DNA of 64,000 nucleotides from an uncultured Planctomycetales bacterium. Its GTDB lineage: Bacteria; Omnitrophota; Gorgyraeia; Zapsychrales; Fredricksoniimonadaceae. Shown here piece after piece: positions 1 through 64,000 of the stretch. Made by a program: the position numbers and the translations under genes. The notes beneath the pieces were generated by a model. The model saw only the letters and a list, made by a program, of their open reading frames with translations, did no database searches and was not told the DNA's origin. Where the stretch lies: the NCBI GenBank assembly GCA_964483785.1, contig CAZACW010000004.1, forward strand, positions 6,794 through 70,793, given 5' to 3'. Numbering within the stretch: position 1 is the stretch's first letter; each line of letters starts with the position of its first letter.

Positions 1-576
1 GGCATCCAAACTTGTGATGGAAACCGTCACGCAGGCGCCTTGATACTCTGCCATGGATTTTAAAAGATCAATGTCGCGCGTGACCAGCTTATTCTTGGTG
101 ATGATGCCGACGGGGTTCCTGAAATCCAGGAGCACCGCGAGGCATTGGCGGGTGATCTGGAATTTGCGCTCAAAGGGCTGGTAGCAGTCGGTGACCCCGC
201 TCATCACGATGACCTGCGGTTTCCATTTGGGATGGGCCAGTTCTTGGCGCAAAAGCGAGGCGGCCTCGGTTTTGACAAAGATGATGGACTCAAAATCCTG
301 GCCTGAAGATAAACCGAAATACTCGTGGGTGGGCCTGGCGTAGCAATACACACAGCCGTGCTCGCAGCCGCGGTAGGGGTTGAGGCTGCATTCAAAGCCG
401 ATGTCCGGGCTGTCATTGTAGCTGATGATGGACTTTGAGCTGTCCTTGTAAAATTCCGTCTTGGGCGAAGGGTATTCCTCGTCGGGCAAATCCTCGTCCC
501 GCTCAAAGGCGATTTTCTCGAAGCGGTTGACCGGATTGCCCTGCGCGCCTCTGGCTGGAAGTTCCTTTTCAGGCAT
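1..576 (-). CDS. Radical SAM protein, PA0069/Rv2578c-like family. The gene is partial: the N-terminal 192 aa lie in the window and the 3' end runs off the window start.
   Basis: Manual translation of the reverse complement from ATG at 576-574 reads MPEKELPARGAQGNPVNRFEKIAFERDEDLPDEEYPSPKTEFYKDSSKSIISYNDSPDIGFECSLNPYRGCEHGCVYCYARPTHEY...SGVTDCYQP... and is open to position 1. The CxxxCxxC-type motif sits in an NPYRGCxHGCxYCYAR context typical of this family. The listed ORF 204..584 is a shadow in another frame. Confidence 0.8.
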   Translation of the reverse strand, partial: MPEKELPARGAQGNPVNRFEKIAFERDEDLPDEEYPSPKTEFYKDSSKSIISYNDSPDIGFECSLNPYRGCEHGCVYCYARPTHEYFGLSSGQDFESIIFVKTEAASLLRQELAHPKWKPQVIVMSGVTDCYQPFERKFQITRQCLAVLLDFRNPVGIITKNKLVTRDIDLLKSMAEYQGACVTVSITSLDA

Positions 577-583
577 ATTGCCA

Positions 584-650
584 CAACCCCGGAGGTTGTG
601 ATGGTTGACCATCACAACCTCCGGGGTTGTGGTGGTTCAATCACACATTA
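584..650. repeat. Pair of inverted REP-like palindromic units (core ATCACAACCYCCGGRGGTTGTGRTGG).
   Basis: The sequence ccacaaccccggaggttgtgatggt tgacc atcacaacctccggggttgtggtgg lies between mnmE and the upstream rSAM gene. The same palindrome recurs at 14366, 22548, 23455 and 29326. Confidence 0.85.
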
Positions 651-669
651 ACTGTTCATCATTAATGAA

Positions 670-2073
670 TTACTTGCCGATGCAGAATTCTGAAAAAATA
701 CGCTCTAACAGGTCTTCATCGATATTGCGGCCGGTGATGGCATCCAGCTGATTCACCGCGGCCTTGATCTCCTCGCAGATAAATTCCAGCGAAGCCCCTT
801 CCTGCATCAGGCGCAAGGCCCCTGATAAATTTTCCCGCGCCTCTTCCAAGGCCTTGATGTGCCGGATATTACTCAGCCAAAGGCCGTCTGTTTCCAAATC
901 CTTGTCCATACGGATCATTTCAATGATCTTACCCTCCAGCTGCGCGATAGAGGCCGGATCCAGCGCCGAGACCTTGATCACCTGCTTAAAGCCAAAGATC
1001 TTTTCAGCCGCTGTCATATCCAATTTAAGGGGCAGATCCATTTTATTGACCACAGCCAAGACCTTGGAGGATTTCAGCTGTTCCATCAAGAGCGTATCCT
1101 GCGCTTCCAAGGGACGGCTGTGGTCTAAGACCAAGAGCGCCAAATCCGCACCCTTAATAAAAAGACGGCTGCGCGCGACCGCTTCCTGTTCAATCAAATC
1201 GCGCGGCTCCAATATCCCCGCGGTATCGACGAGCGCCAGGGGAATGCCGCTCAATTGCGCCTGTTCCTCAAGCACATCGCGGGTGGTGCCGGCAATGGGC
1301 GTTACAATGGCGCGCTGCTCTTTGAGCAGGGCATTCCATAAGGATGATTTGCCGACGTTGGGCTTGCCGCAGAGCACAATGCGCATGCCTTCTTTTAAAA
1401 TGCGGCCGCCGCGGGATGATTCCAAGAGTTCGGCCACAGCTTGCTGCTGAAGGCCAAGGCCCTGCCCCAGGTCCTGGCGGCCCTGGGATTCAATGCCGTC
1501 TTCCGGAAAATTGATCAAGGCCTCGGCCGCGGTATAAAGTCTCAACAGCTCTTCCCTGATGGCCTTCAATCGCAGGGACAAGGCCCCTTCTAACTGATGC
1601 TGGCTTTGGCGCAGGAATTGCCCGGTCTTGGCCTGGATGATGTCGATCACGGCCTCGGCCTGGGTCAGGTCCATGCGGCCGTTAAGATACGCCCTCTTGG
1701 TAAATTCTCCCGGCTCTGCCAGCCTGGCCCCGGCATTCAGGAGAGCCTGCAGGATGGCTGTCAAGACCGTCATGCCGCCGTGGCCGCTGATTTCAACTGT
1801 ATCTTCTGCGGTATAGCTGTTGGGCGATCGCATCACTGTGACCAACACTTCATCGACGACAGCGCCGTTTGGCGCATCCAGGACCTTGCCGTAATGCACG
1901 GTATGGGATTTGCACTCCGCCAAAGTCAAAAGACCCTTGAGACGCACAATGGCCTGCGCGATCTGGAAAGCCTGTTGTCCGCTCAAGCGCACAATGCCAA
2001 TGGCCCCCTGACCCGCGGGGGTGGCTATGGCTGCTATCGTATCTTCCAAACCTTTATATTGATACATATCCAA
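670..2073 (-). CDS. mnmE: tRNA uridine-5-carboxymethylaminomethyl modification GTPase MnmE (TrmE).
   Basis: The 467-aa product has a G-domain with the GKPNVGKSSL P-loop and the C-terminal CIGK motif typical of MnmE. Confidence 0.9.
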   Translation of the reverse strand: MDMYQYKGLEDTIAAIATPAGQGAIGIVRLSGQQAFQIAQAIVRLKGLLTLAECKSHTVHYGKVLDAPNGAVVDEVLVTVMRSPNSYTAEDTVEISGHGGMTVLTAILQALLNAGARLAEPGEFTKRAYLNGRMDLTQAEAVIDIIQAKTGQFLRQSQHQLEGALSLRLKAIREELLRLYTAAEALINFPEDGIESQGRQDLGQGLGLQQQAVAELLESSRGGRILKEGMRIVLCGKPNVGKSSLWNALLKEQRAIVTPIAGTTRDVLEEQAQLSGIPLALVDTAGILEPRDLIEQEAVARSRLFIKGADLALLVLDHSRPLEAQDTLLMEQLKSSKVLAVVNKMDLPLKLDMTAAEKIFGFKQVIKVSALDPASIAQLEGKIIEMIRMDKDLETDGLWLSNIRHIKALEEARENLSGALRLMQEGASLEFICEEIKAAVNQLDAITGRNIDEDLLERIFSEFCIGK

Positions 2074-2101
2074 TAATGCCGTGCCGCGCGCTCACCCTCG
2101 A

Positions 2102-3382
2102 TCAACGCGGGTTGCTGTGCGCGGCGCCGCATTCTTCCCTCGCTTCCGCGACGATAAACAATGAACCTGTCACCACAATAACATCTTCCGGGCCGGCCAT
2201 GCGCAAGGCCTTCTCCAAGGCCTGCGGTAAATTCCCGATGAGCTCGCATGGTTTGCCTTTGAAATATTTTTCCCCTTCGGCCTTCACGAAAGAATAGGCC
2301 CGGCTGTGGACCGCCTTGGTCAAGATGATCTCTGCGGCCACGCTGTTGAGTTGAGCGCAGATGCCCTCCACATCCTTGTCCTTGGAAACGCCCAAAATCA
2401 GGACCACCCGCCGCCCGGGATATTCTTCCTTCAAGGTCTCAACTAAGGCCGAGGCCGAGGCCTTGTTGTGCGCTCCGTCGGCAATCACATCGGGCCGGGA
2501 AGCCAATAATTCAAAACGCCCTGGCCAAAAAACTTTTTTGAGCCCTTCCGCGATGGCGGCTGCGCTGATTTCAAATCCCATGCCGCTTAAAATATTAAGC
2601 GCGGCCAGGGCCGTGGCCGCATTAAGTTTTTGGTGCCTGCCTTTTAAGCCGGTCTTTAAATTTTCATGGCCTTGCAGGCTGACTACATGCGGCTGAATGC
2701 CGAATTCCCGGCAGCGGCCCAAAAGCACATCCATGGCCTCTTTGTCCTGCGGAGCGATCACCACCTTCTGAAGGGAATTTTTGATGATGCCGGCTTTCTC
2801 CACCGCGATCTTCTCTAAAGTCGGCCCTAAAATACCCACATGGTCCAGGCTGATCGGCGTGATGACCGCGATCAAGGAAGGGGCCGCGTTGGTTGCATCC
2901 AGGCGTCCGCCCAGGCCGGTCTCCAAAATGACCATATCCACCTTTTGCCCGGCGAAAAACAACAAGGCCGCCACGGTCAGGATCTCGAAATAGGTGATGA
3001 TATGGCCTTCATTCTGGACGGCCGCGGCCAAAGGCCGCAGACGCGTCAGGACAACGGCCAATTCCTCGTCGGAGATACAGCCGTCCCCCGGCCTGTGGTC
3101 CAAAACGCGGATGCGCTCGTTGACACGGTGCAAATGCGGCGAGGTGTATAAGCCGACCTTGTAGCCCGCCTGGTGCAGAATGGAGGCCAAAAAAGCGCAG
3201 GTGGAACCCTTGCCCTTGGTGCCGGCCACATGGATGATTTTTAAATGCTTGGCCGGGTCGCCGGCCAAATCCAGCAATTCCCTGATGCGGTCGAGGTTAA
3301 AATCCACCGCATGCATTTTATCCAGCTTGGATTCAAAATTGACAAAGGAATTAAGATAGGGGCTGACTTGTGCGGGGTCCAT
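2102..3382 (-). CDS. folC: Bifunctional folylpolyglutamate synthase/dihydrofolate synthase (Mur ligase family).
   Basis: The 426-aa product carries the HVAGTKGKGST P-loop of Mur ligases and has FolC-like length and domain order. Confidence 0.85.
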   Translation of the reverse strand: MDPAQVSPYLNSFVNFESKLDKMHAVDFNLDRIRELLDLAGDPAKHLKIIHVAGTKGKGSTCAFLASILHQAGYKVGLYTSPHLHRVNERIRVLDHRPGDGCISDEELAVVLTRLRPLAAAVQNEGHIITYFEILTVAALLFFAGQKVDMVILETGLGGRLDATNAAPSLIAVITPISLDHVGILGPTLEKIAVEKAGIIKNSLQKVVIAPQDKEAMDVLLGRCREFGIQPHVVSLQGHENLKTGLKGRHQKLNAATALAALNILSGMGFEISAAAIAEGLKKVFWPGRFELLASRPDVIADGAHNKASASALVETLKEEYPGRRVVLILGVSKDKDVEGICAQLNSVAAEIILTKAVHSRAYSFVKAEGEKYFKGKPCELIGNLPQALEKALRMAGPEDVIVVTGSLFIVAEAREECGAAHSNPR

Positions 3383-3424
3383 AGGAGATTCCCCACCGGG
3401 TTCCCGCGCGCGGGAAGCTTGGGA

Positions 3425-4984
3425 TCAATGTTTAAAATGCCTGATGCCCGTAAAAACCATGGCGATTTTTTTCTTGTCAGCTTCCTTGATCACGGCCTCA
3501 TCCATGATGGACCCTCCGGTCTGGATGATGGCCTTGACCCCGGCCTTGGCCGCGATGGTCACGGTATCGGGTTTAGGGAGAAAGGCGTCGGAGACCAGCA
3601 CGCTGCCGCGGGCCGATGCACCTGCCCGGCGGATGGCCTCAACCGCGGCATCCACGCGGCTGGTCTGGCCGCAGCCGATGCCGAGGGTCTGCGTGCCCTT
3701 GACCAAGACGATGGCGTTGCTTTTGACATGTTTGATCAGGGCCCAGCCGAAGCCCATGGCGTCCCGCTGGGCCTTGGTAGGCTTGACCTTGCTGACCGTC
3801 TTCATCTCTTCTGTTTTCAGCGAGCGGTTGTCTTTCTCCTGCAGCAGCAGGCCGCCGGAGACTTTTTTGAAATCATAACGCTGGGCGCGCAGGTCCTTGA
3901 CATTCAAGACGAGCAGGCGCAGGTTCTTCTTGGGCATAAACAGTTCCTGGGCCCTCTTGGAAAATCCCGGGGCAATGACGCATTCCATGAACCCGCTTTT
4001 GAGCACGGCGGCCGCGGTTTTCTCGTCGACTTCGCGGTTAAAGCCGATGATCCCGCCAAAGGCCGAGAGCGGATCGGATTGATGGGCCTTGAGATAAGCC
4101 TGCTGCAGCTGCGGGGCCGAAGCCACACCGCAAGGATTATTGTGCTTGATGATCACGGCCGCCGGCGCGTCGAATTCATGGACAATGCTGACGGCCGCAT
4201 CCAGGTCCAAAATATTGTTGAAGGAAAGCTCCTTGCCCTGCAATTGCTCGAGCCTGGCCAGGCCCTCGGGCCGGGCGCTGTCCCTGTAAAAGGCCGCGGC
4301 CTGGTGCGGGTTTTCGCCGTAGCGCAGGTCCTGCGCTTTATTGAAGGAAAAGGCAAGGTCAATGGGAAAATTGGAAAAGGAATTGTCGGCCTTGAAGCGA
4401 TTGTTCAAATACCCATAAATGGCCGCGTCATAGTGCGAGGTGCGCTCAAAGACCTCAATGGCCAGGCTGGTCAAGACCTTGTCCGAAAGAAGGCCGCCGT
4501 TGTTGTCAAGCTCCTGCAGGACCTCGGCGTAACGGTTGACATCGCAGATGACGGCCACACTCTTATAGTTCTTGGCCGCGGAGCGCAGCATGGACGGCCC
4601 GCCGATGTCGATGTTCTCAATGCATTCTTCCAGGGATATGTTTTTTTTCTGGATGGCTTTCTCGAAAGGGTAAAGATTGACCACCACCATGTCGATGGTG
4701 CCGATGCCGTGGGCCGCGATCTGCTTCATGTGCTCGGGATTGTCACGCAGGGCCAGCAGGCCCCCGTGGATCTTAGGATGCAGGGTCTTGACCCGGCCGT
4801 CGAGCATTTCCGGGAAACCCGTGTAATCACAGACCTCGCGGACCTCGATGCCGCTCGAGCGCAATAGCGCGGCTGTGCCTCCGGTGGAGAGAATTTCCAC
4901 GCCGAGTCTTGAAAGTCCCTTGGCAAATTCCACCAAACCGGTCTTGTCTGAAACGGAAATTAACGCGCGTTTGACCTTGATCAT
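3425..4984 (-). CDS. purH: Bifunctional AICAR transformylase/IMP cyclohydrolase PurH.
   Basis: The product begins MIKVKRALISVSDKTG (MGS-like domain) followed by the AICARFT domain. The start is set at ATG 4984 rather than 5011 because 5000-5035 is the rpsU terminator hairpin. Confidence 0.9.
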   Translation of the reverse strand: MIKVKRALISVSDKTGLVEFAKGLSRLGVEILSTGGTAALLRSSGIEVREVCDYTGFPEMLDGRVKTLHPKIHGGLLALRDNPEHMKQIAAHGIGTIDMVVVNLYPFEKAIQKKNISLEECIENIDIGGPSMLRSAAKNYKSVAVICDVNRYAEVLQELDNNGGLLSDKVLTSLAIEVFERTSHYDAAIYGYLNNRFKADNSFSNFPIDLAFSFNKAQDLRYGENPHQAAAFYRDSARPEGLARLEQLQGKELSFNNILDLDAAVSIVHEFDAPAAVIIKHNNPCGVASAPQLQQAYLKAHQSDPLSAFGGIIGFNREVDEKTAAAVLKSGFMECVIAPGFSKRAQELFMPKKNLRLLVLNVKDLRAQRYDFKKVSGGLLLQEKDNRSLKTEEMKTVSKVKPTKAQRDAMGFGWALIKHVKSNAIVLVKGTQTLGIGCGQTSRVDAAVEAIRRAGASARGSVLVSDAFLPKPDTVTIAAKAGVKAIIQTGGSIMDEAVIKEADKKKIAMVFTGIRHFKH

Positions 4985-4998
4985 GATCAAAAAAAAGG

Positions 4999-5035
4999 GG
5001 ACGTCTCCCATTTAATTAAATGGGAGACGTCCCTA
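4999..5035 (-). terminator. Rho-independent terminator downstream of rpsU.
   Basis: A perfect inverted repeat gggacgtctccca-tttaattaaa-tgggagacgtccc is followed on the minus strand by a T-run (plus-strand aaaaaaaag at 4990-4998). Confidence 0.7.
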
Positions 5036-5039
5036 TTAT

Positions 5040-5195
5040 TTAACGTTTACCTTTTTTGCGTTTGCGTTCGGAAGGCTTGGAATAAAAGCGGCGCTCTTTG
5101 AGCTCGACAAGAAAGCCGTCTTTCTGGCATTGCTTTTTGAACAAGCGCATTGCCTTTTCAAAACTGTTCTTGTCATTGACCTTGACTTCTAACAT
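5040..5195 (-). CDS. rpsU: 30S ribosomal protein S21.
   Basis: Manual translation gives MLEVKVNDKNSFEKAMRLFKKQCQKDGFLVELKERRFYSKPSERKRKKGKR (51 aa), a canonical bS21 with its basic C-terminus. It is missing from the ORF track because it is under 60 aa. Confidence 0.85.
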   Translation of the reverse strand: MLEVKVNDKNSFEKAMRLFKKQCQKDGFLVELKERRFYSKPSERKRKKGKR

Positions 5196-5242
5196 GACGT
5201 CTCGCGTCTCCTTGAGGGTTTAAATTGGTTTTTAGGGTTTGT

Positions 5243-5270
5243 ATTATAGTATATGCCGGGTGAAAGTCAA
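5243..5270 (-). promoter_or_regulatory. Putative sigma70-type promoter for rpsU (TTGACT-N16-TATAAT).
   Basis: On the minus strand, TTGACT lies at 5270-5265 and TATAAT at 5248-5243 with a 16-nt spacer, about 50 nt upstream of the rpsU start. Confidence 0.4.
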
Positions 5271-5334
5271 CCTCAATCCGGCCCGGCCGCGGCCCGCGGG
5301 GCCCTGGGACTGACAGAGCGGCAGCGACGGTTTT

Positions 5335-6519
5335 TTAATAGGTCGGGTCAACGTAGGTGTAGAGTTCCCCCGCGAAATTACGCAAGGTGTAGCGGCCGTT
5401 TTCCTTGGACACCAGATAATCCGGGTTGACGGGGATCTTGCCGCCCCCGCCGGGCCCGTCGATCACGTAGGTCGGCACCGCGTAGCCGGTAGTGTGCCCG
5501 CGCAGGTTTTGGATGATATTGATGCCGGTCTCGACCGAAGTACGGAAATGCCTGGAGCCGACGATGGGGTCGCACTGGTAAATGTAGTAGGGCCGAACGC
5601 GGATCTTCAAGAGCTCATGGAAAAGCTTTTTCATAACCTCGGGGGAATCGTTCACCCCGCGCAAGAGCACGGTCTGGCTGCCCATGGGGATGCCGGCATC
5701 CGCAATCATGTTGCAGGCATGCTTGACGCGCGGGGTCACTTCCTTGGCGTGGTTAAAATGCACGCTCATCCACAAGGGCGTATACTTTTTGAACATCGCG
5801 ATAAGCTCCGGCGTGACCCTTTGGGGCAGGGTCACCGGAATGCGGGTGCCGATGCGGACAAATTCCACGTGCGGGATGGCCTTGACCGAGGAGATCAAAT
5901 ACTCTAGCATCCGATCCCCCAGGGTCAAAGGATCGCCGCCGGAGATCAGCACATCGCGGATTTCCTTGTGCGCGCGGATATAATTGAGCGCGGCATCATA
6001 GGTGGAGGTGTTGAGGGTATGGTTGCCGTCGCCCACCATGCGCGAGCGGGTGCAATAGCGGCAGTACATGGCGCACATCTCATTGACCAGAAAAAGCACG
6101 CGGTCCGGATAACGATGGACCAAGCCGTGCACCGCGGAGGATTTGTCTTCCCCGCAAGGGTCAAGCATTTCTTCCGGCGCGGTCTCGAATTCGTAATCCA
6201 GGGGCACGGACTGAAGGCGGATGGGACAGCCGGGGTCGTTCTCGTCGATCAAGGCGGCAAAATACGGCGGGATGGACATGGTGAGCTTGTCCCCCGCGCC
6301 TTTGACCCCGCGCTCCTCCTGCGGGGTCAAACTCATCAGCTTCGCGATCTGGTCCAGGGTGCGGATGCGGTTTCTGATCTGCCAGCGCCAATCTTCCCAG
6401 TCATTGAGCGTCGCTCCGGGAAACAGCTTGATGACGCGCTCTTCCTCAGGTGATAAGGGGATGTTGGGGCCGCCGGAGGAGGCCATTTCTTCTTTGATAA
6501 GTGCGGATGTCGGGCTCAT
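5335..6519 (-). CDS. kamA: Lysine 2,3-aminomutase (radical SAM, KamA family).
   Basis: The 394-aa product has the CAMYCRYCTRSR radical SAM cluster motif and KamA-like N- and C-terminal regions. Its start overlaps the upstream ATP-grasp stop by 4 nt. Confidence 0.8.
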   Translation of the reverse strand: MSPTSALIKEEMASSGGPNIPLSPEEERVIKLFPGATLNDWEDWRWQIRNRIRTLDQIAKLMSLTPQEERGVKGAGDKLTMSIPPYFAALIDENDPGCPIRLQSVPLDYEFETAPEEMLDPCGEDKSSAVHGLVHRYPDRVLFLVNEMCAMYCRYCTRSRMVGDGNHTLNTSTYDAALNYIRAHKEIRDVLISGGDPLTLGDRMLEYLISSVKAIPHVEFVRIGTRIPVTLPQRVTPELIAMFKKYTPLWMSVHFNHAKEVTPRVKHACNMIADAGIPMGSQTVLLRGVNDSPEVMKKLFHELLKIRVRPYYIYQCDPIVGSRHFRTSVETGINIIQNLRGHTTGYAVPTYVIDGPGGGGKIPVNPDYLVSKENGRYTLRNFAGELYTYVDPTY

Positions 6520-7532
6520 TTTTTGTATGCGGTCTCCTTTATCCCCAAACGCTTCAGGGCTTCTTCCAAGATTTGGTTGATCACTTGATTATACGACAAA
6601 CCTTTGATTTTGGCAAAAAGCATAAACACATCATCAGGACTTAGGTTTGGCAAGGGATTGATTTCCAAAACAAAGGGATGCCCCGCCTCATCCACACGAA
6701 AATCCACGCGCCCGAAATCCCGGCAATCCACGGCCTGGTAGGCCCTCTTCGCCAGCTCCTGCAGGCGGTGGGCCAATGCGGCCTCGATGGGCGCCGGGCA
6801 GATGTGTTCCACCAATTTCTCCGCCACGTGGCGGTAGGAATAAAACTCATTGCCCAGATGCGTCTTGCCGCCGATGGCGTACTGCACCACGGGCATGGCC
6901 TCAGGCGGCCGGTTGCCGATGATGCCGACGGTAAATTCCGTGCCCTTGATGAATTCCTCGACCAAGGCAGGCTGATGGTAGAGCCGGTTGATATGCGCCA
7001 CCTGGGCCTTTAACTGCTCCAAATTTTCCACGCGCGAGGCCTGGGTGATCCCCTTGGAAGTGCCCTCGTGCAGGGTCTTGACAAACAACGGATAGCCGAT
7101 GGTGTTTAAGGCCTTAAGGTCATCCTCTTCCCAGGCCTTGAAATAGCGCGCCGTCGGGATGCCTTCGGCCATGAAGCACTTTTTGGCCATCACCTTATCC
7201 AGGGTGACGCCCAAGGTCAGCGCGTCCGCGCCGACAAAAGGGATGGCGTACACATCCAAAATGGCCGGCACCTGCGATTCGCGGTTGCGGCCCTTAAAGC
7301 CTTCGGCAATGTTAAATACGATCTCAGGCCTGGCTGCGCCGCTTTCCAGATAAGCGATGAGCTTTTGGGCCCCGCCGATGGCAATGGTCCTGTGCCCGGC
7401 GGACTCCAATGCGGCCGTGAGGCAGGCGATGGTCTTGTGCCCGTCGAGCTCGGCCGCAGCGTCGATAGGATCATCCGCGGATTTCAGCCAGTCTGTCTTT
7501 AAATCAAAGGTCAAGCCTATAATTTTACCCAT
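6516..7532 (-). CDS. ATP-grasp ligase of the D-alanine--D-alanine ligase family.
   Basis: The 338-aa product has Ddl-like N-terminal, central and ATP-grasp domains (EGxxxxRY, GYPLFVK, EINPLPN-like motifs). It is co-operonic with kamA. Confidence 0.65.
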   Translation of the reverse strand: MGKIIGLTFDLKTDWLKSADDPIDAAAELDGHKTIACLTAALESAGHRTIAIGGAQKLIAYLESGAARPEIVFNIAEGFKGRNRESQVPAILDVYAIPFVGADALTLGVTLDKVMAKKCFMAEGIPTARYFKAWEEDDLKALNTIGYPLFVKTLHEGTSKGITQASRVENLEQLKAQVAHINRLYHQPALVEEFIKGTEFTVGIIGNRPPEAMPVVQYAIGGKTHLGNEFYSYRHVAEKLVEHICPAPIEAALAHRLQELAKRAYQAVDCRDFGRVDFRVDEAGHPFVLEINPLPNLSPDDVFMLFAKIKGLSYNQVINQILEEALKRLGIKETAYKK

Positions 7533-7574
7533 ATTTTCGTCCTCAATTTATCAAAAATCCACCAAAAAGCCATA

Positions 7575-7647
7575 AAAAACTGGGACACATTGAAAAAACT
7601 GGGACACATTGACTTTTCTTAAAAAATTCAATGTGTCCCAGTTTTTT
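7575..7647. terminator. Hairpin terminator downstream of nth, built from a direct repeat plus an inverted copy.
   Basis: The unit aaaaactgggacacattga occurs twice (7575-7612) and its reverse complement tcaatgtgtcccagtttttt lies at 7628-7647, directly after the nth stop. T-runs are present on both strands. Confidence 0.6.
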
Positions 7648-8319
7648 CTAACGGCTGGTGAAGACCTTCACGCGGCGGCAGATTTTTTGGACGGGGCAGG
7701 CGGTGCACAGCGGCGAGATGGGCTTGCAGACATTCTGGCCCCAGGTCACCAGCATGGCATTGTAATCGATCCAGAATTTGGGCGGCAGTTTTTTTCTGAG
7801 GGCGAATTCGGTTTGTTCCGGGGTCTTGGTTTGGACATAGCCCAGGCGGTTGGAAATACGGTGCACATGGGTATCCACACAGATGCCCGGCTTGCCGAAG
7901 CCTTCGGTCAAGACCAAATTGGCTGTTTTGCGTCCCACGCCTTTTAAGGTCAAAAGCTCATCAATGGTCTCCGGCACCCGGCCGTGGAAGCGATGGATGA
8001 GGTCCCTGCAAATTTCGTGGATGCGCAGCGCCTTGGTCTTATAAAAGCCCACGGGATAAATCAATTTTTGGATTTCAGCGACGGGAATTTCAAGCATGCC
8101 TGACATGGTGGCGGCGCGGCCAAAAAGGCGCTCAGAGGCCGGCAGGGTCGTTTCATCGCGGGTACGCAGGCTCAAGAGGCAGGAGATCAGGACCAAGAAC
8201 GGGCTCTTGAATTTTTTGCCGACCAGCGTGACCGAGGGGTCCGGCAGATCACGCATGGCCTTCTGCAGGCGCTTGATCACTTCAGCGATCTGTTTATTGT
8301 CCAAAAGTTTGTTAGTCAT
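7648..8319 (-). CDS. nth: Endonuclease III (DNA glycosylase/AP lyase).
   Basis: The 223-aa product has an HhH-GPD fold and the C-terminal 4Fe-4S motif CKPISPLCTACPVQKIC. Confidence 0.9.
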   Translation of the reverse strand: MTNKLLDNKQIAEVIKRLQKAMRDLPDPSVTLVGKKFKSPFLVLISCLLSLRTRDETTLPASERLFGRAATMSGMLEIPVAEIQKLIYPVGFYKTKALRIHEICRDLIHRFHGRVPETIDELLTLKGVGRKTANLVLTEGFGKPGICVDTHVHRISNRLGYVQTKTPEQTEFALRKKLPPKFWIDYNAMLVTWGQNVCKPISPLCTACPVQKICRRVKVFTSR

Positions 8320-8345
8320 GATCGATTAAGATAAAGTATATGTTC

Positions 8346-8676
8346 TTTTGACGACTGTAAAATTTTTAGGCAACGCAAAGGATGAAGGGCATGCTTTTTT
8401 GACGACTGTAAAGTTTTTAGCCAACGTAAAGGATAAAGGATATGTTTTTTGACGACTGTCATCGTTTTTGCTGCCTTTCTAGAAAATTTTTGTGGAAGGC
8501 AGCGACGCCAACGGTCTCATGATGCTTCGGCGGCTGAAAAACTCGTCCCGAAGTTCTCTGGAACTTCGGGACTCGAACATTTCAGCCGCCCCTCGGCCTT
8601 CGCCTCGGGGTTCCCTCGCATCATGAGCTGCGTTGGCTAAAAACTTTACAGTCGTCAAAAAACATATCCTTTATCC
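8346..8676. repeat. Composite intergenic element: 2.5 direct copies of a ~49-bp unit, a ~170-bp GC-rich hairpin-rich core, and one inverted copy of the unit.
   Basis: Copies of ttttttgacgactgtaaaRtttttagScaacgYaaaggat... start at 8346, 8395 and 8445. The reverse-complement copy ttggctaaaaactttacagtcgtcaaaaaacatatcctttatcc lies at 8633-8676. The core has nested hairpins such as ggcggctgaaa...tttcagccgcc and gtcccgaagttc-cagaga-acttcgggac. Confidence 0.6.
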
Positions 8677-8694
8677 TAAAGATTTCAAATATAT

Positions 8695-9618
8695 TTACAT
8701 CTCGCCAAAAATATACCCCATCTCTTCCAGGGCGGAATGGTCCTCCCTCCAGCGGGAAGCGATTTTGACAAACAGCTCCAGAAAAACTTTTTGCCCCACC
8801 AGCGCTTCCAGGTCCTTGCGCGCCTCGGTCCCCACCTGCTTCAACACGGCCCCGGCCTTGCCGATGACGATTTCCTTTTGCGAATCGCGCTCGACTAAAA
8901 TCGTCGAACGGATATGCAGGACCTTGCCGCGTTTAGGCTTGACGCTGTCAATCAGGACCGCAATGGAATGCGGCACTTCCTGGCGCATCAATTTGAAAAG
9001 TTTTTCGCGGATCAAGTCCGCCATGGCCATGCGCCTGGGAAAATCCGTGATCACATCCTCGGGATACAAAAAAGGCCCGGAAGGCATCAGCCCAAACAAA
9101 AGGTCGAGCAATTTCGGGACATGCGTCCCTTGAAGGGCCGAGATGGGCAATAAAGTCAAGTCATCCATGTCCGTGATGGGTTTGCCGCGGACCTCTTCCC
9201 AAAGCCGGATATACTCCGGGACAAATTTGCCCTTGGTGATGTCGATTTTATTCAAGGCGATGATGATGGGCCGGCCGCACCGGTTCAGGCGGCCGATTAC
9301 ATGCTCTTCTTCGGGGCCGGTCTTTTCGCTGGCATCCACCATATGGATCACCGCGTCGACGGAATCGATGCTGCCGATCGAGGCGCGGTTCATGTACTTG
9401 TCGAGCTTGTCGCGGCCGGCGTGCAGGCCGGGCGTGTCGATGAAAACAATCTGGCCGCGCTTCTCGGTGTGGATGGCCTTGATCTGCTGGCGCGTGGTCT
9501 GCGGCACGTCGGAGACGATGGAAATTTTTTCGCCCACAATGGCATTGACCAGGGTCGATTTGCCGACATTCGGCCTGCCGACAATGGCCACCATGCCGCT
9601 TTTAAGTTTTTTTTCCAC
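8695..9618 (-). CDS. era: GTPase Era.
   Basis: The 307-aa product has the GRPNVGKSTL G1 motif, DTPG, NKxD, and a C-terminal KH domain. Confidence 0.9.
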   Translation of the reverse strand: MEKKLKSGMVAIVGRPNVGKSTLVNAIVGEKISIVSDVPQTTRQQIKAIHTEKRGQIVFIDTPGLHAGRDKLDKYMNRASIGSIDSVDAVIHMVDASEKTGPEEEHVIGRLNRCGRPIIIALNKIDITKGKFVPEYIRLWEEVRGKPITDMDDLTLLPISALQGTHVPKLLDLLFGLMPSGPFLYPEDVITDFPRRMAMADLIREKLFKLMRQEVPHSIAVLIDSVKPKRGKVLHIRSTILVERDSQKEIVIGKAGAVLKQVGTEARKDLEALVGQKVFLELFVKIASRWREDHSALEEMGYIFGEM

Positions 9619-9877
9619 GGGGCTTCCGATATTTTATGACCGTGAAAACCACGGCGGTAAACAAGGCCAGATTGACGACATTAAAACAGCGCCAGACCAG
9701 GTCCTTGGAGGTAAACCCGGACGGCGCCATCACCAGGCAGCAGACCCAGACGCCCAGGGCCCAGCTCATCGAAATATCCTCGGAGGAGCGGCGCTGGATG
9801 ATCCTGATGATCAGGGGGATGTTAAACAAGGGCATGATGATGGAAGCTGCAAGCCCCATGTCCTGGATGATGTTCAT
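9602..9877 (-). CDS. SemiSWEET / PQ-loop (MtN3) three-helix transporter protomer.
   Basis: The 91-aa product has 3 predicted TM helices. Its motif NIPLIIRIIQRRSSEDISMSW matches the SemiSWEET PQ-loop consensus (aPQiikvlktrsardiSl), with L in place of Q. Confidence 0.6.
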   Translation of the reverse strand: MNIIQDMGLAASIIMPLFNIPLIIRIIQRRSSEDISMSWALGVWVCCLVMAPSGFTSKDLVWRCFNVVNLALFTAVVFTVIKYRKPRGKKT

Positions 9878-10131
9878 ACGTTTCCTTTGCGGTATTTAAG
9901 CACCGCGGCCAAAACCGCTGTCAGCATGGCCACGTTCATCGTGTTAAAGCCCATGGCCAGGATGTCCCTCGAGACAAAGGCGCTCGGGGCCATGAAGAGT
10001 GACGCGCCCCAAAGTCCAAAGATCCAGGCCAGGGAAATGTCTTGGGAGGAACGCCGGCGGACCATCCGCACGATCAAGGGAATGTCCCATAAGGGCAGGA
10101 CAACCGCCGCCCAAAAGCCGAGGGTTTTCAC
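9874..10131 (-). CDS. SemiSWEET / PQ-loop transporter protomer, paralogous to the adjacent gene.
   Basis: The 85-aa product carries DIPLIVRMVRRRSSQDISLAW and is about 40% identical to the neighbour. It overlaps the neighbour's start by 4 nt. Confidence 0.6.
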   Translation of the reverse strand: MKTLGFWAAVVLPLWDIPLIVRMVRRRSSQDISLAWIFGLWGASLFMAPSAFVSRDILAMGFNTMNVAMLTAVLAAVLKYRKGNV

Positions 10132-10148
10132 GATAGCCTCCTTGGGGT

Positions 10149-11051
10149 CTACACAGCGAAAAATTTGACCAGGGTCTTGAGGCGGCCCTCCACCTCGCGC
10201 ATGGTCAGCGACGCGGTCTGGGCCATGCCGAAGCCCTGCACATTGAAAGAGGCCACGGTGGTGGCATACAGCAGGGCCTTGCGCAGGGTCTTCTCATCCA
10301 GGCGGTTGGTCTTGCTTAAATACCCCATGAGCCCGCCGGCAAAGGTGTCCCCGGCGCCGGTGGGGTCCACGACCTTCTGCACCGGATAGGCGGGAAAAGC
10401 GAACATCACCTGGCTGCTGTAAAACAGGACCCCGTGCTCGCCTTTTTTGATGACGATCATCCGCGGCCCCATGGACCTTAGGGCACGGGCCGCCATGATC
10501 AGGTTTTGTTCCCCGGTCAGGGCCCTGGCTTCCCCGTCGTTGGCCACGAACAAATGCACCATCTTCATCAGGCGCCGCAGGGACTTTTGCTTATGGGTGA
10601 TCCATAAATTCATGCTGTCCAAGCCGATCAGCCGCGGGGAGCGCAGGTGCTTTAACAGCATCACCTGCAGATCGGGATCGAAATTGGCCAGGAAAATATT
10701 GGGCAGATGCCGTTGATGGGACATCAGTTCAGGGACATAGGTCTCCAGGACCCCCAGTTCCGTGGCCAGGGTCAGGGCCGAATTCAAGTCCCCCTGTTTG
10801 TACTCGCCGCGCCAGCGAAAGGTCTTGCCGTTGCTGATCTTCAACGAGGAAAGGTCGATCCCCTTGCGTTTCAAAAAGCCCAAATGCTTGGAGGGAAAGT
10901 CCCTGCCCACCACGGCCACCAGATGCACGTCGGTAAACAGCCGCGCGGACATGGCAAAATGCGCGGCCGAGCCGCCCAGCATGTCCTTTTTAACGCCCGA
11001 GGGCGTCTTCACATGGTCCAAAGCCACCGTGCCTAAAACCACCAGGCTCAT
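10149..11051 (-). CDS. PfkB-family carbohydrate kinase (ribokinase/fructokinase-like).
   Basis: The 300-aa product has the N-terminal GG dipeptide and the C-terminal DPTGAGDTFAGG PfkB signature. Confidence 0.8.
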   Translation of the reverse strand: MSLVVLGTVALDHVKTPSGVKKDMLGGSAAHFAMSARLFTDVHLVAVVGRDFPSKHLGFLKRKGIDLSSLKISNGKTFRWRGEYKQGDLNSALTLATELGVLETYVPELMSHQRHLPNIFLANFDPDLQVMLLKHLRSPRLIGLDSMNLWITHKQKSLRRLMKMVHLFVANDGEARALTGEQNLIMAARALRSMGPRMIVIKKGEHGVLFYSSQVMFAFPAYPVQKVVDPTGAGDTFAGGLMGYLSKTNRLDEKTLRKALLYATTVASFNVQGFGMAQTASLTMREVEGRLKTLVKFFAV

Positions 11052-11052
11052 A

Positions 11053-11472
11053 TCATGCTCCTATGATTTTGATCAATACGCGTTTGTCCCTGCGTCCGTC
11101 GAATTCCCCGTAAAAAATCTGTTCCCAGGGCCCGAAATCCAGGCGCCCCTGCGTGATGGCGACCGTGACTTCGCGGCCCATCACCTGGCGCTTCAGGTGC
11201 GCGTCCGCGTTGTCCTCGCCGGTGGCATTGTGCCGGTACTGCCCGACGGGCGCGTGCGGCGCCAGTTTCTCCAGCCAGGCATCGTAATCCTCTAAGAGCC
11301 CGCTCTCGTCGTCATTGATATAGACGCTGGCGGAAATGTGCATGGCATTGACCAGGCACAATCCCTCCTTAATGCCGCTTTCATCCACCGCCTTTTGCAC
11401 CTGGTCCGTGATATTGATGTACGCCCGGCGGGTCTTGGTATGAAACATCAACTCTCGGCGGAAAGCTTTCAC
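11053..11472 (-). CDS. yjbQ: YjbQ/UPF0047 family protein (secondary thiamine-phosphate synthase-like).
   Basis: The 139-aa product is YjbQ-like along its full length (e.g. ...[15 protein letters not shown]...HLKRQVMG...). Confidence 0.75.
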
Positions 11473-11867
11473 TTTTTTTTCTTTTCCAGCTGCCTGAGGT
11501 ACTGCTGAAACTGCGTGTCTTTCAAAAGATTGTCCAGGTCCGCATCGCCCTTCAAATACTCAAAATCATCATACCCGTAGTCGATGGCGCGGGTCAGGGC
11601 GCCCAGGGCCGCGCGGGTCTGGTTTAAAAGCGCGTAGGAGCAGGCCAGATTGTAATGCACGATGGCATCCTCGGGCCTGAGTTTGGCCAATTTCAAATCC
11701 ACTTCCAGGCCCTTCTGCCACAGCCCGGCCCTGGTGTACAGATCGCCGATGGCGCTTAAGGCCTCGATGAACTGCGGGGCGTTTTTCAGGATATTCTCGT
11801 AAAAAACGATCTCAAAATCAATGTCTTCCTTCTTGCGGGACAATTTAGGCGCGTGGTCCTTGCGCAT
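11469..11867 (-). CDS. Tetratricopeptide-repeat protein.
   Basis: The 132-aa product has TPR-like Ala/Tyr/Leu periodicity ([24 protein letters not shown]...). Confidence 0.6.
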
Positions 11868-11890
11868 AGGGGTCCTTTCGTCAAAGCGGC

Positions 11891-13042
11891 CTATTTCTTC
11901 TTTAAATAGCTGCCGATGCGCGCGACGGCCTCGACGAGATTGTCGTAGCTCGAGGCATAGGAAATCCGCACGTAATCGGCGCAGCCGGCTCCGAAGGCAT
12001 TGCCCGGCACCAGGGCCACTTTTTGCTTGAGCAGTAAATTCTTGGCAAAATCCATGGAGCTCTCGCCCGTGGACTTCACCGAGGGAAACGCGTAAAAAGC
12101 GCCCTGCGGCATATGGCAGGCAAGCCCTAGTTCGTTTAAGGCGCCGACGATGAAGCGCCGGCGGCGGTCATACTCTTTTTTCATGGCCTGCACGTCGGAG
12201 GCGGCATTTTTCAAGGCCTCGATGGCGGCCATCTGGCCCGTGATCGGCGCGCAAAGCAGGGTGTACTGGTGGATCTTGGTCATGGCGCCCACGATGTCCG
12301 CGGGGCCGCAGGCATAGCCGACCCGGAATCCCGTCATGGCGTAGCTTTTCGAAAGTCCATTGAGATAGATGACGCGGTTGCGCATCTGCGGCACGTTAAA
12401 AAACGGCGTGTGCTCGAAATCATAGCTTAACTCGTCATAAAGCTCGTCGCTGATGACCAAAAGGTCATGCTTTTTGATGACGCGGCCCAATTCCTCCAGT
12501 TCTTGCCGGGTGTAGGAGGTGCCGGTGGGGTTGCAGGGATAGCCCAAGAGAAGGCCGCGCACGCCGCGGCTGATCGAGGCTTCGATCTGCTTGGGCGTCA
12601 CCTTAAAGCCCGTCTCGATCTTAGTCTCCAAAAAAACCGGCTCGCCGCCGGCCAAGGCCACCACCGGGCCGTAGGCCACATAATAAGGCTCAGGCACGAG
12701 GATCTTCTCGCCGGGATTGAGGATGGCCCGCATGGCCAAATCCAGGCCTTCGCTGACGCCGGCCGTGATCAGGACCTCTTCTTGCGGGTCATAAACGGCC
12801 TGATAGCGTTTTTTAAGGAAGGCGGTGATTTCCCGCCGCAATTCGATCATGCCCTTGTTGGAGGTGTAGGAGGTGTAGCCCTGCTCGAGGGACTCGATGG
12901 CCTTGGCGCGCACGTGCCAGGGGGTCACGAAGTCCGGCTCCCCCACGCCGAGGGAGATCACGTCCTTCATGCCCAGCACTAAATCAAAAAAGGCCCGGAT
13001 GCCTGAAGGGGCCAGTTCATCAACACGTCTGGAAATTCTCAT
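11891..13042 (-). CDS. PLP-dependent aminotransferase, class I/II (aspartate/aromatic aminotransferase-like).
   Basis: The 383-aa product has the SKSYAMTGFRVGYA PLP-lysine motif and the fold-type I layout. Confidence 0.8.
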   Translation of the reverse strand: MRISRRVDELAPSGIRAFFDLVLGMKDVISLGVGEPDFVTPWHVRAKAIESLEQGYTSYTSNKGMIELRREITAFLKKRYQAVYDPQEEVLITAGVSEGLDLAMRAILNPGEKILVPEPYYVAYGPVVALAGGEPVFLETKIETGFKVTPKQIEASISRGVRGLLLGYPCNPTGTSYTRQELEELGRVIKKHDLLVISDELYDELSYDFEHTPFFNVPQMRNRVIYLNGLSKSYAMTGFRVGYACGPADIVGAMTKIHQYTLLCAPITGQMAAIEALKNAASDVQAMKKEYDRRRRFIVGALNELGLACHMPQGAFYAFPSVKSTGESSMDFAKNLLLKQKVALVPGNAFGAGCADYVRISYASSYDNLVEAVARIGSYLKKK

Positions 13043-13045
13043 AGT

Positions 13046-13381
13046 TCAGTATGAAATGTTCTGCCGGCGTTCATGTTTGGCATGCTTGAACACCTGGCCT
13101 TCTTCCTTATATTTGCGCAAAAGAAAATGGGTGGCGGTCTGGCGCACGTTGGCCATGGACGAGAGCTTCGCGGCCACAAAATCCGCCACGGTCTGGATGC
13201 TTTCACCCTCGACGATGACCAGCAAGTCATAGCCGCCGGAGAGAAGATAACAGCTTTTCACCTCGGGAAAGGCGTAGATCCGCTCGGCGACGCTGTCAAA
13301 GCCTAGGTCTTTCTGCGGCGTGATCGAGACCTCGATCAGGGCGCGCACGGCCGGCGGGGCCTTGGTTTTCACTTTAGACAT
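13046..13381 (-). CDS. Stand-alone Lrp/AsnC ligand-binding (RAM) domain protein with no HTH.
   Basis: The ~110-aa product aligns to the C-terminal RAM domain of Lrp/AsnC regulators (...SCYLLSGGYDLLVIVEGESIQTVADFV...). It sits immediately downstream of the aminotransferase. Confidence 0.55.
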   Translation of the reverse strand: MSKVKTKAPPAVRALIEVSITPQKDLGFDSVAERIYAFPEVKSCYLLSGGYDLLVIVEGESIQTVADFVAAKLSSMANVRQTATHFLLRKYKEEGQVFKHAKHERRQNISY

Positions 13382-13391
13382 ACGGACTCCT

Positions 13392-14279
13392 TTATAGCGC
13401 GTCTTTCACTTGGACAAAATCCGCGCGGCGCTCCAATTTGGCGATCTGGTCCCTCAGGACGTCAATGTCTTCCTTCAGGCCCTTGATCTGGGAGCGCATC
13501 TGATTGTTGCGGGCATCGATGAGCACCATCCTGTGCACCAAGGTCTTTTTCATCAAGGGCCAGGAAAGGCCCATCAGGGAACTGTCCCTCAAATCTTCCA
13601 GGCGCAGGACATTGGCATAGATCTCCCGCTTAAGCTCTTGTTTGTGCGCGTTTAAATCTTTGAGGGTCGGCGCGCTGTACGTCCCCCCTTTTTTCAGGGC
13701 CGCAAGAATATTTTCCAAAAGCACCTCCTGCGTGCTTTCATCCTCGAGCTGCTGGCGCAGCTGGCCCAGCTGGGGATCAGGGTCATCGCCCCTTTGCCCA
13801 GGCAGGGCATCAATCTGTTCTTTCTGATTAAGCCGGACAAGTTCCCGTCCGCGGACCGCATACTTTATGGCCTGGACCTTGTGCTCACTCTCTGACCGTC
13901 TTCGTCTTAAATCCCGCAGCTGCAGCGCGTAGTCCTTGAGACGCTGGTTCTTGGCCCTGATGCTTTCGTTAAGCTCGATGATACGCAGGTCCTGGTCTGT
14001 CTGGCCGTGGCGTTCCTGCAAAATGGCTGCGCTCTGCGCATTTTTGTCCCTTTGCTGGTCAATGGCCTGCCTTAATTCATCGGCCTTTTCCACCAATTGC
14101 TGGTATTCGTCTTTAAGGCCGTCATTTTCAACGCCCAGTGACTGGGCCTTGGCCTTGATCACGTCCAGGGTCAATTGCCATTGCTCGGGCATGGACGAAG
14201 GTCCGGCCGACAGCTGGGCCCTGGCCTCGCCCAAGAGGCAAATGAGAGGCAAAAGCAAAACAAAGACATAAAAACGCAT
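13392..14279 (-). CDS. Secreted coiled-coil protein (hypothetical).
   Basis: The product has an N-terminal signal peptide (MRFYVFVLLLPLICLLGEARAQ) followed by long heptad-rich, charge-rich segments. No catalytic domain is evident. Confidence 0.55.
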   Translation of the reverse strand: MRFYVFVLLLPLICLLGEARAQLSAGPSSMPEQWQLTLDVIKAKAQSLGVENDGLKDEYQQLVEKADELRQAIDQQRDKNAQSAAILQERHGQTDQDLRIIELNESIRAKNQRLKDYALQLRDLRRRRSESEHKVQAIKYAVRGRELVRLNQKEQIDALPGQRGDDPDPQLGQLRQQLEDESTQEVLLENILAALKKGGTYSAPTLKDLNAHKQELKREIYANVLRLEDLRDSSLMGLSWPLMKKTLVHRMVLIDARNNQMRSQIKGLKEDIDVLRDQIAKLERRADFVQVKDAL

Positions 14280-14344
14280 GGCTTCATTATACCCGGTTAT
14301 GCCCGATGGGGCAAGGACGGGAACATAAAAGTTATGGATAGGGA

Positions 14345-14394
14345 ATGTTTAACAGACCGTCGGATACCATCACAACCCCGGGGGTTGTGATGGT
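14345..14394. repeat. REP-like palindromic element (single unit) with a conserved 5' flank aacagaccgtcgg.
   Basis: The sequence accatcacaaccccgggggttgtgatggt (14366-14394) is preceded by tgtttaacagaccgtcgg. The same flank precedes the units at 22530 and 29283. Confidence 0.8.
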
Positions 14395-15023
14395 ATGGGC
14401 TTGATGAAAACAAAGCCCTGAACGCGTCCGGTGGCGGGATCTGCGAGGCGGGAACTCATTTTATCGGCATCTGTGTCAGACAACTGGTCCTCAAAGGCAA
14501 CGATCAATTTGCGGCTGGGCTGGGAGCGGTTATGCACCTTGGCCACCGGCTCCTGGCCCAAAAAACAGCCCTTCGTATAGGACGTATAATCATGCTCGTG
14601 CACATTGAGGATAAACTCATCCGCCTGATAGTCGATGCCCATCAAGGGCATCCTATGCTCCAGGCGAAACCGCGTAAATTCCTCTTCACGGACGCTGTCG
14701 GGAAAATTTTCCGAAGACCAGATGATTTGCGCCGTGTCCAAATCAATCCAACAGCCCTGCGGGTCCGGCGTGATGGTCACATGCGCCAATTTTGCGTAGC
14801 GCTGTAAATGTTGAAGAAGTTGTCCGGCCGCGGCATTTGGAACGCTGATCAAGAATTCCTCGTCGCTGATCTTCTTCTGGCGAAAGGTGGCGATGATGCG
14901 CCCGTGCTGGTTTAAAAAAGCATTGAGCGGGGCATCCAGGACATTCGAAGATATCCCATTTAAGAAGGCTTCTACCTTGCCTTTGACGCTTAAAACAGTT
15001 TCCGGTAATTTATACAGGCGCAT
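14370..15023 (-). CDS. YgfZ/GcvT-like folate-binding protein.
   Basis: The product has an aminomethyltransferase-like fold with a C-terminal KGCFLGQEPVAKVHNRSQPSRKL motif as in YgfZ. The start is moved to ATG 15023 (MRLYKLPE...) to avoid overlapping the upstream CCA gene. The C-terminal codons run into the REP palindrome. Confidence 0.6.
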   Translation of the reverse strand: MRLYKLPETVLSVKGKVEAFLNGISSNVLDAPLNAFLNQHGRIIATFRQKKISDEEFLISVPNAAAGQLLQHLQRYAKLAHVTITPDPQGCWIDLDTAQIIWSSENFPDSVREEEFTRFRLEHRMPLMGIDYQADEFILNVHEHDYTSYTKGCFLGQEPVAKVHNRSQPSRKLIVAFEDQLSDTDADKMSSRLADPATGRVQGFVFIKPIPSQPPGL

Positions 15024-15054
15024 GAGTATGACGCGCCGCCCGACGTATCCTAAA

Positions 15055-16485
15055 TTAATTCGGGTCAGGCCGGGCGGCCGCGCATTTTTGGGCCAAGTCA
15101 AGGGCCTCTTGCTTTGTTTTAATTTTCCCCAAGGCTGCTTCTTCCTCAATCTTGGCCAGGATCATGCCAAAAACCGGCGAGGGCTTGAGTTTCAAGACCT
15201 TGATCAGATCATGTCCGGTCAGAAGCCGCTCCTTGGGCTTGTGTTCCTGCTTGACAAAAAACCGGTCGATGAGCATGCGGCAGGTCTTGGCATGATGAAG
15301 GGCCTTGCCCTTGGTGGTCAATCGTCCCCGGGTCGCGGCCTGGTCCGCCATGGCCAAGATCGCCAGGGACGCGGCCTCTTGTCCGGCATCGCGCATAAAC
15401 CTGAATACGGCCTTTGCGCTGGGGCGCTTGAAATTCGACAGATACCCCGGCCTCAGATGCAGGCGCACCGCGTTCTCTAAAAAGTAGCGTTCCTTGACGG
15501 AGAGCTTCAGCTGCTTGGCAGCCTGGCGCGTGATCTTTTCGCCGGCATACTCGTGGCCGTGAAAGGTCATGCGGCCGGCGGCTTGACGCTTTGTCTCGGG
15601 TTTGCCGATATCATGCAGAAGGGCCGCCATTTTTAACAGGGCGGCGCGCGTATGATGGCCGCCGATGATTTCCTGCAGATAGGATTGGACCTTCTCGTCG
15701 CTGGCCATCTTTTCCATGATCTTTTCCAGCTGCCTGAGGACCTCCAGGGAATGCCGCCAAACATCCAAATGATGATAGCCGCCCTGATAGACGCCGTACA
15801 TCACCGTGATCTGCGGCAGAACCTGCGGCAAAAGCCCCGCCTTGTCCATGGATTCAAAACTTTCGGCGGCCCTGGGCGATGTGAGGACCTTAAACAATTC
15901 CTCCCGTATTCTTTCCGCGGCCGCCTGGCTGATTAAATGCGCGTCCTTCTTGATTTGGGCCAAGGTGCGCGCATCCATTCTAAATCCAAGGGCAGCTTGC
16001 AGGGCAAAGGCGCGCAGTAATCTTAACGGATCATCCTTAAAAACCCGGGGAGAAACCATGCGCACCACCCCGGCTTTAAGATCGCGGCGGGCCCCCTTGG
16101 CTTCCAGCACCTTGTCCGGCTGAGGCCCGTGTTCAACGAAGTCCCAAGCCAGGGCATTGACGGTAAAATCGCGGGAATCCAGGTCTTTTTGGATGCTGAC
16201 AGCCCGCCAATCGGCAAAATCGAAAGTGAAGATCTGCCCGCCGATGGTCTTGACGACACGCGCGCAGCCGCGCTCCTTGTCCAGAAGCACAAACGAGCCC
16301 TTGATCCGGCGGGCCAGCCGGCGGCCGAGGGCAATGCTGCCTTTTTCCACGGCAAAGTCAAAATCCACGCCGCGCCGGCCGAGAAAATAATCGCGCAGGG
16401 CGCCGCCCACCAGATAAATCCGCGGCTTGCTATGTTGAAGGGCCTCCAAAATAAGGGCCAAGGATGGATAATAGGTCAGCAGCAT
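15055..16485 (-). CDS. cca: CCA tRNA nucleotidyltransferase / poly(A) polymerase family protein with an HD domain.
   Basis: The product has a GG...RDxD nucleotidyltransferase head (LVGGALRDYFLGRRGVDFDFAV) and an HD domain (HDIGKP). The start is set at ATG 16485 (MLLTYYPS...) to abut the upstream gene. Confidence 0.8.
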   Translation of the reverse strand: MLLTYYPSLALILEALQHSKPRIYLVGGALRDYFLGRRGVDFDFAVEKGSIALGRRLARRIKGSFVLLDKERGCARVVKTIGGQIFTFDFADWRAVSIQKDLDSRDFTVNALAWDFVEHGPQPDKVLEAKGARRDLKAGVVRMVSPRVFKDDPLRLLRAFALQAALGFRMDARTLAQIKKDAHLISQAAAERIREELFKVLTSPRAAESFESMDKAGLLPQVLPQITVMYGVYQGGYHHLDVWRHSLEVLRQLEKIMEKMASDEKVQSYLQEIIGGHHTRAALLKMAALLHDIGKPETKRQAAGRMTFHGHEYAGEKITRQAAKQLKLSVKERYFLENAVRLHLRPGYLSNFKRPSAKAVFRFMRDAGQEAASLAILAMADQAATRGRLTTKGKALHHAKTCRMLIDRFFVKQEHKPKERLLTGHDLIKVLKLKPSPVFGMILAKIEEEAALGKIKTKQEALDLAQKCAAARPDPN

Positions 16486-16486
16486 C

Positions 16487-16891
16487 TTAGGCAGGGGGCA
16501 TGGAAGATTTCTGCAGGATCTCTTCCATGACAAAGATCGGGGCTTTGCAGCGCACCGCCAGGGCCACACTGTCCGACGGACGGGCATCGACGCTCTTGGT
16601 CTGGCCTTCCTTGGTCTTGATGTCCAGCTTCGCGTGAAAGGTGTTGTTGATAAGCTTGTCGATGACCACGCGCTGAAGCTCGGCACCCAGGCCCCTCATC
16701 ACGCTGATCAAAAGATCATGCGTCATCGGCCGCGGCACGTCCACCCCGGAGATCTTGATCTTGATGCTGGAGGCCTCGAGGAAACCGATGACAATGGGGA
16801 TCTGGCGCTCCCCGTCCTTTTCCTTGAGCACAATCACCTGGTCCTGGCGCTTTTCATCGATGATGATGCGGGAGAGTTCGACTTGGATCAT
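16487..16891 (-). CDS. Bifunctional nuclease family protein (DUF151/BFN domain).
   Basis: The 134-aa product resembles DUF151 along its full length (...IPIVIGFLEASSIKIKISGVDVPRPMTHDLL...). Confidence 0.7.
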   Translation of the reverse strand: MIQVELSRIIIDEKRQDQVIVLKEKDGERQIPIVIGFLEASSIKIKISGVDVPRPMTHDLLISVMRGLGAELQRVVIDKLINNTFHAKLDIKTKEGQTKSVDARPSDSVALAVRCKAPIFVMEEILQKSSMPPA

Positions 16892-17394
16892 AAGCGTTTT
16901 TTGGTTTTGGGCCTTTTCTGTTTTTTTAATTTTTTAAGTTTGTTCTTGGTCAAAATGTTCTGCAAGGCGCTCATGAACTGGTTGACGTCGCGAAACTGCC
17001 GGTACACCGAGGCAAAGCGCACATAGGCCACCTCATCCAGGACGGAGAGGCGCGTCATGATCATCTCGCCGATGTCCTTGGACGAGATTTCGCGGTCGTA
17101 TTTGCGGCGGATGGCATGCTCCACATCATCCACCATGTCCTCGATCTGCTCGACGCTGACCGGCCTTTTCTCGCAGGCCTTGATCAGCCCCCCCAGCACC
17201 CGGGTGCGGTCAAAGGGCTGGCGGCGTCCGTCGCGCTTGATGACCATCAGGGGCACTTCTTCGATGTACTCGTAAGTGGTGAAGCGCTCCTCGCACTTGG
17301 CGCACTGCCGCCGGCGGCGGATGGACGTCCCGTCGCTGTTAAGCCTTGAATCCGTCACGTTGGTCCCTTTGTAACTGCAGGCGGGGCAGCGCAT
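16888..17394 (-). CDS. nrdR: Transcriptional repressor NrdR.
   Basis: The product begins MRCPACSYKGTNVTDSR with a zinc ribbon and continues with an ATP-cone. A Lys-rich C-terminal tail follows. Confidence 0.9.
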   Translation of the reverse strand: MRCPACSYKGTNVTDSRLNSDGTSIRRRRQCAKCEERFTTYEYIEEVPLMVIKRDGRRQPFDRTRVLGGLIKACEKRPVSVEQIEDMVDDVEHAIRRKYDREISSKDIGEMIMTRLSVLDEVAYVRFASVYRQFRDVNQFMSALQNILTKNKLKKLKKQKRPKTKKRL

Positions 17395-17397
17395 AGG

Positions 17398-18639
17398 CTA
17401 AAAACCAGCGTATATGGGAAACGCGCCGGCCAGCGCCTGCACGTCCTTTTGGACCCTGGCCAGGGCGGCCTCATCCCCCCGGCTGACGACGCAGCGGTCG
17501 ATGCATTCTGCGATCTGCTGCATCTGGGCCTCCTTCATGCCGCGGGTGGTCACGGCCGGCGTGCCGATGCGGACCCCGCTGGCCACCGTCGGCGGCTGCG
17601 GGTCGAAAGGAATGAGGTTTTTGTTGACCGTGATCTGCACGCGGTCAAGCAAAGACGCCGTCTCCTTACCCGTGACGGACTTCGGCCTTAAATCCACCAT
17701 GAACAAATGATTGTCCGTGCCGCCGGAGACGATGCGAAACCCCCTTTGGCTTAAGGCCTGGGCCATGGCCTGGGCATTGGCGATCACCTGTTTTTGGTAT
17801 TGCTTAAACTCAGGCGCCAAGGCCTCCTTGAAGGCCACGGCCTTGGCCGCGATGATATGCATCAAGGGACCACCCTGGATGCCTGGAAAAATGGCGGCGT
17901 CGATTTTCTTGGCGAATTCTTCCCGGCAGATGATCATGCCGCCGCGCGGCCCCCGCAGGGTCTTGTGGGTCGTGGTGGTCACAAAATGGGCGTGGGGCAC
18001 GGGATTAGGATGCAGGCCGGCCGCGACCAGGCCCGCAAAATGGGCCATGTCCACGAATAAATAAGCGCCCACGCCATCTGCGATCTCGCGGAAACGCTTG
18101 AAATCCAGGATGCGCGAATAGGCGGAATACCCGGCCACGATCATCTTAGGTCTATGTTCTCCGGCGAGGCGCTCGACCTCATGCATGTCGATCCTCTCGG
18201 TCTTGGCATCCACCTTGTAGGAAACGAATTGGTAGAGACGCCCGGAAATATTGATTTTAAGGCCATGGGTCAGGTGCCCGCCGCAGGCCAGGTCCAGGCC
18301 CAACACCGTGTCCCCGGGTTTTAACGCCGCAAAATACACGGCGGTATTGGCCTGGGACCCTGAATGCGGCTGCACGTTGATGTGGTCTCCGCCGAAGAGC
18401 TGTTTGGCCCTTTGGATGGCCAGGTTTTCCGCCTCATCGACATATTCACAGCCGTTGTACCAGCGGGCCGCCGGATAACCTTCGGCGTATTTGTTGGTCA
18501 GCACACTGCCGGCCGCTTCCAGCACGGCGGGCGAAACGATGTTTTCCGAGGCGATCAATTCCAGATTGTTCTTCTGGCGCGTCAGTTCATGTTCAACGGC
18601 CTTGGCGATTTCAGGGTCCGTCCCTGTCAGATGCTTCAT
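17398..18639 (-). CDS. glyA: Serine hydroxymethyltransferase.
   Basis: The 413-aa canonical SHMT carries the ...[13 protein letters not shown]... PLP-lysine motif. Confidence 0.95.
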
Positions 18640-19091
18640 GATAAAAACTTCCTTTCCATGTCCTGGATCAAGGCCTTGCGGCGCGTGTGGCGCCCGCCTT
18701 CAAAGGCGGTGTTGAGCCAAACCTTGATGATCTTCATCGACTCCGCCTGGGTCGTGTATTTGGTGCCGATGACCAGCACATTGCTGTCATTGTGCTGGCG
18801 GGCGAGCGCGGCCATTTCCTCGTCGCGGACCAGGGCGGCATAGATGCCCGGGACCTTATTGGCCGCGATGGTCTGACCGATGCCGGTCATGCACAAAAGG
18901 ATCCCGCGGCTGTCAGGATGGGCCTTGACTTCACGGCCGACCTTCAGGGCGATCTCGGGATAATCGCAGGCCTCGGTTTCCGAATGGGAACCCAGGTCCA
19001 TGGCCTCATGGCCCATGGCCTTAAGCGCCTCCACAATGGCCTTTTTGTAAGTGACGCCGCGATGGTCTGAGCCCACAAAAACCTTCATCAC
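18636..19091 (-). CDS. rpiB: Ribose-5-phosphate isomerase B.
   Basis: The 151-aa product begins [11 protein letters not shown]...; RpiB/LacAB family. Confidence 0.85.
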
Positions 19092-20155
19092 AGCAGCCTT
19101 TCAATTTTTTCCACGGCTTCCTCGATGGTCAGCATGCATTCCTGGTAGGCGGAATGCGGCTGGCCGATGGGATCAGGCACGTCCAAGTCCGCCTCATACC
19201 CGCGGTGGGTGCTGCCGAATTCTTTCAAGAGATAAAGCCTTTTTTCCACCGACGGGACGCGCTCCAGGATTTGACTGCGGTGCGCGCGGGTCATGGCGAA
19301 AATCAAATCGGATTTCTTGAGCATGATGCCGCCCAAAGGCCTGGACACGTGCGCCGCGGCGTTGATCCCCCGCTCGCGCAGGACGGTCATGGTCTCCTGG
19401 CTTGCCGCGGACTTAAAATAAACGCTGGTGCCGGCCGAATGCACCTCCACATCGTCGCGGCCGATCAATTTGGCCTTAAGCGAATACTCGGCCATCACCG
19501 AGCGGCAGCTGTTGCCCGTGCAGACGAACAGGACGCATTTTTTGCTGATGGTGCGGTCCACGTCCGGCTGGGTGATGACGCCGTCGCGGGTCACCGTGGG
19601 ATGGGTCATGGTGAAATCTAAGATCGTCGAGGAGATCCCGAAATCCACCGGCCCGCCGTCCAGGGCCAGGTCCACGTGGCCGTCCAAATCTTTTAAGGCC
19701 TCCTGGCAATTGGTCGGCGCCTTTTTGCCTTCCAGGTTGGCCGACGGGGCCGCGAGGGAGCAGCCGCTTTCTTCCACCAGGCGAAGCGCCACGGTATGGT
19801 CCGGCATGCGGATGCCGATGGTCTCGCCCTCATGCTTGGCCGGCACGATCACGGTCAAGGGCCCGGGCCAGTACTTGTCGATCACCTTGTACAGGTTCGG
19901 GTGCGTGTAGGTGGAATAATTCTCGATGATCCCCCGCTGGGCGATCAGGATGGAAAAGAGCTTGCCGTCCGTGCGGTGCTTCACCGCGCGCAGGCGGTCC
20001 ATGGCCTTGGGGTTGTTGGAATCCGCCGCGATGCCGTACACCGTCTCCGTCGGAAAAATCACCAGCCCGCCCTGGCGCAGGATGCGGGCGGCTTCGGCGA
20101 TTTTCTCCGGTTCCGGCAAGGCGGAATTGACCTTCAAGACCTTGGTGGCGGCCAT
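19088..20155 (-). CDS. Fusion protein: L-threonylcarbamoyladenylate synthase (TsaC/YrdC/Sua5-like) N-domain plus a low-molecular-weight protein tyrosine/arginine phosphatase C-domain.
   Basis: The N-terminus has the YrdC fold (PTETVYGIAADSNNPKA) and the C-terminus has the LMW-PTP signature CVLFVCTGNSCRSVMAE plus a DP loop. The gene order mirrors Bacillus ywlC-ywlE-ywlF(rpiB)-glyA. Confidence 0.8.
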   Translation of the reverse strand: MAATKVLKVNSALPEPEKIAEAARILRQGGLVIFPTETVYGIAADSNNPKAMDRLRAVKHRTDGKLFSILIAQRGIIENYSTYTHPNLYKVIDKYWPGPLTVIVPAKHEGETIGIRMPDHTVALRLVEESGCSLAAPSANLEGKKAPTNCQEALKDLDGHVDLALDGGPVDFGISSTILDFTMTHPTVTRDGVITQPDVDRTISKKCVLFVCTGNSCRSVMAEYSLKAKLIGRDDVEVHSAGTSVYFKSAASQETMTVLRERGINAAAHVSRPLGGIMLKKSDLIFAMTRAHRSQILERVPSVEKRLYLLKEFGSTHRGYEADLDVPDPIGQPHSAYQECMLTIEEAVEKIERLL

Positions 20156-20176
20156 AATGAAATGAAAGACAGCACC

Positions 20177-21478
20177 CTATTTTTGCTTCTGCGTTTGCCG
20201 GACAAAATGGGGCGTTGTCCCCATTTTGCCCCCGATGTCACGGCGGAAAAACATATGGTCAAATTCAATTTGGCTGACGGCATTATACGCCTTTGTCACC
20301 GCGGCTTCAAGGTTTCTGCCTAAGGCGGTCACGCCCAGCACCCGTCCGCCGCTGGTGACCAAACGGCCGCCGTCGTTTTTGGTGCCGGCATGAAACACCA
20401 CCGTGTCTTCATCCTTGATCCGGTCCAGGCCCTGGAGGGCAAAGCCGCTTTTGTACGGGCCCGGATAGCCGCCGGAGGCGATCACGACGCAGGCGCAGGG
20501 CCGCTCGTCCCATTGGGCCTTGACTTCGTGCAGGCGGCCGTCGCAGGCGGCCTGCACAATGTCCACGATATCCGTGTGCAGGCGCGGCAGAATGCACTGG
20601 GTCTCGGGATCGCCGAAGCGCACGTTGAATTCCAGGGCCTTGGGGCCGTCCAAGGTCAGCATCAGGCCGGCGAACAAAACGCCCTTAAAAGGGTTTCCCT
20701 CCTGGTACATGCCGCGCACCGCCGGCTCGATGATGCGGGCGATGATCTGGTTTAAAATCTCGGGATTGACCTTGGGATTCGGGGAAAAAGCGCCCATGCC
20801 GCCGGTGTTGGGGCCGATATCATCGTCAAAAATCCGCTTATGGTCCTGGGCCGTGGGCAGGACGAGAAAATGCCTGCCGTCGCAGACCGCGAGCACCGAG
20901 GCTTCCGGGCCTTGAAGGCATTCCTCGATGACGATCTTGTCTCCTGCCGCACCGAAGAGCTTTTTGACCATGATATCCTCGACCGCGGTCTTGGCCGCCT
21001 TCAGGTCCGGGCAGACATACACGCCCTTGCCCGCGGCAATGCCGTCGGCCTTGACCACCAGGGGAAACTGCGCCTTTTCCACAAAGGCCAGGGCGGGTTC
21101 AGCCAGGTCAAAAATCTTATAGACGGCCGTGGGGATATTGCGGCGGTGCATGAATTCTTTCGCAAAGACCTTGCTGCCTTCCAGCCTGGCCGCGGCCTGA
21201 TTAGGCCCGAATATTTTCAGGCCTTTGGCCGTGAACGCATCCACCATCCCGGCCACCAGCGAGGCTTCAGGGCCGACGATGGTCAGGTCGATTTTCTTCT
21301 GAAGGGCATACTGCAAAAGCAAGGGCACATCATCCACAGCGATGTCCGCGCATTCCGCGATCTGGGCGATGCCGCCGTTGCCCGGCGCGCAAAAGAGGCG
21401 CTTGACCTTGGGCGATTGCTTGATTTTCCAGCACAGGGCATGTTCCCTGCCCCCGGCACCGATGACTAAGACATTCAT
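20177..21478 (-). CDS. purD: Phosphoribosylamine--glycine ligase.
   Basis: The 433-aa ATP-grasp GARS protein begins MNVLVIGAGGREHAL. Confidence 0.95.
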   Translation of the reverse strand: MNVLVIGAGGREHALCWKIKQSPKVKRLFCAPGNGGIAQIAECADIAVDDVPLLLQYALQKKIDLTIVGPEASLVAGMVDAFTAKGLKIFGPNQAAARLEGSKVFAKEFMHRRNIPTAVYKIFDLAEPALAFVEKAQFPLVVKADGIAAGKGVYVCPDLKAAKTAVEDIMVKKLFGAAGDKIVIEECLQGPEASVLAVCDGRHFLVLPTAQDHKRIFDDDIGPNTGGMGAFSPNPKVNPEILNQIIARIIEPAVRGMYQEGNPFKGVLFAGLMLTLDGPKALEFNVRFGDPETQCILPRLHTDIVDIVQAACDGRLHEVKAQWDERPCACVVIASGGYPGPYKSGFALQGLDRIKDEDTVVFHAGTKNDGGRLVTSGGRVLGVTALGRNLEAAVTKAYNAVSQIEFDHMFFRRDIGGKMGTTPHFVRQTQKQK

Positions 21479-22479
21479 GTAAAGATAACCTTGTGTTGGG
21501 AATCCTGGATGACCCGGCCTATGACAAAGGACTCTGTTTTTTGAGACCGTAAAAAGGCCTGGACAGCGACGACATCATCAGGGGCCGCGACCAGGGCAAA
21601 GCCGATGCCCATATTGAAGGTGCGGTACATATCATGGTCCGGCACACGGCCTTTGTCCTGAATGAGCTCAAAAATCCGCGGCACGGGCCAGCTTCCCTGC
21701 GTGACCGCAAAACAAAGGCCCTTGGGCAGGACCTTGGTCAATTTTTCGTACCAGGCCCCGCCGGTCATATGCGCCATGCCCTTGACCCTGATCCGCTCGA
21801 GCAGGGCCAGCACCGGCTTGACATAGATGCAGGTGGGTTTTAATAAAATCTGCGCGTAGCGTTTCTGTTCCTCCTTAGTCAGCGCCTTGCGGACCAGGGA
21901 AAATCCGTTGGCATGCAGGCCCGAAGAAGGCAGGCCGATCAACACATCACCGGCTTTGATCCCGGACCCGTCTATGATCCCCTTGGCCTCGACCACACCG
22001 ACGGTGAATCCGGCCAAATCATAATCCTCGCCCTTGTACATGTCCGGCATTTCCGCGGTCTCACCGCCGATCAGGGCACAGCCGGCCAAGCGGCAGCCGG
22101 CCACCATGCCTTTCATCACGTCCTTCATGGTCTTGGGATTGAGTTTGCCCGTGGCGATATAATCCAAAAAAAACAGCGGCTTAGCACCCGTGCAAAGCAC
22201 ATCATTGACGTTCATGGCCACCAGGTCAATGCCCACCGTGTCATGCTTATTGGCCAAATGGGCGATCAATAATTTGGTGCCAACTCCGTCGGTGGAAGAA
22301 ACCAGAACCGGGTCCTTGTACTTTAAGAATCCCGGATCAAAGAGGGCGCCGAAGGAGCCGGGCCGGCGGAGAACCCCGCGGCCCTTGGTCGGGGCTGACA
22401 TCTGCTGGATGGCCTCCACAAAGCGGTTGGCCTTGGCAATGTCTACACCTGCTTTTTTATAGGTCAAGGATCGGGTCAT
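21475..22479 (-). CDS. purM: Phosphoribosylformylglycinamidine cyclo-ligase.
   Basis: The 334-aa product has AIRS N/C domains. Its start overlaps purD by 4 nt. Confidence 0.9.
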   Translation of the reverse strand: MTRSLTYKKAGVDIAKANRFVEAIQQMSAPTKGRGVLRRPGSFGALFDPGFLKYKDPVLVSSTDGVGTKLLIAHLANKHDTVGIDLVAMNVNDVLCTGAKPLFFLDYIATGKLNPKTMKDVMKGMVAGCRLAGCALIGGETAEMPDMYKGEDYDLAGFTVGVVEAKGIIDGSGIKAGDVLIGLPSSGLHANGFSLVRKALTKEEQKRYAQILLKPTCIYVKPVLALLERIRVKGMAHMTGGAWYEKLTKVLPKGLCFAVTQGSWPVPRIFELIQDKGRVPDHDMYRTFNMGIGFALVAAPDDVVAVQAFLRSQKTESFVIGRVIQDSQHKVIFT

Positions 22480-22529
22480 ATCATTGAGTCAACCGTCTGC
22501 TTGCATTCGCAATCACAGCGAATACTCGT

Positions 22530-22612
22530 GAATGTTTGGCAGACCGTCGGGCCCCACCACAACCTCCGGGGTTGTGATGGTTAACCATCACAACCCCGGA
22601 GGTTGTGGTGGG
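22530..22612. repeat. REP-like element made of two inverted palindromic units plus the 5' flank tgtttggcagaccgtcgg.
   Basis: The sequence ccaccacaacctccggggttgtgatggt-taacc-atcacaaccccggaggttgtggtgg lies between purM and purQ. Confidence 0.85.
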
Positions 22613-22636
22613 GCCCTATGGATCGCTAAACATCAT

Positions 22637-23425
22637 TTACAAATGCTCTTTCACATAATCTATGCCGTTGGCGAAAATCCGGGCGCCCTCCCCGAGCTTT
22701 TCCCGTTTGGCCAGGCGGGTCCAGTACGGGTGCTGTTCAAAAAGAAAATGCCTTTCCGGGTGCGGCATCAGGCCCAGGACGCGTCCGGTCGTATCGCAGA
22801 TGCCGGCGATGTCCTGCGTCGAGCCGTTGGGATTTTCCGGATAGACCGGCACAGCTCCCTGCGCCGTGCAATAGCGCAAAACGATTTGCTGATTGGCTTT
22901 CAGGGCCTTCATGACCTCGGGGTCCCGCGGGATGAATTTGCCCTCGCCGTGGGCCACCGGCAGATAGATCAATCCTGTCATGCCCTTGGTCCATACGCAG
23001 CGGCCCTCCACCTTCATATGCACCCAGCGGGCCTCGAATTTCCCGGAATCATTATAAAATAAAGTCGCTTCCTGTCCAATGTTCAAACCCAAACCCGGCA
23101 AAATGCCGGCCTTGACTAAGATTTGAAAGCCGTTGCAGATGCCGATGATCAATTTGCCGTCCTTGATGAACTGCCGGATATCCTGGGCCAGTTTCAGGCG
23201 CAATTCATTGGCCAGGATGCGGCCCGAGGCGATATCATCGCCGTAGCTAAAACCGCCGGGCAAGGCCAGGACATGGAAATCAGCAAGCTTGGGCGCGCCG
23301 GACAACAAGGCCTTGATATGCACCTGTTCGACCTCAGCCCCCAAACTGCGGAAGGCAAAGGCCGTCTCCTCGTTGCAATTGGTCCCGGCGGTGCGGACCA
23401 CGATGACTTTTACATGTTTAGGCAT
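22637..23425 (-). CDS. purQ: Phosphoribosylformylglycinamidine synthase I (glutaminase subunit).
   Basis: The product has a class I glutamine amidotransferase fold (GICNGFQIL...). The start is set at ATG 23425 (MPKHVKVIVV...). Confidence 0.85.
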   Translation of the reverse strand: MPKHVKVIVVRTAGTNCNEETAFAFRSLGAEVEQVHIKALLSGAPKLADFHVLALPGGFSYGDDIASGRILANELRLKLAQDIRQFIKDGKLIIGICNGFQILVKAGILPGLGLNIGQEATLFYNDSGKFEARWVHMKVEGRCVWTKGMTGLIYLPVAHGEGKFIPRDPEVMKALKANQQIVLRYCTAQGAVPVYPENPNGSTQDIAGICDTTGRVLGLMPHPERHFLFEQHPYWTRLAKREKLGEGARIFANGIDYVKEHL

Positions 23426-23445
23426 AAAATAAATGACGTCCGTTT

Positions 23446-23512
23446 GACATAACCTCCACAACCCCGGGGGTTGTGATGGTTACCATCGCAACCCCGGGGG
23501 TTGCGGAGGTCC
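23446..23512. repeat. REP-like element made of two palindromic units.
   Basis: The sequence cctccacaaccccgggggttgtgatggttaccatcgcaaccccgggggttgcggagg lies between purQ and the LOG gene. Confidence 0.85.
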
Positions 23513-23514
23513 AA

Positions 23515-24183
23515 TTATTTTCTTTTCGCATAAAAGGCCTTGATGAGCCTGACCACATCCTCCGGCTTGTCGACCACCCGGATGATGTCCAGGTCCTTCA
23601 AATCGATACAGCCCTCGTGGAGCATGGGGCCTTTGAACCAATCCAGGAGGCCTTTCCAATATTTGCTCCCGTAAAGGATCACCGGAAATTTGTCCATGCG
23701 CTCGGTCTGGATCAAGGTGATGCTTTCCGACAGTTCATCCAGGGTGCCGTAGCCGCCGGGAAAAATCACAAAGGCCTTGGCGTATTTGACAAAGCAGACC
23801 TTGCGGCAGAAAAAATAATGGAAATTGACTAAGTGATTGATGTAATTGTTGGGCTTTTGCTCAAAAGGCAGGTCGATGTTCAGCCCAATGGAATGCCCGC
23901 CGGCCTTGGCCGCCCCTTTGTTGCCCGCTTCCATGATGCTGGGGCCGCCGCCGGTGATCACCGCATAGCCTGCCTTGACCAGCAGTTCCGCCGTCCTTTG
24001 CGCCGCGTCATAGTAGGAATGCAGGGTGTGGATGCGCGACGACCGGAAGTTGCTTACCGCCGGGCCGCATTCTTTTGGTTCTTGCAAACCGTCGACAAAT
24101 ACCGCCATGATGCGGAAAATGAGCCAGGGGTCTTCCATCATTTCCAGATCAGGTACTTGGGGGTGTTTTTTGATTTTGGCCAT
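23515..24183 (-). CDS. LOG family protein (TIGR00730; cytokinin riboside 5'-monophosphate phosphoribohydrolase / PpnN-like nucleotide nucleosidase).
   Basis: The 222-aa product has the GGGPSIMEAGNKGA and PGGYGTLDEL signatures. Confidence 0.8.
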   Translation of the reverse strand: MAKIKKHPQVPDLEMMEDPWLIFRIMAVFVDGLQEPKECGPAVSNFRSSRIHTLHSYYDAAQRTAELLVKAGYAVITGGGPSIMEAGNKGAAKAGGHSIGLNIDLPFEQKPNNYINHLVNFHYFFCRKVCFVKYAKAFVIFPGGYGTLDELSESITLIQTERMDKFPVILYGSKYWKGLLDWFKGPMLHEGCIDLKDLDIIRVVDKPEDVVRLIKAFYAKRK

Positions 24184-24196
24184 GGTTTTTCCTTTT

Positions 24197-27088
24197 TTAT
24201 CGTAAGGGTGCTTTCCAGATTTCCTTCAAGGCATCGATGCGGGCATGCACGATCGGCCTCTCTTTTAATCCGTAAATCAAAAATTCAGGGCTCTCTTCCA
24301 CCCTGCCGATCTTGGCCAAGGCAAGGCCTTTGAATAATTTGGCCAGAGCTTTTTCATGCTCCGGGGGCGCTTCCGCGATGAAGCGCGTATTGCTTTCCGA
24401 AAAAAGCAGGACATCTTCCCGGCGCGCGCTTCCCTTATAGGGAAGATTCTTTAACAATACAGTGGCGCCAAGCCCGCCGGCCATGGCCATTTCAGCCAGG
24501 GCCACGCCTGCGCCCCCTTCGGAGCAATCATGCAGGGAAGAGAACAGGCCTGCCTGATTGGCCTTGGCCGCGGCCCGGTAGATTTTGACCGCGGTTTTAA
24601 AATTGACGCGTGGCACCTGCCGGCCCAATTGCCCTGCATTTTCAAGATAGATGGAACCGCCCAATTCATCAGCGGTTGTCCCGATCATGTAAATACTGTT
24701 GCCGGCTTTTTTAAAATCCATGGTCACACAGCGGCGGACATCCTCGATAATGCCGATGGATGAAATCAAAATGGTCCCGGGGATGGCCAGGCTCCTGCCT
24801 TTTTGGGTGTATTCATTGTACAAACTGTCCTTGCCGGAGATAAAGGGCGTGCCAAAAGCCAAAGCAGCCTGATAACATCCCTTGGCACAACGCACGAGAG
24901 CACCCAGCCTGTCCGGCTTGTCCGGGTTGCCCCAGCAGAAATTATCCAAAAGGGCGATGCGCTCCAGGTCCCCGCCCACGGCGATGATCTGGCGGATGGC
25001 CTCATCTATGCAGGATGCGGCCATCCAGAACGGGTCCAGTTTGCCGAAGCGGGGATTGATGCCGTTGGCCACTGCAATGCCGCGCACGGAATCAAGCCTT
25101 CCCCGGATCACCGCCGCGTCCGACGGGCCGTCAGCCGCAGGCCCTACCAAGGGCTTGATCACGCTGGCACCCTGCACTTCATGATCATAAACGCGGATCA
25201 CGCTTTCCTTAGAGGCCACATTATAATGGCTTAAAGCCGCGCAGAGTTCTTGAGTCAGGTCCGGCGTGAGGCGGGGCTTTTTTTCCTTCCTTAAAACCGG
25301 CGGATGGTACACCGCTTCCTTGGTGATTTTGGGCAGGCCGTCATGGATAAAGTCCATGTCCAGATCCGCCACCTGCTGGCCGTGGAAAAACAACTGCAGG
25401 CGGCCGGAGCCGTCAAATTCGCCCAGAACCGCGGCTTCCACGTTTTCATCGGCGAAAACCTGCTTCAGGGCGTCGATCTTGGCCGGCGGTACGGAAAGTA
25501 CCATGCGCTCCTGCGCTTCGGAAATCCATATTTCATGATATTTGAGCCCCTGGTATTTCAAAGGCGCCTTGTCAAGATCAACGCGGGCGCCGGTCTGGGC
25601 GCCCATTTCCCCGACGGCCGATGAAAATCCGCCGGCCCCGCAATCCGTGATGGCGGAATACAGGCCGGCCTCCCTGGCCCGCAAAAGCGCGTCCAAAACT
25701 TTTTTTTCCTCGATGGGATTGCCGATCTGCACCGCGCCCGAGGAAACGGTCTGGGAGGCGCCGGTCAATTCGCCCGATGAAAAGGTGGCGCCGTGAATGC
25801 CGTCCCTGCCGGTGCGGCCGCCCACAGCCACGATCAAATCGCCCTTGTGGACGCGTTTGTTTTCCTTGCCCTTAGGGATAAGGCCGATATTGCCGCAAAA
25901 CACCAGGGGATTGCCCGCGAACTGCTCATCAAAGACAATGGCCCCATTCACCGTCGGGATCCCCATTTTATTGCCGTAATCGCGCACGCCTGCAACCACC
26001 CCCTTCATCACCCGCTTAGGATGCAGGGCACCGGCCGGCAGGCGGGCCAGGGGCATGTCAGGAGGGCCGAAGCAAAACACGTCGGTGCTGCACAAGGGCC
26101 TGGCCGCAAGCCCGGTGCCTAAGGTATCGCGGATCACGCCCCCTACACCGGTATTGGCCCCGCCAAACGGCTCCAGGGCCGAGGGATGATTATGGGTCTC
26201 GACTTTAAAGCAGACATGAAAATCCTCATCAAAGGCAATGACCCCGGCATTGTCGTGAAAAACCGAAATGCACCATTTTTTCTTTAATTTGAGCGTCGGC
26301 ACCGCGATATAGGTCTTGAAAAGACTGCGGATGGTCTCAGTTTTTGGGCTTCTGCCTTCGCGGTAACGGATCAGGCCGCGAAAGGTCTTATGGCGGCAAT
26401 GCTCGCTCCAGGTCTGGGCAATGGTCTCGAGTTCAACATCCGTCGGGTTGCGCCGTTCCTTTTGAAAATAGGCCTGGATCTGGCGCATCTCGGCCAAATT
26501 CAAATACAACTGGCCTTGCCGGGATATTGCGGCGAGCTTTTTGTCCGTGGCGTTTTGCAGATCCACGATGTTCACGTCAAAGGTCGAGGCGGAAGTGCCG
26601 GCCACCGACAGCATCGAGGGGACATGGGCAAAGTCAGGGACCTTGTGCTGGATGAGCTTGTTCATCAGCACGCGGTCCGTGATCATGGCCAATTGTTTGG
26701 GGTTGAGGCGGCCGAAGAGATGGTATTGCTTGGCCGTGCGCACGGCGCTGATGCCCGCGATGCCAAGGTCCTTTATCCCTTTCAGAGTCGAGGCCTCGAC
26801 CGGGTCCATGACGCCGGGATTATAGGCGATTTCAACAATATGGTGACGGGCATCCTTAGGCGCAAGTTTAAGATCAAAGCTGTATGCTTCGACCAAAGGA
26901 TCGGTGAGCAATTCGTCGCAGATGCGCTTAAGCTCCGCGCTGCTGGCGCGGCCTTCTAAAAGGAAGACCGAGACCACCTGCACCTGGGAAAGCTCGCCCA
27001 GCTTCAATTCCTGTATGTCCCGGGCCACCGCGGTGCCAACAGGGTCAAGGACCCCGTCTTTGTGTTTGACTTCAACGCGCCAAATCAT
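24197..27088 (-). CDS. purL: Phosphoribosylformylglycinamidine synthase II (PurL) with an N-terminal PurS-like domain, i.e. a PurS-PurL fusion.
   Basis: The ~960-aa product begins MIWRVEVKHKDGVLDPVGTAVARDIQEL, which is PurS-like, and continues with PurL AIRS-type domains. The start is set at ATG 27088, overlapping purC by 17 nt. Confidence 0.8.
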   Translation of the reverse strand: MIWRVEVKHKDGVLDPVGTAVARDIQELKLGELSQVQVVSVFLLEGRASSAELKRICDELLTDPLVEAYSFDLKLAPKDARHHIVEIAYNPGVMDPVEASTLKGIKDLGIAGISAVRTAKQYHLFGRLNPKQLAMITDRVLMNKLIQHKVPDFAHVPSMLSVAGTSASTFDVNIVDLQNATDKKLAAISRQGQLYLNLAEMRQIQAYFQKERRNPTDVELETIAQTWSEHCRHKTFRGLIRYREGRSPKTETIRSLFKTYIAVPTLKLKKKWCISVFHDNAGVIAFDEDFHVCFKVETHNHPSALEPFGGANTGVGGVIRDTLGTGLAARPLCSTDVFCFGPPDMPLARLPAGALHPKRVMKGVVAGVRDYGNKMGIPTVNGAIVFDEQFAGNPLVFCGNIGLIPKGKENKRVHKGDLIVAVGGRTGRDGIHGATFSSGELTGASQTVSSGAVQIGNPIEEKKVLDALLRAREAGLYSAITDCGAGGFSSAVGEMGAQTGARVDLDKAPLKYQGLKYHEIWISEAQERMVLSVPPAKIDALKQVFADENVEAAVLGEFDGSGRLQLFFHGQQVADLDMDFIHDGLPKITKEAVYHPPVLRKEKKPRLTPDLTQELCAALSHYNVASKESVIRVYDHEVQGASVIKPLVGPAADGPSDAAVIRGRLDSVRGIAVANGINPRFGKLDPFWMAASCIDEAIRQIIAVGGDLERIALLDNFCWGNPDKPDRLGALVRCAKGCYQAALAFGTPFISGKDSLYNEYTQKGRSLAIPGTILISSIGIIEDVRRCVTMDFKKAGNSIYMIGTTADELGGSIYLENAGQLGRQVPRVNFKTAVKIYRAAAKANQAGLFSSLHDCSEGGAGVALAEMAMAGGLGATVLLKNLPYKGSARREDVLLFSESNTRFIAEAPPEHEKALAKLFKGLALAKIGRVEESPEFLIYGLKERPIVHARIDALKEIWKAPLR

Positions 27089-27788
27089 GCGTAACCCTGC
27101 GCAACACTTCCTGATAGGCCCCTTCGACATCGCCCAGGTCCCGGCGGAAACGGTCCTTGTCCAGCTTATTGCCGGTGCCGATTTCCCACAGGCGGCAGGT
27201 GTCGGGAGAAATTTCGTCAGCCAAAATGATGCGGTCCTTGATGCGTCCGAATTCCAGCTTGAAATCTATGAGCTCGATGTTCAAATTCAAAAAATATTTC
27301 TTCAAGACCTCGTTGATCTTAAAGGCCAAAGAGGTGATCCGGCGCACCTCCTCATCCGCCGCGAAATTCAAGGCGCGGATATGGTATTCATTGACCTGCG
27401 GGTCGCCCAGGGCGTCGTTCTTGTAGCAGAATTCCAGCGTCGGGCAGGCCAGGTTGGCCCCTTCGGCCAGGCCCAGCAGACGGCACAGGGAGCCGGCGGC
27501 GCGGTTGCGCACGATGGTCTCCAGGGGCACGATCTCAACGCGCTTGATGAGCATTTCGCGGTCGCTGAGCCACTGCACAAAATGCGACTCGATGCCCTTG
27601 GCTTTCAAATGCTCGAAGATCTTGGCGGCGATGAGATTGTTCATGATGCCCTTTTGCGCGATGGTGCCGCGCTTCTGGGCATTAAATGCGGTGGCATCGT
27701 CCTTGAAATACTGGATCAACAGGCCGGGGTCCTCGGTGGTGTAAAGGATCTTGGCCTTGCCTTCGTAAATTTTTTCCAATTTCTGCAT
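27072..27788 (-). CDS. purC: Phosphoribosylaminoimidazole-succinocarboxamide synthase.
   Basis: The 238-aa product begins MQKLEKIYEGKAKILYTTEDP..., the SAICAR synthetase signature. Confidence 0.95.
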   Translation of the reverse strand: MQKLEKIYEGKAKILYTTEDPGLLIQYFKDDATAFNAQKRGTIAQKGIMNNLIAAKIFEHLKAKGIESHFVQWLSDREMLIKRVEIVPLETIVRNRAAGSLCRLLGLAEGANLACPTLEFCYKNDALGDPQVNEYHIRALNFAADEEVRRITSLAFKINEVLKKYFLNLNIELIDFKLEFGRIKDRIILADEISPDTCRLWEIGTGNKLDKDRFRRDLGDVEGAYQEVLRRVTHDLAR

Positions 27789-27845
27789 AAATTCAGACCA
27801 CCGGACCCTGCCCCGCCTGCCCTGCCGCGCCCTCTCGAGGCTGTG

Positions 27846-29141
27846 CTATTTGATGCCTGCCTGCTTGAAAATTTTGTCCCTGTGGCGGATGTAGTATTTG
27901 ATGTCGAAGCAGGCATTGATCTCGTTTTGCGAGAGAAATTTGCGCACCTTGCGGTCCCTGAAAAGCACGTCCTTGAATTCCGTGCTTTCCTGCCAGACCT
28001 GCATGGCGCAGGCCTGGATGATCTCGTAGGCCGCGTCCCTGGTGAGGCCTTTTTTCATCAATTCCAGCAGAATGCGCTGGGAATAAATCAGCCCCCGGGT
28101 CTTGGAGAGATTGGCGATCATGTTTTTGGGATACACCAGCAGGCCTTCGATGATGGGCAGGAATTTGTTGAGCATGTAATTCAAGGCGATGGTCGAATCC
28201 GGAAGGATCACGCGCTCCGCCGAGGAATGGCTGATGTCGCGCTCGTGCCAGAGATTGATGTTTTCCATGGCCACGATGGAATTGGCGCGCAGGATGCGCG
28301 AAAGGCCGCAGATGCGCTCGCAGGTGACGGGATTGCGCTTGTGCGGCATGGCCGAGGAGCCGATCTGGCCCTTGAAAAACGGCTCTTCCACTTCCAGAAG
28401 CTCGGTTTTCTGCAGGGCCCGGATTTCCGTGGCGAATTTTTCGAGCGAAGAGCCGATGATGGCCAGCACCATGAGAAAATGCGCGTGCGGGTCGCGCTGG
28501 ATGATTTGGGTCGCCACATTGGCGGGCTTAAGGCTGAGCTGCTGGCAGACATATTCTTCCACATGCGGGTCGATGTTGGCGTAGGTCCCGACGGCGCCGG
28601 AGAGTTTGCCGAAGCGCATGCCTTCGCGGGCCGCCTGCAGGCGCTCCAGGTTGCGGTTCATCTCGTCGTACCAGATGGCCATTTTCAGGCCGAAGGTCGT
28701 GGGCTCCGCGTGCACGCCGTGGGTACGGGCGATGCATACCGCGTCCTTGTACTTTTTGGCCTTGTCTTTTAAGGCCGCTGTGATTTTCTTGATGTCCGCA
28801 ATCAGGATGTCCGCCGCCTCGACGCATTGGATGGACAGCGAGGTGTCCAGAAGGTCCGAGGAGGTCATGCCCATGTGCAGGTACTGGGCCTCGGGGCCCA
28901 GGCTTTGGCCGACGCTTTGGATAAAGGCCACCACATCGTGCTTGGTGCGCTCTTCCAGGCGCCGCACCTCTTCCAGGTCGAATTTCGCGTTTTTGCGGAT
29001 CTTTTCCATGGCGGCTTTGGGGATAAGCCCTAATTTGGTCATGGCTTCACAGGACAGCACCTCGATCTTGAGCATGATTTCCATCTTATGCTCATCAGAC
29101 CAAATACGGCTCATCTTGGACAGGGAATAACGGTCGATCAT
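27846..29141 (-). CDS. purB: Adenylosuccinate lyase.
   Basis: The 431-aa product belongs to the fumarate lyase superfamily (GSSAMPHKRNP motif). Confidence 0.95.
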   Translation of the reverse strand: MIDRYSLSKMSRIWSDEHKMEIMLKIEVLSCEAMTKLGLIPKAAMEKIRKNAKFDLEEVRRLEERTKHDVVAFIQSVGQSLGPEAQYLHMGMTSSDLLDTSLSIQCVEAADILIADIKKITAALKDKAKKYKDAVCIARTHGVHAEPTTFGLKMAIWYDEMNRNLERLQAAREGMRFGKLSGAVGTYANIDPHVEEYVCQQLSLKPANVATQIIQRDPHAHFLMVLAIIGSSLEKFATEIRALQKTELLEVEEPFFKGQIGSSAMPHKRNPVTCERICGLSRILRANSIVAMENINLWHERDISHSSAERVILPDSTIALNYMLNKFLPIIEGLLVYPKNMIANLSKTRGLIYSQRILLELMKKGLTRDAAYEIIQACAMQVWQESTEFKDVLFRDRKVRKFLSQNEINACFDIKYYIRHRDKIFKQAGIK

Positions 29142-29282
29142 GAACTCTCTCCTTCTGGACTTAACATATTGTGGGAGTAGGGGAAATCAAAGGCGGGTGA
29201 TACTATAACAGAGAAAAAATGGAAGGTCAATCTAAAAAAATGCAGTAAATACCTAAACTATTGGGAATTAATGGTTTAAGTA

Positions 29283-29355
29283 ATTTTGTTTGGCAGACCA
29301 TCCGGACCTGTCCTGGACATAAAAAACCATCACAACCCCGGGGGTTGTGATGGTT
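29283..29355. terminator. REP-like palindrome acting as a probable bidirectional intrinsic terminator.
   Basis: The sequence aaaaaacc-atcacaaccccgggggttgtgat-ggttttttg has an A-run and a T-run flanking the perfect palindrome. It is preceded by the family flank tttggcagaccatccgg. Confidence 0.6.
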
Positions 29356-29361
29356 TTTTGA

Positions 29362-30039
29362 TCAGGCGCCTTGCTTGACTTCCGGAAATTTTTCTTCCAT
29401 ATATTTGACGCTTTCCTGCACGCTTTCCTTCATGAGAATGGGCAGGGTATTGATCAATTTCTTGCCCTCATCCGACCCGTAAAAAGAAATGAAAGCCTTC
29501 AGGTCATCACTGGAAAAATTGCGGTCATATAAAGGCAGAAGACGGTCAATGATTTCATCGACCTTGACGCGCTGGCGGATTTTTTGGGCCTCGTCCGGCT
29601 TTTCTTTTTCGATTTGTGAGAGCATCGCGTCAAAATTATTGATCAGGGCCTGGCGGGTGCCGAAGACCTCGATGAATTTCAAAATCAGGGCCTTTTTGTC
29701 AGGGTCCATGCTCCCGGCGGTATTGGCCGGCGCTGCTGTTTCCGTTGGCTGGGCCGCGGCGTCAGGGGCCTCCGGCGCTGCTGCTGCGGGTGCCGCCGGT
29801 GCAGCCGCCGGTGCGGCGGCTGCGGCCCCAAAGGCCTGCCCGTCGACGTCCTTGATTTCGTCGGCATAATAGGTCATGGTGACCCCGTCCACGCTGATCT
29901 GCAGGCTTTTATTGTCCTGCTTGATGATATCGCCCTGCACCGAACGTCCGTCGTTAAGATTGACCGTCACGGCCAAGGCCAAGGCCGGCGGGCAGATTAA
30001 AAAAACAGAGATCAAGGCCGTTCCTAAAAAATTGCGCAT
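29362..30039 (-). CDS. Secreted protein with an Ala/Pro-rich linker; the C-terminal domain is possibly DUF2059-like.
   Basis: The signal peptide MRNFLGTALISVFLICPPALALA is followed by a (A/P)-rich low-complexity tract and a helical C-domain. The start is set at ATG 30039. Confidence 0.5.
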   Translation of the reverse strand: MRNFLGTALISVFLICPPALALAVTVNLNDGRSVQGDIIKQDNKSLQISVDGVTMTYYADEIKDVDGQAFGAAAAAPAAAPAAPAAAAPEAPDAAAQPTETAAPANTAGSMDPDKKALILKFIEVFGTRQALINNFDAMLSQIEKEKPDEAQKIRQRVKVDEIIDRLLPLYDRNFSSDDLKAFISFYGSDEGKKLINTLPILMKESVQESVKYMEEKFPEVKQGA

Positions 30040-30115
30040 AAAAACCTCTTTCTTAATAAAGAAGGGATATAAGGAATATTTGTGATAAACCAAGCTGTAT
30101 GATACACTATCGGCC

Positions 30116-31198
30116 ATGATTGAGCAAATACGAAAAAATATTGACCGCAGCCTTTCCTCGTTTCTTGACACGGTCAAGCGCGACTACAAACTGCATTTGG
30201 TCTCTCCCATCCTGTTTGAGAGCATCCGCGAATTCACCCTGCGGGAAGGCAAGCGCCTGCGGCCCCTGCTTTTGGTCTTGACCTACAAAGGCTATGCCCC
30301 GGCCTCCAAAAAAATTTCCCGCAAGCTCTACAACGCCTCCACCTGCATGGAATTCCTGCACAATTTCATGCTGATCCACGACGATATCATCGACCGCTCG
30401 GACCTGCGCCGCGGCCGGCCCACCATGCACAAGGTGCTGGAAGCCACGGTCAAAAGCAGCGCCCCGCAAAAATTGGGCATCGATTTGGGGATCATCGCCG
30501 GGGACATTGTCTATGCCCTGGCCATCGACGCCTTTCTGTCCATCGACGAGAAGCTCCAGCGCAAGGAGCGGGCCCTGAAATATTTCATCCAGACCGCGGC
30601 CTTCACGGCCATGGGCGAATTCATCGACACGGTCAGCGGCGTCAAGCCCATCGCCGAGGTGGATGAAAAAGAGGTCTTTCTCAATTACACCCTCAAGACC
30701 GCCCGCTACACCTTTGACTGCCCCATGGTCACCGGCGCCATCCTCTCCGGCGCCGACGACCGCGAAATCGAAAAAATATCGCGCTTCGGCATCCTCATCG
30801 GCCAGGCCTTCCAGGTGCAGGATGATATCATCGGGATCTTTGAGACCGAGGCCAATATCGGCAAATCCATTTTAAGCGATCTGGCGGAAGGCAAGAAAAC
30901 CCTGCTGGTGACCCATGCCTTCAGTGTTTTGCCTAAAAGGCCACGGGCCAGGTTCTTGAAGATCTTCGCCAAGAAAACCAAGACGCTCAAAGACCTGGAA
31001 ACAGTCAAAAAAATCTTTGTAGAGGCCAAAAGCCTGGATTACGCTTTAAACGCCATTAACCGCAGGCTCGACGAAGCGCAGACAATCCTCGAGGCCTTAA
31101 AAATGAACCCCGAATCCAAGGGCCTGCTGAAAGCTTCCCTGCTTAAACTCTTCAACCATTCCCAAAGGATCGCCGCCTCATATCAAGCGGCTGGATAA
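30116..31198 (+). CDS. Polyprenyl diphosphate synthase (trans-isoprenyl diphosphate synthase; GGPP/FPP synthase-like).
   Basis: The product has the first Asp-rich motif LIHDDIIDRSDLRRGRP and a second DDxxD region (FQVQDDIIG). Confidence 0.8.
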   Translation: MIEQIRKNIDRSLSSFLDTVKRDYKLHLVSPILFESIREFTLREGKRLRPLLLVLTYKGYAPASKKISRKLYNASTCMEFLHNFMLIHDDIIDRSDLRRGRPTMHKVLEATVKSSAPQKLGIDLGIIAGDIVYALAIDAFLSIDEKLQRKERALKYFIQTAAFTAMGEFIDTVSGVKPIAEVDEKEVFLNYTLKTARYTFDCPMVTGAILSGADDREIEKISRFGILIGQAFQVQDDIIGIFETEANIGKSILSDLAEGKKTLLVTHAFSVLPKRPRARFLKIFAKKTKTLKDLETVKKIFVEAKSLDYALNAINRRLDEAQTILEALKMNPESKGLLKASLLKLFNHSQRIAASYQAAG

Positions 31199-32263
31199 TT
31201 CATCCAGCACCAGGCGGCCGCGGCCGGTGGCCTGCAAACGGCCGTCCTTTAAAACGAAAAATCCGTCGCGGATCCAGTCCTTGACCTTGGACTGCCTGTC
31301 TTGCGGCAATAAATCCCAGGGCACGCCCTCATTCATTCTCAGGCCAAAAAGCACCTGTTCCATCCGCCGCTGGTCCTCATTCAAATCCTCATGGCCTTCG
31401 CGCGCATCAGAGCCTTTGTCCATGCGCTCAAGATACTCCTTGAGCCGGGGCGTGTTCCAGTATCGGCGGCGTCCGTCGAAACCATGGGCGCCGACCCCAA
31501 GGCCGATATAGGCGCCGCCCTGCCAGTAATTCCGGTTATGCCGGGATTCAAAACCCGGCCTGGAAAAATTGCTGATCTCATACTGCGCAAAGCCGCTTTC
31601 AGAGAGCATGGTTTCGATCAGCTGAAAATGTCCGGCCAGGGTTTCCTCATCATCTAATTTCATCTGCACGGCGCCGAAGCGGCTGTCAGGCTCAATGGTC
31701 AGGGCATACAGGGAGATATGCTTAGGATCCAGGGCCGTAATGGCCCGGACATCCTGCTGTAAATCCTGGCGCGTCTGGCCCGGAAACGCATACATTAAAT
31801 CCACATTGATATTGCTCAATCCCGCTTCGCGCACGATGGCCACGGCCTCTCTGGCGCGCGCGGGCCCATGGCCCCTTCCTAAAAATTTCAGATACCGCGC
31901 GTCCATGCTTTGCACCCCTAAGCTGACGCGGTTAAACCCAAATTTTTTAAAAATCGCGGCTTTCGCGGCATCGATGCTTTCGGGATTGGCTTCGATGGAT
32001 ATTTCCGCATCGGCATCGATCACAAAATTTTTCCGGACCGCCTCCATCAATATTTCAAAATGATTTTCTTCAAGCAGACTCGGGGTGCCGCCTCCGCAAT
32101 AAAGCGTCTTCAGGCGCTGACCCTGGTGCGGCCCCATTTCTTGGACCAGGGCCCGCACATACTCTTCCCGTCGGTGTTCCTGGCCCACGGCGATGGTGAA
32201 CGAACAGAAGAGACATTTGCGGCTGCAGAAGGGAAGATGGATGTACAACGAGGCAGGCGGCAT
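31178..32263 (-). CDS. hemW: Radical SAM family heme chaperone HemW (HemN-like oxygen-independent coproporphyrinogen oxidase family).
   Basis: The product begins MPPASLYIHLPFCSRKCLFCSF..., with a CxxxCxxC motif and the HemN fold. It is 361 aa long. Confidence 0.8.
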   Translation of the reverse strand: MPPASLYIHLPFCSRKCLFCSFTIAVGQEHRREEYVRALVQEMGPHQGQRLKTLYCGGGTPSLLEENHFEILMEAVRKNFVIDADAEISIEANPESIDAAKAAIFKKFGFNRVSLGVQSMDARYLKFLGRGHGPARAREAVAIVREAGLSNINVDLMYAFPGQTRQDLQQDVRAITALDPKHISLYALTIEPDSRFGAVQMKLDDEETLAGHFQLIETMLSESGFAQYEISNFSRPGFESRHNRNYWQGGAYIGLGVGAHGFDGRRRYWNTPRLKEYLERMDKGSDAREGHEDLNEDQRRMEQVLFGLRMNEGVPWDLLPQDRQSKVKDWIRDGFFVLKDGRLQATGRGRLVLDELSSRLI

Positions 32264-32349
32264 AAAAATTTATGAAAAAATTTTTTGCATATAAATGAAT
32301 TAATGGTAATATCTTAATAACAAATCAATCTTTAAGAAAGGAGCTATTC

Positions 32350-32397
32350 ATGGCTACCAAGAAAAAAGCAAAAAAGAAAACAGCTAAGAAGAAATAA
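32350..32397 (+). CDS. 15-aa lysine-rich micro-ORF (MATKKKAKKKTAKKK).
   Basis: An ATG with a good SD (aaggagctattcATG) lies in an AT-rich promoter-like region, and a hairpin terminator follows directly at 32418-32452. The ORF is too short to be called by composition alone. Confidence 0.35.
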   Translation: MATKKKAKKKTAKKK

Positions 32398-32417
32398 CTG
32401 TTAGTGGATCAAGCATT

Positions 32418-32452
32418 TTCATAAAACCCTTTGAATGATTTCAGAGGGTTTT
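32418..32452 (+). terminator. Hairpin terminator after the micro-ORF.
   Basis: The sequence aaaaccctttgaa-tgatt-tcagagggtttt is followed by a T-rich run (atgtttgtgg). Confidence 0.5.
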
Positions 32453-32481
32453 ATGTTTGTGGCCTCCCTACCGGCCACTCC

Positions 32482-33213
32482 TTACGGTCGTGGTCTCCCT
32501 ACCGGCCACTCCCGACGGTCGTAGAAAACCCCCACAAAAACAATTCCCAATTCATATAAGAGAAGCAGAGGCAGGGCCAGGACCATCATGGACACGATGT
32601 CCGGCGGGGCGAGCAAGGCCGCGACGACGAGGATGATCAGCACGGCGTGGCGCCTCATCTGGCGCAGGTATTCCGGCGAGGCGATGCCGATCTTGGCCAG
32701 AAAGGCCAGCACCAGAGGAAGCTCAAAGGCCGCACCGAAGGCCACGATCATGTGCCCCAAAAACCCGAGATAATTTTTGACCGTCACCATCGGCACCAGA
32801 TACGCGGAAGAAAAACCCATCAAGAATCCGTAGGCCCTGGGCACGGCGATGAAATACGCGAACGCGGCGCCTGCCAAAAAAAACAAAAGGGAGAGCGGTG
32901 CAAAAACCACGACGAATTTTTTTTCGGAAGGCTTGAGGGCCGAGGCCACAAAGGCCCAGGCCTGGTAACAAATAAACGGCGAGGCCAAAAGCAGGGCCAT
33001 GACCGTGCCCACCGTCATGTAGGTCGAAAACGCCTCCGTCGGCGCTGTAAACACCAGACGGCCGGCAGGCGCGATCAGCACCGGGATGAGCTTGCCGATA
33101 TACCCCCAGCAAAAACAGAAGGCCAGAACAAAAGCGCCCGCGGACTTTAATGTCCGCGAGCGCAATTCTTCCATGTGCTTGAAAAAGGACTGGAATAAGG
33201 ACTGAAACGTCAC
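32482..33213 (-). CDS. tatC: Twin-arginine translocase subunit TatC.
   Basis: The 243-aa product has 6 TM helices and TatC-like N-terminal H(L/M)xELRxR (HMEELRSR). It starts at a GTG that overlaps the tatA stop (GTGA). Confidence 0.85.
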   Translation of the reverse strand: MTFQSLFQSFFKHMEELRSRTLKSAGAFVLAFCFCWGYIGKLIPVLIAPAGRLVFTAPTEAFSTYMTVGTVMALLLASPFICYQAWAFVASALKPSEKKFVVVFAPLSLLFFLAGAAFAYFIAVPRAYGFLMGFSSAYLVPMVTVKNYLGFLGHMIVAFGAAFELPLVLAFLAKIGIASPEYLRQMRRHAVLIILVVAALLAPPDIVSMMVLALPLLLLYELGIVFVGVFYDRREWPVGRPRP

Positions 33214-33383
33214 TTGGCGCCGGGTTCGACGGGCTTTTTGATTTCCTCTTCGGCCCCCTGCAGGTTCTTTTTGAATTCACGGATGGCGCGGCCCAGGGAA
33301 GCCCCCACTTCCGGCAGTTTCTGGGCGCCGAACAGAAGAATAAACACGGCCAAGATCAATATCAATTCAGGCAAACGTCCCAT
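33210..33383 (-). CDS. tatA: Twin-arginine translocase subunit TatA/E.
   Basis: Manual translation gives MGRLPELILILAVFILLFGAQKLPEVGASLGRAIREFKKNLQGAEEEIKKPVEPGAK (57 aa). It is absent from the ORF track because it is under 60 aa. Confidence 0.85.
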   Translation of the reverse strand: MGRLPELILILAVFILLFGAQKLPEVGASLGRAIREFKKNLQGAEEEIKKPVEPGAK

Positions 33384-33458
33384 AAACGGTCTCCTTTGGG
33401 AATTTATGTTCTATTGGCTGGTATTTTATAAGGAATGGCGCCGGGCGACAAGGAAAAT

Positions 33459-35177
33459 TTATTTCTGGGCCTGCAGTTTTTTGACCTTGTCCTGCAAAGC
33501 ATCGACTTGGTTTTGTAACCCATTGACCTGCGCTTTTAGCTCCTTGATGGACTGCAGAAGGACTGCGGAGAATTTACCGTAATCAATGCCCAGATATTCC
33601 TGCCCGTTGATCTTGTTGGAGGCCACCAATTCCGGATAAACCTTCTGCAGTTCCTGGGCAAGCAAGCCGATGCTTTTTTGGCCTGGCTTAAGTCCTATGT
33701 TACGGGACAACTGGTTCCATTCAAAGGACACGCCATGCAATTGGTTGATTTTGGACAATGTATCCGGCAATGAAACTATGTTCTGTTTTAAACGCATGTC
33801 CGAAGCGCCGGTGACGGTGCCTGAGGCCCAAATATTGCCCGTAACGCTCATGTTACCCGTCTGGTTATAGCTGCCGTTAACGATTAAATTGCTGTTGAGA
33901 TTAAGGTTATTGAGAGTGTCAAATAAAGCTTGGCTGGCAGGGTTATTAGCGACACGAAAAACTATATCGTTTCCTGCCGGCCGGTTTAAATAAAGATGCT
34001 GGTCCGTAGGACTGCTCAAAATATTGTATTGGACGCATCCAGCCGAGGTGGCGGTCTGCCCCAGCGTCAAGCCCACATAATTAGGACCGCAGCCCGCGGT
34101 CCCGATTTGGGCCACGCCTGTTCCCTCGCCTTTGACAGAGAGCGTATTGATGGGAGATGCATAGTCAATGCCTAAATTGCCGCTGCCATTGACATAAAGG
34201 CTGTTGGCCGGAGCATTCCAGGCCACGCCAAACTGAGAAGTAGCGCTGCCCATATCAAAAAAACCGAAATTATAACTCGCATCATAACCCAACACCATCT
34301 GCCGGCACCCTGCCGGACAGGTTGCCCCGGAAGTCCTGCCTATGGACACCTGCCCATTGACTGCGGCGGGGGCATTAAATGCGCCGACCTGGAGCATGTA
34401 GGCAGGGGCAGTTGCCCCGATGCCGACATTGCCGTTGGTGTCGATGCGCATGCGTTCTGTGGGCGTTCCGCCGGGCGATGAGTTCGTACTGGGCGAGGTT
34501 GAAAATGTCAGAAACCCGCCCCATCCCCCGGAATCAACTCCGCTGATTTGGGCCATATTAAGGACATCATTATTGTTGGTAAAAAGAATGGAGCTTCCAT
34601 TGCCGCCATTTCCGTTCACAGAATTTAATCTAAGCAAGTTCCCTAAAGTGGCGTTGCCGGTATCATGGGTGATTTCCAACGAAGCTTGGGGTGTTGTATT
34701 ATTCCCAATGCCGACATTGTTTAAGTAGGTCCCGAAGACCAATTGGGCCGCAGGATTGGTGCCAATGACAAAGGGTGATCCCGCAGGACCATTCAGGTTA
34801 AATACCCTAAATCCCGCATCAGCGGCATCTCCGTCCCAATTTAAATAGACATTAAATATATTCCATTGGCCGGTCAAATCAAGGTTTCCCGTAGCACCGT
34901 CCATGAAAAACGTCCATGGGCTATCAAAATTATTTCCGATGGTCAATGGAGTCCCCCAAGTGGCCGTGGGTGATTCCAGAACAGATGAACCTAAAACATC
35001 CAGCACGTCCGTCCCGACAAAGGTGCCGATGCCGACATTATTGGAAGAAAGGTGATTGTAATTGCCGCTGGGGGCAGGGTAATACGTGGTGAGGGTGGTC
35101 GTTCCGGCATAGACCGCAAGAGCGCCAAGCATTAAAAAAGCCGCTGTGCTAAACAAAAGGCCAAGCTTTTTCATCAA
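33459..35177 (-). CDS. Secreted Gly/Asn/Thr-rich fibre protein with a C-terminal peptidase S74 (intramolecular chaperone auto-processing, tail-fibre/endosialidase-type) domain.
   Basis: The product has a signal peptide and a long G/N/T/S-rich beta-helix-like body. Its C-terminus, ...ASDMRLKQNIVSLPDTLSKINQLHGVSFEWN...IGLLAQELQKVYPELV..., matches the S74 chaperone domain (SD-RLK-NI motif) and ends in a coiled coil. Confidence 0.75.
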   Translation of the reverse strand: MMKKLGLLFSTAAFLMLGALAVYAGTTTLTTYYPAPSGNYNHLSSNNVGIGTFVGTDVLDVLGSSVLESPTATWGTPLTIGNNFDSPWTFFMDGATGNLDLTGQWNIFNVYLNWDGDAADAGFRVFNLNGPAGSPFVIGTNPAAQLVFGTYLNNVGIGNNTTPQASLEITHDTGNATLGNLLRLNSVNGNGGNGSSILFTNNNDVLNMAQISGVDSGGWGGFLTFSTSPSTNSSPGGTPTERMRIDTNGNVGIGATAPAYMLQVGAFNAPAAVNGQVSIGRTSGATCPAGCRQMVLGYDASYNFGFFDMGSATSQFGVAWNAPANSLYVNGSGNLGIDYASPINTLSVKGEGTGVAQIGTAGCGPNYVGLTLGQTATSAGCVQYNILSSPTDQHLYLNRPAGNDIVFRVANNPASQALFDTLNNLNLNSNLIVNGSYNQTGNMSVTGNIWASGTVTGASDMRLKQNIVSLPDTLSKINQLHGVSFEWNQLSRNIGLKPGQKSIGLLAQELQKVYPELVASNKINGQEYLGIDYGKFSAVLLQSIKELKAQVNGLQNQVDALQDKVKKLQAQK

Positions 35178-35313
35178 TTCTAATATACCCTATTTAGAGG
35201 ATTGAAGCAAGTAATCCCGGTTTTAATTAGGAAACCCTTTCAAGGCCGGTCAAAGAGCGTCACGGCGCTTTCTTGATTGCCATATCTTCTTTTCTCATAT
35301 AAACTTAGCTCTT

Positions 35314-36357
35314 ATGACCCCAACTCTTTTCAGGCCTTTGGCCCGCTTAAATGCCGATAATCTGTATTTTGACCAGAGGAAATTTGACCCTACCCATCAA
35401 GAAATCACCAAGGTCTGCGCTTTCTTCGGATTGGGTAGACTCCAAGGGTTTGAAAAGGAGAAAAACATCGCGTTTTCCCATTCCAATTTCATTGTTTTTG
35501 CCCAAACATCTAAAGGCTGCTTTGCCCTCAAATTTTATCCGCCGTATGCGCTTCAATCCATCAAAACAGAATGGGTCATCAACCAAATCCTCATCAGACA
35601 GAGTTTCCCCACCCCAGCCATGTACTCAAACCCGGGGAAGGGCCCTTGCATTGCGTGCCATGGCCGGCTGGCCGCCTGTTATTCCTATATAAAGGGACAA
35701 CCCGCCTGGCAAATTTTAAACAAACGGGGTCTTTTCCCTAATATAATCGGAATACTCTTTGTTCTAAAGAATCTCTTGTCCCGCCATGCCGCCAAAATCC
35801 CTTTACCATTCTCAAAGGACCTGGCCTTGACGATCAGCGATTTGACCCGGGAATCTAAGGATCTTATGCCTTATGATCATCAAGAACTGGTTCAATCCAT
35901 CTTGATCAACAGTTTGAAAAGCTTTCGCCAAAACCGGGGTTCGTTCATCTGCCAAGGGCTCCATAATAATGCTTCATTATCCAATTTCATCCTTAACGCC
36001 AAAGGCCTTTATGCCTTGGACCTGGCCCACGTCCAAGAAGACTATAGAGGCAAGGACCTTGTCTCTTTATGCGTTTCCTGTCTGTTCTTTGGACTTTCCC
36101 AAGGGGCCATCAGGACCATCGTCAAACAATACTTCCTCATCCATGGCCTAAAGCCGGAATATCATACGGTATTTCAAACGCTTTTCGATGTGGATTTGAT
36201 TAAGGAATATTTAAAAAATGTCCGGCGCGAAAAGGCCGTGGATGGCCAACAAGCATCGCAATATATCCGCCAATACCGCTTGGCACTCGCCCAACGAAAA
36301 AAATCGATCACCGGCCTATGGAAGAAATCCAGCAGATCTGCCGCTTTTTTGATTTAG
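35314..36357 (+). CDS. Aminoglycoside phosphotransferase (APH)/homoserine kinase II-like kinase-fold protein.
   Basis: The 347-aa product has the catalytic-loop/Brenner motif (...QGLHNNASLSNF...YALDLAHVQEDYRGKDL) of the APH/ChoK family. Confidence 0.65.
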   Translation: MTPTLFRPLARLNADNLYFDQRKFDPTHQEITKVCAFFGLGRLQGFEKEKNIAFSHSNFIVFAQTSKGCFALKFYPPYALQSIKTEWVINQILIRQSFPTPAMYSNPGKGPCIACHGRLAACYSYIKGQPAWQILNKRGLFPNIIGILFVLKNLLSRHAAKIPLPFSKDLALTISDLTRESKDLMPYDHQELVQSILINSLKSFRQNRGSFICQGLHNNASLSNFILNAKGLYALDLAHVQEDYRGKDLVSLCVSCLFFGLSQGAIRTIVKQYFLIHGLKPEYHTVFQTLFDVDLIKEYLKNVRREKAVDGQQASQYIRQYRLALAQRKKSITGLWKKSSRSAAFLI

Positions 36358-37265
36358 GCAGGCCCTTGCATTTTGAAAACAAAATGAGCGGGCTTCCCCA
36401 TGCCCATGGCCTGGGCCTGGCCAAGACTTCCAAGGGAAAATTTGTCATTAAATGTTATCCGGCTTATGCGGCCCAAAGAATCAGCTTGGAATACGCCATC
36501 AACCGCATCTTGACCCAACGCCGTTTCCCGACTCCGGCCATGCATGCGGGCCCGCCGCATCGTCCATTTTGCAGGATCAGCCACCAGCTCTTTTGCTGCT
36601 ACGATTTTATCGACGGTGACCATGCCTGGCAAAGCATCCAAAGCAGGGACACCTTCCGCCAGATCAATGGCAACTTGATCGGCATCAAAAACACCCTTGC
36701 TCCGCTTAAAGGACGCCTGCCTTTTTTAAGGCAGGAAAGCCTGGCGGCCAAGATCAAGGACCTGTCCCAAAAATCTAAAATCTTAAAAACCTATGACCAC
36801 AAAAATTTGATCGAAGGCCACTTGAAAAACATATGCCGCGCCTTTGAAAGTCAGCGCCGCGCCTTTGCCCGGCAATGGCTGCACAATTGCGCCACCCTGA
36901 CCAATTTTCTAAAATTCAAAAGCAAAATCTATGTGATTGATCTGGAACACGTACGTGAGGATTATGTTCTGGCGGACCTGGCCAGCCTTGTTTTGTCCTG
37001 CCTGTCGGTGGATGTCAAAAAAGATGTTCCGCTGTTCACCATCCAGGCCGTGATCAAAGACCATTATGCCCAGCTGCGGCCGTCTGAAGAAGACCTGGCC
37101 GTTGTTCGTGCCCTCTTTTTGCTTGGCCTGGTCAAGGAATATCTGCATTACATCCGGGCATGCCGATTGCCTGGTCCTGCTTCACAACAGTTGAGTTTAA
37201 AACAAGCCCGCGCCTTCCATCTTTTGGCTGACTCCAAAGCCCTGACGAAATTATGGCTGCCTTGA
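36318..37265 (+). CDS. APH-like kinase-fold protein, paralogous to the preceding gene.
   Basis: The 315-aa product is collinear with the previous product (FFDLGRP...KTSKGKFVIKCYP...RFPTPAMH...HNCATLTNF...VIDLEHVREDY). Confidence 0.65.
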   Translation: MEEIQQICRFFDLGRPLHFENKMSGLPHAHGLGLAKTSKGKFVIKCYPAYAAQRISLEYAINRILTQRRFPTPAMHAGPPHRPFCRISHQLFCCYDFIDGDHAWQSIQSRDTFRQINGNLIGIKNTLAPLKGRLPFLRQESLAAKIKDLSQKSKILKTYDHKNLIEGHLKNICRAFESQRRAFARQWLHNCATLTNFLKFKSKIYVIDLEHVREDYVLADLASLVLSCLSVDVKKDVPLFTIQAVIKDHYAQLRPSEEDLAVVRALFLLGLVKEYLHYIRACRLPGPASQQLSLKQARAFHLLADSKALTKLWLP

Positions 37266-38075
37266 TTGTTCTGACCAAATGCCCTGCACAATCCGGCGTA
37301 ATTTTTGATCATCAGAACATGAGTCATTGTCATCGGCCGTCGCCGCCGAAGGCTTGGCCCTGTGACCATACGTCTTGATCAAGAGTTTCCTTACGACGGC
37401 AGGGACCTGCAGTTCACGGGGCGCGCCGCGCAAAGGAAAAAATTGCCCTGCTGACAGGGAACGCAGCGATGATTTGCCTATTTTTAGTTCATCAGGCATG
37501 GAAAGGGAAAGGGCAATCATTTCCTTGGTTAAAAAGGGAAAGACAAATTCCAATCCGTGGGCCTGGGCCGCCTGATGATGGGCCTCTTCATCAAGCTTGG
37601 TCCTTGCCAGGCGCGCTTCAAGGCCTCCGGGATAAGGCTTTAACGCATCATCCCCAAACCATTGGTCCGCCCCCATGCCGGAGATGAACACATCCCCGGC
37701 GATTTTGCGATCATATTTTTTTAAAGCCGCGTACACCACCGCCAAATCAAGATCCAGCAAAGGTTCCAGCGTCATACGCGCGACGGTCTCAAAGGCAGAT
37801 AAAAATTCAGCGGTCTTGACATGAAGGATATGATGCTGCAGTCCCGCTTCCCTGGCTGTCAAGGAAGCGCCGGCCACGGTCAACGGGTTAAAATCTTCAA
37901 ATTGGACGGTCACAGCCGCAACCTTGGCCCCTTGCCGCCGGGCCAAGGAAGCCATCAACAGCGAATCAAAACCGCCGCTGAACATCACCGCCCTGGGCCG
38001 GCCTTTGATATCACCCAAGGCATGTTCAAGGGCCTGTTGGAGCTGATCAGAAACTTGTTCAATGGGCGCGGGCAT
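37251..38075 (-). CDS. PP-loop ATP pyrophosphatase (asparagine synthetase C-domain-like adenine nucleotide alpha-hydrolase).
   Basis: The 274-aa product has the SGGFDS PP-loop (AVMFSGGFDSLLMASL). It lacks the QueC-type Cys cluster. Confidence 0.6.
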   Translation of the reverse strand: MPAPIEQVSDQLQQALEHALGDIKGRPRAVMFSGGFDSLLMASLARRQGAKVAAVTVQFEDFNPLTVAGASLTAREAGLQHHILHVKTAEFLSAFETVARMTLEPLLDLDLAVVYAALKKYDRKIAGDVFISGMGADQWFGDDALKPYPGGLEARLARTKLDEEAHHQAAQAHGLEFVFPFLTKEMIALSLSMPDELKIGKSSLRSLSAGQFFPLRGAPRELQVPAVVRKLLIKTYGHRAKPSAATADDNDSCSDDQKLRRIVQGIWSEQSRQP

Positions 38076-38084
38076 GGGGGCAGA

Positions 38085-39062
38085 TCAGGCGTTTCTCACC
38101 CTTTGATAGGCTTCCATCTGCCCGGCGATCTCACGGTTTCGCCAGGCCACGCGGCAATTGATGCAGTGATGGTAAGTTCTAAAAGGTTCGCCGCCGTTTA
38201 AGGCCAACGCGCGGGCCTGTGTATAGCTTGCAGATTCCCAAACTGCCTTGAAGCCGGATTCATACGCGTTGCCGACCTTCACCGCCTGCATGAAACAGCA
38301 GACATTCACGTCCCCGTTGAATTTGATGGCGCTGTTAAACCAGCCGTGAAAACACGGGGGCCACTCGCCGCTGATCTCGGCTTTGTCCTGGTGCTGCTGC
38401 AGCTGTATGTGCCGGTTTTGCTCGCTCACTTCCAAGACCCTTTTTTGCACCACATTGGCGCCAATTTTACGGACCAGGTTTTCTGTTTTCAAAAGGTTCT
38501 GCGCGTTTAACCGCGTCATCACCAAAAGCACCTCAATGCAAAAATTCGGATTGTACAAGCTCCGCAGCCTGGCCAGTTCCCTGATATTTTTGATCACCTT
38601 GACAAAGAGGTCCTTGCCCATCAAGGCGCGGTAGGATTCCCGGTCCGCCTCTCCCATATTGATCACGATATGGTCGGCCCGTAAGATGTCGCGGCAGCGC
38701 TCGATGGGAAAGGTCCCGTTGGAAATCAGATTGATGGAAAAATCCGGCTCCAGATGCCGGAGCATATCATAAAACCGCGGGTGCAGGGTGGGCTCGCCCT
38801 GGCCGGAAAGGTAGATGGTATCCACCTGAAGCTCCTTGCATTCCAGGCTTAGCCTTTCAAATAATTCATAAGGCATGAAATTTTCGCCGCTTTTGACATG
38901 GGTGCTGCCCGGGCCGTGATAATAGCAGTACTGACAGGTCAGATTGCACAGCTCCGTGATATGAAACTGCACCATGGCAGGGCCGATCAGGGGACGGCCG
39001 GACTCGACGCCTTTTAACCGCAGCAATAATCTGCGCTTCTGCTCCCGATGGTTTAAGATCAC
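38085..39062 (-). CDS. Radical SAM protein with a SPASM/twitch-like Cys-rich C-terminus (rSAM #1).
   Basis: The product has CNLTCQYC (CxxxCxxC), a GQGEP motif and the C-terminal cysteines CFHGW...VNVCCFMQ...HCINCR. The start is set at GTG 39062, overlapping the upstream stop (GTGA), by homology to rSAM #2 (VILNHREQKRRLLLRLK). Confidence 0.75.
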   Translation of the reverse strand: MILNHREQKRRLLLRLKGVESGRPLIGPAMVQFHITELCNLTCQYCYYHGPGSTHVKSGENFMPYELFERLSLECKELQVDTIYLSGQGEPTLHPRFYDMLRHLEPDFSINLISNGTFPIERCRDILRADHIVINMGEADRESYRALMGKDLFVKVIKNIRELARLRSLYNPNFCIEVLLVMTRLNAQNLLKTENLVRKIGANVVQKRVLEVSEQNRHIQLQQHQDKAEISGEWPPCFHGWFNSAIKFNGDVNVCCFMQAVKVGNAYESGFKAVWESASYTQARALALNGGEPFRTYHHCINCRVAWRNREIAGQMEAYQRVRNA

Positions 39063-40054
39063 TTGACAGCCCCCAGAGCTGATCGTCTTAATCGTTGATA
39101 ATTCTGCAGATGCCCGGCAATCTCTTGGTTGCGGCCGGCCGCGCGGCAATTGATGCAGTCATGGTCTTTTCTGAAAGTCGGCCCGCCCAGCAGGGCACCG
39201 CTGCGGGCATCGGCATAGGCCTTGGACTCCCAGATTTCCTTAAACGGCTTCTCAAAGACATTGCCGATGGTCAAGCTTTGCATATAACAGCAGACATTGA
39301 CCCCGCCGTCCAATTTAATGGCGCTGTAAAACCAGCCGTGATAACAAGGCGGCCACTCGCCGTCAATTTCTGTATGCTCTGCTTGGCCTTTGAGCATAAG
39401 ATTACGGTTGTGCGATGCGGGCTCAAAGGTCTTTTTCTGCACCACATCAGCGCCGAGCCGCAGGACCAGGCGCTCGGTCCTTAATAGATGCTCATCATTG
39501 AGATTGGTCATGATAAAAACCACTTCAATCTTAAAGTCAGGATTGTACAGGGGCCGCAGTCTGGCCAGTTCCTTGATGTTCCTGATCACCCGTCCAAAAA
39601 GGTCCTTGCCCTGCAAGGCGCGGTAGCTGTCCCTGTCCGCGGCGCCTAAATTGATGATGATGCGGTCCGCCCGCAGCACATCGCGGCAGCGCTCCAAGGG
39701 AAAGGTGGCGTTGGTAAAAATCGTGACCGCAAAATCATGCTCCAGGCGTTTGAGCATGTCATAAAATCGGGGATGAAGGGACGGATCGCCTGTGCCGGAG
39801 AGATTGACCGTATCCACCTGCAAATCCGCGCAGTCCCGGGCCAATTGCTCAAAAAGCTCGAAAGACATATGGTTTTTTCCCGACGGGCGCAAGGGGCTTC
39901 CTGGGGAATAGTACCAACAGTACGGGCAGGCCAGATTGCAAAGGTCGGTGATCCTCAGATGCACCGTGGCCGGACCGATCAAGGCGCGCTGTTCTTCGAT
40001 GCTTTTCAGACGCAAAAGCAGCCTGCGTTTTTGTTCCCGGGGCTCAAGGATCAT
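39059..40054 (-). CDS. Radical SAM/SPASM-like protein (rSAM #2), paralogous to #1.
   Basis: The product begins MILEPREQKRRLLLRLKSIEE... and has CNLACPYC, SGTGDP and the C-terminal cysteines CYHGW...VNVCCYMQ...DCINCR. It is about 55% identical to #1. Confidence 0.8.
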   Translation of the reverse strand: MILEPREQKRRLLLRLKSIEEQRALIGPATVHLRITDLCNLACPYCWYYSPGSPLRPSGKNHMSFELFEQLARDCADLQVDTVNLSGTGDPSLHPRFYDMLKRLEHDFAVTIFTNATFPLERCRDVLRADRIIINLGAADRDSYRALQGKDLFGRVIRNIKELARLRPLYNPDFKIEVVFIMTNLNDEHLLRTERLVLRLGADVVQKKTFEPASHNRNLMLKGQAEHTEIDGEWPPCYHGWFYSAIKLDGGVNVCCYMQSLTIGNVFEKPFKEIWESKAYADARSGALLGGPTFRKDHDCINCRAAGRNQEIAGHLQNYQRLRRSALGAVK

Positions 40055-41202
40055 AAGGGGTCATGGGCGGCCAGCCGCAATTTTTCGTTTAATTTTTTGT
40101 TGATCGGCACATAACTGCAATGGCGGCATTCACGCCATTTGGATGAACAGGCATGGATCCCGGCAGATGCTTCGCGAAGCGTATCATGCAAAAAATCATT
40201 GTCGAACCAGATGTCCTTATACCGGCGCTCATTGACATTGCCGGCCACACAAACGCCCACCCCGTCGCAGGGGGCCACCACCTGGCCGTTCTCATCGATA
40301 TAGCTGTAAAACCAGCCCACCTGGCAGTTGACCTTCACTCCCGCGGTCGCATCATAGACAAGCAAGCGGTCATTGTTGGTTTTCGTAGGCGTCATGGTAT
40401 GGACATTGTCATTGTAATGGCCGTTGACGATAATGTTCTTTAAGTTTTCCAAATTATGGACAAAAGAATACCCTGCGCCCAGGGCCTCTTCCACCATGAC
40501 TTTTAATGCGCTCAAATGTTCCTCGGAAAAAACTAAATCCTTCATCTCTTCGGTGGCTTTAAAAAAACGGATGTAGACCTGGTCCACCCCCCTGTCCTGG
40601 GCCAAATCAAGAAAGGCCGGCATTTCCTTGTAGTTATGGTCATAAACAATGAAGGTCAAAACGATTTCCGGCTTGCCGTATTTACGGCGGGCAGCGAGGA
40701 GCCGGTCCAAATGCTTCAATAAATTCGCTAAAGAGCCGCTGGTCTTGCCGTGCACCCGGCGGTAGGAAATTTCATTCATGGCCGAGAGATTCACGATCAG
40801 GCGGTCCGCCAGGCAAAGATAACGCAGATGCTTGCCGTCAAAATCCAGGTGGCTGTAGGCCCGCAGGCGCATTCCCAATTCCTTGACCTTACGGAAGGCC
40901 TGCTCGGCAAAGGGGTAAAGGACGATTTCGCCCCCCTCCAGGTTGATCTCATTGACCCCGATCTCATGGCAATCTTCAAGGACGCCTTCCAGCACCTGAT
41001 AATCCAGCATCACGCGCTTCGGGGGGTTGGATATCAGCGGCGAAAAATACCAGCAGAACGCGCATTTGCGGTCGCAAGCCTGGATGGCATGGATATTGAC
41101 CGACTGCGGGCCGATGAGGGGCCTGCCCAGCAGGGCGCTTTTGGCCCTTAATTTGTCCTTCACGGCAGGAGACAATGATTTTAAGGATTCTGTATTGAGC
41201 AT
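40051..41202 (-). CDS. Radical SAM protein with a Cys-rich C-terminus (rSAM #3).
   Basis: The product has CDRKCAFC (CxxxCxxC) and the C-terminal cysteines CQVGW...APCDGVGVCVAG...HACSSKWRECRHC. Confidence 0.75.
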   Translation of the reverse strand: MLNTESLKSLSPAVKDKLRAKSALLGRPLIGPQSVNIHAIQACDRKCAFCWYFSPLISNPPKRVMLDYQVLEGVLEDCHEIGVNEINLEGGEIVLYPFAEQAFRKVKELGMRLRAYSHLDFDGKHLRYLCLADRLIVNLSAMNEISYRRVHGKTSGSLANLLKHLDRLLAARRKYGKPEIVLTFIVYDHNYKEMPAFLDLAQDRGVDQVYIRFFKATEEMKDLVFSEEHLSALKVMVEEALGAGYSFVHNLENLKNIIVNGHYNDNVHTMTPTKTNNDRLLVYDATAGVKVNCQVGWFYSYIDENGQVVAPCDGVGVCVAGNVNERRYKDIWFDNDFLHDTLREASAGIHACSSKWRECRHCSYVPINKKLNEKLRLAAHDPL

Positions 41203-41912
41203 GGTTGAGCAGTTTCCAATTGCGAAAACAATAAAGCGCGTAATTCCCGGCGTGCGGTCAAGGCCTTGAGCAGGTCCAAAAAATGGGTCAGTGCCCGCCG
41301 GTCTTGAACGGATTTAAAATCCGCGTGGTGTGTCAGCACGCCGGTGAGGATTTTAAGCTTGATGCTTTGGATCAGGGCTTTAAATACATCTTCAGCCTTG
41401 TACGTACTTGTTGTGCCAAGATCATAGCGGCTGAAGGACACCTGGGCCGGGAGATCTAAAAAATCTGCCTGTATCTTAGGCTTATGCGCCCCGGCTGAAA
41501 AATATTTGAACCCCTCTTCTTCTAAGATTGAAACCGTGTTTTGATCAAACCCGTGATAAGGCGGAACAAAGCCCGGCGTAAAATCTTCTCCAAAGGCCCG
41601 GTGCATCCTGCTTTTTCCTTCCCGGATATCTGCTTGCTGGTCCGTCCATGCCCGGGAGGCCCCGAACTCATATTTGCCCTGGCCCGGCGGGGCATGGTTT
41701 TTATGCAGCCAACCGTGCTGGACAATGTCGAGCAATTGGGGCGATTTTTGTTTGGCGTCCCGTAAAAATTTGACCAGGGCAGGTTCCATGGCCCCGGGGA
41801 TCACGGCCTGCACCACGGGAAGGCCGCGCTCAAAAGCCGCATCAAAAAAATAGCGGAAGGGCCCATCCAGGGTCCAGACATCATCGTTACGTATAAAAAC
41901 CCGTGCATTCAT
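41181..41912 (-). CDS. Polysaccharide deacetylase-like (CE4-like) protein.
   Basis: The product has CE4-like motifs: IRNDDV (motif 1), HGWLHKNH (motif 2) and FVPPYHGF (motif 3). It is 243 aa long. Confidence 0.5.
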   Translation of the reverse strand: MNARVFIRNDDVWTLDGPFRYFFDAAFERGLPVVQAVIPGAMEPALVKFLRDAKQKSPQLLDIVQHGWLHKNHAPPGQGKYEFGASRAWTDQQADIREGKSRMHRAFGEDFTPGFVPPYHGFDQNTVSILEEEGFKYFSAGAHKPKIQADFLDLPAQVSFSRYDLGTTSTYKAEDVFKALIQSIKLKILTGVLTHHADFKSVQDRRALTHFLDLLKALTARRELRALLFSQLETAQPCSIQNP

Positions 41913-41945
41913 GAGGCAAATCAGTATACTATTGTTTTACTTCCC

Positions 41946-43157
41946 ATGCGCGTCTTATTCCATTACACCCACAAGCAGACCCTCGGACATACGACAAGGT
42001 CCGTGGCGCTGGTCACGGCCCTCTGCCGCCATGGCGCCGAGGTCCTCGTCTTGCAGGGCGGGCTGCCCCAGCCTTTTGTCCAATTCCCTAAGAATGCCAA
42101 GGTGCTGGATCTTCCCCTGCCCTTTGACGGCCGGGGCAGTTTTCAGGCCCATGCCGCCCCTGTTTCAGCGGCGCAGCGCGCCCCATTTATCCTGAAAACA
42201 GCGGCAGATTTTAAGCCGGATGTCTTCATCACGGAATTTTTTCCATTCGGCCGGCTTTCTTATACGCCGGAATTGCTGCCGACCCTGCGCTTCCTGCGCA
42301 AAAAAGGCGTAAGGATTTTAGCCAGCATCGGATACCCGCTGTTGATTGACCTGGAGCGGTTTCAGGACCCCCGATTTTGCGCTTTGCACAAATCCATCTT
42401 TGCCTTCTTTGACACCTTCCTGATCCACACGCCGGACAAACTTGAAACAGCCTATATCCAAAAGACCATCCCTTCCGAGGCGCTGGCCAAACTGTATTTC
42501 AACCTGTTAAAAGAACTCGAACCAAGGACCAAGTACACCGGGTATGTCTATCCGCAACCCATGATCAGTGATACCGGCAAACCTCGGGCCGTTGCCAAGA
42601 ACAAAACCGTTGTCATCAGCCGCGGCGGCGGGGCCGTGTATCCGAAGCTCATCACTTTAAGCATCGAGGCGAAACGCTTACTGGCCCCTGACATTCATCT
42701 GATCATCGCCTGCGGTCCAGCCACAACAGCAAAAGAAATGGCCTTGTTCCAATCCTGCCTTAAGCCCAAAGACCAATCCAAAATATTTCTCACGCAAAGG
42801 ATCTCAGACCTGGATGATTATTTCAAAGACTGCCTGGCCTCGGTCAGCCTCTGCGGCTACAATACCTCGGTCCAATTGATGCGTCACGGCACACCCTCAG
42901 TCCTGGTCCCTTATCAAAACAATCTCTCCCGCGACAAGGTCTTAAAAACCAATACCAATGACCAGATTGCCCGCGCCCGTCTGCTCAAAGAACGCTTTTG
43001 CGGCCTCATCCTGGACTATGACCTGATGACCGCCTCTAATTTGGCTGAGGCCATTACCCAGCAAATCCACGCCCCCCGTCCTGCCCCTGCCCCCCAGGCC
43101 TGGTTTAACGGGGCTGATCTGACAGCACGCCTGGTGCTTGAAGGTAGTCCAAATTGA
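41946..43157 (+). CDS. GT-B fold glycosyltransferase (MurG/GT28-like C-domain), copy 1.
   Basis: The 403-aa product has N-terminal ...LGHTTRSVAL..., mid-region KPDVFITEFFPFG and a C-terminal VISRGGGAVYP...SVSLCGYNTSVQLM...PSVLVPY donor-binding region. Confidence 0.6.
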   Translation: MRVLFHYTHKQTLGHTTRSVALVTALCRHGAEVLVLQGGLPQPFVQFPKNAKVLDLPLPFDGRGSFQAHAAPVSAAQRAPFILKTAADFKPDVFITEFFPFGRLSYTPELLPTLRFLRKKGVRILASIGYPLLIDLERFQDPRFCALHKSIFAFFDTFLIHTPDKLETAYIQKTIPSEALAKLYFNLLKELEPRTKYTGYVYPQPMISDTGKPRAVAKNKTVVISRGGGAVYPKLITLSIEAKRLLAPDIHLIIACGPATTAKEMALFQSCLKPKDQSKIFLTQRISDLDDYFKDCLASVSLCGYNTSVQLMRHGTPSVLVPYQNNLSRDKVLKTNTNDQIARARLLKERFCGLILDYDLMTASNLAEAITQQIHAPRPAPAPQAWFNGADLTARLVLEGSPN

Positions 43158-44121
43158 ACTTTTTCAAAAAGCCGTGATACGCAAAACAGCCCGGACAATG
43201 GCCTTGGGCCGCCTCTTGAGATAATTTCCGCCGCACTTGATTTAAAGCTTGGGGCAATTCTCCGTTTGACCCTAACTGTCCTGCCGGCTCCATATAGAGG
43301 CACGGATAGACCTTGCGCCGGGAATTGATAAACAAGGACCGCGCCGGTGTGGCGCAGGCACGTATGCAGTCCCGCCCGCCTTCGAGCAAAATGAGCATGG
43401 CTTCGGTGAGCTTACGGTCAACGCCCGCATAACCCTCATCCAAGATTTGACTGATTTGCCGGCGGACAACTTCGATCATCGCGGGCGTCAGGGTCGACAA
43501 GGCGCCGGCCTGCGGCATCTCGTGGCGATGATAATAATCCGAAACGCCGGATTCCATGATCTTGGGGAAAAACCTGGCCTTATAACGGCGGGCCAGCTGA
43601 TAAACCTCATGGATCTCGGCAAAATTCATTTGATTGATGGTGAATTTGAAATCCAAGGTAATCTTTTGGCCATAATTGTCATGGAGCCATCCCATGGTCT
43701 TTAATGTCTTTTGATAAGCGCCTTCCCCCCGCAAGAGATCATGGGTCTTTGGCCCTCCGTCGATGCTGATGCCCATGTACATGCCTTTAAGATAAGGACC
43801 ATAGGCGGTGAACACCCGGCGCACCCCTTCAAAATAAGCGGCGTTGGAATAGACGCCGAATTCATCGATGTCGCCGCGCTCGCGCAGCAGCGCCAGGGAC
43901 TTTAACAATCGGCCGCAATTGCGGTTGAGAAACGGCTCCCCACCGGTGACAGACACGAATTTCAATTTAAATTCCTGGGTCAGGTTTCTGATCATGCGCA
44001 CCACCAGGGAAGCGGTCATCTCATGGCGTTCTTTCTCCGCCCAGATCCCGCAATGCTGGCAATGCAGCTGGCAATGATTGGTGATCTCGACCGTTATATC
44101 ATTAAGAACAGGCTTTTTCAT
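43105..44121 (-). CDS. Radical SAM protein (rSAM #4).
   Basis: The product has CQLHCQHC (CxxxCxxC) and TGGEPFL, with additional C-terminal cysteines (CIRACA..., CPGC). Confidence 0.75.
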   Translation of the reverse strand: MKKPVLNDITVEITNHCQLHCQHCGIWAEKERHEMTASLVVRMIRNLTQEFKLKFVSVTGGEPFLNRNCGRLLKSLALLRERGDIDEFGVYSNAAYFEGVRRVFTAYGPYLKGMYMGISIDGGPKTHDLLRGEGAYQKTLKTMGWLHDNYGQKITLDFKFTINQMNFAEIHEVYQLARRYKARFFPKIMESGVSDYYHRHEMPQAGALSTLTPAMIEVVRRQISQILDEGYAGVDRKLTEAMLILLEGGRDCIRACATPARSLFINSRRKVYPCLYMEPAGQLGSNGELPQALNQVRRKLSQEAAQGHCPGCFAYHGFLKKFNLDYLQAPGVLSDQPR

Positions 44122-45094
44122 TCTGCAGGGTTTCTTTCAAGTCTTCGGCCCGCTGGACATTCTCATCATAATAAGGGCAGGTCTTGCAGGCTGTGTGCAT
44201 TTTTTGGATTTGTCCGTATTTGCCCAAGAGCCGCATGTTCATCATTTGAGGCGAATGCCAAAGCCCTTTCAATGACCATCGGTCCTGATGCGTCAAACGC
44301 ATCTGCGGGATGCGGCAGCAGATGCTGGTATTTTCATCATCGGACTTGACCACCATCTCAAACCAGCCGTTCAGGCACTGGGGCGGTGTCTGATCGTCTT
44401 CGCCCATCTCCGGTGCCGGGCCTTGCGGCAAGGCAATGCTTTGATTGTGCGCATGCACGTTCATCTTCTTAAAGTAAACGGAATTGACCTTCCAGCGCGA
44501 GGCCAAATCCCGCATCATAGGCCTTTGTTTGATGTTTTTGGCGTTGACGATATAAACAATGTCGATGAGAAAGTCAGGCTTGACGGAATCTCTTAAAGAC
44601 ACCAAGCGCTCGATGTTGGCGATGACGCGATCAAAGAGGTCCTTGCCCTGGATTTCAAGATATTGCAGACGGTCCACTGCGCTTAAATCGACAACCACCT
44701 GATCGGCTTTGATCACATCCTGGCAGGCCTCCAGCGGGAAGGTGGCATTGGTGAAAAGCTTGACGAACAGCGGCTGGTCTTGCAAATACCGCATCATGCG
44801 GCCAAACTGCGGATGCAAGGACGGTTCTCCGGAACCTGTGATATGGACTTGGTCCACGTTTAGCTCAACACAGTCCTTGATGGTGCCGCTGAATTTTTCC
44901 CACGACAAATAATGGGCCTTGTCAAAATGGGCGGGATTGCCCGGCGCATGGGTCCAGCAGTATTGGCAGCTTAAATTGCAGGAATTATTGATATGAATGT
45001 CAACGATTTCCGGGCCGATGTAGACCTTCTTGTCGCGCACGCCGGCGATGCGTTTTTGATACCGCTGTTCCAATTGCAAGACATCTAAAATCAT
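44102..45094 (-). CDS. Radical SAM/SPASM-like protein (rSAM #5), paralogous to #1 and #2.
   Basis: The product has CNLSCQYC, TGSGEP and the C-terminal cysteines CLNGW...TSICCRIP...ACKTCPYY. Its N-terminal QKRIAGVRDK resembles the EQKRRLLLRLK of #1/#2. Confidence 0.75.
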   Translation of the reverse strand: MILDVLQLEQRYQKRIAGVRDKKVYIGPEIVDIHINNSCNLSCQYCWTHAPGNPAHFDKAHYLSWEKFSGTIKDCVELNVDQVHITGSGEPSLHPQFGRMMRYLQDQPLFVKLFTNATFPLEACQDVIKADQVVVDLSAVDRLQYLEIQGKDLFDRVIANIERLVSLRDSVKPDFLIDIVYIVNAKNIKQRPMMRDLASRWKVNSVYFKKMNVHAHNQSIALPQGPAPEMGEDDQTPPQCLNGWFEMVVKSDDENTSICCRIPQMRLTHQDRWSLKGLWHSPQMMNMRLLGKYGQIQKMHTACKTCPYYDENVQRAEDLKETLQNEKACS

Positions 45095-46038
45095 GGGGAC
45101 CTTCTTGAGAATAACCAGCTGCCGCTTTCCTGCATCTTCTTATACCATTGGCATTGTGCGCAGGGAATGTCCTTGCGCTCTGGTTTTTTGCCGCGCAGCA
45201 TGGCCCTGGCGTAATTCATTTTCTCATTATTAAGGATTCCCTTCAAATCATCCTCAAAGGCGTTGCCGTAATCAGCCCAATAATTGACGGAACATCCCAG
45301 GACCCTGCCGTCGGTGTTGATCTGGGGCTGCAGCCAAAGCTGGGAACAGATTTTTTCCGCCTGATAAATCCTGCCGTATTTGTCCTGGTATTCCCGGCGG
45401 TTGACAGCCCCTGTGCCGGACAGCCGCCTGATCAAGGCGGGATTTTTCAAGGGGGAGAATTCATCCCAGGACAGTTTCACAAAAAAATCCATGTCCAGCG
45501 CCCTGGCCATGCGCCTGGCCAGAGGAATTTCATGTTCATTGTGGCCGAAAGCAATGAACTGCCAACACAGTTTGGGAAAGATCGATTTGTACCTGGCCTT
45601 GTGCGCGTTGATGGTCTTGATGTGCGCCATGACCTGGTTAAAATCCCCGCCTTTCCGGTAAATCCCATAGGTGTCTTGGCTGGCGCCGTCGATGGAGCAG
45701 GTGATGCGGCCGAAGCGGTATTGGACCAGTCCTTCCAGCATGGCTTCACTGGCTGTATTAAGATTTGTCCCCGTGGCCGCGTTTAAGGCCACCTTCTTCT
45801 CATGCGCGTAAGCGGCGATGGCCAGAAGATCAGGATTTAAAAAAATCTCCCCCCAACTGCTTAATTCAATGCTCTTGACCCAGGGATTGGCATCGACAAA
45901 TCTTTTGAAATCCCTGAATTTCAAAAGCTCCGTCCCCAGTTCCCGGGCGATCTCTCCCTTGGCGGTCGGGCACGTGGGGCACTTCAACTGACATGCCGTT
46001 GATGCGTCGAGCCGCACGCTGACAGGGTTGATTCTCAT
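45091..46038 (-). CDS. Radical SAM protein (rSAM #6).
   Basis: The product has ACQLKCPTC (Cx3Cx2C) near the N-terminus and a C-terminal CAQCQWY motif. It is 315 aa long. Confidence 0.65.
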   Translation of the reverse strand: MRINPVSVRLDASTACQLKCPTCPTAKGEIARELGTELLKFRDFKRFVDANPWVKSIELSSWGEIFLNPDLLAIAAYAHEKKVALNAATGTNLNTASEAMLEGLVQYRFGRITCSIDGASQDTYGIYRKGGDFNQVMAHIKTINAHKARYKSIFPKLCWQFIAFGHNEHEIPLARRMARALDMDFFVKLSWDEFSPLKNPALIRRLSGTGAVNRREYQDKYGRIYQAEKICSQLWLQPQINTDGRVLGCSVNYWADYGNAFEDDLKGILNNEKMNYARAMLRGKKPERKDIPCAQCQWYKKMQESGSWLFSRRSP

Positions 46039-47180
46039 GCTTTTATCTCCGTCCTAAATTGCCGGCAGGCATCGGCAACGGTCCTGGCCTTGTCCAGACC
46101 CATGAACGAATGCAGGGGCAGATGAAGAGCGCTTTCGGCATACCAATCGCTCACCGGAAACTTCTTTTGACTTTTGCCCCGGAATATCGCCAATCGATGC
46201 AGCGGCACGTAAGGCCTTTGCACCATGATGCCTTGGTTTTCCAAAAACCGCATCAGCCCGTCCCTGTCCTGGGCGCAGACAACAAAATTCTGCGCTACGC
46301 TTTGTGTGTGTGCCGGGTCTTTAAAAATCGTAAGACCCTGGGTCCCGGTCAAATGTTCTTCATAATAGCTTTTAATCAGATGCCGCGATTTGATGATTTC
46401 CTTGAGGCGGGAAAATTTCACCCGCAAGGCGATCAGGTCCAGGAAGCCCATGGGAGCAAATCTCTGGCCCATGTTCAAAAGTTCCGCGTCACTGCGCCAG
46501 TCTTCCATCCAGCGCCTGATCCGCTCCTCCTGCTGTTTTGGACAAATGACCATGCCTCCCCCACCGCCGCAGGAAGACAAAGGCTTATAATAAGAGAAGG
46601 AGAACGCTGCCAGGTCTCCAAAGGCCCCAAGCTTGCGGCCTTGATAGGTCGAGCTTTCCGCCTGGCAGACATCCTCGATCAAAACTATTTTCCTTTTACG
46701 GCAAATCCCTTTGATCGTCTCTATGGCGCAGGCGCGGCCGAACATATGGGCCGCGATCACGGCCTTTGTTTTTTTGGTCACGGACCGCTCAAGAGCTTCA
46801 GGGTCCATCTGCAAATCATCGGCCTTGGCTTCCACAGGGACAGGTTTGGCCCCGGCATAAATCACGGCCAGGGCCACGGCCTGATAGGTCAAATTGGGCA
46901 CCAGGACTTCGTCCTTGGGCTTGACCCCCGCGGCCAGCAGGCACATTTTAAGCGCGTCGCTTCCGGAATTGACGGCCACGGCATGTGCAACGCCGATATA
47001 CTGCGCAAACGTATGTTCAAATTCCCGGACCAGGGTCTTGATTTCATTAAGACCCTTCAGGCTTTTAAGTACACGCTCCGTTTCAGCAGCATATTCACGG
47101 CAAAGCGCCTGCTCAACCAGGAGGCTCTCGTACCTTATCGCTGCCATGCGGCTGTCCCTAAAATCTTGCGGTCTATCCAT
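46035..47180 (-). CDS. DegT/DnrJ/EryC1/StrS-family PLP-dependent sugar aminotransferase.
   Basis: The 381-aa product is DegT-like along its full length (...AVNSGSDALKMCLLAAGVKPKDEVLVPNLTY...). The start may be the downstream ATG at 47147. Confidence 0.8.
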   Translation of the reverse strand: MDRPQDFRDSRMAAIRYESLLVEQALCREYAAETERVLKSLKGLNEIKTLVREFEHTFAQYIGVAHAVAVNSGSDALKMCLLAAGVKPKDEVLVPNLTYQAVALAVIYAGAKPVPVEAKADDLQMDPEALERSVTKKTKAVIAAHMFGRACAIETIKGICRKRKIVLIEDVCQAESSTYQGRKLGAFGDLAAFSFSYYKPLSSCGGGGGMVICPKQQEERIRRWMEDWRSDAELLNMGQRFAPMGFLDLIALRVKFSRLKEIIKSRHLIKSYYEEHLTGTQGLTIFKDPAHTQSVAQNFVVCAQDRDGLMRFLENQGIMVQRPYVPLHRLAIFRGKSQKKFPVSDWYAESALHLPLHSFMGLDKARTVADACRQFRTEIKA

Positions 47181-48166
47181 TCAATGCTTTCACAAAGATC
47201 GATATAATGTCTCACTCTGTCTTCGTATTTGCGGCCAGGCATGGTCTTGACCGCCTGCAGGGCGTTAAAATTGCTGATGCTGCGGTAGCTGCACTGGGGA
47301 TGCCGGGACAAATGTTCCTGCAAATCCCCAAAATACCGCCGGGCCGCAGGCAGCAAGGCCCCGGATGCATTTTTCGCGAAATCCATGAGATACAGCTCTT
47401 CCCGCACTTCTTCAGGAAAGGAAAGCAAAAGCCAATTGGCCAAAATTTTGCCGCTGGGAACAGAAAGCAAGTCCCAAGAACCCCTCGAGGGCTCGCTATA
47501 GCCGCGGCCGATCAGGCCTTGCAGGCTGTTCTTCAATTCCCAGGCACAGGCCTGGCGGTACTGATCCATAAAAATGCCTGAAGCTTCCTCGTCCCAAATC
47601 TCAAGAAAGGCCGGATGCACTTCAATGGACTTAAGCCCCATGGCAGCCAGGCATTTTAAATTATCCAACAATCTCATAACACTGGAAGGATGCACGGTCA
47701 TGGTGGCTGTCAAAGGGCCGCGGGCATTGAGCGCCAGGGACACGCCTTTGAGAATGTCCGCGTAATAATAAGGCCCGATCCCCGGACGGTTGCGCTGGGT
47801 GGTTTTTTCATCGCCGTCAATACCCACTTCCAAATTGACATCATGATGTAAAAAGAAATCCATCAGCTCTTCATTGAGCAGGGTCGCGTTGGTCTGTACG
47901 GAAATGTAACGGCTTAAATTGTCCCGGCGGATGCGGGTGATCATGGCCTGAAGCACGTCCTTGTCCATCAACGGCTCTCCGCCGGAGAAGACAAATTCAA
48001 GGGGCGATGCGGGGCGGATGTAATCCAAAATATTCTCAAACGTGTGAAGTGTGATCACCTGCCGCTGGCTGCGGTATTTATAAAAACAATAGCCGCAGCC
48101 TAAATTGCAGCGGTCCGTGAAAAAAAGCCAGACATGATTGATCTGATCGATCAAGGATTCGCTCAT
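47135..48166 (-). CDS. Radical SAM protein, anaerobic sulfatase-maturase-like (rSAM #7).
   Basis: The product has CNLGCGYC and SGGEPLM. It is 343 aa long. Confidence 0.75.
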   Translation of the reverse strand: MSESLIDQINHVWLFFTDRCNLGCGYCFYKYRSQRQVITLHTFENILDYIRPASPLEFVFSGGEPLMDKDVLQAMITRIRRDNLSRYISVQTNATLLNEELMDFFLHHDVNLEVGIDGDEKTTQRNRPGIGPYYYADILKGVSLALNARGPLTATMTVHPSSVMRLLDNLKCLAAMGLKSIEVHPAFLEIWDEEASGIFMDQYRQACAWELKNSLQGLIGRGYSEPSRGSWDLLSVPSGKILANWLLLSFPEEVREELYLMDFAKNASGALLPAARRYFGDLQEHLSRHPQCSYRSISNFNALQAVKTMPGRKYEDRVRHYIDLCESIEWIDRKILGTAAWQR

Positions 48167-48195
48167 AAATCAGCAGTGCGGCGTCTTAGACCTCT

Positions 48196-49290
48196 TTACC
48201 TTGGGAAATGATTGATGGTGCTCAAGGATGAAGAACGGCCATGATGGGACCCAAATTTTCCCAATCCCAATGTCAAGTGCGTGCGCGTCTGAAAACGCAT
48301 AATGTCATTGATCGCCCAGGTGTTCATGTAGGGCTCGCCCATCATGGCATTCATCAGATCAAAGCTGTGGCAGACATGTTCGCGGTAAGGCAATTTGGCA
48401 TGTTTTCGGTGCATTTTATCATACGCTTTCTGATAAAAACCAAGCACCTCGGGCCTAAATAATCCCGTGGCCGGGTCCCAGAGCGTAAACTCAATCCGCT
48501 TATGTTCCGGCAGGCAGAGAAAGGCGTCCCCCCCAAACAGATAATTCGGCGGATGAAGGCTTAAGTCCATCACGCCCGGACTGATCCACTGGATGTCTTC
48601 GTTGGCATACATCATCCGCCGCAGTTCAGGACGTTTGGCCATGCTGAGATAATTTTTCTTGAAGGACGCCACGGTTTCAGGGGTCCAGGGCATGAAGGCC
48701 GCAGGCGTGATGTCGACGTGCGGGATGCCCAATGCTCTTAAAATATCCAGACCCTGCTCCATATGCTCAATTTCATGCGGATGCACCGTCATGGATGATC
48801 CACAGCCGATGCCGGCCTTGAGGCAGGCCTTGATGGTGTCAGCCAGTTTTTGATAGGACGCGGGCTTAAGGCCGCAACGGTGCCGGGCCGTCTGCTCCTG
48901 GCCGCCGTCGATGCCAAACTCCAATGACACCTTCAAACGCGCCAGTTTTTCAATGTCCTCATCATTGATCAAAAGGCCATTGGTCTGGATATGCAGGGAA
49001 ATCCCGGGAAATCGAACGCTGGCCTCTTGCATGATCCTAAAAAGGTTCTCCTTGGCCAGAAAGGCCTCGCCGCCGCTGAAAATCAAGGTGGAGGGCACGG
49101 TTGCTTCCCGCTCAAAGAGCAAAAAAAGCTGCTCGACGGCATCCAAGGAAACTTCCCGCCCCATCATGTGGCGAAAAAAGCAGTAATCGCAATGAAGATT
49201 GCAGCGCTCGGTGACATAGATCCAGGTGGAATTGACCTTGAATTTTTTAAGCGCTTTTTCTGGTGTCGATAAAATATTTGATCTTGCCAT
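48196..49290 (-). CDS. Radical SAM protein (rSAM #8), paralogous to #7.
   Basis: The product has CNLHCDYC and SGGEAFL. The start is tentatively the ATG at 49290 (MARSNILS...), which overlaps the upstream gene by 44 nt; a non-ATG start is possible. Confidence 0.65.
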   Translation of the reverse strand: MARSNILSTPEKALKKFKVNSTWIYVTERCNLHCDYCFFRHMMGREVSLDAVEQLFLLFEREATVPSTLIFSGGEAFLAKENLFRIMQEASVRFPGISLHIQTNGLLINDEDIEKLARLKVSLEFGIDGGQEQTARHRCGLKPASYQKLADTIKACLKAGIGCGSSMTVHPHEIEHMEQGLDILRALGIPHVDITPAAFMPWTPETVASFKKNYLSMAKRPELRRMMYANEDIQWISPGVMDLSLHPPNYLFGGDAFLCLPEHKRIEFTLWDPATGLFRPEVLGFYQKAYDKMHRKHAKLPYREHVCHSFDLMNAMMGEPYMNTWAINDIMRFQTRTHLTLGLGKFGSHHGRSSSLSTINHFPR

Positions 49291-50413
49291 TTGAGGTCCT
49301 TGGGACTTCCCCGGGATGGGCCCGAAGAAAAACGTGAAAGTTGATCCCCAGCCTTTGCACCAGGGCGGCTTGAACAGCGCTGGCCTTGGGCAGGGTTGCG
49401 CCGGCCACATTGATAATGACTCTATCATAATATTTCAGCGGGTGCTTATCAACCACAAAAAAGAAGCCCGGCTTGCCCAGATAATCATGAACGGCCTTGA
49501 TCAATTCCTGCTTCCAAACGACCGCCCCATTGAGCAATAGGCTCTCCTGGATGCGGCCGAGAACCTTGATGCCCAAGGACCCTTTCTGGCGCACCAGTTC
49601 CACCCTATCACCAAGACGATAACGCAAAAATGGCATGCATGTGTTGTTTAAATCGGTCACCACCAAGTCTCCCTGACCTAAAACGGACGTCTTTCCGGAG
49701 CCGTCCAATACTTCCAACAATAATCCGTCATCAAATACCTTCATATATTCATCTTGCGGCTTGATGGCGACGCTTAAAGCAGAAATTTCATTGGCGCCAT
49801 AATGGTCATGGACCTTGACCCCGGACATATGCTCCATATTCCTGCGGTATTGCGGCCACAATGGTTCGCCGCAAGCCAAGCCTATTTTTAAGGAATGACG
49901 CCGGCCTATCACGGCAAATAAATCATAAAGTTGATTGGCATAGGCGTTGACCATGTTCGGCCTTAACGTTTTGACCATTTGAGCGGCATCCATCGCCTGG
50001 GCCGGTGAAGTGATGGGGCCGAAGGGAATGACGCCGGCACCCGCAGCTTTCAGGCCTGCTTCCATCATGCGCCCCGGGCTATTTAATGCATAGGAGCACA
50101 GGTTTAAGCATAAGATGCCGGGTTTGACGCCGATACTGCGGTAGATCTTGACGAGGCGGCCCAAGTGTGACTCATACGCTTCGCGCGAATGAAGAATCAC
50201 CAGCTTCGAGGCCGTGGAACCTGAAGTGGCTATCATGTTAAAGGGTGCAGACAATCGTTGGGAACCGGCAAAACTTTTAAGCGACTCGCGATGGGAAATA
50301 GGAATGCGCTTAAAATCGTCCCACGATTTTAAGCGCAGGCGATAGCGGGCATCATGCCTGGCCCAGAGGGAACAAAGTTTCAAGACTTTTTTAAAGGACG
50401 TCCGGCTCAACAT
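49247..50413 (-). CDS. Phenylacetate-CoA ligase (PaaK)/F390 synthetase/CapK-like adenylate-forming enzyme.
   Basis: The product has the PaaK-family layout (SGSTASK... P-loop-like AMP-binding motif and a C-terminal ...GKIKY). The start is set at ATG 50413 (MLSRTSF...), 4 nt after the upstream stop. Confidence 0.65.
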   Translation of the reverse strand: MLSRTSFKKVLKLCSLWARHDARYRLRLKSWDDFKRIPISHRESLKSFAGSQRLSAPFNMIATSGSTASKLVILHSREAYESHLGRLVKIYRSIGVKPGILCLNLCSYALNSPGRMMEAGLKAAGAGVIPFGPITSPAQAMDAAQMVKTLRPNMVNAYANQLYDLFAVIGRRHSLKIGLACGEPLWPQYRRNMEHMSGVKVHDHYGANEISALSVAIKPQDEYMKVFDDGLLLEVLDGSGKTSVLGQGDLVVTDLNNTCMPFLRYRLGDRVELVRQKGSLGIKVLGRIQESLLLNGAVVWKQELIKAVHDYLGKPGFFFVVDKHPLKYYDRVIINVAGATLPKASAVQAALVQRLGINFHVFLRAHPGEVPRTSNGKIKYFIDTRKSA

Positions 50414-50417
50414 AGGT

Positions 50418-51470
50418 TCACAAGCCCGTTTCAGCCGCCTTGCACAGCAGGCAGGGGCGCCACCAGGACTTAGAAACATCCAAGATGGGCTCGAAATCTT
50501 TGCGTTCAGCCGCGATTTCCCCAAAATCCTGGGACATCAAATTCCCGAAATAAAACGGGTCTTGGGCGATGTCCAGGCCATTCACCGCGCGGTAAGGATT
50601 GTAACATCCATAGCAATCTCCATTGCCGTCAATAAATAACACCTGACGGTGCACCTGGCATGTGTAGTGACAGGTTTGGGATGAGGCATCCGATTGGGCC
50701 GGCCCATCAGACAAGCGGTTTAAGCGTTCGATCAATTTTTCCGTCTTTTGGATGAAATCCAAAATATTGGTATGATCCAGCAGGAATTTGTGTTGACGGT
50801 TGATCCGGGCCCAAAGCAGGACCTTCTTCAAGCCATGCAGATCGAACCCAAGATTAGACGGTGTTTTGATATAATTGTACACATATTGATAGGACACATA
50901 AAAACAGCGCTGTTCTGACAAGGCGCTTCCCAGCAATCGGCGCACTTTGAGAGGGAAGGAAAAAGCGTCCTTAACGGATTGTTTGGTCACAACATAATTG
51001 GTCCTTAAATTGATCCCCAAATTTTTTTCAGAAATGGCGCTGACCACATTCTTGACCAAGGCGCTGCAGCGATCAAAGTTGAACCCGGGATAAGGCGAAT
51101 GGATTTTGTGCAATCCTTGCTCATCAACGGCATTCAGGTTCACGGTCAACTGGCGCAGGCAGGGCAAAATCTCAATGATCTCCTTATCCTGAAGGGCGTT
51201 TGACAAGAGTTCGATCTCAAAACCCAGGGCGCGGGCTTTTTTAATGATCCGGGTGAATGCCGGATTGAGCGTCGGTTCGCCCCTGCCCCCTACTTCCAAG
51301 ACCCTAAACCCTTTTTCGAAAGCCTGGGCTATGACCGTGTGCCATTGTTCCTCAGTCATGGTTTCTTTTCGGCTCAACGGCTGGGCCTCTTTGACATAGC
51401 CGTACATGCAGAACCCGCAGCGGTATTGGCAGCCATCATAGAGGGAAACAAGCAGGCGTTTTTCGTTCAT
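50418..51470 (-). CDS. Radical SAM/SPASM-like protein (rSAM #9).
   Basis: The product has CQYRCGFC, GGRGEP and the C-terminal cysteines CHYTCQVH...GDCYGCYNPY...CLLC. Confidence 0.75.
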   Translation of the reverse strand: MNEKRLLVSLYDGCQYRCGFCMYGYVKEAQPLSRKETMTEEQWHTVIAQAFEKGFRVLEVGGRGEPTLNPAFTRIIKKARALGFEIELLSNALQDKEIIEILPCLRQLTVNLNAVDEQGLHKIHSPYPGFNFDRCSALVKNVVSAISEKNLGINLRTNYVVTKQSVKDAFSFPLKVRRLLGSALSEQRCFYVSYQYVYNYIKTPSNLGFDLHGLKKVLLWARINRQHKFLLDHTNILDFIQKTEKLIERLNRLSDGPAQSDASSQTCHYTCQVHRQVLFIDGNGDCYGCYNPYRAVNGLDIAQDPFYFGNLMSQDFGEIAAERKDFEPILDVSKSWWRPCLLCKAAETGL

Positions 51471-51533
51471 GAGCGTCTTGGACTTTTAAACGATTCTGGA
51501 GGAGAGATGGTTTTTATTATAATGCGCCGGGCA

Positions 51534-52895
51534 TTAAAAATCAAAATATATGAACGCCCTGGCCCCGTCGATGGACAGGACCTTGCTTAAAATCATCAGC
51601 CCGATCGACCCAGCGACGATCAGCGCCCCCGGAAGCTTCTTGGCGGCCCTGATCTCTAAAGATAAACGGTCCCAAGGATGGGCCAGGAAAGCCAGGATGA
51701 TCAATAGGACAGGAAATAATGTCATTGAAAATAAAGAAAAGCCCCCCCATTGGGAAAACCCGCCCAGCACATGTTTCAGCTGTCCCCAATCCCTGGACCT
51801 AAAGAGCATCCACGCCAAAGCCACCGCATGAAAGGTGATGAGCTTAGCCAGCCACAAAGGCATTTTAACCGATGGCCATAGGCGGGAAAAAACGCGCTCC
51901 ACGACCAAATAAAGGCCATGGCAAATTCCCCAAAGCACGAACATCCATGAGGCCCCGTGCCAAAGACCGCCTAAGGCCATGGTGACCATGATATTCAAAA
52001 GCCTCCGGCCAAAGCCCCGCCGGTTGCCTCCCAACGGAATATACAGGTAATCCTTGAGCCAACGCGAAAGCGTGATGTGCCATCGCCGCCAAAAATCCCT
52101 GACAGAGCGCGCGGCATACGGCCGGTTGAAATTCAAAGGAAGGCGGATGCCCATCATGAACGCCAGCCCGTAGGCCATATCCACATAGCCGCTGAAATCG
52201 CAATAAATCTGGACGGCAAAACCATAAAAGGTGAATAAACTCTGATAGAAATTCAATGAGTCCTGCGCGCCGTAAAACCTGTCCACGTAAAATCCGATTT
52301 GATCGGCAAACACCATCTTCTTAAGCATCCCGATGGCAAAAAGCGAAAGGCCCAATTTAAAAAACCTCTGTTGAACAGCCAAATGCCCCAATTGGGGCAA
52401 AAGTTCCCTGGCCCGCATAATGGGGCCGGCGATCAGATGGGGAAAGAAAGAGACGAAAACGCAATAGCGCAAGAATCCTTGTTCAGGCTGGATCAGTTTC
52501 TTTCGGACATCGATCAAATACGAAGCAACTGTAAAGGTGATGAAAGAAATCCCGATGGGCAAGGCCCAACGGCCATGGCTGGCCCATTGTTCCGCCCAGC
52601 GATCAGAAACGTTTTGAAGAATGAAAGAAGCATATTTATAAAAAATCAGAGGCGAGAAGACCAGCAGGAGTGTTGCCGCAAATTGCCAACGCGGCATACG
52701 CGGCACTTTAAAAGCGCCATAATAGCTTAAAAGGACAAGGGCAAGCAGCAGGAATATATAGAAAGGGCACCACCAGGCGTAAAAAATACAGCTGGCTAAA
52801 AATACCGCCCCTAACCGCCATGGGGCCGGAACCATGCTCCATAGGAACATGAAGACCGCAAAAAAAATGAGGAAGGTATTGGAATAAAAGAGCAT
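51534..52895 (-). CDS. MBOAT-family membrane-bound O-acyltransferase (AlgI/DltB-like), copy 1.
   Basis: The 453-aa polytopic membrane protein has the MBOAT His region (...RRWHITLSRWLKDYLYIPLGG...). Confidence 0.85.
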   Translation of the reverse strand: MLFYSNTFLIFFAVFMFLWSMVPAPWRLGAVFLASCIFYAWWCPFYIFLLLALVLLSYYGAFKVPRMPRWQFAATLLLVFSPLIFYKYASFILQNVSDRWAEQWASHGRWALPIGISFITFTVASYLIDVRKKLIQPEQGFLRYCVFVSFFPHLIAGPIMRARELLPQLGHLAVQQRFFKLGLSLFAIGMLKKMVFADQIGFYVDRFYGAQDSLNFYQSLFTFYGFAVQIYCDFSGYVDMAYGLAFMMGIRLPLNFNRPYAARSVRDFWRRWHITLSRWLKDYLYIPLGGNRRGFGRRLLNIMVTMALGGLWHGASWMFVLWGICHGLYLVVERVFSRLWPSVKMPLWLAKLITFHAVALAWMLFRSRDWGQLKHVLGGFSQWGGFSLFSMTLFPVLLIILAFLAHPWDRLSLEIRAAKKLPGALIVAGSIGLMILSKVLSIDGARAFIYFDF

Positions 52896-52901
52896 GGCTG
52901 A

Positions 52902-53873
52902 TCAATGCCTCGATAAACTTGCTTTCACCGCCGGCCCAATGGCCTCGGCCATGATCTGCAGGCCTTGGGCATTATAATGAGGGTCTGAGGGCATAATCCA
53001 TAATTGCGCTTGAGGGACAAGCTGCAATGACGGGGTAAAATCAACCGTCATCCAGCCCAACCGGCTCCCTAAATTTTTAATCTTGTCATATTCCCTCTTA
53101 TAAGGAAAATCCGCCAAATCGTGGCTGTCCGGCGTGACCGCCAAAATCACCTTAAACCCGTCTTCTTTCGCCATGGCATCCAATCTCTGGAAAGCGGCGA
53201 CCATGTCAAGATATCCCTTGAAATCGTCCTTGTATAAATTCTTGTAATAGCCAATCCGGCCTTTCCTGCTTGCGGTCCCCATTTGAAACATGTCCAGGGC
53301 CTCCACCCATTTAACCGCCAACTCACTGTGCCGCAGTAAAAAATTGCCTCCCTCAGGCCCCAGGACCTTGGCGTCGCTGATGAAAAAATGCACGATCACC
53401 AGATCCGGCTTCAAGGCCCTTAGCCTGGTCTCAAAAAGATGCACATACCGCACCGCATTGTAATTGCCGATGCCGCCGTTAAGGACTTCTGCCTCCCGGC
53501 CCATTTCCTTTTGAAGATCAGCGGGCAGGGTGCTGTTTTCCTCGACCCCCCATCCTAAGGTATTGGAACTGCCCAAAAATAGGACCCTTAAATGATGCCG
53601 CTGTCCCTGCGTCTGGATCTCAGGCCCGCGCAGGCCGAAACTATTGATGCGGACCATGACGCCTTCAAGTTTGGCAGAGCTCCCCGGCCTGTGCACATGA
53701 CCCAACACAGGATCAGGGCTTATCATCTTAAGCAATTTGGCATAGCGCCACATTTCAATGCTGTAGTCTGATTGGTCCAGGTTTTTCAAGCGCAGAAGCC
53801 CCTCGGTGAGGATGAGGGCCGCCAGCAAAACCGCGAAAAAAACCGCCGCTTCTTTAATTAATCTGATAAACAA
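52902..53873 (-). CDS. SGNH/GDSL hydrolase-like protein (AlgJ/AlgX-type acetylation partner), copy 1.
   Basis: The product has an N-terminal TM helix and the LFLGSSNTLGWGV SGNH block I. The tracked start is a TTG. Confidence 0.6.
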   Translation of the reverse strand: MFIRLIKEAAVFFAVLLAALILTEGLLRLKNLDQSDYSIEMWRYAKLLKMISPDPVLGHVHRPGSSAKLEGVMVRINSFGLRGPEIQTQGQRHHLRVLFLGSSNTLGWGVEENSTLPADLQKEMGREAEVLNGGIGNYNAVRYVHLFETRLRALKPDLVIVHFFISDAKVLGPEGGNFLLRHSELAVKWVEALDMFQMGTASRKGRIGYYKNLYKDDFKGYLDMVAAFQRLDAMAKEDGFKVILAVTPDSHDLADFPYKREYDKIKNLGSRLGWMTVDFTPSLQLVPQAQLWIMPSDPHYNAQGLQIMAEAIGPAVKASLSRH

Positions 53874-53985
53874 ATCCGCCCTCCGGGGCGCTCTTTGTCA
53901 TGAGCGTCAGCCATAAGGTCCCGGCGCCCAAAATCAGCACCCCTATGACCCAATAGAGCCAGTATCTTTTTATAAAATCGTTCAT
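53854..53985 (-). CDS. 44-aa single-TM micro-protein (MNDFIKRYWLYWVIGVLILGAGTLWLTLMTKSAPEGGFVYQIN).
   Basis: Manual translation shows the ATG overlaps the stop of the upstream SGNH gene (ATGA). The product has a W-rich N-region plus one TM helix. It is not in the ORF track because it is under 60 aa. Confidence 0.45.
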   Translation of the reverse strand: MNDFIKRYWLYWVIGVLILGAGTLWLTLMTKSAPEGGFVYQIN

Positions 53986-54962
53986 GGCTTCAGCGGGCTT
54001 GGATATAACCCTTTTTTGATAAAATCAAAAGTGAACTCCGCGATCAACTGATGGGCCTTGCCGTTCGGGTGCGGGTCATCCGAAGCCACCCACAAATCTC
54101 CTGGCCTCTCCCATGGGGAAAACATAGAAGTGATATCCAGGACATCGATGCCGTTATTCTTTAAAAAATCCGCCATCATGCGCTGTTCTTGCTTGAAAGG
54201 ATAATGAGCCAAATCATGGAACTCCGGAATGAACACCACTTGCAATAAAATACCGTTCTTGGCACAGATGTCCCTTAACAACAGAAAGGCTTCTTTCGCG
54301 CGCGCAAGTCCCGGCCGGCCCTCCTGGTACAAATCCGCGTAATAAGTTTTATAATTTTTAGCCGGGTCCAGCCGCAATGACCAAGCATGCAGCCTTGACC
54401 AATATAAAGTCAGCAGCTGAGAATAGCCTAAAAACCACCATGATGACTTATGCTGGGTGAGCTGGACACTGTTAATGACAAAAAACATCACCACCTTGTC
54501 CGGATGGTATTGCAACCCTTTTTTAATGAAATGATGGACCTGCTGTTCGGTGGTATAATTGCCTGTCCCGGTATTGATGATCTCCGTCGGATAAATCCTG
54601 CTCAATTCCTTTTCCAGGATATCATGAAAGGTCTCTTCTTCCTTCACCCCCCATCCCAAGGTGAAGGAATCGCCTAAAAACATAATCCTTTTTTGATTGG
54701 TCCTGGCCACTAGACAATCGCGGCCGCGAAACCCGTCCGCATTGGTATGGATCATGACCCCCATCAAACGCGCCGATGCATTCGGCTTATGGACATGGTC
54801 AATGAAAGGGTCCGGGTCATCCTGTTTAAGGCCCATCGCGTATTTTGTCATCTCGACATCATAGACCAAATAATGATTGAGGCAGGCCCTTGTCAGCAGT
54901 TCGAGGGCCAGGAAGCACAAGACAATTGCGATGAACGGCTGGAGGCCTAATTTAGAGAACAT
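53982..54962 (-). CDS. SGNH/GDSL hydrolase-like protein, copy 2.
   Basis: The product has an N-terminal TM helix and the MFLGDSFTLGWGV block I. It is paralogous to 52902..53873. Confidence 0.65.
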   Translation of the reverse strand: MFSKLGLQPFIAIVLCFLALELLTRACLNHYLVYDVEMTKYAMGLKQDDPDPFIDHVHKPNASARLMGVMIHTNADGFRGRDCLVARTNQKRIMFLGDSFTLGWGVKEEETFHDILEKELSRIYPTEIINTGTGNYTTEQQVHHFIKKGLQYHPDKVVMFFVINSVQLTQHKSSWWFLGYSQLLTLYWSRLHAWSLRLDPAKNYKTYYADLYQEGRPGLARAKEAFLLLRDICAKNGILLQVVFIPEFHDLAHYPFKQEQRMMADFLKNNGIDVLDITSMFSPWERPGDLWVASDDPHPNGKAHQLIAEFTFDFIKKGLYPSPLKP

Positions 54963-55996
54963 GGGTTCCCTTCTTGTTTCAACATACGTTCCAAGACCTC
55001 GTTCCTGACATGGCTCTCATCATAGAAATCCTTCTCATCAAGGCCGCAGACCTCCGAATTAAAGGAGCCTTTGATTTTGACATTCAATCTGCGCGCAAGA
55101 GCGCGGAAATCATTCTCGATACCGGCCAGGTCCAGGGCCCCGGGGTTGCGCTGGGGATCCAGAAAATAATGATAAAGTATGGGGTGAAAAGGAGGCACAT
55201 AACAGGTGACCTGCACGTGACGCGAAGTTAAATAACCGACGAATTTCTCTAAAATGTCCTCCAAATTCCGGCTGAACTTCAGCTGCCTCATCAATGGCGA
55301 TGCCGGCCCATGGTCCATGTCCCTCACCGCCGCCCTTCGGCTTTGCGGCACGTCCCTTAGGTAATAGGCCCTGTCCCATAAATACCGGCCATCCTTGAAA
55401 AACATTTTTTCGTCGTTTCTCTGCATCCATCGGTCCACTGCCATTTGAAAACGATGAAAAGACAAAATACGCTGCCATGAGGGCGGAATCAGCGGCCCCC
55501 TGATTTCTTCCCGGCTCACCCCTAAACGGTCCATCATGCCATAGACATCCTGTTTGATGAAGAGCCAATCCGGCGGCATGTCGGGAGAAAGGACCAGTTG
55601 CGCATTGAGAACAAATATAATCTTCTTAGGGAGCATGTTCTTTTGTTCGTACTCCTGGACAAGGCCCATATAATCGGCAAGCACAGCCCCCAATAAAGAA
55701 TGATTCAAGACCTTATCCGGGGCAAAAATGTTCTCGCCGATCCATGACGTATTGCTTGACCCCAGCACCATAATATCAGGAGCAGAGCTTAAATGTTCAA
55801 TCCAATATTTGAAGAGCAGCCGGTCGTTGATGGGACGGTTAAAGGAAACATTAAACCCGTCAGCCAACAGGCTCGCATAACGGCGTTCATCGCTCCCTGC
55901 CGGATCGGCCCCTAAAGGCAAAACCGCCTGAGGATCCATGGCTATGTTCACCGCTGCCACCAACAACAGAACCGGGACAAAGCCAATCAGTTTCAT
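54947..55996 (-). CDS. DltD-like SGNH-related protein.
   Basis: The product has the signal/TM segment MKLIGFVPVLLLVAAV and the MVLGSSNTSW block. Its size and position right after an MBOAT gene mirror DltB-DltD. The start is set at ATG 55996; the tracked start at 56056 would overlap the MBOAT. Confidence 0.55.
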   Translation of the reverse strand: MKLIGFVPVLLLVAAVNIAMDPQAVLPLGADPAGSDERRYASLLADGFNVSFNRPINDRLLFKYWIEHLSSAPDIMVLGSSNTSWIGENIFAPDKVLNHSLLGAVLADYMGLVQEYEQKNMLPKKIIFVLNAQLVLSPDMPPDWLFIKQDVYGMMDRLGVSREEIRGPLIPPSWQRILSFHRFQMAVDRWMQRNDEKMFFKDGRYLWDRAYYLRDVPQSRRAAVRDMDHGPASPLMRQLKFSRNLEDILEKFVGYLTSRHVQVTCYVPPFHPILYHYFLDPQRNPGALDLAGIENDFRALARRLNVKIKGSFNSEVCGLDEKDFYDESHVRNEVLERMLKQEGNPCSLN

Positions 55997-56021
55997 GAAC
56001 AGACGCCTTGCGCTTTGCCTT

Positions 56022-57395
56022 TCAGAACTGGAAATAGTAAAATGGATTTTGTCCATGGTCTCCCCAAAACAGGATGCTTAAAACAAGCCCGTAATAGTAC
56101 GCCCATCGCACCCAAGGCCTGTCCTTGGCAAAGATAAAATGCCCGCCGGTATTCTGCAGCAATAATTCTAAAAAGATCAGGGCAATGATCAATTCGATGG
56201 AAAGGACCCACCATTTGATATTAAAACCGAAAGACCTGTAACTCTCTGCCCAGGCACCTTTTCCCCATCCGCGTCCTAAATGGCCTACGATAAAAAGGGC
56301 GTCCGCCATGTCCCTGGCCCTTAAAAAAATGTTGGAAAAGCCGACTAAAGCGAGCGTCAAAAACACCTGGGCTGTCCGGACGAATACACTGCTTTTAAGA
56401 CCGGATTTTCTGCCGGGGCTCATGATCACATATAGTCCGTTGAGCACGCCCCAGACCATCAGCGTCGGGGAGGAGCGCTGCCCCAAGGCGCTGATCACAA
56501 AGACCACAATAATGTTCAAACACCATCGCCATGCAGGACATCGATGACCTCCTAAGGGCAGATAGACATAGTCTTTCAGCCATTGCGCATAGGTGACGCT
56601 CCAGCGCCGCCACCATTCAGCGGCCGAAGTGGAAAACAAGGGGAAATTGAAATTATCCGGCAAGCGAAAACCCAGGACTTTCGCCGCCCCTACAGCCATG
56701 TCGCAATATCCGGAAAAATCGCAATATAACTGCACCATGAAAAACAAGGCCGCCACAATGAATTGGGGCCCTTGATGACTGGGCACATCCCTGAAAACTT
56801 CATCCACCAAGACGGCCAAACGGTCCGCAATGACAACTTTTTTAAACAAGCCCCAGGCCATGAGCTTCAAGCCGTCGGCAATCCTCTGATAATCCACCTC
56901 ATGCCTCTCATGAAATTGAGGGATCAAGCGGTAGGACTTTTCCAAAGGCCCGGCCGCCAGTTGGGGAAAAAACATCACATAAAGGGCATAAATCCCCCCA
57001 TGCCGTTCTGCCCTCTGGCGTCCCCTGTAGACTTCAATGACATAAGAAAGGTTCTGCATCACATGGAAGGTCAGGCCGACCGGTATGATCCAATTGAGCA
57101 TGGACAGATTGAAATATTTGAAAACGAACAAAAAACTGCACGTGAGGATGATGCTTAGGACCAGATACGGCTTGGCGTTGCGATTTTTGAGGCGGGCCCC
57201 TTCGATCCAAAGGCCTGCCCAAAAGTTGATGATGATCATCAAAAGCAGAACCAGCAGATACGGCGGGAAAAACCACATGTAAAAGACGCAGCTGGCGGCC
57301 AGCAGCAGGGCCCAGCGCCAGGGGTGAGGGCACAAAAAATAAGACACGGACACAGCGAAGAAAAAAAACAAAAATGGGGCGGAATTAAAAAACAT
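56022..57395 (-). CDS. MBOAT-family O-acyltransferase (DltB/AlgI-like), copy 2.
   Basis: The polytopic product has the MBOAT His region (WRRWSVTYAQWLKDYVYLPLGG). The start is set at ATG 57395 (MFFNSAPFLFFFF...). Confidence 0.8.
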   Translation of the reverse strand: MFFNSAPFLFFFFAVSVSYFLCPHPWRWALLLAASCVFYMWFFPPYLLVLLLMIIINFWAGLWIEGARLKNRNAKPYLVLSIILTCSFLFVFKYFNLSMLNWIIPVGLTFHVMQNLSYVIEVYRGRQRAERHGGIYALYVMFFPQLAAGPLEKSYRLIPQFHERHEVDYQRIADGLKLMAWGLFKKVVIADRLAVLVDEVFRDVPSHQGPQFIVAALFFMVQLYCDFSGYCDMAVGAAKVLGFRLPDNFNFPLFSTSAAEWWRRWSVTYAQWLKDYVYLPLGGHRCPAWRWCLNIIVVFVISALGQRSSPTLMVWGVLNGLYVIMSPGRKSGLKSSVFVRTAQVFLTLALVGFSNIFLRARDMADALFIVGHLGRGWGKGAWAESYRSFGFNIKWWVLSIELIIALIFLELLLQNTGGHFIFAKDRPWVRWAYYYGLVLSILFWGDHGQNPFYYFQF

Positions 57396-57460
57396 GGGCA
57401 AGCTCCAAGGCCCTGCAGAAATCATGTTCACAAATTTTTGATAATACATTACTATAAGGC

Positions 57461-58375
57461 ATGGTGTTGCCCCCACCAACCATTATTCTTTTTGTGCTCA
57501 TCCTCCTGATAGGCATCTTCACCACCATCACGGACCTCAAAAGCCAGAAAATCTACAATGGCCATCTCCTGGCCGGTGCCATCTTAGGGCTCGGGGCCAT
57601 GATTTACGCCCTCATGTTGCAGGACCGGCAGGTCCTATCCCATGTCATCAACGGCGCGGTTGCTTTTATCCTCGGCTTCTTGCTGCACAGGTCCGCCGTC
57701 TGGAAAGGAGGCGACGCCAAATTATTCACGCTGTACGCCTTCCTCATGCCGGAGCCGGTGTACAATCAAGTCCCTTGCCCGCCGGTCGTAAACCTTTTTG
57801 CCTGTTCTTTTATTTCTGCGATGCTCATCCTCTTCCCATTTTTTATCAAAGATCTCATCATGCACCATCGGGCCATCGTTCTTGACCTGACCCGGCCCGT
57901 CAAGGTCCAGGCCTCCTTCAGGGCCATCGGAAGGACCGTATGCATATCCTGGATGCTCTTCCCGGTCTATTATCTTGCAAGAATGGCCAACCCTGTTATG
58001 ATCTTGACTGTAACCTACCTGATTTTCAACAAAGGCTATTCCGTCAAAAGTGAAGCCAAAAAACATTATATCGTGGATTTTTTAAAAAAGGAGTTCGTCG
58101 GGCTGTCGATCGGCATGGTCCTGGGATTGGGCCTGCGCCTTTGGCTGTCGCCCCATTCCCTGACCTTGCGCTCGCTGGCTGTGTTCTTGGCCATGATCAG
58201 CGTCTCAACGGCCATCTCGACGTGCATTCATACCGCCTTGCAGCATTTTAAGAATTACCATGAGCGCGTATCTTTTGCCCCCCTCCTTTTGTTCGGATGC
58301 TTGTTAAGTTATACCCCTTTCTTGACAATATTGACGCATTGGACTGCCCAATGGAACGTCCTCCTTTACCATTAG
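57461..58375 (+). CDS. A24-family (prepilin peptidase-like, CpaA/TadV-type) aspartic peptidase membrane protein with an extended C-terminal TM region.
   Basis: The first catalytic Asp context (TITDLKSQKIYN) and the second Asp motif (WKGGDAKLF, cf. GxGDxKLL) are both present. The 304-aa product is about twice the size of CpaA. Confidence 0.6.
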   Translation: MVLPPPTIILFVLILLIGIFTTITDLKSQKIYNGHLLAGAILGLGAMIYALMLQDRQVLSHVINGAVAFILGFLLHRSAVWKGGDAKLFTLYAFLMPEPVYNQVPCPPVVNLFACSFISAMLILFPFFIKDLIMHHRAIVLDLTRPVKVQASFRAIGRTVCISWMLFPVYYLARMANPVMILTVTYLIFNKGYSVKSEAKKHYIVDFLKKEFVGLSIGMVLGLGLRLWLSPHSLTLRSLAVFLAMISVSTAISTCIHTALQHFKNYHERVSFAPLLLFGCLLSYTPFLTILTHWTAQWNVLLYH

Positions 58376-59340
58376 AGATCATCATCGAGATCACCGGCAA
58401 ATGCAGGCTCTTATGCCCTTATTGCACAGGCCCGCGGACCGCCGATGTTCCTTTGCGTGAGATCCAGGAAACCATGGATGAGGCCGGCCGTCTTGGGATC
58501 GGCGCCGTGCGCATCACCGGAGGGGAACCGCTGATCCATCCGGACATCCAAAAAATTTTGGCCTATGCCAAATCCAAAAAATTCAAGGTCCTTTTAAATA
58601 CCGCCGCTGAAAACATCAGCCCCTCCCTGATGAAGTCGATCATCGCCAATGTCGATATAGCCCTCATCTCTGTGCAGGGGCATGATGAGGCATCCAACCT
58701 TGCCTACACCCGCACGCGGCATCCCTTTCTGGATAAAATCAAGAACATATTCCTTTTAAAATCCTATCTGCCGACCCTGTGGCTCGCCACGGTCATCACG
58801 CCTCTCATGGCCGGGTCATTTAAAAAATTCATGCCGCTGGTCAAAACGATCAATCCAGCGGCATGGACCTTGCTGCGCCCGATCAGCGCCATGAATGACG
58901 ATTTAAAACAAATGGATGCGGGTTTTTACCGCCGCCTGTCGCTTCAGATCCTCAAGGCCCGCCGAGAACAGGTCAATGTTTTTATTGCGAACCCCATCCC
59001 CTTATGCTTGACGGGGAACTTGAATATAGGCCGGGAAATTTTTTTCGGCGCCAGTTTCGATGACGGCCATGTCCGCATCGTGCGCAGCGCACAAGGGTAT
59101 TTCAAGCCGAGCTATTTTGTAGAACGGGATTTGGGCCGCAGCATCCAGGAAGCTTGGGACCATCCCTTCTTGAAAGAACTTGACCGCACTGATTATCTGC
59201 CCCAGGAATGCCAACGCTGCCCGGTCCATGAGATTTGCCGCGGCGGCTGCAGGGCCATGGCCGAGAAGGCGTTCCAAACTGCCCTGGCGCCGGATCCTTT
59301 GTTCGATTCAAAGCTGGCCCAAAAAGCCCTGTCAAAATAA
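58351..59340 (+). CDS. Radical SAM/SPASM-like protein (rSAM #10).
   Basis: The product has CRLLCPYC, TGGEPLI and the C-terminal cysteines CQRCPVHEICRGGC. The start is set at ATG 58351, which overlaps the peptidase gene by 25 nt. Confidence 0.7.
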   Translation: MERPPLPLEIIIEITGKCRLLCPYCTGPRTADVPLREIQETMDEAGRLGIGAVRITGGEPLIHPDIQKILAYAKSKKFKVLLNTAAENISPSLMKSIIANVDIALISVQGHDEASNLAYTRTRHPFLDKIKNIFLLKSYLPTLWLATVITPLMAGSFKKFMPLVKTINPAAWTLLRPISAMNDDLKQMDAGFYRRLSLQILKARREQVNVFIANPIPLCLTGNLNIGREIFFGASFDDGHVRIVRSAQGYFKPSYFVERDLGRSIQEAWDHPFLKELDRTDYLPQECQRCPVHEICRGGCRAMAEKAFQTALAPDPLFDSKLAQKALSK

Positions 59341-59490
59341 AGCGTAAATGAACGGCGCGCTGGCTGAGCCCTGGGTCAAAACAATGATCAGCCCCATCAA
59401 GACCATGATCAAAACGATGGGCAGCAGCCATAACCGCTTTCTGACTGTTAAAAACTGCCAAAATTCTTTTAAAACACTTAATTTGGACAT
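59332..59490 (-). CDS. SxtK-like (DUF5989-type) 52-aa membrane micro-protein.
   Basis: Manual translation gives MSKLSVLKEFWQFLTVRKRLWLLPIVLIMVLMGLIIVLTQGSASAPFIYALF. This pattern is typical of the small proteins that follow NodU/CmcH carbamoyltransferases. It is not in the ORF track because it is under 60 aa. Confidence 0.6.
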   Translation of the reverse strand: MSKLSVLKEFWQFLTVRKRLWLLPIVLIMVLMGLIIVLTQGSASAPFIYALF

Positions 59491-59499
59491 TGATGGACC

Positions 59500-59769
59500 C
59501 TAAAATTGGTTTAAATACCGCTGCTTAACGTCGGACGATGCCTCAACCGGGCTCCAGTAAGAAGGCCTTCGATCATCCCAGGTTCTTTCCATAAAATCCT
59601 TGCCCCTAAGGCGAAGCAGGAGGGCTATGGGTGTCAACACCATCAAATATAGGATGGTCAGCAATACAAAACTGATTACCGCCTGCACCCATCCTGCCGC
59701 CTTGATTGCGGCATCCAAAATATATTTTAAGTCGCCCGAAAAATTTTCCTGAAATGGCCTTTTCATCAA
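59500..59769 (-). CDS. SxtJ-like small membrane protein.
   Basis: The 89-aa product has one TM helix and lies immediately downstream of the carbamoyltransferase with a 4-nt overlap. It follows the known carbamoyltransferase + SxtJ + SxtK trio arrangement. Confidence 0.5.
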   Translation of the reverse strand: MMKRPFQENFSGDLKYILDAAIKAAGWVQAVISFVLLTILYLMVLTPIALLLRLRGKDFMERTWDDRRPSYWSPVEASSDVKQRYLNQF

Positions 59770-61520
59770 TCCAGCTCCACGGCGATTAACTCACGGTTAT
59801 AGCTCCCCTGGCCGGGCTGCTTTTGGCGGTCAAAAAGACACTGCCCCACCAAAAGATAATCCATTTCCGTGCTCATAAAACAGCGGTAACTGTCCAGGCT
59901 TGAGCAGACCACGGGTTCTCCCCTGACGTTAAATGAGGTGTTGATCAAAACAGCACAGCCTGTCAGTTGCTCAAAAGCTTTCAGGATGCTGTAAAAAAAC
60001 GGATGATCATGCTCATCCACGGTCTGGACCCTGGCGGAATGGTCCACATGGGTCACCGCCGGAATTTGCTCGCCCTTCACAGGGGCCGTCAAAAGCATGT
60101 AGGGACTCTCCTGTTGGAGGTCAAAATAATCCCGGCAGCGTTCCTTTAGCACCACCGGAGCAAACGGACGAAAAGGCTCCCGAAACTTGATCTTCAGGTT
60201 CAATTTCGCCGCCATCGCCTCATCGCGCGGGTCTGCGATGATGCTGCGCGACCCTAAGGCGCGGGGGCCGAATTCCATCCTGCCGCGGCAAATGCCCACC
60301 ACCTTCTGCTCATTAAGGAGGCCGGCTATTCTTTGCGGCAGCTTTTCTTCATCCACATGCTCATAGACCCAGCCGTTTTGATCGGCCATCGTTCGGATAT
60401 CCTCTTGCCGGGGCCCCAACAAAGACCCCTGCTGAAGATCGTGAACTCCGTCGGCAAAGCGGGGCCTCTCTAAAAAATGGTGCCAGGCCAGCATGGCGGC
60501 GCCCAGGGCGCCGCCGGCATCGCCGGAGGCCGGCTGGATCCAAATCTTTTCAAAACCGGCCTCCTTTAAAATTTTAGCATTGGCCACGCAATTAAGGGCC
60601 GCGCCTCCGGCCAAGCAGAGATTTTTTGCTCCAGTCAGCGCCCTGGCATGCCCGGCCATTTTCAGCATCACCTCCTCGGCGATCTCCTGGATGGAGCGCG
60701 CCACATCCATGTGAAACTGTTCAATCTTTTCTTCGGGCCGTCGCGCCGGGTTTCCCAAAAGCCCTTCGAAAGCGCTGTTGATCATGGTGAGCCCGCAGGG
60801 GAATCCAAAATATGTCACGTTCAGGCGAAAGGACCCGTCCTCCTTGATATCGATCAAATGCCGCCGGATCAAATCCGCATAGACAGGACGGCCGTAGGGT
60901 GCCAGGCCCATCAATTTATATTCCCCGGAATTGACGCGAAAACCGACGTAATAGGTGAAGGCCGAATACAAAAGTCCCAGCGAATGCGGAAATTTCATCT
61001 CTTGAAGCAAGGTCATTTTATTCCCCCGGCCCTCACCGATGCTGGCCGTTGTCCATTCTCCCACTCCGTCCAAGGTCAGGACCGCGGCCTCCTTAAAAGG
61101 AGACGGGAAAAACGCGGAGGCCGCGTGGGACTCATGGTGGAGAGGGAATAAAACCGGTTTGCGGACGCCCAAGGCGGAAAGGATTTCTTCTTTTAAAAAA
61201 ATCCTTTCTTTAAGCCAAAGAGGCATGGCTTTGACAAACGAGGACAACCCCAAGGGTGCAAAGGACAGGTAGGTCAGTAAAAGGCGTTCAAATTTTAAAA
61301 ACGGCTTTTCATAAAACGCCACATAATCGATTTCGTCCGTGCCGATGCCCGCTTCTTTCAGGCAGTAGTCAATCGCCCTTCGGCAAAAAGCGGCATCATG
61401 TTTTTTGCGGGAAAACCGCTCCTCCTGGGCCGCGGCCACAATAGCGCCGTCTTTAAGCAGACACGCGGCGCTGTCATGATAGTATGCGGAAATGCCTAAT
61501 ATATAAACAGGCTTAATCAT
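59766..61520 (-). CDS. NodU/CmcH/TobZ-family carbamoyltransferase.
   Basis: The 584-aa product begins MIKPVYILGISAYYHDSAACLL..., a Kae1/ASKHA-like N-domain, and has a YrdC-like C-domain. Confidence 0.85.
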   Translation of the reverse strand: MIKPVYILGISAYYHDSAACLLKDGAIVAAAQEERFSRKKHDAAFCRRAIDYCLKEAGIGTDEIDYVAFYEKPFLKFERLLLTYLSFAPLGLSSFVKAMPLWLKERIFLKEEILSALGVRKPVLFPLHHESHAASAFFPSPFKEAAVLTLDGVGEWTTASIGEGRGNKMTLLQEMKFPHSLGLLYSAFTYYVGFRVNSGEYKLMGLAPYGRPVYADLIRRHLIDIKEDGSFRLNVTYFGFPCGLTMINSAFEGLLGNPARRPEEKIEQFHMDVARSIQEIAEEVMLKMAGHARALTGAKNLCLAGGAALNCVANAKILKEAGFEKIWIQPASGDAGGALGAAMLAWHHFLERPRFADGVHDLQQGSLLGPRQEDIRTMADQNGWVYEHVDEEKLPQRIAGLLNEQKVVGICRGRMEFGPRALGSRSIIADPRDEAMAAKLNLKIKFREPFRPFAPVVLKERCRDYFDLQQESPYMLLTAPVKGEQIPAVTHVDHSARVQTVDEHDHPFFYSILKAFEQLTGCAVLINTSFNVRGEPVVCSSLDSYRCFMSTEMDYLLVGQCLFDRQKQPGQGSYNRELIAVELD

Positions 61521-62743
61521 GGCTTGGCATGATTCAGCTGTTGGACCAACACCTTGTCGAAAAATTCCCTGCCGCCAAACTCTGCCTTAAGCAGGGGCCT
61601 GCCCTGGGGCGGACTGGCAGCGGCTTTTTGAACAGCTGATTTTAAATGTGCGGCGGTCAATGCCTGGATGGGAATGATCTCGGCCCCGATCCTTTCTTTT
61701 AACAAGGCCGCGCGGGCAAGCTGCTCCTGGATTGATTTGTCCCCATAACCGGCAAAAGGGACCACGACGGATTTTTTATGATATTTCAGCAGCATCACCG
61801 AAGTGTGGTAGGAGGCCAGGGAAACGCAAACATCGCTTTGCGCGATCAAACCTTCATAGTCACGGACCGCTCTCATCAAAAGAAGATTATGGGTTTTCTT
61901 TTGGGCGGCCAGCTTAGTAAAATAACGCCATTCCTGTAAGGTGGTCGAGGGGCCTGCCACCCCCGTCCAAAAATACTCATTGCCCAAAAGCTCGCTGGCC
62001 CGGATCGCCTGCGCGATCACCTTAGGATAGACCGCCCCGCCCCCGCGCAGCACAGCCACCTTGCAGGCGCCCCGGGGAATGGATGGCCGGGCCACAGGGC
62101 CGCCTTCATCCTGACGGATGACATTCTGTTGAGGCAGCAGATAGCCTGCAAAGGTGATTTTGGAGGCATGCCGGTCAAAAAAATCCAGATAGGCCCGCCG
62201 GACAGAAAAAGGCAGCTGTCGGGCCATATATTCTTTTTCCGACGGCGGGGAAAAAATAATGATCCGTTGGTATAAACCCAGGATCTTCTCCCTCCATCCA
62301 TGGCTGGCTCCGGTCAATAACGGATAGCCGGCCACGGCCCACAACAAGGCCCCTTGGCGAAACGCTTGAACAAGCGGCGGAATCAGGCTGTGGCGGCATT
62401 CTTCATTGCCCAAGGGAAAAAACTCTGTCACAAACAAGTCCGGCTTGATACGCCTCAATAGGTCCAGGTGCATGCCACAGTTCATGAGCGCATCCGCCGG
62501 CGCCTTCGCAAGGAGATGTCTAAAATGCCGGCGGTCAGCCATGGGCCCTGGACTCGCCTGCACCCGTCCCCATTCCTGAAGGCGGGCCTTGACCTGCCGT
62601 CTGCCCCTTTGGATAAAAAAAAGATCCCCGCCAGGGAATCTTTTTTTAAAGACTTCGCTCATGGCCAAGACGCGGGACGTATGGCCTAAACTATCATAAT
62701 GGGAAAATGAAATGACCGCCCTGGGGCACAGATTACTGGCCAT
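61517..62743 (-). CDS. GT-B fold glycosyltransferase (MurG/GT28-like), copy 2, paralogous to 41946..43157.
   Basis: The product is collinear with copy 1 (ISFSHYDSLGHTSRVLA / KPDLFVTEFFPLG / VLRGGGAVYPKVI / VCVSLASYHTSVML...VVVPF). The start is set at ATG 62743 (MASNLCPR...). Confidence 0.6.
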   Translation of the reverse strand: MASNLCPRAVISFSHYDSLGHTSRVLAMSEVFKKRFPGGDLFFIQRGRRQVKARLQEWGRVQASPGPMADRRHFRHLLAKAPADALMNCGMHLDLLRRIKPDLFVTEFFPLGNEECRHSLIPPLVQAFRQGALLWAVAGYPLLTGASHGWREKILGLYQRIIIFSPPSEKEYMARQLPFSVRRAYLDFFDRHASKITFAGYLLPQQNVIRQDEGGPVARPSIPRGACKVAVLRGGGAVYPKVIAQAIRASELLGNEYFWTGVAGPSTTLQEWRYFTKLAAQKKTHNLLLMRAVRDYEGLIAQSDVCVSLASYHTSVMLLKYHKKSVVVPFAGYGDKSIQEQLARAALLKERIGAEIIPIQALTAAHLKSAVQKAAASPPQGRPLLKAEFGGREFFDKVLVQQLNHAKP

Positions 62744-63488
62744 ATTGGGCCAGTGGACGGGGCGCTTTGGGGGCCTTGCAGGCATCGCGCATCTCGGCGT
62801 TGGCAATGCGCTGGCATTGTCCGTCCAGCCAGAACGTAAAATCCTTCTCTTCATCTGCGCGGGTCCTTTGGCTGGCTAATAGGCGGCAGCCGGACATGTC
62901 CATATACCAATTATCGTTCCAAGCGGGGCCGTAAGGGCCGACAAAATCCTTGATATATTTCTGGCAGGCACCGGCATTACCCGCAAAAGCATATGTAAAA
63001 GCTGTCCCTTCGACCCAGCCTGATTCACTGCAGTCGGTAAAAATCTTCATCATGTCTTTTCTGGTCCGCTCCCCGGGGGATTGGACCATATGGCACAACC
63101 CATTATTCCCGGCCTTGTGCTGAGCATCACTCATGGTCCCCCAAAAAGTCTTGAGGCATTCCATCGGCTGGCGGTCCCCTTGTGCGCTGCAGGCATTGGC
63201 AATACAGGACCAGGCCTTGACCCAGGCCTTTTCTTTCGCATCACTGTCGCAATTCCCCTGGCAGCCTCCCGCATTTCCCTTGGTCTTGTCAAAGGCGTCC
63301 AGATACAAATAATCTATGGGATTTCGATTCGGCTGATTTTGAGGAAGCAGGCTCATGGGCGGTGCGGCCGGGTCCTGATTGTTTTGCTGGGCCCATACGC
63401 TCTTGGCATCGGCCGTGGCCAAGGCCAGGCTTAAGACCAGCCATGAAATCTTTTTCAAATGACATCCGTTCACGGCAACCTCACGCAA
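62733..63488 (-). CDS. Secreted Cys-rich hypothetical protein.
   Basis: The signal peptide (K)KISWLVLSLALATADA is followed by about 16 Cys. The likely true start is the TTG at 63458 (MKKISW...). Confidence 0.5.
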   Translation of the reverse strand: MREVAVNGCHLKKISWLVLSLALATADAKSVWAQQNNQDPAAPPMSLLPQNQPNRNPIDYLYLDAFDKTKGNAGGCQGNCDSDAKEKAWVKAWSCIANACSAQGDRQPMECLKTFWGTMSDAQHKAGNNGLCHMVQSPGERTRKDMMKIFTDCSESGWVEGTAFTYAFAGNAGACQKYIKDFVGPYGPAWNDNWYMDMSGCRLLASQRTRADEEKDFTFWLDGQCQRIANAEMRDACKAPKAPRPLAQYGQ

Positions 63489-63495
63489 TCAAACT

Positions 63496-63771
63496 TCAAT
63501 AAGAAGTGTGTGTGGCGACATTCGTATGGTTCACGCTCCCGCCCCCTAAGCCAAGGCAGGGCCCGCCGGCGCTGACGACATTGGTATGGGTTTGGGTGGA
63601 ACCGTTGTCCGCGATTGACCCCACCACGCCCAGCGCCGCGACCGTTGACAGCCCGACCTTCAGAATCGTCTCCTTACTGACAAAGCCGTCCTCATCCTTC
63701 ATCAACGCGCCCAGGCTCTTGGTCAGGGCCGGCTTCTTGGCGGCGGTCTTACCTTTGTTCTTCCTTTTCAT
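63496..63771 (-). CDS. Small secreted/ membrane-anchored hypothetical protein with a Gly-rich C-terminus.
   Basis: The start is set at ATG 63771 (MKRKNKGKTAAKK...) with an upstream aaggag SD. A hydrophobic segment VGLSTVAALGVVG is present. The product is 91 aa long. Confidence 0.45.
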   Translation of the reverse strand: MKRKNKGKTAAKKPALTKSLGALMKDEDGFVSKETILKVGLSTVAALGVVGSIADNGSTQTHTNVVSAGGPCLGLGGGSVNHTNVATHTSY

Positions 63772-64000
63772 GAGGGACTCCTTGATTGGTAAAATCCTGA
63801 CGGGTCCAGCGATGAAACACCTGCGCATAGGAGGGGTTCTCCAGCAAATAGGCAAACACGGTCCGAAACTGGTGCTTCAAAATCTGCAGGGACCGCGCGC
63901 CGCCCTGAGGGATCACATTGCCTTCCACGGCGTAATTGACCACGGGATCATAGCCCATCCACGGGCTGTAAACACTGCGGTCATGCCACAGGTCCGAACA
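63749..64000 (-). CDS. Hypothetical protein, 3' end only; the gene continues beyond the window end.
   Basis: An open frame runs to the window edge on the minus strand (...PWMGYDPVVNYAVEGNVIPQGGARSLQILKHQFRTVFAYLLENPSYAQVFHRWTRQDFTNQGVPHEKEEQR*). Confidence 0.4.
   Translation of the reverse strand, partial: CSDLWHDRSVYSPWMGYDPVVNYAVEGNVIPQGGARSLQILKHQFRTVFAYLLENPSYAQVFHRWTRQDFTNQGVPHEKEEQR

Follow-up and report, generated by a model that had tools for sequence, protein, structure and literature searches.

The 375-nt gap between the genes era and nth in the Omnitrophota genome studied here is filled by an inserted element, which is probably a non-autonomous, non-coding, MITE-like palindromic repeat in the sense of the ERIC, bcr1 and Correia elements. 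In its basic form it measures about 215–230 nt and consists of two inverted arms of about 47–58 nt around a core of about 125 nt. As a bacterial repeat it is of a known kind, but its family is new, and no small palindromic repeat element seems to have been described before from this uncultivated phylum; a literature search on Omnitrophota in combination with MITE returned nothing relevant.

Position of the element between era and nth

The element was analyzed within a window of 64 kb, by which we mean the whole stretch of DNA under study. Its parts and the flanking genes were assigned as follows.

7648–8319, minus strand: nth, coding for an endonuclease III-like glycosylase (Pfam domains HhH-GPD and HHH), the downstream gene
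8320–8329, no strand assigned: 10-nt spacer (GATCGATTAA) from copy 1 to the nth start codon, read from the sequence
8330–8380, plus strand: direct copy 1 of the repeat unit, outermost, adjoining nth (repeat finding, Tandem Repeats Finder)
8381–8431, plus strand: direct copy 2 of the 51-bp unit (same methods)
8430–8469, plus strand: direct copy 3, innermost, the original left arm (same methods)
8470–8503, no strand assigned: extra hairpin H0 (GCTGCCTTTC...GAAGGCAGC; inverted repeat I4, alignment A2)
8505–8630, no strand assigned: conserved core, a three-way junction (alignment A4 with the homologue L031, RNAalifold, pair counts, covariance model R1)
8631–8677, minus strand: arm R, the era-proximal terminal inverted-repeat arm (inverted repeats I1–I3)
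8678–8694, no strand assigned: AT-rich spacer of 17 nt from the era stop codon to the outer end of arm R (sequence and promoter scan)
8695–9618, minus strand: era, coding for the GTPase Era (Pfam domains MMR_HSR1 and KH_2), the upstream gene in the direction of transcription

Both genes are read from the minus strand in the order era, element, nth, and the Era protein of the window is 75–86% identical to Era proteins of Omnitrophota. As the preliminary description of the locus had stated, the element takes up the entire gap (8320–8694); the era stop codon TAA lies at 8697–8695 of the minus strand. The 17-nt spacer at the era side is without counterpart in the empty sites of relatives described below. 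The 10-nt spacer at the other side resembles the tail of another 51-bp unit.

Further repeats and palindromes occur around the locus and in the genome. The terminator of nth (7574–7648), just downstream of the gene, has its 3′ arm tandemly duplicated, and a REP-like palindrome is present in at least five loci of the genome. No tRNA or tmRNA genes were found. In the Logan assembly SRR12313480, which derives from the same organism, the contigs break at palindromes, namely at 8631 and at about 7602, and speak neither for nor against the number of tandem units given here.

Inverted arms and tandem units

Analysis with Tandem Repeats Finder yielded a unit of 51 bp present in 2.6 direct copies at 8330–8459 with 83% matches. 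A repeat at this place had been described before as a unit of about 49 bp occurring 2.5 times at 8346–8470; the repeat itself was confirmed, whereas its period and start had to be corrected. The 24-nt core of the unit, TTTTGACGACTGTAAARTTTTTAG, was observed three times in the window (8346 and 8397, plus strand; 8637, minus strand) vs. zero occurrences expected from 100 shuffles. Arm R reads AGGATAAAGGATATGTTTTTTGACGACTGTAAAGTTTTTAGCCAACG on the minus strand. Over its full length, this sequence is identical to the consensus derived from the direct units and to none of the individual direct copies. The inverted copy reported earlier at 8633–8676 is therefore present (8631–8677), but is perfect only in relation to the consensus. 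The identity of copy 2 to arm R covers the inner 32 nt (8395–8426 vs. 8631–8662, 100% complementary). The corresponding match of copy 3 extends over 42 nt (8430–8471 vs. 8636–8677, 88% complementary), with the outer 30 nt being perfectly complementary to arm R and the inner part disrupted by the hairpin H0. The latter has a stem at 8470–8479/8495–8503 with one bulge and sits in about 47 nt which replace 10 nt of the innermost left-arm copy. The arms carry the sequence AGGATAAAGGATATGTTTTTTGACGACTGT.

A homologous element with a covarying core

A homologue was found via a spurious ORF of 63 aa across the core, which was compared by phmmer with 1.84 billion representative proteins and gave a single match, P0121 (E = 3.9e-5, 68% identity over 37 residues). 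The respective metagenomic contig L031 (1.5 kb) carries an arm–core–arm element at about 58–290, located downstream of a gene for a glycine-cleavage P-protein (GDC-P) and thus in a context unrelated to era and nth; its GC content is 47% vs. 54% in the window. The L031 element has one arm per side and contains neither tandem units nor a counterpart of H0, and because both are absent there, we regard them as secondary in the window copy. The L031 arms are about 58 nt long and complementary at 47 of 63 aligned positions. Arm R is homologous to the right arm of L031 with about 58% identity and indels, a level that applies to the arms of the two copies in general, whereas the arms within each copy are 75–100% complementary to each other.

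The core is GC-rich while the arms are AT-rich, and its structure comprises the following helices.

8507–8513/8631–8637: helix P1
8516–8525/8618–8627: helix Pa
8529–8530/8613–8614: short closing helix
8531–8539/8580–8588: helix Pb
8545–8556/8561–8572: helix Pc
8589–8592/8607–8610 and 8595–8597/8602–8604: helix Pd, with a 2x2 internal loop in between

The nested hairpins noticed in the preliminary description are borne out by three perfect inverted repeats (8516–8525/8618–8627, 8529–8539/8580–8590 and 8545–8556/8561–8572), and the 375 nt fold with energies of −163 kcal/mol on the plus and −157 kcal/mol on the minus strand, which corresponds to z values of about −12 for either strand. In the internal loop of Pd, the plus strand has TC/TC and the minus strand GA/GA, and the conserved loops of the core follow the pattern GCTGAAAAACTCGTCC-N(20-30)-GGACTCGAACATTTCAGC.

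RNAalifold predicted 47 pairs from the core alignment A4 of the window and L031 copies, with 14 of them changed on both sides and none broken. For the three-way-junction structure of 50 pairs, which is slightly better, 98% of the cells were paired; between these two sequences, which are the only family members known in total, 15 of the 50 pairs had changed on both sides and none on one side only. Control structures in which the partners were slid by one to three columns gave 0–3 such double changes. Differences between the two copies affected 32 of the 100 paired columns but only 1 of the 31 unpaired ones (Fisher p = 7e-4), and the covariance model R1 scored the two members with 176 and 169 bits. 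This bears out the earlier claim that the core is a real structured unit, and the finding of a covarying homologue contrasts with the outcome of a single copy devoid of covariation, by which that claim was to be judged. Because the stems differ by compensatory changes and the unpaired positions are nearly invariant, the two sequences indicate that the fold is maintained by selection, or by a process keeping both sides matched, and that the loops and junctions are under strong constraint and read by their sequence. Near-invariant loops are the pattern to be expected if a specific partner recognises the folded single strand, which argues for such a partner.

The core does not appear to encode a protein. 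The differences between the two copies are spread evenly over codon positions (8/12/12), the ORF on the minus strand of the element is broken in L031 and has no homologue that we could find, and a profile made from the plus-strand ORF and P0121 detected no further member among 5.8 billion clusters; the exact ORFs of the element are absent from the protein collection. For these reasons, the element is evidently non-coding. That the plus-strand ORF (8449–8640, 63 aa) codes for a small protein similar to P0121 has next to no probability in spite of the phmmer match, since its substitutions track the stems instead of codon positions, its TTG start lies within a repeat arm without a ribosome-binding site, and its exact sequence is called nowhere.

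The era–nth junction as an insertion site

The corresponding junction was compared in related Omnitrophota. In 11 loci (L002–L006, L009, L010, L012, L028, L030 and L060/L061), era and nth either overlap or have no more than 41 nt between them, and the empty target typically reads TAAaATG. The locus with the most similar Era segment, L012, has a gap of 4 nt, and the junction is clean in the closest relatives (1–5 nt). The window element was absent from the syntenic site in all of the approximately 17 relatives sampled. Because the two genes overlap or almost adjoin in these 11 relatives, the element in the era–nth gap is an insertion.

In other relatives, the same junction is enlarged to 200–434 nt (L007, L008, L011, L029, L062/L063 and probably L064), and in each of these gaps lie one or two elements that have long inverted repeats at their ends. 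Those of L007, L008 and L011 showed no homology to the window element; a shared string, GATATGTTTTTT, is too short to be taken as homology. Several of the elements recur: L007 and L062 contain the same family at era–nth in opposite orientations, the first element of L029 (the L029a family) is also present in L031, and another copy of the L011 element lies at a distance of 1.4 kb from it. Several unrelated palindromic units stand in tandem at one junction in L029, L062 and L031. The other junctions of the operon, involving yjbQ, pfkB and two small ORFs in front of era, are tight throughout the loci for which we obtained gene calls. Because the junctions of six relatives hold other, recurring inverted-repeat elements, era–nth is a repeatedly used insertion site for diverse palindromic elements. 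At least seven unrelated families have entered it independently, with the neighbouring junctions remaining intact.

Search for further copies and for mobility functions

Neither the unit search nor the covariance model R1 detected another copy of the element in the 64-kb window, and R1 did not find a diverged copy in about 500 kb scanned. A scan of 185,579 species-representative genomes (GTDB) with the arm pattern gave no match, and one of JGI metagenomes gave 12 single matches, which are at chance level and do not extend beyond the pattern; both scans say little on the size of the family, as they used the fast-evolving arm and not the conserved core. No matches were obtained with the arm pattern or a Pc-stem pattern in viral contigs or by blastn of the element against plasmids and phages. 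Two scans of viral contigs for the loop motifs gave 28 matches, all of which were rejected by the covariance model.

Among 26 ORFs of the window scanned, none contained a transposase or recombinase domain (integrase, RAYT or Y1 transposase). Next to the arms of the window copy, we saw no convincing target-site duplication (GATCGA/TTAAGAT... vs. ...CCTAAA/GATTTC), and none was read from the sequence at L031 (CAAGTAG/GCATTG vs. CAATGC/AAGCAAC). In the Rfam/Infernal scan proposed earlier, neither the window nor five related loci including L031 had a match at the gathering score, and at E values up to 10 the scan returned only chance-level miRNA-type matches which differed between the two copies.

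Several other identities were considered and rejected. The core sites R″ and R′ of integron attC sites read RYYYAAC...GTTRRRY and are associated with a nearby integron integrase and attI. The inner arm ends of the element, GCCAACG/CGTTGGC, do not fit this 7-nt core consensus as judged from the sequence, and no integrase is encoded among the ORFs scanned, which speaks against an attC site or gene cassette. Hammerhead, twister or other ribozymes, retrons, CRISPR-like arrays and Tn7-like ends as well as iterons or replication origins, dif and parS sites were dismissed on reading the sequence, since neither a defining motif nor a partner gene was seen for any of these.

Strand preference and promoter-like sites

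The core folds more stably on the minus than on the plus strand in both copies (−81.8 vs. −76.3 kcal/mol in the window, −62.7 vs. −54.9 kcal/mol in L031), as does the whole L031 element (−112.9 vs. −95.9 kcal/mol). On the minus strand, the internal loop of Pd shows tandem G-A, and Pc is followed by GAGUUUUU, giving a terminator-like hairpin with U5; both features are invariant in L031. In addition, the two family members are oriented alike with respect to the gene upstream of each. Based on the folding energies, the tandem G-A, Pc with GAGUUUUU and this shared orientation, the minus strand is mildly favoured as the active one. The element lies inside an operon whose genes era and nth share a strand and, in relatives, are coupled; it is therefore probably co-transcribed with them as minus-strand RNA. 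The occurrence of the family shared by L007 and L062 in opposite orientations weakens the case for a purely read-through RNA function of this class of elements, and recognition as folded single-stranded DNA during mobilisation is a live alternative.

The promoter scan indicated a single promoter-like site at 8688–8661 of the minus strand, whose −35-like TTGAAA is located in the 17-nt spacer and which has no counterpart in L031. The preliminary description had suggested that the locus could be a small-RNA gene with promoter and terminator derived from the repeats. This proposal was not sustained, with the promoter-like site and the direct repeats both missing from L031; termination at the internal hairpin with U5 would moreover remove the 3′ arms of covarying helices.

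A second promoter-like arrangement was noticed in copy 1, where the minus strand reads TTTACA (8361–8356), a 15-nt spacer and TATACT (8340–8335), ending 15 nt before the ATG of nth. The unit consensus has TATCCT and a 14-nt spacer at this place, so copy 1 deviates toward a better promoter. Many genes of the window are without a Shine-Dalgarno sequence and have a −10-like box 5–15 nt before the start codon. The pair in copy 1 may therefore drive nth after its coupling to era was lost.

Alternative explanations

The preferred reading as an inserted MITE-like repeat was weighed against other explanations of the locus. One of them takes the core for an independent gene coding for a new class of non-coding RNA that acts in trans, with the arms as its closing helix and its presence at two loci due to horizontal transfer or relocation. 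The strong covariation and the conserved loops would fit such a gene, as would the missing match to any Rfam family, the better folding of the minus strand in both copies with its tandem GA/GA loop and hairpin plus U5, and the common orientation to the upstream gene. Still, we consider it unlikely: absence from the syntenic site in about 17 relatives would be unusual for a functional RNA gene, no promoter is conserved (the site at 8688–8661 being confined to the window copy), and other, unrelated inverted-repeat elements are found among or adjoining these units at the same junctions. Furthermore, the perfect, wobble-poor stems fold almost equally well on both strands, as expected of DNA palindromes.

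The missing target-site duplications also bear on a second alternative, in which the element is a cassette-like unit whose folded single-stranded DNA is recognised by a site-specific recombinase or HUH enzyme targeting era–nth, as is the case for attC sites, REPINs or the ends of IS200/IS605. Stems conserved in structure more than in sequence would be explained in this way, together with the tandem arrays of unrelated palindromic units in L029, L062 and L031, the insertion of one family in both orientations at the same site and the frequent REP-like palindromes in the genome. We nevertheless regard it as quite improbable, because none of the scanned ORFs codes for an integrase, RAYT or Y1 transposase, the R′/R″ core sites of attC are not matched by the arm ends as read from the sequence, and IS200/IS605 and REP elements do not possess long terminal inverted arms around a branched core.

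More improbable yet is an origin of the spacer at the site itself, as a regulatory region specific to this locus which was generated by local duplications and template-switch palindromes and is not mobile. The direct repeats are clearly local tandem duplications, and the nth terminator exhibits the same duplication of one arm; the lack of a target-site duplication and the absence of the arm pattern from large collections would agree with this origin as well. Opposed to it are the homologous arm–core–arm element at the unrelated GDC-P locus, on a contig of 47% GC vs. 54%, and the clean junction of 1–5 nt in the closest relatives.

Comparison with known repeat elements

Returning to the reading as an inserted palindromic repeat, the window element resembles known repeats in anatomy and behaviour and has no sequence in common with them. 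According to PMC3184786, bcr1 of the Bacillus cereus group (about 155 bp) is a small non-coding interspersed repeat which is transcribed, whose distribution is not conserved between relatives and whose fold is kept at the RNA level by base-pair compensatory changes. The window core likewise keeps four to five helices through its 15 compensatory pairs. Unlike it, bcr1 belongs to another phylum, shows no sequence similarity, is present in many copies per genome and has flanking direct repeats of 5 bp, compared with one copy in 64 kb and no such repeats here.

Correia elements (CREE) of Neisseria are inserted between genes and consist of a conserved core enclosed by inverted repeats; they can create promoters at their ends, and RNase III binds or cuts their transcripts (PMC2649163). 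The nth-proximal end of the window element with its promoter-like −35/−10 pair may be comparable, and the near-perfect duplex of 30–40 bp that its mRNA would form is the kind of substrate cut by RNase III in Correia elements (PMC2649163). The differences are the 26-nt arms, the TA duplication, the IHF site and the hundreds of copies of CREE, none of which were shown here, as opposed to arms of 47–58 nt and a branched junction as the core.

Enterobacterial ERIC or IRU elements are, according to PMC10969869, imperfect palindromes of about 127 bp which occur only in transcribed intergenic regions, vary in copy number and, like the window element, are present or absent at a junction depending on the species. 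Their fold is a simple hairpin that lacks long perfect arms and a three-way-junction core, and there is no sequence similarity. The Chunjie MITE of Geobacter uraniireducens, very stable and inserted into an operon according to PMC3184786, shares the operon insertion and differs by its 21-bp terminal inverted repeats and 9-bp target duplications. BrickBuilt of Porphyromonas gingivalis, a MITE with an internal tandem minisatellite and promoter activity (PMC4596501), parallels the internal tandem repeats, but these are 23-nt units in an element present 19 times per genome, whereas the whole 51-bp arm is repeated here. REPINs are similar in forming long hairpins from two inverted repeats, in paired arm changes, in lacking target-site duplications and in their intergenic position; they differ by a length of about 100 nt, the lack of a branched conserved core and the link to a RAYT gene, of which there is none among the window ORFs scanned.

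Features used to define MITEs are a size below about 800 bp, the lack of coding capacity, terminal inverted repeats, target-site duplications, which decay with time, multiple copies per genome with variable occupancy among relatives, a related autonomous IS with the same ends, and an AT-rich sequence at an AT-rich intergenic position whose transcript forms a very stable stem-loop (PMC10969869). The element with its 375 nt (basic unit about 220 nt) is within this size range and non-coding, and it has terminal inverted repeats in its arms (32 nt with 100% and 42 nt with 88% complementarity). It also shows presence/absence variation, with 11 empty junctions in relatives. As to copies, there is one in the 64 kb, and the second family member is at another locus in another organism. 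The AT-rich arms, the target TAAaATG and the folding energies of −157 to −163 kcal/mol are in line with an AT-rich, stably folding element, apart from the GC-rich core. The missing target-site duplication in the window and in L031 weakens a strict membership without excluding it. Since there are no clear duplications, a classical cut-and-paste MITE mobilised by a DDE transposase is argued against, and no autonomous IS with the same ends was detected, judging from the 26 window ORFs and from the arm pattern in GTDB genomes, plasmids, phages and viral contigs. Because neither copy has a convincing target duplication, and only one copy and no partner transposase were seen in the 64 kb and its 26 scanned ORFs, the element is designated MITE-like and not a proven MITE. 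The preliminary designation as MITE-like therefore holds in the broad sense, for a non-coding element with inverted repeats which is absent from this junction in 11 relatives and has a homologue in L031. The strict features did not show up, with no convincing target-site duplication, a single copy in the 64 kb and no transposase among the ORFs scanned.

Proposed origin and function

The ancestral era–nth junction was presumably overlapping or translationally coupled. As a first step, an arm–core–arm element would have inserted between the stop codon of era and the start codon of nth. The nth-proximal arm would then have been tandemly duplicated twice, leading to the 51-bp period with 2.6 copies, and finally about 47 nt with the small hairpin H0 would have replaced 10 nt of the innermost copy. 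An origin of the direct repeats by local slippage at hairpins is supported by the one-arm tandem duplication in the nth terminator, which suggests that this genome is locally prone to such events. Selection would act on the folded single strand, in which the stems need only pairing while loops and junctions are kept in sequence, the latter being probably bound by protein or engaged in tertiary contacts.

Stable intercistronic hairpins can set the relative expression of the flanking cistrons. In the minus-strand RNA, the element would form a long, partly perfect duplex between the era and nth cistrons, which could serve as a signal for processing, stability or attenuation by analogy to Correia elements. 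We hold such a role at the RNA level to be much less certain than the reading as an inserted palindromic repeat. The −35/−10-like pair in the outermost arm copy may restore the expression of nth.

A bolder reading, which we hold to be rather unlikely, sees in the core a structured RNA, or a module of folded single-stranded DNA, that belongs to a new class and whose invariant loops would bind a dedicated protein. The core would travel in inverted-repeat shells which, alongside at least six unrelated palindromic families, home to the junction between era and nth in Omnitrophota. If it is true, the locus would represent a target-specific insertion system without a recognisable transposase or target duplication.

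The element goes beyond a routine MITE in that the unpaired nucleotides of its core are nearly invariant while compensatory changes affect a third of those that are paired, and in that the era–nth junction was hit by several unrelated families while the adjoining junctions stay whole. If the copy number and a partner enzyme were found, era–nth would provide a natural assay of how such elements choose their targets, and it would also show how a translationally coupled gene pair survives being split.

Inverted-Repeat Elements at the era–nth Junction of Related Omnitrophota

In related Omnitrophota, the junction between era and nth harbours elements bounded by inverted repeats that belong to six or more additional families. 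Two of the related loci, L007 and L062, carry members of one family at the same site in opposite orientations, and in L011, two copies of one family lie at most 1.6 kb apart. Another family is common to L029 and to L031, the metagenome contig on which the one homologue found of the main element of the window lies.

Inverted-repeat-bounded elements in related loci
L007: 4975–5125
L062: 2250–2393 and 2410–2590
L029: 2456–2639 and 2666–2843
L008: 3942–4230
L011: 4920–5105 and 6513–6669
L031: 330–500

The nth Terminator and the Adjacent Leader

Between nth and the neighbouring gene for a D-Ala-D-Ala-ligase-like (ddl-like) ATP-grasp protein lies the nth terminator hairpin (window 7574–7648; AAAAAACTGGGACACATTGA / TCAATGTGTCCCAGTTTTTT), which looks bidirectional from its sequence. 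Its 3' arm is tandemly duplicated (19 nt × 2.1), and duplication of one arm is also seen in the main element of the era–nth gap. The leader immediately 5' of the ddl-like gene (window 7533–7581) is conserved at the DNA level at 79–95% across eight relatives and remains with this gene even when other genes intervene between the leader and nth. It may serve as a promoter or as a regulatory element in the 5' UTR.

Other Repeats and Genes in the Window

A REP-like family of GC-rich palindromes (ACCATCACAACCYCCGGGGTTGTGG) is represented by 12 matches at five loci in the window, with none expected by chance. Its frequent occurrence in inverted doublets resembles REPINs, and no RAYT-like gene was found among the window ORFs scanned.

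REP-like palindrome loci
581–632
14366–14394
22553–22612, inside a larger palindrome (22532–22633, arms of 51 nt)
23456–23506
29326–29354

The gap upstream of tatC contains a GC-rich tandem repeat with a 31-nt unit (GTGGCCTCCCTACCGGCCACTCCCGACGGTC × 2.1, 90% matches; window 32459–32522). Surrounded by housekeeping genes, the gene at 33459–35177 (minus strand) codes for a protein of 572 aa that ends in a Peptidase_S74 (endosialidase chaperone) domain at its C-terminus. Phage tail fibres and surface proteins that cleave themselves typically carry this domain.

Many genes of the window carry no Shine-Dalgarno motif and have a TATAAT-like box 5–15 nt 5' of the start codon. Together, these features of the sequence suggest leaderless or very short-leader mRNAs in the source organism.

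Genes with a TATAAT-like box and no Shine-Dalgarno motif (examples)
13392–14279, minus strand
30116–31198, plus strand
33459–35177, minus strand
41946–43157, plus strand

Palindromes and Assembly Breaks

The independent Logan assembly SRR12313480 comes from the same organism as the window, with identical Era and ddl-like proteins. Its contig L001 terminates at window 8631, the exact inner edge of the inverted arm of the main element, and contig L066 begins at approximately window 7602, inside the nth terminator repeats. The palindromes of the main element and the nth terminator break up short-read assemblies, and because of this fragmentation such palindromic elements are probably under-represented in MAGs.

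Follow-up and report, generated by a model that had tools for sequence, protein, structure and literature searches.

SemiSWEETs, the smallest proteins built on the SWEET fold, serve as models both for alternating access and for internal asymmetry born of duplication. Two neighboring genes for small membrane proteins of this kind, here called A and B, lie beside a gene for a PfkB-family kinase in the 64,000-nucleotide stretch of Omnitrophota DNA that we analyzed (the window), and they raise the question of whether two diverged protomers of one fold work together. The original prediction took them for an obligate heterodimer, a mimic of eukaryotic SWEETs that delivers its sugar to the kinase for immediate phosphorylation. 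If A and B are a true natural pair, with one protomer conserved and the other diverged, they would offer a ready system for studying how asymmetry affects gating and specificity, and sequences for comparison already exist: about 50 pairs, sister lineages with a solitary gene, and several losses that happened independently. If they instead form two independent homodimers, the locus would record an ordinary lineage-specific duplication. The reading that we favor, which as a whole we give an even chance of being right, is that of a diverged pair in which B would be sufficient alone and A would be an accessory partner in an A:B dimer, with the nearness of the kinase no better explained by functional coupling than by conserved synteny.

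All genes of the locus are on the minus strand. Gene B (9602..9877) starts with ATG and encodes 91 amino acids, gene A (9874..10131) starts with GTG and encodes 85, and both ORFs are identical to the public gene calls on the same DNA. As had been predicted, the two overlap by 4 nt, an ATGA (9874..9877) in which A stops and B starts, and a Shine-Dalgarno sequence, AAGGAGG (10137..10143), can be read 5 nt ahead of the GTG of A. Upstream of A lie the PfkB-family (ribokinase-like) kinase gene (10149..11051) and, as the upstream member of this compact string, a YjbQ/UPF0047 gene (11053..11472; Pfam, 133 bits, and NCBIfam TIGR00149), while era, encoding the GTPase Era (8695..9618; NCBIfam PRK00089, 348 bits), is found immediately downstream of B, its start overlapping the end of B by 17 nt. 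Given that every gene is on the minus strand, the kinase precedes the pair and does not follow it directly, as was first thought; that position belongs to era. The kinase-A, A-B, and B-era spacings are 17, −4, and −17 nt, respectively. The transcription unit probably ends after era, at a strong terminator-like hairpin with a 12-bp stem followed by a T run (8545..8572), and no comparable site was found in the stretch from the kinase to era. The placement of the kinase and the pair in one operon is thus upheld, in that A, B, and the kinase gene probably share a single compact, co-transcribed unit. Furthermore, the ATGA overlap suggests translational coupling between A and B, which would lead to matched synthesis of the two proteins. 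The whole window contained zero tRNA genes and zero Rfam matches.

The two proteins are paralogous, with 48% identity over 82 residues in an ungapped alignment (E = 2e-31), and the motif PLI(I/V)R..RRSS.DIS..W is common to both. Their membership in the SemiSWEET fold is supported by a family profile that matched only SemiSWEETs in the PDB and by predicted structures, not by the cut-offs of curated HMMs. Indeed, the HMM comparison, originally singled out as the result that could refute the assignment, had a marginal outcome: Pfam MtN3_slv (PF03083) gave 23.3 bits for B (cut-off 23.7) and no match for A, and NCBIfam SemiSWEET_2 (NF037968) gave 21.5 and 14.9 bits for B and A, respectively, against a cut-off of 80. 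Some orthologues carry a precomputed PF03083 match. When the family profile was compared with the PDB, all six matches were SemiSWEETs (9kax, E = 1e-4; 4rng, E = 6e-4), and family residues 3-83 aligned with residues 5-85 of 9kax, the best match, over the full length. The nearest sequence relatives outside the family, found in the profile tail from a library of 1.8 billion proteins, were canonical MtN3_slv/PQ-loop proteins. AlphaFold2 models (pLDDT of 91.8 for B and 87.8 for A) showed a kinked TM1 and two more helices in each protein, in line with the three TM segments originally proposed, and the predicted topology was the same for A and B, with the N-terminus outside and both the C-terminus and a positively charged loop 1 inside. 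The top Foldseek matches of both models were all SemiSWEET or SWEET structures (4rng, 4qnc, and 4x5m; TM-scores of 0.77-0.84, rmsd of 1.6-2.4), with TM-scores of 0.77/0.84 to 4rng for B and of 0.79-0.83 to SemiSWEETs for A.

Like the bacterial SemiSWEETs of known structure (4qnc, Lb; 4rng, Ty; 4x5m, Ec; 9kax, Bj), A and B are about 85-91 residues long with three TM segments and a kinked TM1, and they share the hinge proline (P21), the cytoplasmic loop (R/K)xSxxD(I/V)S with its D-x-S motif, the pocket asparagine of TM3 (N66, aligned with N64 of LbSemiSWEET), and a basic C-terminus. Unlike them, both score below the curated cut-offs, and the canonical PQ reads PL: the proline is kept but the glutamine is replaced by an invariant leucine (L22), so that the PQ-loop/SemiSWEET motif announced for the pair stands in its extended form and fails in the PQ itself. 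In PQ-motif mutants, Q-to-A had a slight effect and P-to-A a severe one (PMC5972207). The pocket tryptophan (W48 of LbSemiSWEET) has become an invariant methionine (M50), the aromatic inner-gate residue (F17 of LbSemiSWEET) is asparagine in B and aspartate in A, and the family has invariants of its own (C46, W39, W44, W62, R63, and N69), is almost wholly restricted to Omnitrophota, and includes a tandem diverged pair in one clade. By these comparisons, A and B belong to a highly divergent SemiSWEET subfamily. Since the tryptophan that stacks on sugar in SemiSWEETs is a methionine here, it is uncertain that the substrate is a sugar, and it need not be one.

At least 339 species-level genomes, almost exclusively from Omnitrophota, were found to encode a relative of B (B homologues, n = 185). 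Among 80 species-level loci that were fetched (78 distinct), each about 12 kb long, B was single-copy in 67 and paired with A in 12, in addition to the window; genomes were scanned with B-specific peptide patterns, and a genome called A-less here may carry a relocated A. None of the longer matches to the Omnitrophota family was a fused 6- or 7-TM protein; they were considered as informative fusions and dropped, one (P0170) being a fusion to an RRM domain and the others having C-terminal extensions. A literature search combining Omnitrophota and SemiSWEET found nothing. From this distribution, B is the ancestral-type gene of a family nearly confined to the phylum, that is, an unannotated, phylum-wide, divergent SemiSWEET subfamily marked by the Trp-to-Met and PQ-to-PL changes that may bear on nutrient uptake in these largely uncultivated bacteria. 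As a gene that is single-copy in most of the phylum, B would be sufficient alone, and it presumably acts as a homodimer of parallel subunits, as do the SemiSWEETs of known structure.

Gene A has a much narrower history. A-type sequences are monophyletic, pointing to one origin inside one clade that received 100% bootstrap support from seven concatenated neighboring markers, and a single tandem duplication at the base of this clade would have given rise to A. Within it, genomes with and without A fall together in a clade with 96% support, and a monophyletic A-less group received 0% in the same seven-marker bootstrap. Judged on the roughly 12-kb loci, the duplication clade has seen at least two losses of A, and probably three to five, with B retained each time; losses of this kind imply that B works without A. 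A comparison of tandem and solitary genes, originally put forward as a check on the obligate pair, thus came out against it. Compared with ancestral-type B, A is by this phylogeny a derived accessory copy, recent and repeatedly lost.

The derived copy is also the faster one. Values of dN were 1.4 times higher in A than in B, A exceeding B in 75 of 78 pairs, and A had a dN/dS of about 0.11-0.14, compared with 0.06-0.10 in B, ratios that place A under purifying selection. A departs from B at about 10 positions where B never varies, having W10, D19, S/A/T46, A54, A62, I/M63, V70, M72, L73, and L77, and several of them line up with the gate or pocket of solved SemiSWEETs: positions 19, 54, and 62 correspond to F17, G52, and I60 of LbSemiSWEET, and position 63 to a conserved basic R/K. 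In particular, W62 and R63 are invariant in every B and absent from A, in which G54 is also changed. The family core is nonetheless kept in A (P16, P21, R29, S31, S32, D34, S36, W39, G42, W44, M50, P52, N66, N69, and Y83).

Where A is present, it almost always lies directly upstream of B, with a spacing that is mostly between −4 and +12 nt over 12 genome and 37 metagenome loci (−10 to +23 nt in the genome loci, and −4 in six of them). The order PfkB-A-B with tight spacing was seen in the 12 genome loci, in 37 of 39 metagenome loci, and in three further contigs. A without B was never found in about 50 independent loci, and B without A is the rule outside the duplication clade and recurs within it; co-occurrence of the kind seen for an obligate heterodimeric carrier therefore holds in one direction only. 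The single-copy state of B in most genomes and the repeated loss of A are the grounds on which we set aside the obligate heterodimer; the place of A directly upstream of B and its replacements at gate- or pocket-aligned positions keep a facultative A:B heterodimer plausible. In this favored reading, the two proteins would assemble into an asymmetric A:B dimer that coexists with B:B or takes its place and that modifies gating or specificity, which would make A a dispensable accessory partner and not one half of an obligatory whole. The hints of such a complex are indirect: the ATGA, the asymmetric divergence, and a trend at the pocket-aligned position 15 of B, where methionine is found in 46 of 49 A-bearing loci as against 3 of the 12 genomes from this clade that are A-less, counts that take no account of kinship. 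A similar covariation at residue 17 of B (F in A-less and L in A-bearing genomes) vanished when 37 metagenomic pairs were added, F17 being present in 8 of 36 A-bearing loci.

Pairs of small paralogous transporters are known from other families. Paired SMR proteins (EbrAB) and Fluc/CrcB proteins are encoded by adjacent, often overlapping genes of about 100 codons that are co-translated, with one paralogue more diverged, and they form heterodimers that are antiparallel, the two subunits having opposite topologies. A and B resemble them as adjacent small paralogues with one copy more diverged but differ in having the same predicted topology, from which it follows that any A:B dimer would be parallel. 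A precedent for two diverged protomers of the present fold pairing with one another is the mitochondrial pyruvate carrier, in which SemiSWEET-like protomers form an asymmetric heterodimer, reported as the functional MPC1/MPC2 form in most mammalian cells (PMC12280002, PMC12007569). MPC chains were among the weaker Foldseek matches (TM-scores of about 0.45-0.6, well under those of SemiSWEETs), and the MPC is eukaryotic with unlinked genes, whereas here B is mostly alone and A dispensable. In Legionella brunensis, neighboring genes for 3-TM PQ-loop proteins match the N- and C-terminal halves of bacterial 7-TM SWEET-like proteins and were discussed by the authors as a duplication step preceding fusion (PMC5972207). 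That pair also consists of two separate 3-TM genes of the MtN3 clan near each other in a bacterium, but it belongs to another subfamily and phylum, and for A and B the origin, losses, and asymmetric divergence could be traced here.

A bolder form of the favored reading is that this Omnitrophota clade transports its substrate through a naturally occurring heterodimeric SemiSWEET, with A and B unfused and parallel and with gate and pocket both asymmetric. It would be a living intermediate between homodimeric SemiSWEETs and internally asymmetric SWEET-type proteins, and its birth, its co-adaptation with B (as at position 15), and its repeated loss could be followed. We advance it tentatively, as a possibility that we would not yet bet on. 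The closest competitor of the favored reading is neofunctionalization without a heteromer, in which A and B would each form homodimers with different substrates or gating and would merely be co-expressed. Every solved SemiSWEET is a homodimer (PMC5972207), and the retained family core of A and the purifying selection acting on it are both compatible with a protein that works by itself. Likewise, in the sister genome L037 an A-like copy lies 1.6 kb downstream, after era and not next to B, which implies that tandem coupling is not required. We also considered that two facing copies of Asp19, the most striking of the A-specific residues, might disfavor an A homodimer, an argument weakened by a solitary B-like gene (L122) that has D19 as well, so that D19 alone is no bar to homodimers. 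Against separate homodimers stand the consistent company of B wherever A is found, the matched synthesis implied by the ATGA, and the changes at positions 54, 62, and 63: if W62, R63, and G54 form the outer gate, as alignment to the gate region of EcSemiSWEET and LbSemiSWEET suggests, an A homodimer would be without one. On balance, we hold two independent homodimers to be a serious contender but somewhat unlikely.

The original proposal as a whole, in which an obligate, SWEET-mimicking heterodimer imports a sugar that the co-operonic kinase phosphorylates at once and so traps metabolically, appears improbable. Uniporter-plus-kinase trapping, of the PnuC/NadR kind, is an established logic for SWEET-like PnuC transporters, and the locus fits it in part: the tandem paralogues are apparently coupled in translation and alike in topology, and the kinase gene lies 17 nt upstream with no terminator between. 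The kinase itself is well assigned to its family (Pfam PfkB, PF00294, 104.9 bits against a cut-off of 25.8). Its nearest structure is PDB 3kd6 ("Carbohydrate kinase, PfkB family"), an entry described as a nucleoside kinase of Chlorobium in complex with AMP. The two kinases are about 50% identical along their entire length (E = 6e-77) and share an N-terminal aspartate (GTVALDH) and the catalytic DPTGAGDTF, whose GAGD motif is also aligned with that of ribokinase. By our reading of the alignment, K43 and N46 of ribokinase are not retained, and none of the substrate-specific NCBIfam equivalogs reached its cut-off, the best being ribokinase with 82 bits against 300. A literature search on 3KD6 found nothing.

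Synteny across the phylum likewise speaks on both sides. A PfkB gene is the direct neighbor of B, or of the A-B pair, in 51 of the 80 loci, with PfkB identities of 57-87%, and the PfkB-B-Era core persists even where YjbQ, whose position relative to PfkB is variable, has been moved or inverted (L029, L061, and L066). However, B adjoins era in 51 of 80 loci too, and adjacency that is as conserved on one side of B as on the other points to synteny of a block, indicating that the PfkB-B and B-Era adjacencies are both parts of a larger housekeeping arrangement. In six further loci, genes resembling DHH phosphoesterases and nitroreductases are inserted between PfkB and B; as functional clues these were rejected, being unrelated to transport. 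Moreover, 18 loci place B in unrelated surroundings that lack any kinase gene within 6 kb, and the kinase family, with more than 7,900 homologues, extends far beyond the range of B, although the 120 matches listed were all from close Omnitrophota relatives, with none from other phyla. A common theme was sought in the 23 loci with B outside the PfkB-Era block and was not found, the neighbors including QueC/QueE, AroC, signal peptidase, BipA, response regulators, and a DRTGG-like protein. Together with the solitary state of B, the losses of A, and the methionine in place of the sugar-stacking tryptophan, these observations weigh against obligate pairing and trapping. In the explanation that we prefer, the pair would sit in a compact housekeeping unit, YjbQ-PfkB-A-B-Era, whose conserved synteny would account for the nearness of the kinase as well as functional coupling does.

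The same housekeeping setting could also be taken to mean that the SemiSWEET fold serves here in a membrane role other than uptake, for example, an envelope or lipid-linked one, as for other members of the MtN3 clan, and that the duplication only tunes this role. The scores below family cut-offs, the PL and methionine substitutions, the presence of the gene in an operon with era, the absence of a carbohydrate theme in its other contexts, and an unusually high conservation, with about 60% identity across the whole phylum, would all suit such a role. Yet the best sequence and structure matches are SemiSWEET transporters and not LAB_N, KDELR, or MPC proteins, and the family retains the pocket asparagine N66, the hinge proline P21, and the loop motif D-x-S; we consider a non-uptake role very unlikely. 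Finally, although its faster evolution and several losses might suggest that A is a decaying, functionless duplicate, this reading is effectively refuted by a dN/dS of about 0.1, by some 50 intact orthologues that conserve both the start context and the coupling to B, and by the 29 columns that never vary when 17 A-type sequences are aligned.

ORF reading placed all genes between 8.7 and 13 kb of the window on the minus strand, in the transcription order aminotransferase (13042..11891), small TPR protein (11867..11469), YjbQ/UPF0047 (11472..11053), PfkB kinase (11051..10149), gene A (10131..9874; 85 aa, with AAGGAGG lying before its GTG start), gene B (9877..9602; 91 aa) and era (9618..8695). 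The kinase, A, B and era are separated by 17, -4 and -17 nt, and the ATGA at 9874-9877 holds both the stop of A and the start of B. Gene calls on an identical public contig agree with A, B and the neighboring ORFs. The original prediction had described an adjacent small-gene pair followed by a PfkB kinase; the ORFs are real, but the kinase lies upstream of the pair, and era, not the kinase, lies directly downstream. The only strong terminator-like hairpin in this gene string (8572..8545, minus strand; 12-bp stem with 7 GC pairs and a T-rich tail) is found just 3' of era and is the probable end of a long YjbQ-PfkB-A-B-Era unit. The 64-kb window contains zero tRNA/tmRNA genes and zero Rfam matches at the gathering threshold.

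A and B are paralogs that align without gaps at 48% identity (E = 2e-31). The HMM check suggested with the original prediction was marginal: with Pfam MtN3_slv (gathering score 23.7), B scored 23.3 bits and A was unmatched, and the pair reached 21.5 and 14.9 bits with NCBIfam SemiSWEET_2 (cut-off 80). A 38-member family profile searched against the PDB retrieved SemiSWEET chains only, aligned end to end (9kax, E = 1e-4; 4rng, 6e-4; 4qnc, 0.013). Among 1.8 billion library representatives, the family proved compact (40 clusters below 1e-10), with a weak tail of canonical MtN3_slv/PQ-loop proteins. AF2 models (pLDDT 91.8 for B and 87.8 for A) predicted a kinked TM1 and two more helices, and superposed on 4rng, 4qnc and 4x5m with TM scores of 0.77-0.84 and rmsd of 1.6-2.4 Å, scores against MPC and the KDEL receptor being far lower. 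Profile matches, library tail and superpositions therefore identify A and B as SemiSWEET-fold members of a divergent subfamily. One representative of the library, P0170 (295 aa), joins a B-family three-TM domain to a C-terminal RRM RNA-binding domain with an arginine/glycine-rich tail; it may be a true chimera or a fusion created by gene calling.

Residues were mapped by gap-free alignment to LbSemiSWEET (offset +2), with roles taken from PMC5972207. The hinge proline (P21) and pocket Asn64 (N66) are retained; an invariant Leu takes the place of the Gln in 'PQ', sugar-stacking Trp48 corresponds to an invariant Met50, and the inner-gate aromatic F17 gives way to Asn (B) or Asp (A). Judged from these residues, a sugar substrate is uncertain.

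B-type proteins are plentiful among metagenome-assembled genomes of Candidatus Omnitrophota, where they form 185 clusters. When one genome was scanned for each species, 339 genomes encoded a B relative. Gene context was mapped on 80 loci fetched from these genomes; two earlier loci, duplicates of fetched ones, raised the set to 82 (80 distinct). Mapping the window proteins onto them revealed a single B-type gene in 67 fetched loci and an A+B tandem in only 12 loci and the window. A was monophyletic on a long branch. In a bootstrapped tree of seven concatenated flanking markers, all genomes bearing A fell in one clade (100%; 90% when locus L037 was included), within which the nested clade holding the window received 100% support. 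A 96% subclade mixed A-bearing L006, L007 and L014 with A-less L041, L059 and L036, and monophyly of the A-less genomes received 0% support. These results therefore indicate one duplication followed by repeated losses of A (two as a minimum, probably three to five), with B retained throughout. In L037 (JAGNTT010000015.1), which represents the lineage sister to the duplication clade, a second, A-like copy (7900-8178) lies downstream of era, out of tandem. It carries A-type D19, L43, A54, V70, L73 and L77 with B-type C46, W62 and K63, and is probably an early-branching A ortholog.

The two paralogs did not diverge equally. dN/dS was about 0.11-0.14 for A versus 0.06-0.10 for B over 13 pairs, dS being saturated in most, and dN was higher for A in 75 of 78 comparisons (mean ratio 1.4). 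Compared column by column, B of paired genomes retained all family invariants, and all A sequences showed replacements at B-invariant positions 10 (V/I to W), 19 (N to D), 46 (C to S/A/T), 54 (G to A), 62 (W to A), 63 (R/K to I/M/V), 70 (L to V), 72 (L to M), 73 (F to L) and 77 (V to L). Positions 19, 54 and 62 align to LbSemiSWEET F17, G52 and I60, which are gate or conserved TM2 positions (PMC5972207), and, judged by the alignment, basic residue 63 and D59 may together correspond to the outer gate formed by R57/D59 in EcSemiSWEET. Divergence is asymmetric, with a conservative B and an A remodeled along the translocation path.

All solved SemiSWEETs are dimers, and two neighboring 3-TM PQ-loop genes of Legionella brunensis each resemble one half of a 7-TM SWEET-like protein from bacteria (PMC5972207); MPC1/MPC2 offer a precedent for this fold working as a heterodimer (PMC12280002, PMC12007569). 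Our literature search found no report of an Omnitrophota SemiSWEET subfamily or of a traced tandem SemiSWEET pair. A occurs essentially never away from B, lying directly 5' of it in 12 genome loci (with intervals from -10 to +23 nt, of which six are -4), 3 further contigs and 37 of 39 metagenome loci collected with an A-only profile. B residue 15 aligns with Thr13 in the LbSemiSWEET pocket; Met occupies it in 46/49 A-bearing loci versus 3/12 A-less genomes of the same clade (raw counts, uncorrected for phylogeny), and Leu predominates outside the clade, a trend suggestive of A-B interplay. Counting against a heteromer, the A-like copy of L037 lies 1.6 kb from B, D19 is also found in a solitary B-like gene (L122:2245-2508), and a second apparent covariation, of B position 17 with the presence of A, vanished once more loci were added. 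Co-assembly with B would be the likeliest role of A, albeit an evenly balanced proposition. The obligate heterodimer originally proposed is not supported, given the 67 single B genes and the loss of A at least twice with B always kept: B need not pair with A, and A can be dispensed with on an evolutionary time scale. The solitary L122 gene combines A-type PLWDIPLI with B-type VWR and MAPxGF, and adjoins pterin-binding-like and DRTGG-like ORFs.

Pfam marks the kinase as a genuine PfkB enzyme (104.9 bits), and its full-length identity to PDB 3kd6 is about 50%; no substrate-specific model was satisfied in the NCBIfam scan. SemiSWEET operons with carbohydrate genes are on record (PMC5972207). PfkB precedes the small gene(s) by no more than 200 nt in 51/80 loci, an unrelated gene interrupting the interval in 6 more. 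era directly follows B equally often (43 loci by automated scoring, plus 8 mis-scored there since the B ORF runs into era), the block AsnC-aminotransferase-TPR-YjbQ-PfkB-B-Era-EndoIII-Ddl is syntenic in its entirety, and 18 loci place B in mutually unrelated contexts with the kinase absent nearby. The kinase family comprises more than 7,900 homologs. Given the matching era adjacency, the block synteny and the kinase-free loci, adjacency cannot separate coupling from inherited order, and functional coupling of the kinase to A/B transport appears rather unlikely. Overall, the original prediction was confirmed in part as an observation and supported in part as an interpretation.

Other arrangements were observed around B. 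A 328-aa DHH-family (NrnA-like) phosphoesterase gene separates PfkB from B in one lineage (L023:4998-5984; also L021, L032, L063 and L082), as does a nitroreductase-like gene in L038. In several related genomes, B ORFs without the usual stop run 90-290 nt into era in another frame, giving 103-183 aa (L005:6001-6552, L070:6007-6522 and L060:4066-4464; also L007, L012, L013, L036 and L049); these could be genuine C-terminal extensions that overlap era, or assembly or annotation artifacts. In one lineage (L034, L043 and L069), solitary B directly follows queuosine-precursor genes at about 4100-6000, a context unlike PfkB-Era, where QueC-like and QueE-like ORFs were identified by motifs and are preceded by a possible QueD.

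Follow-up and report, generated by a model that had tools for sequence, protein, structure and literature searches.

A probable cell-surface fibre of Omnitrophota with a phage-type S74 chaperone end and a short N-terminal foot module

To our knowledge, cell-surface fibres built from phage tail fibre parts have so far been characterised solely in Bdellovibrio and its relatives, for prey recognition. We also know of no recognition molecules in the uncultured Omnitrophota, for which a predatory or parasitic lifestyle has been proposed. The mosaic adhesive trimer (MAT) fibres of Bdellovibrio are experimentally characterised and surface-displayed (Caulton et al. 2024, PMC10769870). All 21 MATs carry a ~130-aa beta-rich N-terminal domain, '(F/L)TYQGRI(L/V)K.DG.PL...', directly after the signal peptide (PMC10769870). 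For the phylum Omnitrophota, a largely predatory or parasitic way of life has been proposed (PMC10066038).

Here, a fibre gene in a 64-kb stretch of Omnitrophota DNA (the window) was compared with these and other systems. The closest known kind are the MAT surface fibres of the S74 subgroup, e.g. Bd3182. We consider it probable that the product of the gene is a surface fibre of cellular, not viral, kind which works like the MAT fibres. Among the options of the preliminary description, the one we prefer is a trimeric cell-surface fibre or adhesin, given the homology of its body and S74 end with MAT fibres (PMC10769870).

Fibre gene and C-terminal S74 module

Positions of the gene, of the parts of its product and of the tat genes are listed in Table 1. 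The recorded gene product P0001 comprises 571 aa and exactly matches the translation from the ATG at 35174, which is the likely start. A TTG at 35177 lies one codon 5' of this ATG. The reading frame 33459..35177 (minus strand) described earlier therefore exists, but its 572 aa include the additional TTG codon. The protein contains 12.6% G, 10.7% N, 8.1% S and 8.1% T.

Table 1. Location of the fibre gene, of features of its product and of the tat genes in the window.
Feature	Position	Strand	Characteristics and basis
Fibre gene	33459..35174	minus	571 codons + TAA stop; ORF list, sequence, identical recorded product
Predicted Sec-type signal peptide, residues 1-23	35106..35174	minus	MKKLGLLFSTAAFLMLGALAVYA then G; hydropathy, -3/-1 rule, modelled helix, position kept in relatives
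Foot module, residues 24-51	35022..35105	minus	GTTTLTTYYPAPSGNYNHLSSNNVGIGT; invariant T-Y-Y-P-x-P-x-G-x-Y + first GIGT unit
Fibre body, residues 52-457	33804..35021	minus	Gly/Asn/Ser/Thr-rich; homologous to beta-helical MAT shafts (PDB, pairwise, Foldseek)
Presumed distal tip, residues ~353-457	33804..34118	minus	two-Cys module C362, C380: GCGPNY...AGCVQYNILSSPTDQHLYLNRP
Peptidase_S74 intramolecular chaperone / putative self-cleavage module, residues 458-571	33462..33803	minus	Pfam, invariant dyad, pLDDT 92-97, Foldseek
Ser458 codon	33801..33803	minus	
Lys463 codon	33786..33788	minus	
Terminal long helix of chaperone module, residues 532-570	33465..33581	minus	pLDDT >90; weak leucine-zipper-type Pfam matches
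tatA (57 aa)	33210..33383	minus	75 nt past fibre stop codon; Pfam TatA_B_E E 4.6e-19
tatC	32482..33213	minus	downstream of fibre gene, same strand

The S74 domain that had been read from the C-terminal sequence was confirmed by HMM search, in which Pfam Peptidase_S74 (PF13884) scored 52.6 bits (cutoff 22; E 5.6e-14) over residues 459-518, as numbered in the 572-aa reading. The Ser-Lys dyad, the possible loss of which had been raised in the preliminary description, is kept on alignment: all of 15 relatives have S458, D459 and K463 (SDMRLK), and when 68 sequences are aligned, S458 and K463 are still invariant. SDMRLK aligns with the SDxxxK motif of phage S16 gp37 (SDRRIK) and of the MYRF ICA domain. 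The latter (7dc3) was the best structural match of the module (Foldseek E 2e-6; phmmer 2e-3), with weaker matches to 3gw6 (endoNF) and 4uw8. MYRF is a eukaryotic membrane-bound transcription factor that is unrelated to the fibre protein beyond this domain; there too, cells have co-opted a phage chaperone domain. The C-terminal coiled coil noted earlier is indeed helical, but belongs to the chaperone module, of which it forms the terminal helix.

Phage fibres and tailspikes of the S74 type (endosialidase K1F/endoNF, T5 pb1, S16 gp37; PF13884) share the C-terminal 114 residues, the dyad and the terminal helix with the fibre protein, and assembly by trimerisation and subsequent self-cleavage is presumed by analogy. 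Unlike these phage proteins, the fibre protein carries a predicted Sec signal peptide, is encoded outside any phage genome and has an N-terminal end that is absent from viral contigs. A phage-derived leftover is very improbable; on this reading, the gene would stem from a prophage, tailocin or contractile injection system, as remnant or as cargo, and the fibre would be mounted on a phage-like particle encoded elsewhere in the genome. The S74 end of the fibre protein does match many PHROG tail-fibre families (to E 7e-30) and many viral contigs, and the absence of phage genes was judged on 64 kb of the genome. The GC content of the fibre gene is 50%, compared to 55–60% in housekeeping genes, and GC3 is lower too, which would also suit a leftover and in any case points to an accessory, possibly transferred gene. 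However, of the 25 PHROG matches listed, 24 begin no earlier than residue ~387 (the remaining one, phrog_1980, covers 266-571), and the viral matches lie mainly at ~420-570 and never reach the N-terminus. The S74 module is 55–65% identical to cellular relatives and at most 45% identical to any viral contig, which argues for long residence in cells.

In phage fibres, the N-terminal attachment end fits the baseplate. Phage-particle fibres assemble in the cytoplasm, and a Sec signal peptide is not among their features. For the attachment end of the fibre protein, a pattern search of 2.9 million viral contigs yielded 11 matches, none of which (0/11) was of the same kind. Among the ORFs of at least 150 aa in the window, searches with Pfam (and with PHROGs for Pfam-negative ORFs) gave no phage structural, terminase or integrase gene, and tail, sheath and baseplate genes were absent from the window and from the surroundings of seven relatives. 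The window is also free of tRNA genes. It contains housekeeping and biosynthetic genes, and the seven relatives likewise lie among housekeeping genes; two of the seven share synteny beside pyrR-pyrB-pyrC, i.e. the same chromosomal position was kept. The non-prophage context stated earlier is thereby upheld, and the alternative of a domesticated tailocin or contractile-system fibre is not supported.

Fibre body, distal tip and comparison with MAT fibres

The preliminary description had mentioned a long Gly/Asn/Thr/Ser-rich repetitive body. Its composition is as described, but it is repetitive in a loose sense only: four degenerate N[VL]GI[GD] (GNVGIGT) units are present at residues 46 (within the foot), 153, 249 and 333, and self-BLAST of the protein gave no internal repeat. 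The units at 153, 249 and 333 are degenerate versions of '(E)RMRI..GNVGIGT..P...L.V'. In the full-length monomer model (mean pLDDT 63), the body region was of low confidence and too poor to be interpreted.

For comparison with solved structures, phmmer searches against PDB matched 8oml and 8ond (6e-4 and 7e-4) over query residues ~160-333. Foldseek matched 8ond (1e-4), 8oml (4e-4) and 8onb (9e-4), and its matches cover Bd2133, Bd1334, Bd3182 and Bd2439. Pairwise alignments with full-length fibres of loci named as Bdellovibrionota gave E values of 1e-19 to 1e-31, S74 end included. MAT fibres and the fibre protein have in common a signal peptide, a beta-helical shaft of '(E)RMRI..GNVGIGT..P...L.V' units and a C-terminal S74 domain with SDxxxK. 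Both are chromosomal and non-prophage, and both come from lineages that attack, or are proposed to attack, other cells. In both families, one conserved N-terminal end is combined with many swappable tips (S74, TNF/C1q-like and others).

The two differ at the N-terminus, where the ~130-aa domain of the MATs is replaced by a far shorter TTYYPAPxGxY module. The N-terminal 170 aa of the fibre protein were compared with eight MAT-type N-domains (seven from records named as Bdellovibrionota, and L003 from Zixibacteria), and the MAT N-terminal domain was not detected (best BLAST E 0.54; profile 1.4 bits). As a control, the N-domain of L009 matched the other six Bdellovibrionota with 1e-15 to 1e-122, and that of Zixibacteria with 0.051. 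The fibre protein is also shorter (571 aa) than the ORFs at S74 loci of Bdellovibrionota-named records (679–1,617 aa) and than the MATs with sizes given (626–1,151 aa; PMC10769870). It differs further in its phylum (Omnitrophota). In the supplement of the MAT paper, text searches for other phyla or N-terminal motifs gave no match.

The two-Cys module of the distal tip is common to the fibre protein, P0002, P0003 and P0021, and the conserved pair C362/C380 fits an extracytoplasmic protein. By analogy to S74 fibres such as Bd3182, T5 pb1 and endoNF (PMC10769870), residues ~353-457 are presumed to be the ligand-binding end that becomes exposed upon release of the chaperone.

A secreted tailspike-like depolymerase (a glycosidase or lyase, cf. 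endosialidases) attacking the envelope polysaccharide of other cells was considered as well and is improbable. S74 domains cap enzymatic tailspikes such as endosialidase, and one member of the foot family described below carries K1-lyase_C. Beta-helical bodies often bear glycan-cleaving sites. An attack on other cells would also agree with the lifestyle proposed for Omnitrophota (PMC10066038). However, no catalytic domain was found by Pfam, NCBIfam or PDB sequence search, the body matches GNVGIGT fibre shafts instead of endosialidase or pectate-lyase-type domains, and the mature part is short (~430 residues).

Signal peptide, foot module and proposed assembly

The signal peptide noted earlier was supported by sequence inspection and hydropathy. 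It comprises an MKK n-region, a hydrophobic core of 18 residues and a predicted cut at V-Y-A|G, and the structure model shows a helix over residues 4-20. Lipoprotein and prepilin-type processing were considered and rejected, because inspection revealed neither a lipobox nor a G|F(T/S)LxE motif.

Directly after the signal peptide follows a conserved segment, here called the foot, which is the most informative feature of the protein and was absent from the preliminary description. Its consensus is (E/G)x(I/L)T(I/L)T-TYYP(A/S)PxGxYxxL. The corresponding protein family (TTYYP N-module family) was defined in the present analysis by a signal peptide plus x(I/L)T(I/L)(T/S)-T-Y-Y-P-(A/S)-P-x-G-x-Y-x-x-L, has no database entry, and includes the fibre protein by virtue of residues 25-42. 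T30, Y32, P33, P35, G37 and Y39 are invariant in alignment A1 (15 relatives). Conservation extends to positions left free by the search pattern. At position -6, the subfamily of the fibre protein has G where the foot family usually has E. A signal-peptide-like stretch lies directly before the motif in 129 of 131 matches.

For family searches, a word-indexed homology search with a 48-aa N-module profile was of little use, as few candidates pass the index (12 fragments). An exhaustive HMMER search was used instead, seeded with the foot segment of the fibre protein itself. At E <= 1e-3 it matched at least 5,350 protein clusters, of which 1,690 remained at E <= 1e-10; in the best 150 of the at least 5,350 clusters, the match was N-terminal. 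An independent foot profile built from 101 other proteins scored the fibre protein with 36.2 bits (E 6.5e-11) as the sole significant match in the window (next 3.9 bits, E 0.79). Every named foot-module protein came from Omnitrophota. No model covering the module was found in Pfam or NCBIfam, and its motif strings had no match in the literature searched.

In 77 complete proteins, the domain C-terminal to the foot was S74 in 10 and C1q, Gp53-like_C and K1-lyase_C in one each; 64 had no known domain. The parts joined to the foot thus include S74 fibres, a C1q head, phage-fibre tips and Cys-rich small domains. Since the same foot occurs on thousands of secreted proteins with different C-terminal parts, the system appears to be modular, with a single attachment end combined with many binding ends. 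This points to a kit of cell-surface adhesins in bacteria presumed to be predators or parasites.

By analogy, we infer that the fibre trimerises, cleaves itself, is displayed at the surface and binds a ligand. In the proposed mechanism, the signal peptide would direct export of the precursor by the Sec pathway. Three chains would then, as in homologous fibres, fold together into a long beta-helical fibre, for which the C-terminal S74 chaperone would be the template. With the Ser458/Lys463 dyad present in the sequence, the chaperone would cleave itself at Ser458 and release a fragment of ~12.7 kDa, leaving a mature subunit of ~44.6 kDa (pI 4.2). The newly exposed distal end would serve as the binding tip. 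At the proximal end, the N-terminal module, made up of TLTTYYPAPSGNYNHL and the first GIGT unit, would be the foot by which the fibre may be fixed to a cell component. The role of the fibre is likely adhesion to other cells, i.e. prey or host recognition. For a Sec-exported trimer to cross the outer membrane, a carrier, for instance a pilus, may be needed.

A pilus route would account for this step. The foot could dock the Sec-exported fibre on a periplasmic complex of minor (prepilin-type) pilins, and a growing type IV pilus or pseudopilus would carry it through the secretin to the surface, as PilY1. In PilY1/minor-pilin tip complexes, a large Sec-exported adhesin is encoded at the end of a minor-pilin cluster, and the same order was found in seven foot-family loci (L198, L202, L208, L267, L270, L274 and L296) with a foot gene beside a prepilin cluster. 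There, the foot gene lies on the same strand, directly downstream of or inside a packed cluster of one to four genes for GFTL(L/V)E-type prepilins. L270 and L296 (operon at 8573-11299, encoding P0042) have one conserved operon in common, in which the S74 fibre gene comes last. In the structure model of a small foot-family member, the invariant motif forms a disordered N-terminal extension, as expected of a segment that orders on a partner, and the next 60 residues are confident; a fold search with this member gave a local GNVGIGT match only, which was non-significant. PilV-type Shufflon_N was matched (Pfam) in two relatives. Type IVa pili, moreover, are near-universal in Omnitrophota (PMC10066038).

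Nevertheless, a position at the pilus tip is rather unlikely for the fibre protein. No prepilin-type ORF is present anywhere in the window, and its only pilus-related gene is a weak prepilin-peptidase match 22 kb off. The linkage to prepilin genes was seen in a minority of foot-family loci only (~6 of 120) with modest enrichment over background, and is absent in six other close relatives. The threefold symmetry of S74 fibres has no obvious fit to a 1:1:1:1 minor-pilin tip. In contrast to PilY1, the fibre protein has no PilY1 or von Willebrand domain, shows no sequence similarity to it and is not encoded beside pilin genes. A universally conserved neighbour that might serve as docking partner was sought by all-against-all clustering of the ORFs of 57 loci (each at least 4 kb) and was not found; no family occurred in more than seven loci.

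The broader claim that TTYYP(A/S)PxGxY is a universal Omnitrophota docking tag, by which Sec-exported proteins are loaded on the minor-pilin complex in the periplasm and brought to the cell surface at the tip of a type IV pilus or pseudopilus, is unlikely. If true, S74 trimeric fibres, C1q-headed fibres and small Cys-rich domains would be the cargo of one retractable machine with exchangeable prey- or host-binding heads. Phage receptor-binding hardware would then be fused with pilus machinery, a combination that had gone unrecognised so far.

If the preferred reading as a MAT-like surface fibre holds, the principle of surface fibres made from phage parts extends to Omnitrophota and evolved there with a different attachment end, namely a short module shared by at least 5,350 protein clusters. 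The foot would then provide a handle for cataloguing candidate host-recognition proteins of this phylum, for finding their binding partner (pilus or other) and for comparing repertoire size with host range.

Neighbouring genes and host

The preliminary description had placed the gene between tatAC and a glycan-tailoring locus. The position next to tatAC was correct. For the opposite neighbour, 'radical-SAM/SPASM-rich biosynthetic cluster' is a more accurate name than plain glycan locus; sugar-type tailoring genes (DegT, GT28, two MBOAT, GDSL and carbamoyltransferase) form part of it. Export of the fibre as a Tat substrate, or a link to the tat operon, was rejected: the signal peptide shows no twin-arginine motif (RR) upon inspection, tatA has its own promoter-like site, and neither tatA nor tatC was found near any of 120 family loci. 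TatA is a neighbour and stands outside the fibre system.

It had also been suggested that the fibre may be glycosylated by the adjacent biosynthetic locus or act as its glycan-binding partner, and a functional coupling to tatAC may be considered along with it. Physical adjacency and the Ser/Thr-rich fibre body are in line with this. The start of the foot is of the (E/D)-(S/T)-(I/L/V)-T type, which may be loosely similar to known bacterial O-glycosylation sequons. However, the adjacent genes are divergently transcribed, neither the biosynthetic nor the tatAC neighbourhood was found again in any of the 120 family loci, no neighbour is broadly recurrent among them, and the seven close relatives lie in entirely different neighbourhoods. 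Judged from these sequence comparisons, the missing conserved linkage largely refutes such a link, which is extremely improbable, and the adjacency of the fibre gene to tatAC and the radical-SAM cluster appears incidental.

Some foot-family members are accompanied by a radical-SAM maturase. A link of the fibre to the radical-SAM cluster of the window was rejected: the maturase is not orthologous to the window genes (27% identity to one of them over 127 aa, reflecting generic core similarity), and the unknown partner ORF had no match in the window.

For the host, a predatory or parasitic lifestyle was assumed from the phylum-level literature (PMC10066038). The relatives of the SHMT gene product (77–83% identity) are all Omnitrophota, and the fibre gene thus belongs to a member of this phylum.

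The fibre gene and its chromosomal setting

The minus-strand ORF that the preliminary description placed at 33459..35177 was recovered in the ORF listing. The TTG start chosen there immediately precedes an ATG (…TTG ATG AAA AAG…), and the 571-aa product from this ATG is identical to the public protein P0001 (Logan run SRR12313480). Residue numbers refer to the 571-aa reading; those of the preliminary description are higher by one. In form, the N-terminus (MKKLGLLFSTAAFLMLGALAVYA, followed by G) is that of a Sec signal peptide: the n-region is basic, the hydrophobic core spans 18 residues and positions -3/-1 carry V-x-A; no twin-arginine motif, lipobox or prepilin site was found there. Gly, Asn, Ser and Thr make up 39.5% of the protein. 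The rich composition described for the body was confirmed, and 'repetitive' applies only loosely: self-BLAST returned no internal repeat, and four degenerate N(V/L)GI(G/D) units were located at residues 46, 153, 249 and 333.

All ORFs of at least 150 aa in the window were scanned (see table). No phage-family match was obtained for the Pfam-negative ORFs and no tRNAs were found, so the non-prophage context proposed earlier holds for the 64-kb window. At 50.3% (GC3 56%), the fibre gene has a lower GC content than the housekeeping arm (55–60%, GC3 66–80%) and is similar in this respect to the accessory genes to its right; it is an accessory gene and not a recent prophage insertion. tatA starts 75 nt past the fibre stop codon with its own promoter-like site, and no terminator-like site was found in this gap. 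The purL ORF carries an N-terminal PurS domain (purS-purL fusion); its annotated start probably differs, because the exact ORF as read is absent from the protein collection. The SHMT of the window is 77–83% identical to many proteins, and every named one is labelled 'Candidatus Omnitrophica/Omnitrophota'.

Positions of the fibre gene, its surroundings in the window and features on contigs carrying relatives (L-numbers)
Sequence	Positions	Feature
Window	33459..35174	Fibre gene, minus strand
Window	34440-34682	Part of fibre gene encoding residues about 165-245
Window		Left of fibre gene: mnmE, Mur ligase, purH, era, endonuclease III-family (HhH-GPD) DNA glycosylase, CCA-adding enzyme, nrdR, glyA, rpiB, tsaC, purD/M/Q/L/C/B, polyprenyl synthase, HemN-like enzyme, tatC, tatA
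Window	24197-27130	purL ORF, 977 aa
Window	33134-33163	Region's only terminator-like hairpin, within 5' part of tatC (12 pairs, 10 G-C, then T-run)
Window		Right of fibre gene: two kinase-like genes, divergently transcribed, then radical-SAM cluster
Window	37251-51470 and 58297-59340	Ten radical-SAM genes, several with SPASM domains
Window		Interleaved with radical-SAM genes: Asn-synthase-like, DegT aminotransferase, GT28-like glycosyltransferase, DUF2334, AMP-binding enzyme, two MBOAT acyltransferases, GDSL esterase
Window	57461-58375	Peptidase_A24 (prepilin peptidase), weak match (E 8.5e-8), only pilus-related gene
Window	59766-61520	NodU-type carbamoyltransferase, same cluster
L177	5327-8733	'...CC(R/K)x' protein with radical-SAM/SPASM gene
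L187	201-2973	'...CC(R/K)x' protein with radical-SAM/SPASM gene
L298	9893-10486 and 12431-12784	Small VVATSDGGIVIV-ended protein
L299	2812-3201	Small VVATSDGGIVIV-ended protein
L300	1573-1890	Small VVATSDGGIVIV-ended protein
L192	3047-3235	Small VVATSDGGIVIV-ended protein
L294	5601-7200	Upstream cassette
L299	1-1408	Upstream cassette

Seven close relatives lie on longer contigs, and all were placed among housekeeping genes and none in a prophage. P0007 has ileS-lspA-lgt and murA-mreBC-uvrB in its neighbourhood, P0009 has gatB-tsaD and ftsH, and P0042 has lpxD and guaA-dnaE. P0021 (L298) and P0033 (L301), from two different genomes, occupy the same site and are oriented divergently to pyrR-pyrB-pyrC; a second S74 gene, a tandem paralogue, lies about 630 nt downstream of P0021. 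P0014 and P0006 are surrounded by unknown genes. Neither tatAC nor the radical-SAM cluster recurs beside any of the seven. The cluster has no link with the fibre family, and the suggested partnership of the fibre with the adjacent glycan locus was not supported. The density of radical-SAM genes in the window is unusually high.

The S74 end and relation to MAT fibres

The proposed C-terminal S74 chaperone domain was verified with Pfam (Peptidase_S74, E 5.6e-14, 52.6 bits vs a cutoff of 22); no NCBIfam model covered any part of the protein. The S74 Ser-Lys dyad (SDMRLK), whose loss had been named as a test, is intact: S458 and K463 show no variation across 15 aligned relatives or across 68, and they line up with SDRRIK in gp37 of phage S16 and with the equivalent residues in the ICA domain of MYRF. 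The AlphaFold2 monomer model gave pLDDT 92–97 for residues about 460–571. The terminal coiled coil was recovered as a helix at 532–570, which belongs to the chaperone module itself. Model quality for the body was poor (mean pLDDT 63), as is to be expected of a chain whose normal folded state is an intertwined trimer.

Tail-fibre matches in PHROG reached E 7e-30; among the 25 listed, 24 are confined to residues ~387 onward, the exception being phrog_1980 (266–571). The S74 module is 55–65% identical within the cellular clade, vs 45% or less to any viral contig. A domesticated tailocin fibre, the other reading offered earlier, was not supported in the 64-kb window or at the loci of the seven relatives.

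A PDB sequence search gave four matches: 6f45 (phage tail-fibre chaperone), 7dc3 (MYRF), 8oml (Bd1334) and 8ond (Bd2133). The latter two, from Bdellovibrio bacteriovorus, match the fibre body via the unit '(E)RMRIDT.GNVGIGT.AP...LQV'. Foldseek ranked the MyRF ICA domain first, followed by Bd2133, Bd1334, Bd3182 and Bd2439, and then T5 pb1 and endoNF. Body and S74 end matched full-length fibres from Bdellovibrio, Pseudobdellovibrio and other Bdellovibrionota-named loci at 1e-19 to 1e-31. The superfamily of mosaic adhesive trimers (MATs) was defined by Caulton et al. 2024, the source of both Bdellovibrio structures, and comprises 21 fibres displayed on the predator surface of B. bacteriovorus; each carries a signal peptide and, at the N-terminus, a conserved domain of about 130 aa that is rich in beta structure, 13 of the 21 end in S74 with SDxxxK, and the other eight carry TNF-like, C-type lectin or new beta-sandwich tips (PMC10769870).

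The fibre resembles the S74 subgroup of MATs in shaft homology and S74 end, but lacks the defining N-domain '(F/L)TYQGRI(L/V)K.DG.PL…' (best BLAST E 0.54; 1.4 bits with a profile of eight MAT-type N-domains). As a control, the N-domain of L009 matched six other Bdellovibrionota N-domains at 1e-15 to 1e-122 and that of Zixibacteria L003 at 0.051. Because body and S74 end match and the N-domain is absent, the protein is MAT-like yet not a full MAT; judged by homology, it would work like an S74-type MAT, though without one defining feature of membership.

A MAT-N-domain-like start, '(I/F)(N/T)(F/Y)QG.L...G.P…', was noticed in S74 proteins of Zixibacteria (L003), Gemmatimonadota (P0047) and a metagenome (P0030), tested for L003 only (E 0.051 vs a Bdellovibrio N-domain) and seen by eye in P0030 and P0047. 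If these weakly supported starts are real, true MAT-type fibres reach well beyond Bdellovibrio-like organisms.

The foot module and its mosaic family

The closest homologues are 40–65% identical in parts, with two near-invariant ends, namely the signal peptide plus 'TL(T/S)TYYPAPxGNYNxL..N(V/I)GIGT' and the S74 module, around a variable, shuffled middle. For the N-terminal foot module, two collections were scanned with a back-translated DNA pattern for TYYP(A/S)PxGxY. In 2.9 million viral contigs, 11 matches were obtained and none was of foot type (they are chance matches or a motif inside a 2OG-oxygenase-like ORF); the metagenome collection yielded at least 120 loci. Among the metagenome matches listed, the motif directly follows a hydrophobic signal-peptide-like stretch in 129 of 131, and positions not constrained by the pattern are conserved: E at -6 (83%), I/L/V at -4 (92%), T at -3 (78%), I/L at -2 (97%), T at -1 (83%) and L at +12 (83%). 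The fibre's own subfamily has G in place of E at -6.

An independent profile built from 101 foot segments, none of the fibre's subfamily, recognised fibre residues 11–50 (36.2 bits, E 6.5e-11), with no other significant match in the window. Of 80 loci from reference genomes, solely the Omnitrophota one was matched, and viral loci gave only 13–14-bit noise. In an exhaustive HMMER search of 1.84 billion representative proteins, the foot module was found in 5,350 clusters (E <= 1e-3), of which 1,690 reached E <= 1e-10; the match begins within the first 26 residues in the best 150 of the 5,350. The named foot-module proteins are all from Omnitrophota (P0042, P0263, P0268 'Ca. Gygaella obscura', P0269 and P0389). 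No Pfam or NCBIfam model covers the module, the motif strings were absent from 8 million full-text papers, and the Omnitrophota literature examined held no mention of tail-fibre-like proteins. On its own, a chromosomally encoded bacterial S74 'tail fiber domain-containing protein' is of a known kind; new are a MAT-like fibre in Omnitrophota on a different, undescribed foot, and the very large mosaic family of secreted proteins, sometimes pilin-operon encoded, which this foot defines.

In 77 complete foot-module proteins (108–626 aa), Pfam assigned Peptidase_S74 to the C-terminus of 10, and a Gp53-like tail-fibre tip, a K1-lyase domain and a C1q (TNF-like trimeric) head to one each; 64 had no Pfam domain, and many of these are short proteins with a Cys-rich end, often '…CC(R/K)x'. 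One proximal end with many exchangeable distal ends is common to the foot-module family, MAT fibres and phage receptor-binding proteins; the first two share this design logic on different feet. In a block at fibre residues about 165–245, the fibre is 60% identical to the Patescibacteria protein P0020, whose annotation is shufflon PilV tip adhesin; this indicates that modules cross phylum borders, with apparent exchange between distant phyla. Shufflon_N Pfam matches were also found in P0014 and P0020.

In most family members (P0273-P0414), a dockerin/EF-hand-like loop 'GD(T/N)N.DG.L...D' comes after the motif, and then the first GNVGIGT unit (P0288 residues 41–100, for example), a 60-residue stretch that reached pLDDT 89–97; the fibre lacks this loop.

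A subfamily of short foot-module proteins ending in '...CC(R/K)x' recurs with a ~490-aa radical-SAM/SPASM enzyme (L177, L187, L221, L255, L287, L214), which looks like a maturase for the Cys-rich C-terminus. In L177, L187 and L221, an ORF of about 150–200 aa lies between the two genes.

Proposed display of the fibre, and neighbouring genes

With a signal peptide form, a foot module, fibre-shaft homology and an intact S74 dyad encoded in a chromosomal context, the precursor would, by analogy with characterised homologues, be exported by Sec and trimerise on the S74 template. Self-cleavage at Ser458 would release a 12.7-kDa fragment from a 44.6-kDa acidic mature subunit and leave a putative distal binding tip exposed (residues about 353–457, with the conserved Cys pair C362 and C380). 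Family anatomy points to the N-terminal module as the attachment end, and phylum-level literature to a role in adhesion to other cells (PMC10066038). The earlier reading as a cell-surface trimeric fibre or adhesin is supported.

Omnitrophota P0042 closes a tightly packed series of same-strand genes that includes two of prepilin type, and systematic scanning recovered this arrangement in six of the 120 loci listed. Foot-module genes lie after or inside same-strand prepilin-type clusters in L198, L202, L208, L267, L270, L274 and L296/L297. In all seven cases the clusters are packed and contain one to four same-strand 'GFTL(L/V)E + hydrophobic helix' genes; the foot-module gene follows directly, except in L267, where it is embedded. 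L270 and L296 represent the same conserved operon, terminating in an S74 fibre. When a small family member was modelled, the invariant motif formed an N-terminal extension with pLDDT about 61–64 and the next 60 residues reached 89–97, which would weakly fit a segment ordered only on a partner. These data suggest a PilY1-like route of Sec export, minor-pilin docking and secretin passage on the pilus tip, which would account for passage of the fibre across the outer membrane as well. This route was not taken as the main explanation, because the window contains no pilin-like ORF and pilin linkage is missing at most loci.

A small secreted protein (76–129 aa) with the end '...VVATSDGGIVIV.GNKVSK(F/Y)DKNL..TK.(I/V)ELS' is encoded in L298/L228, L299 and L300 directly after fibre genes that belong to the same subfamily as the window's, and in L192 divergently from the motif gene. 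The window lacks this protein, which may act in assembly or as a partner. Upstream of both P0009 and P0014 lies a shared cassette of a bactofilin-HTH_17 fusion, a small HTH-like protein and a ~211–245-aa protein, by eye like an integrase core-binding domain without catalytic domain. P0009 is followed by an AbiEii toxin, and P0014 has two genes with Fic domains downstream; the whole may be a small mobile or regulatory island.
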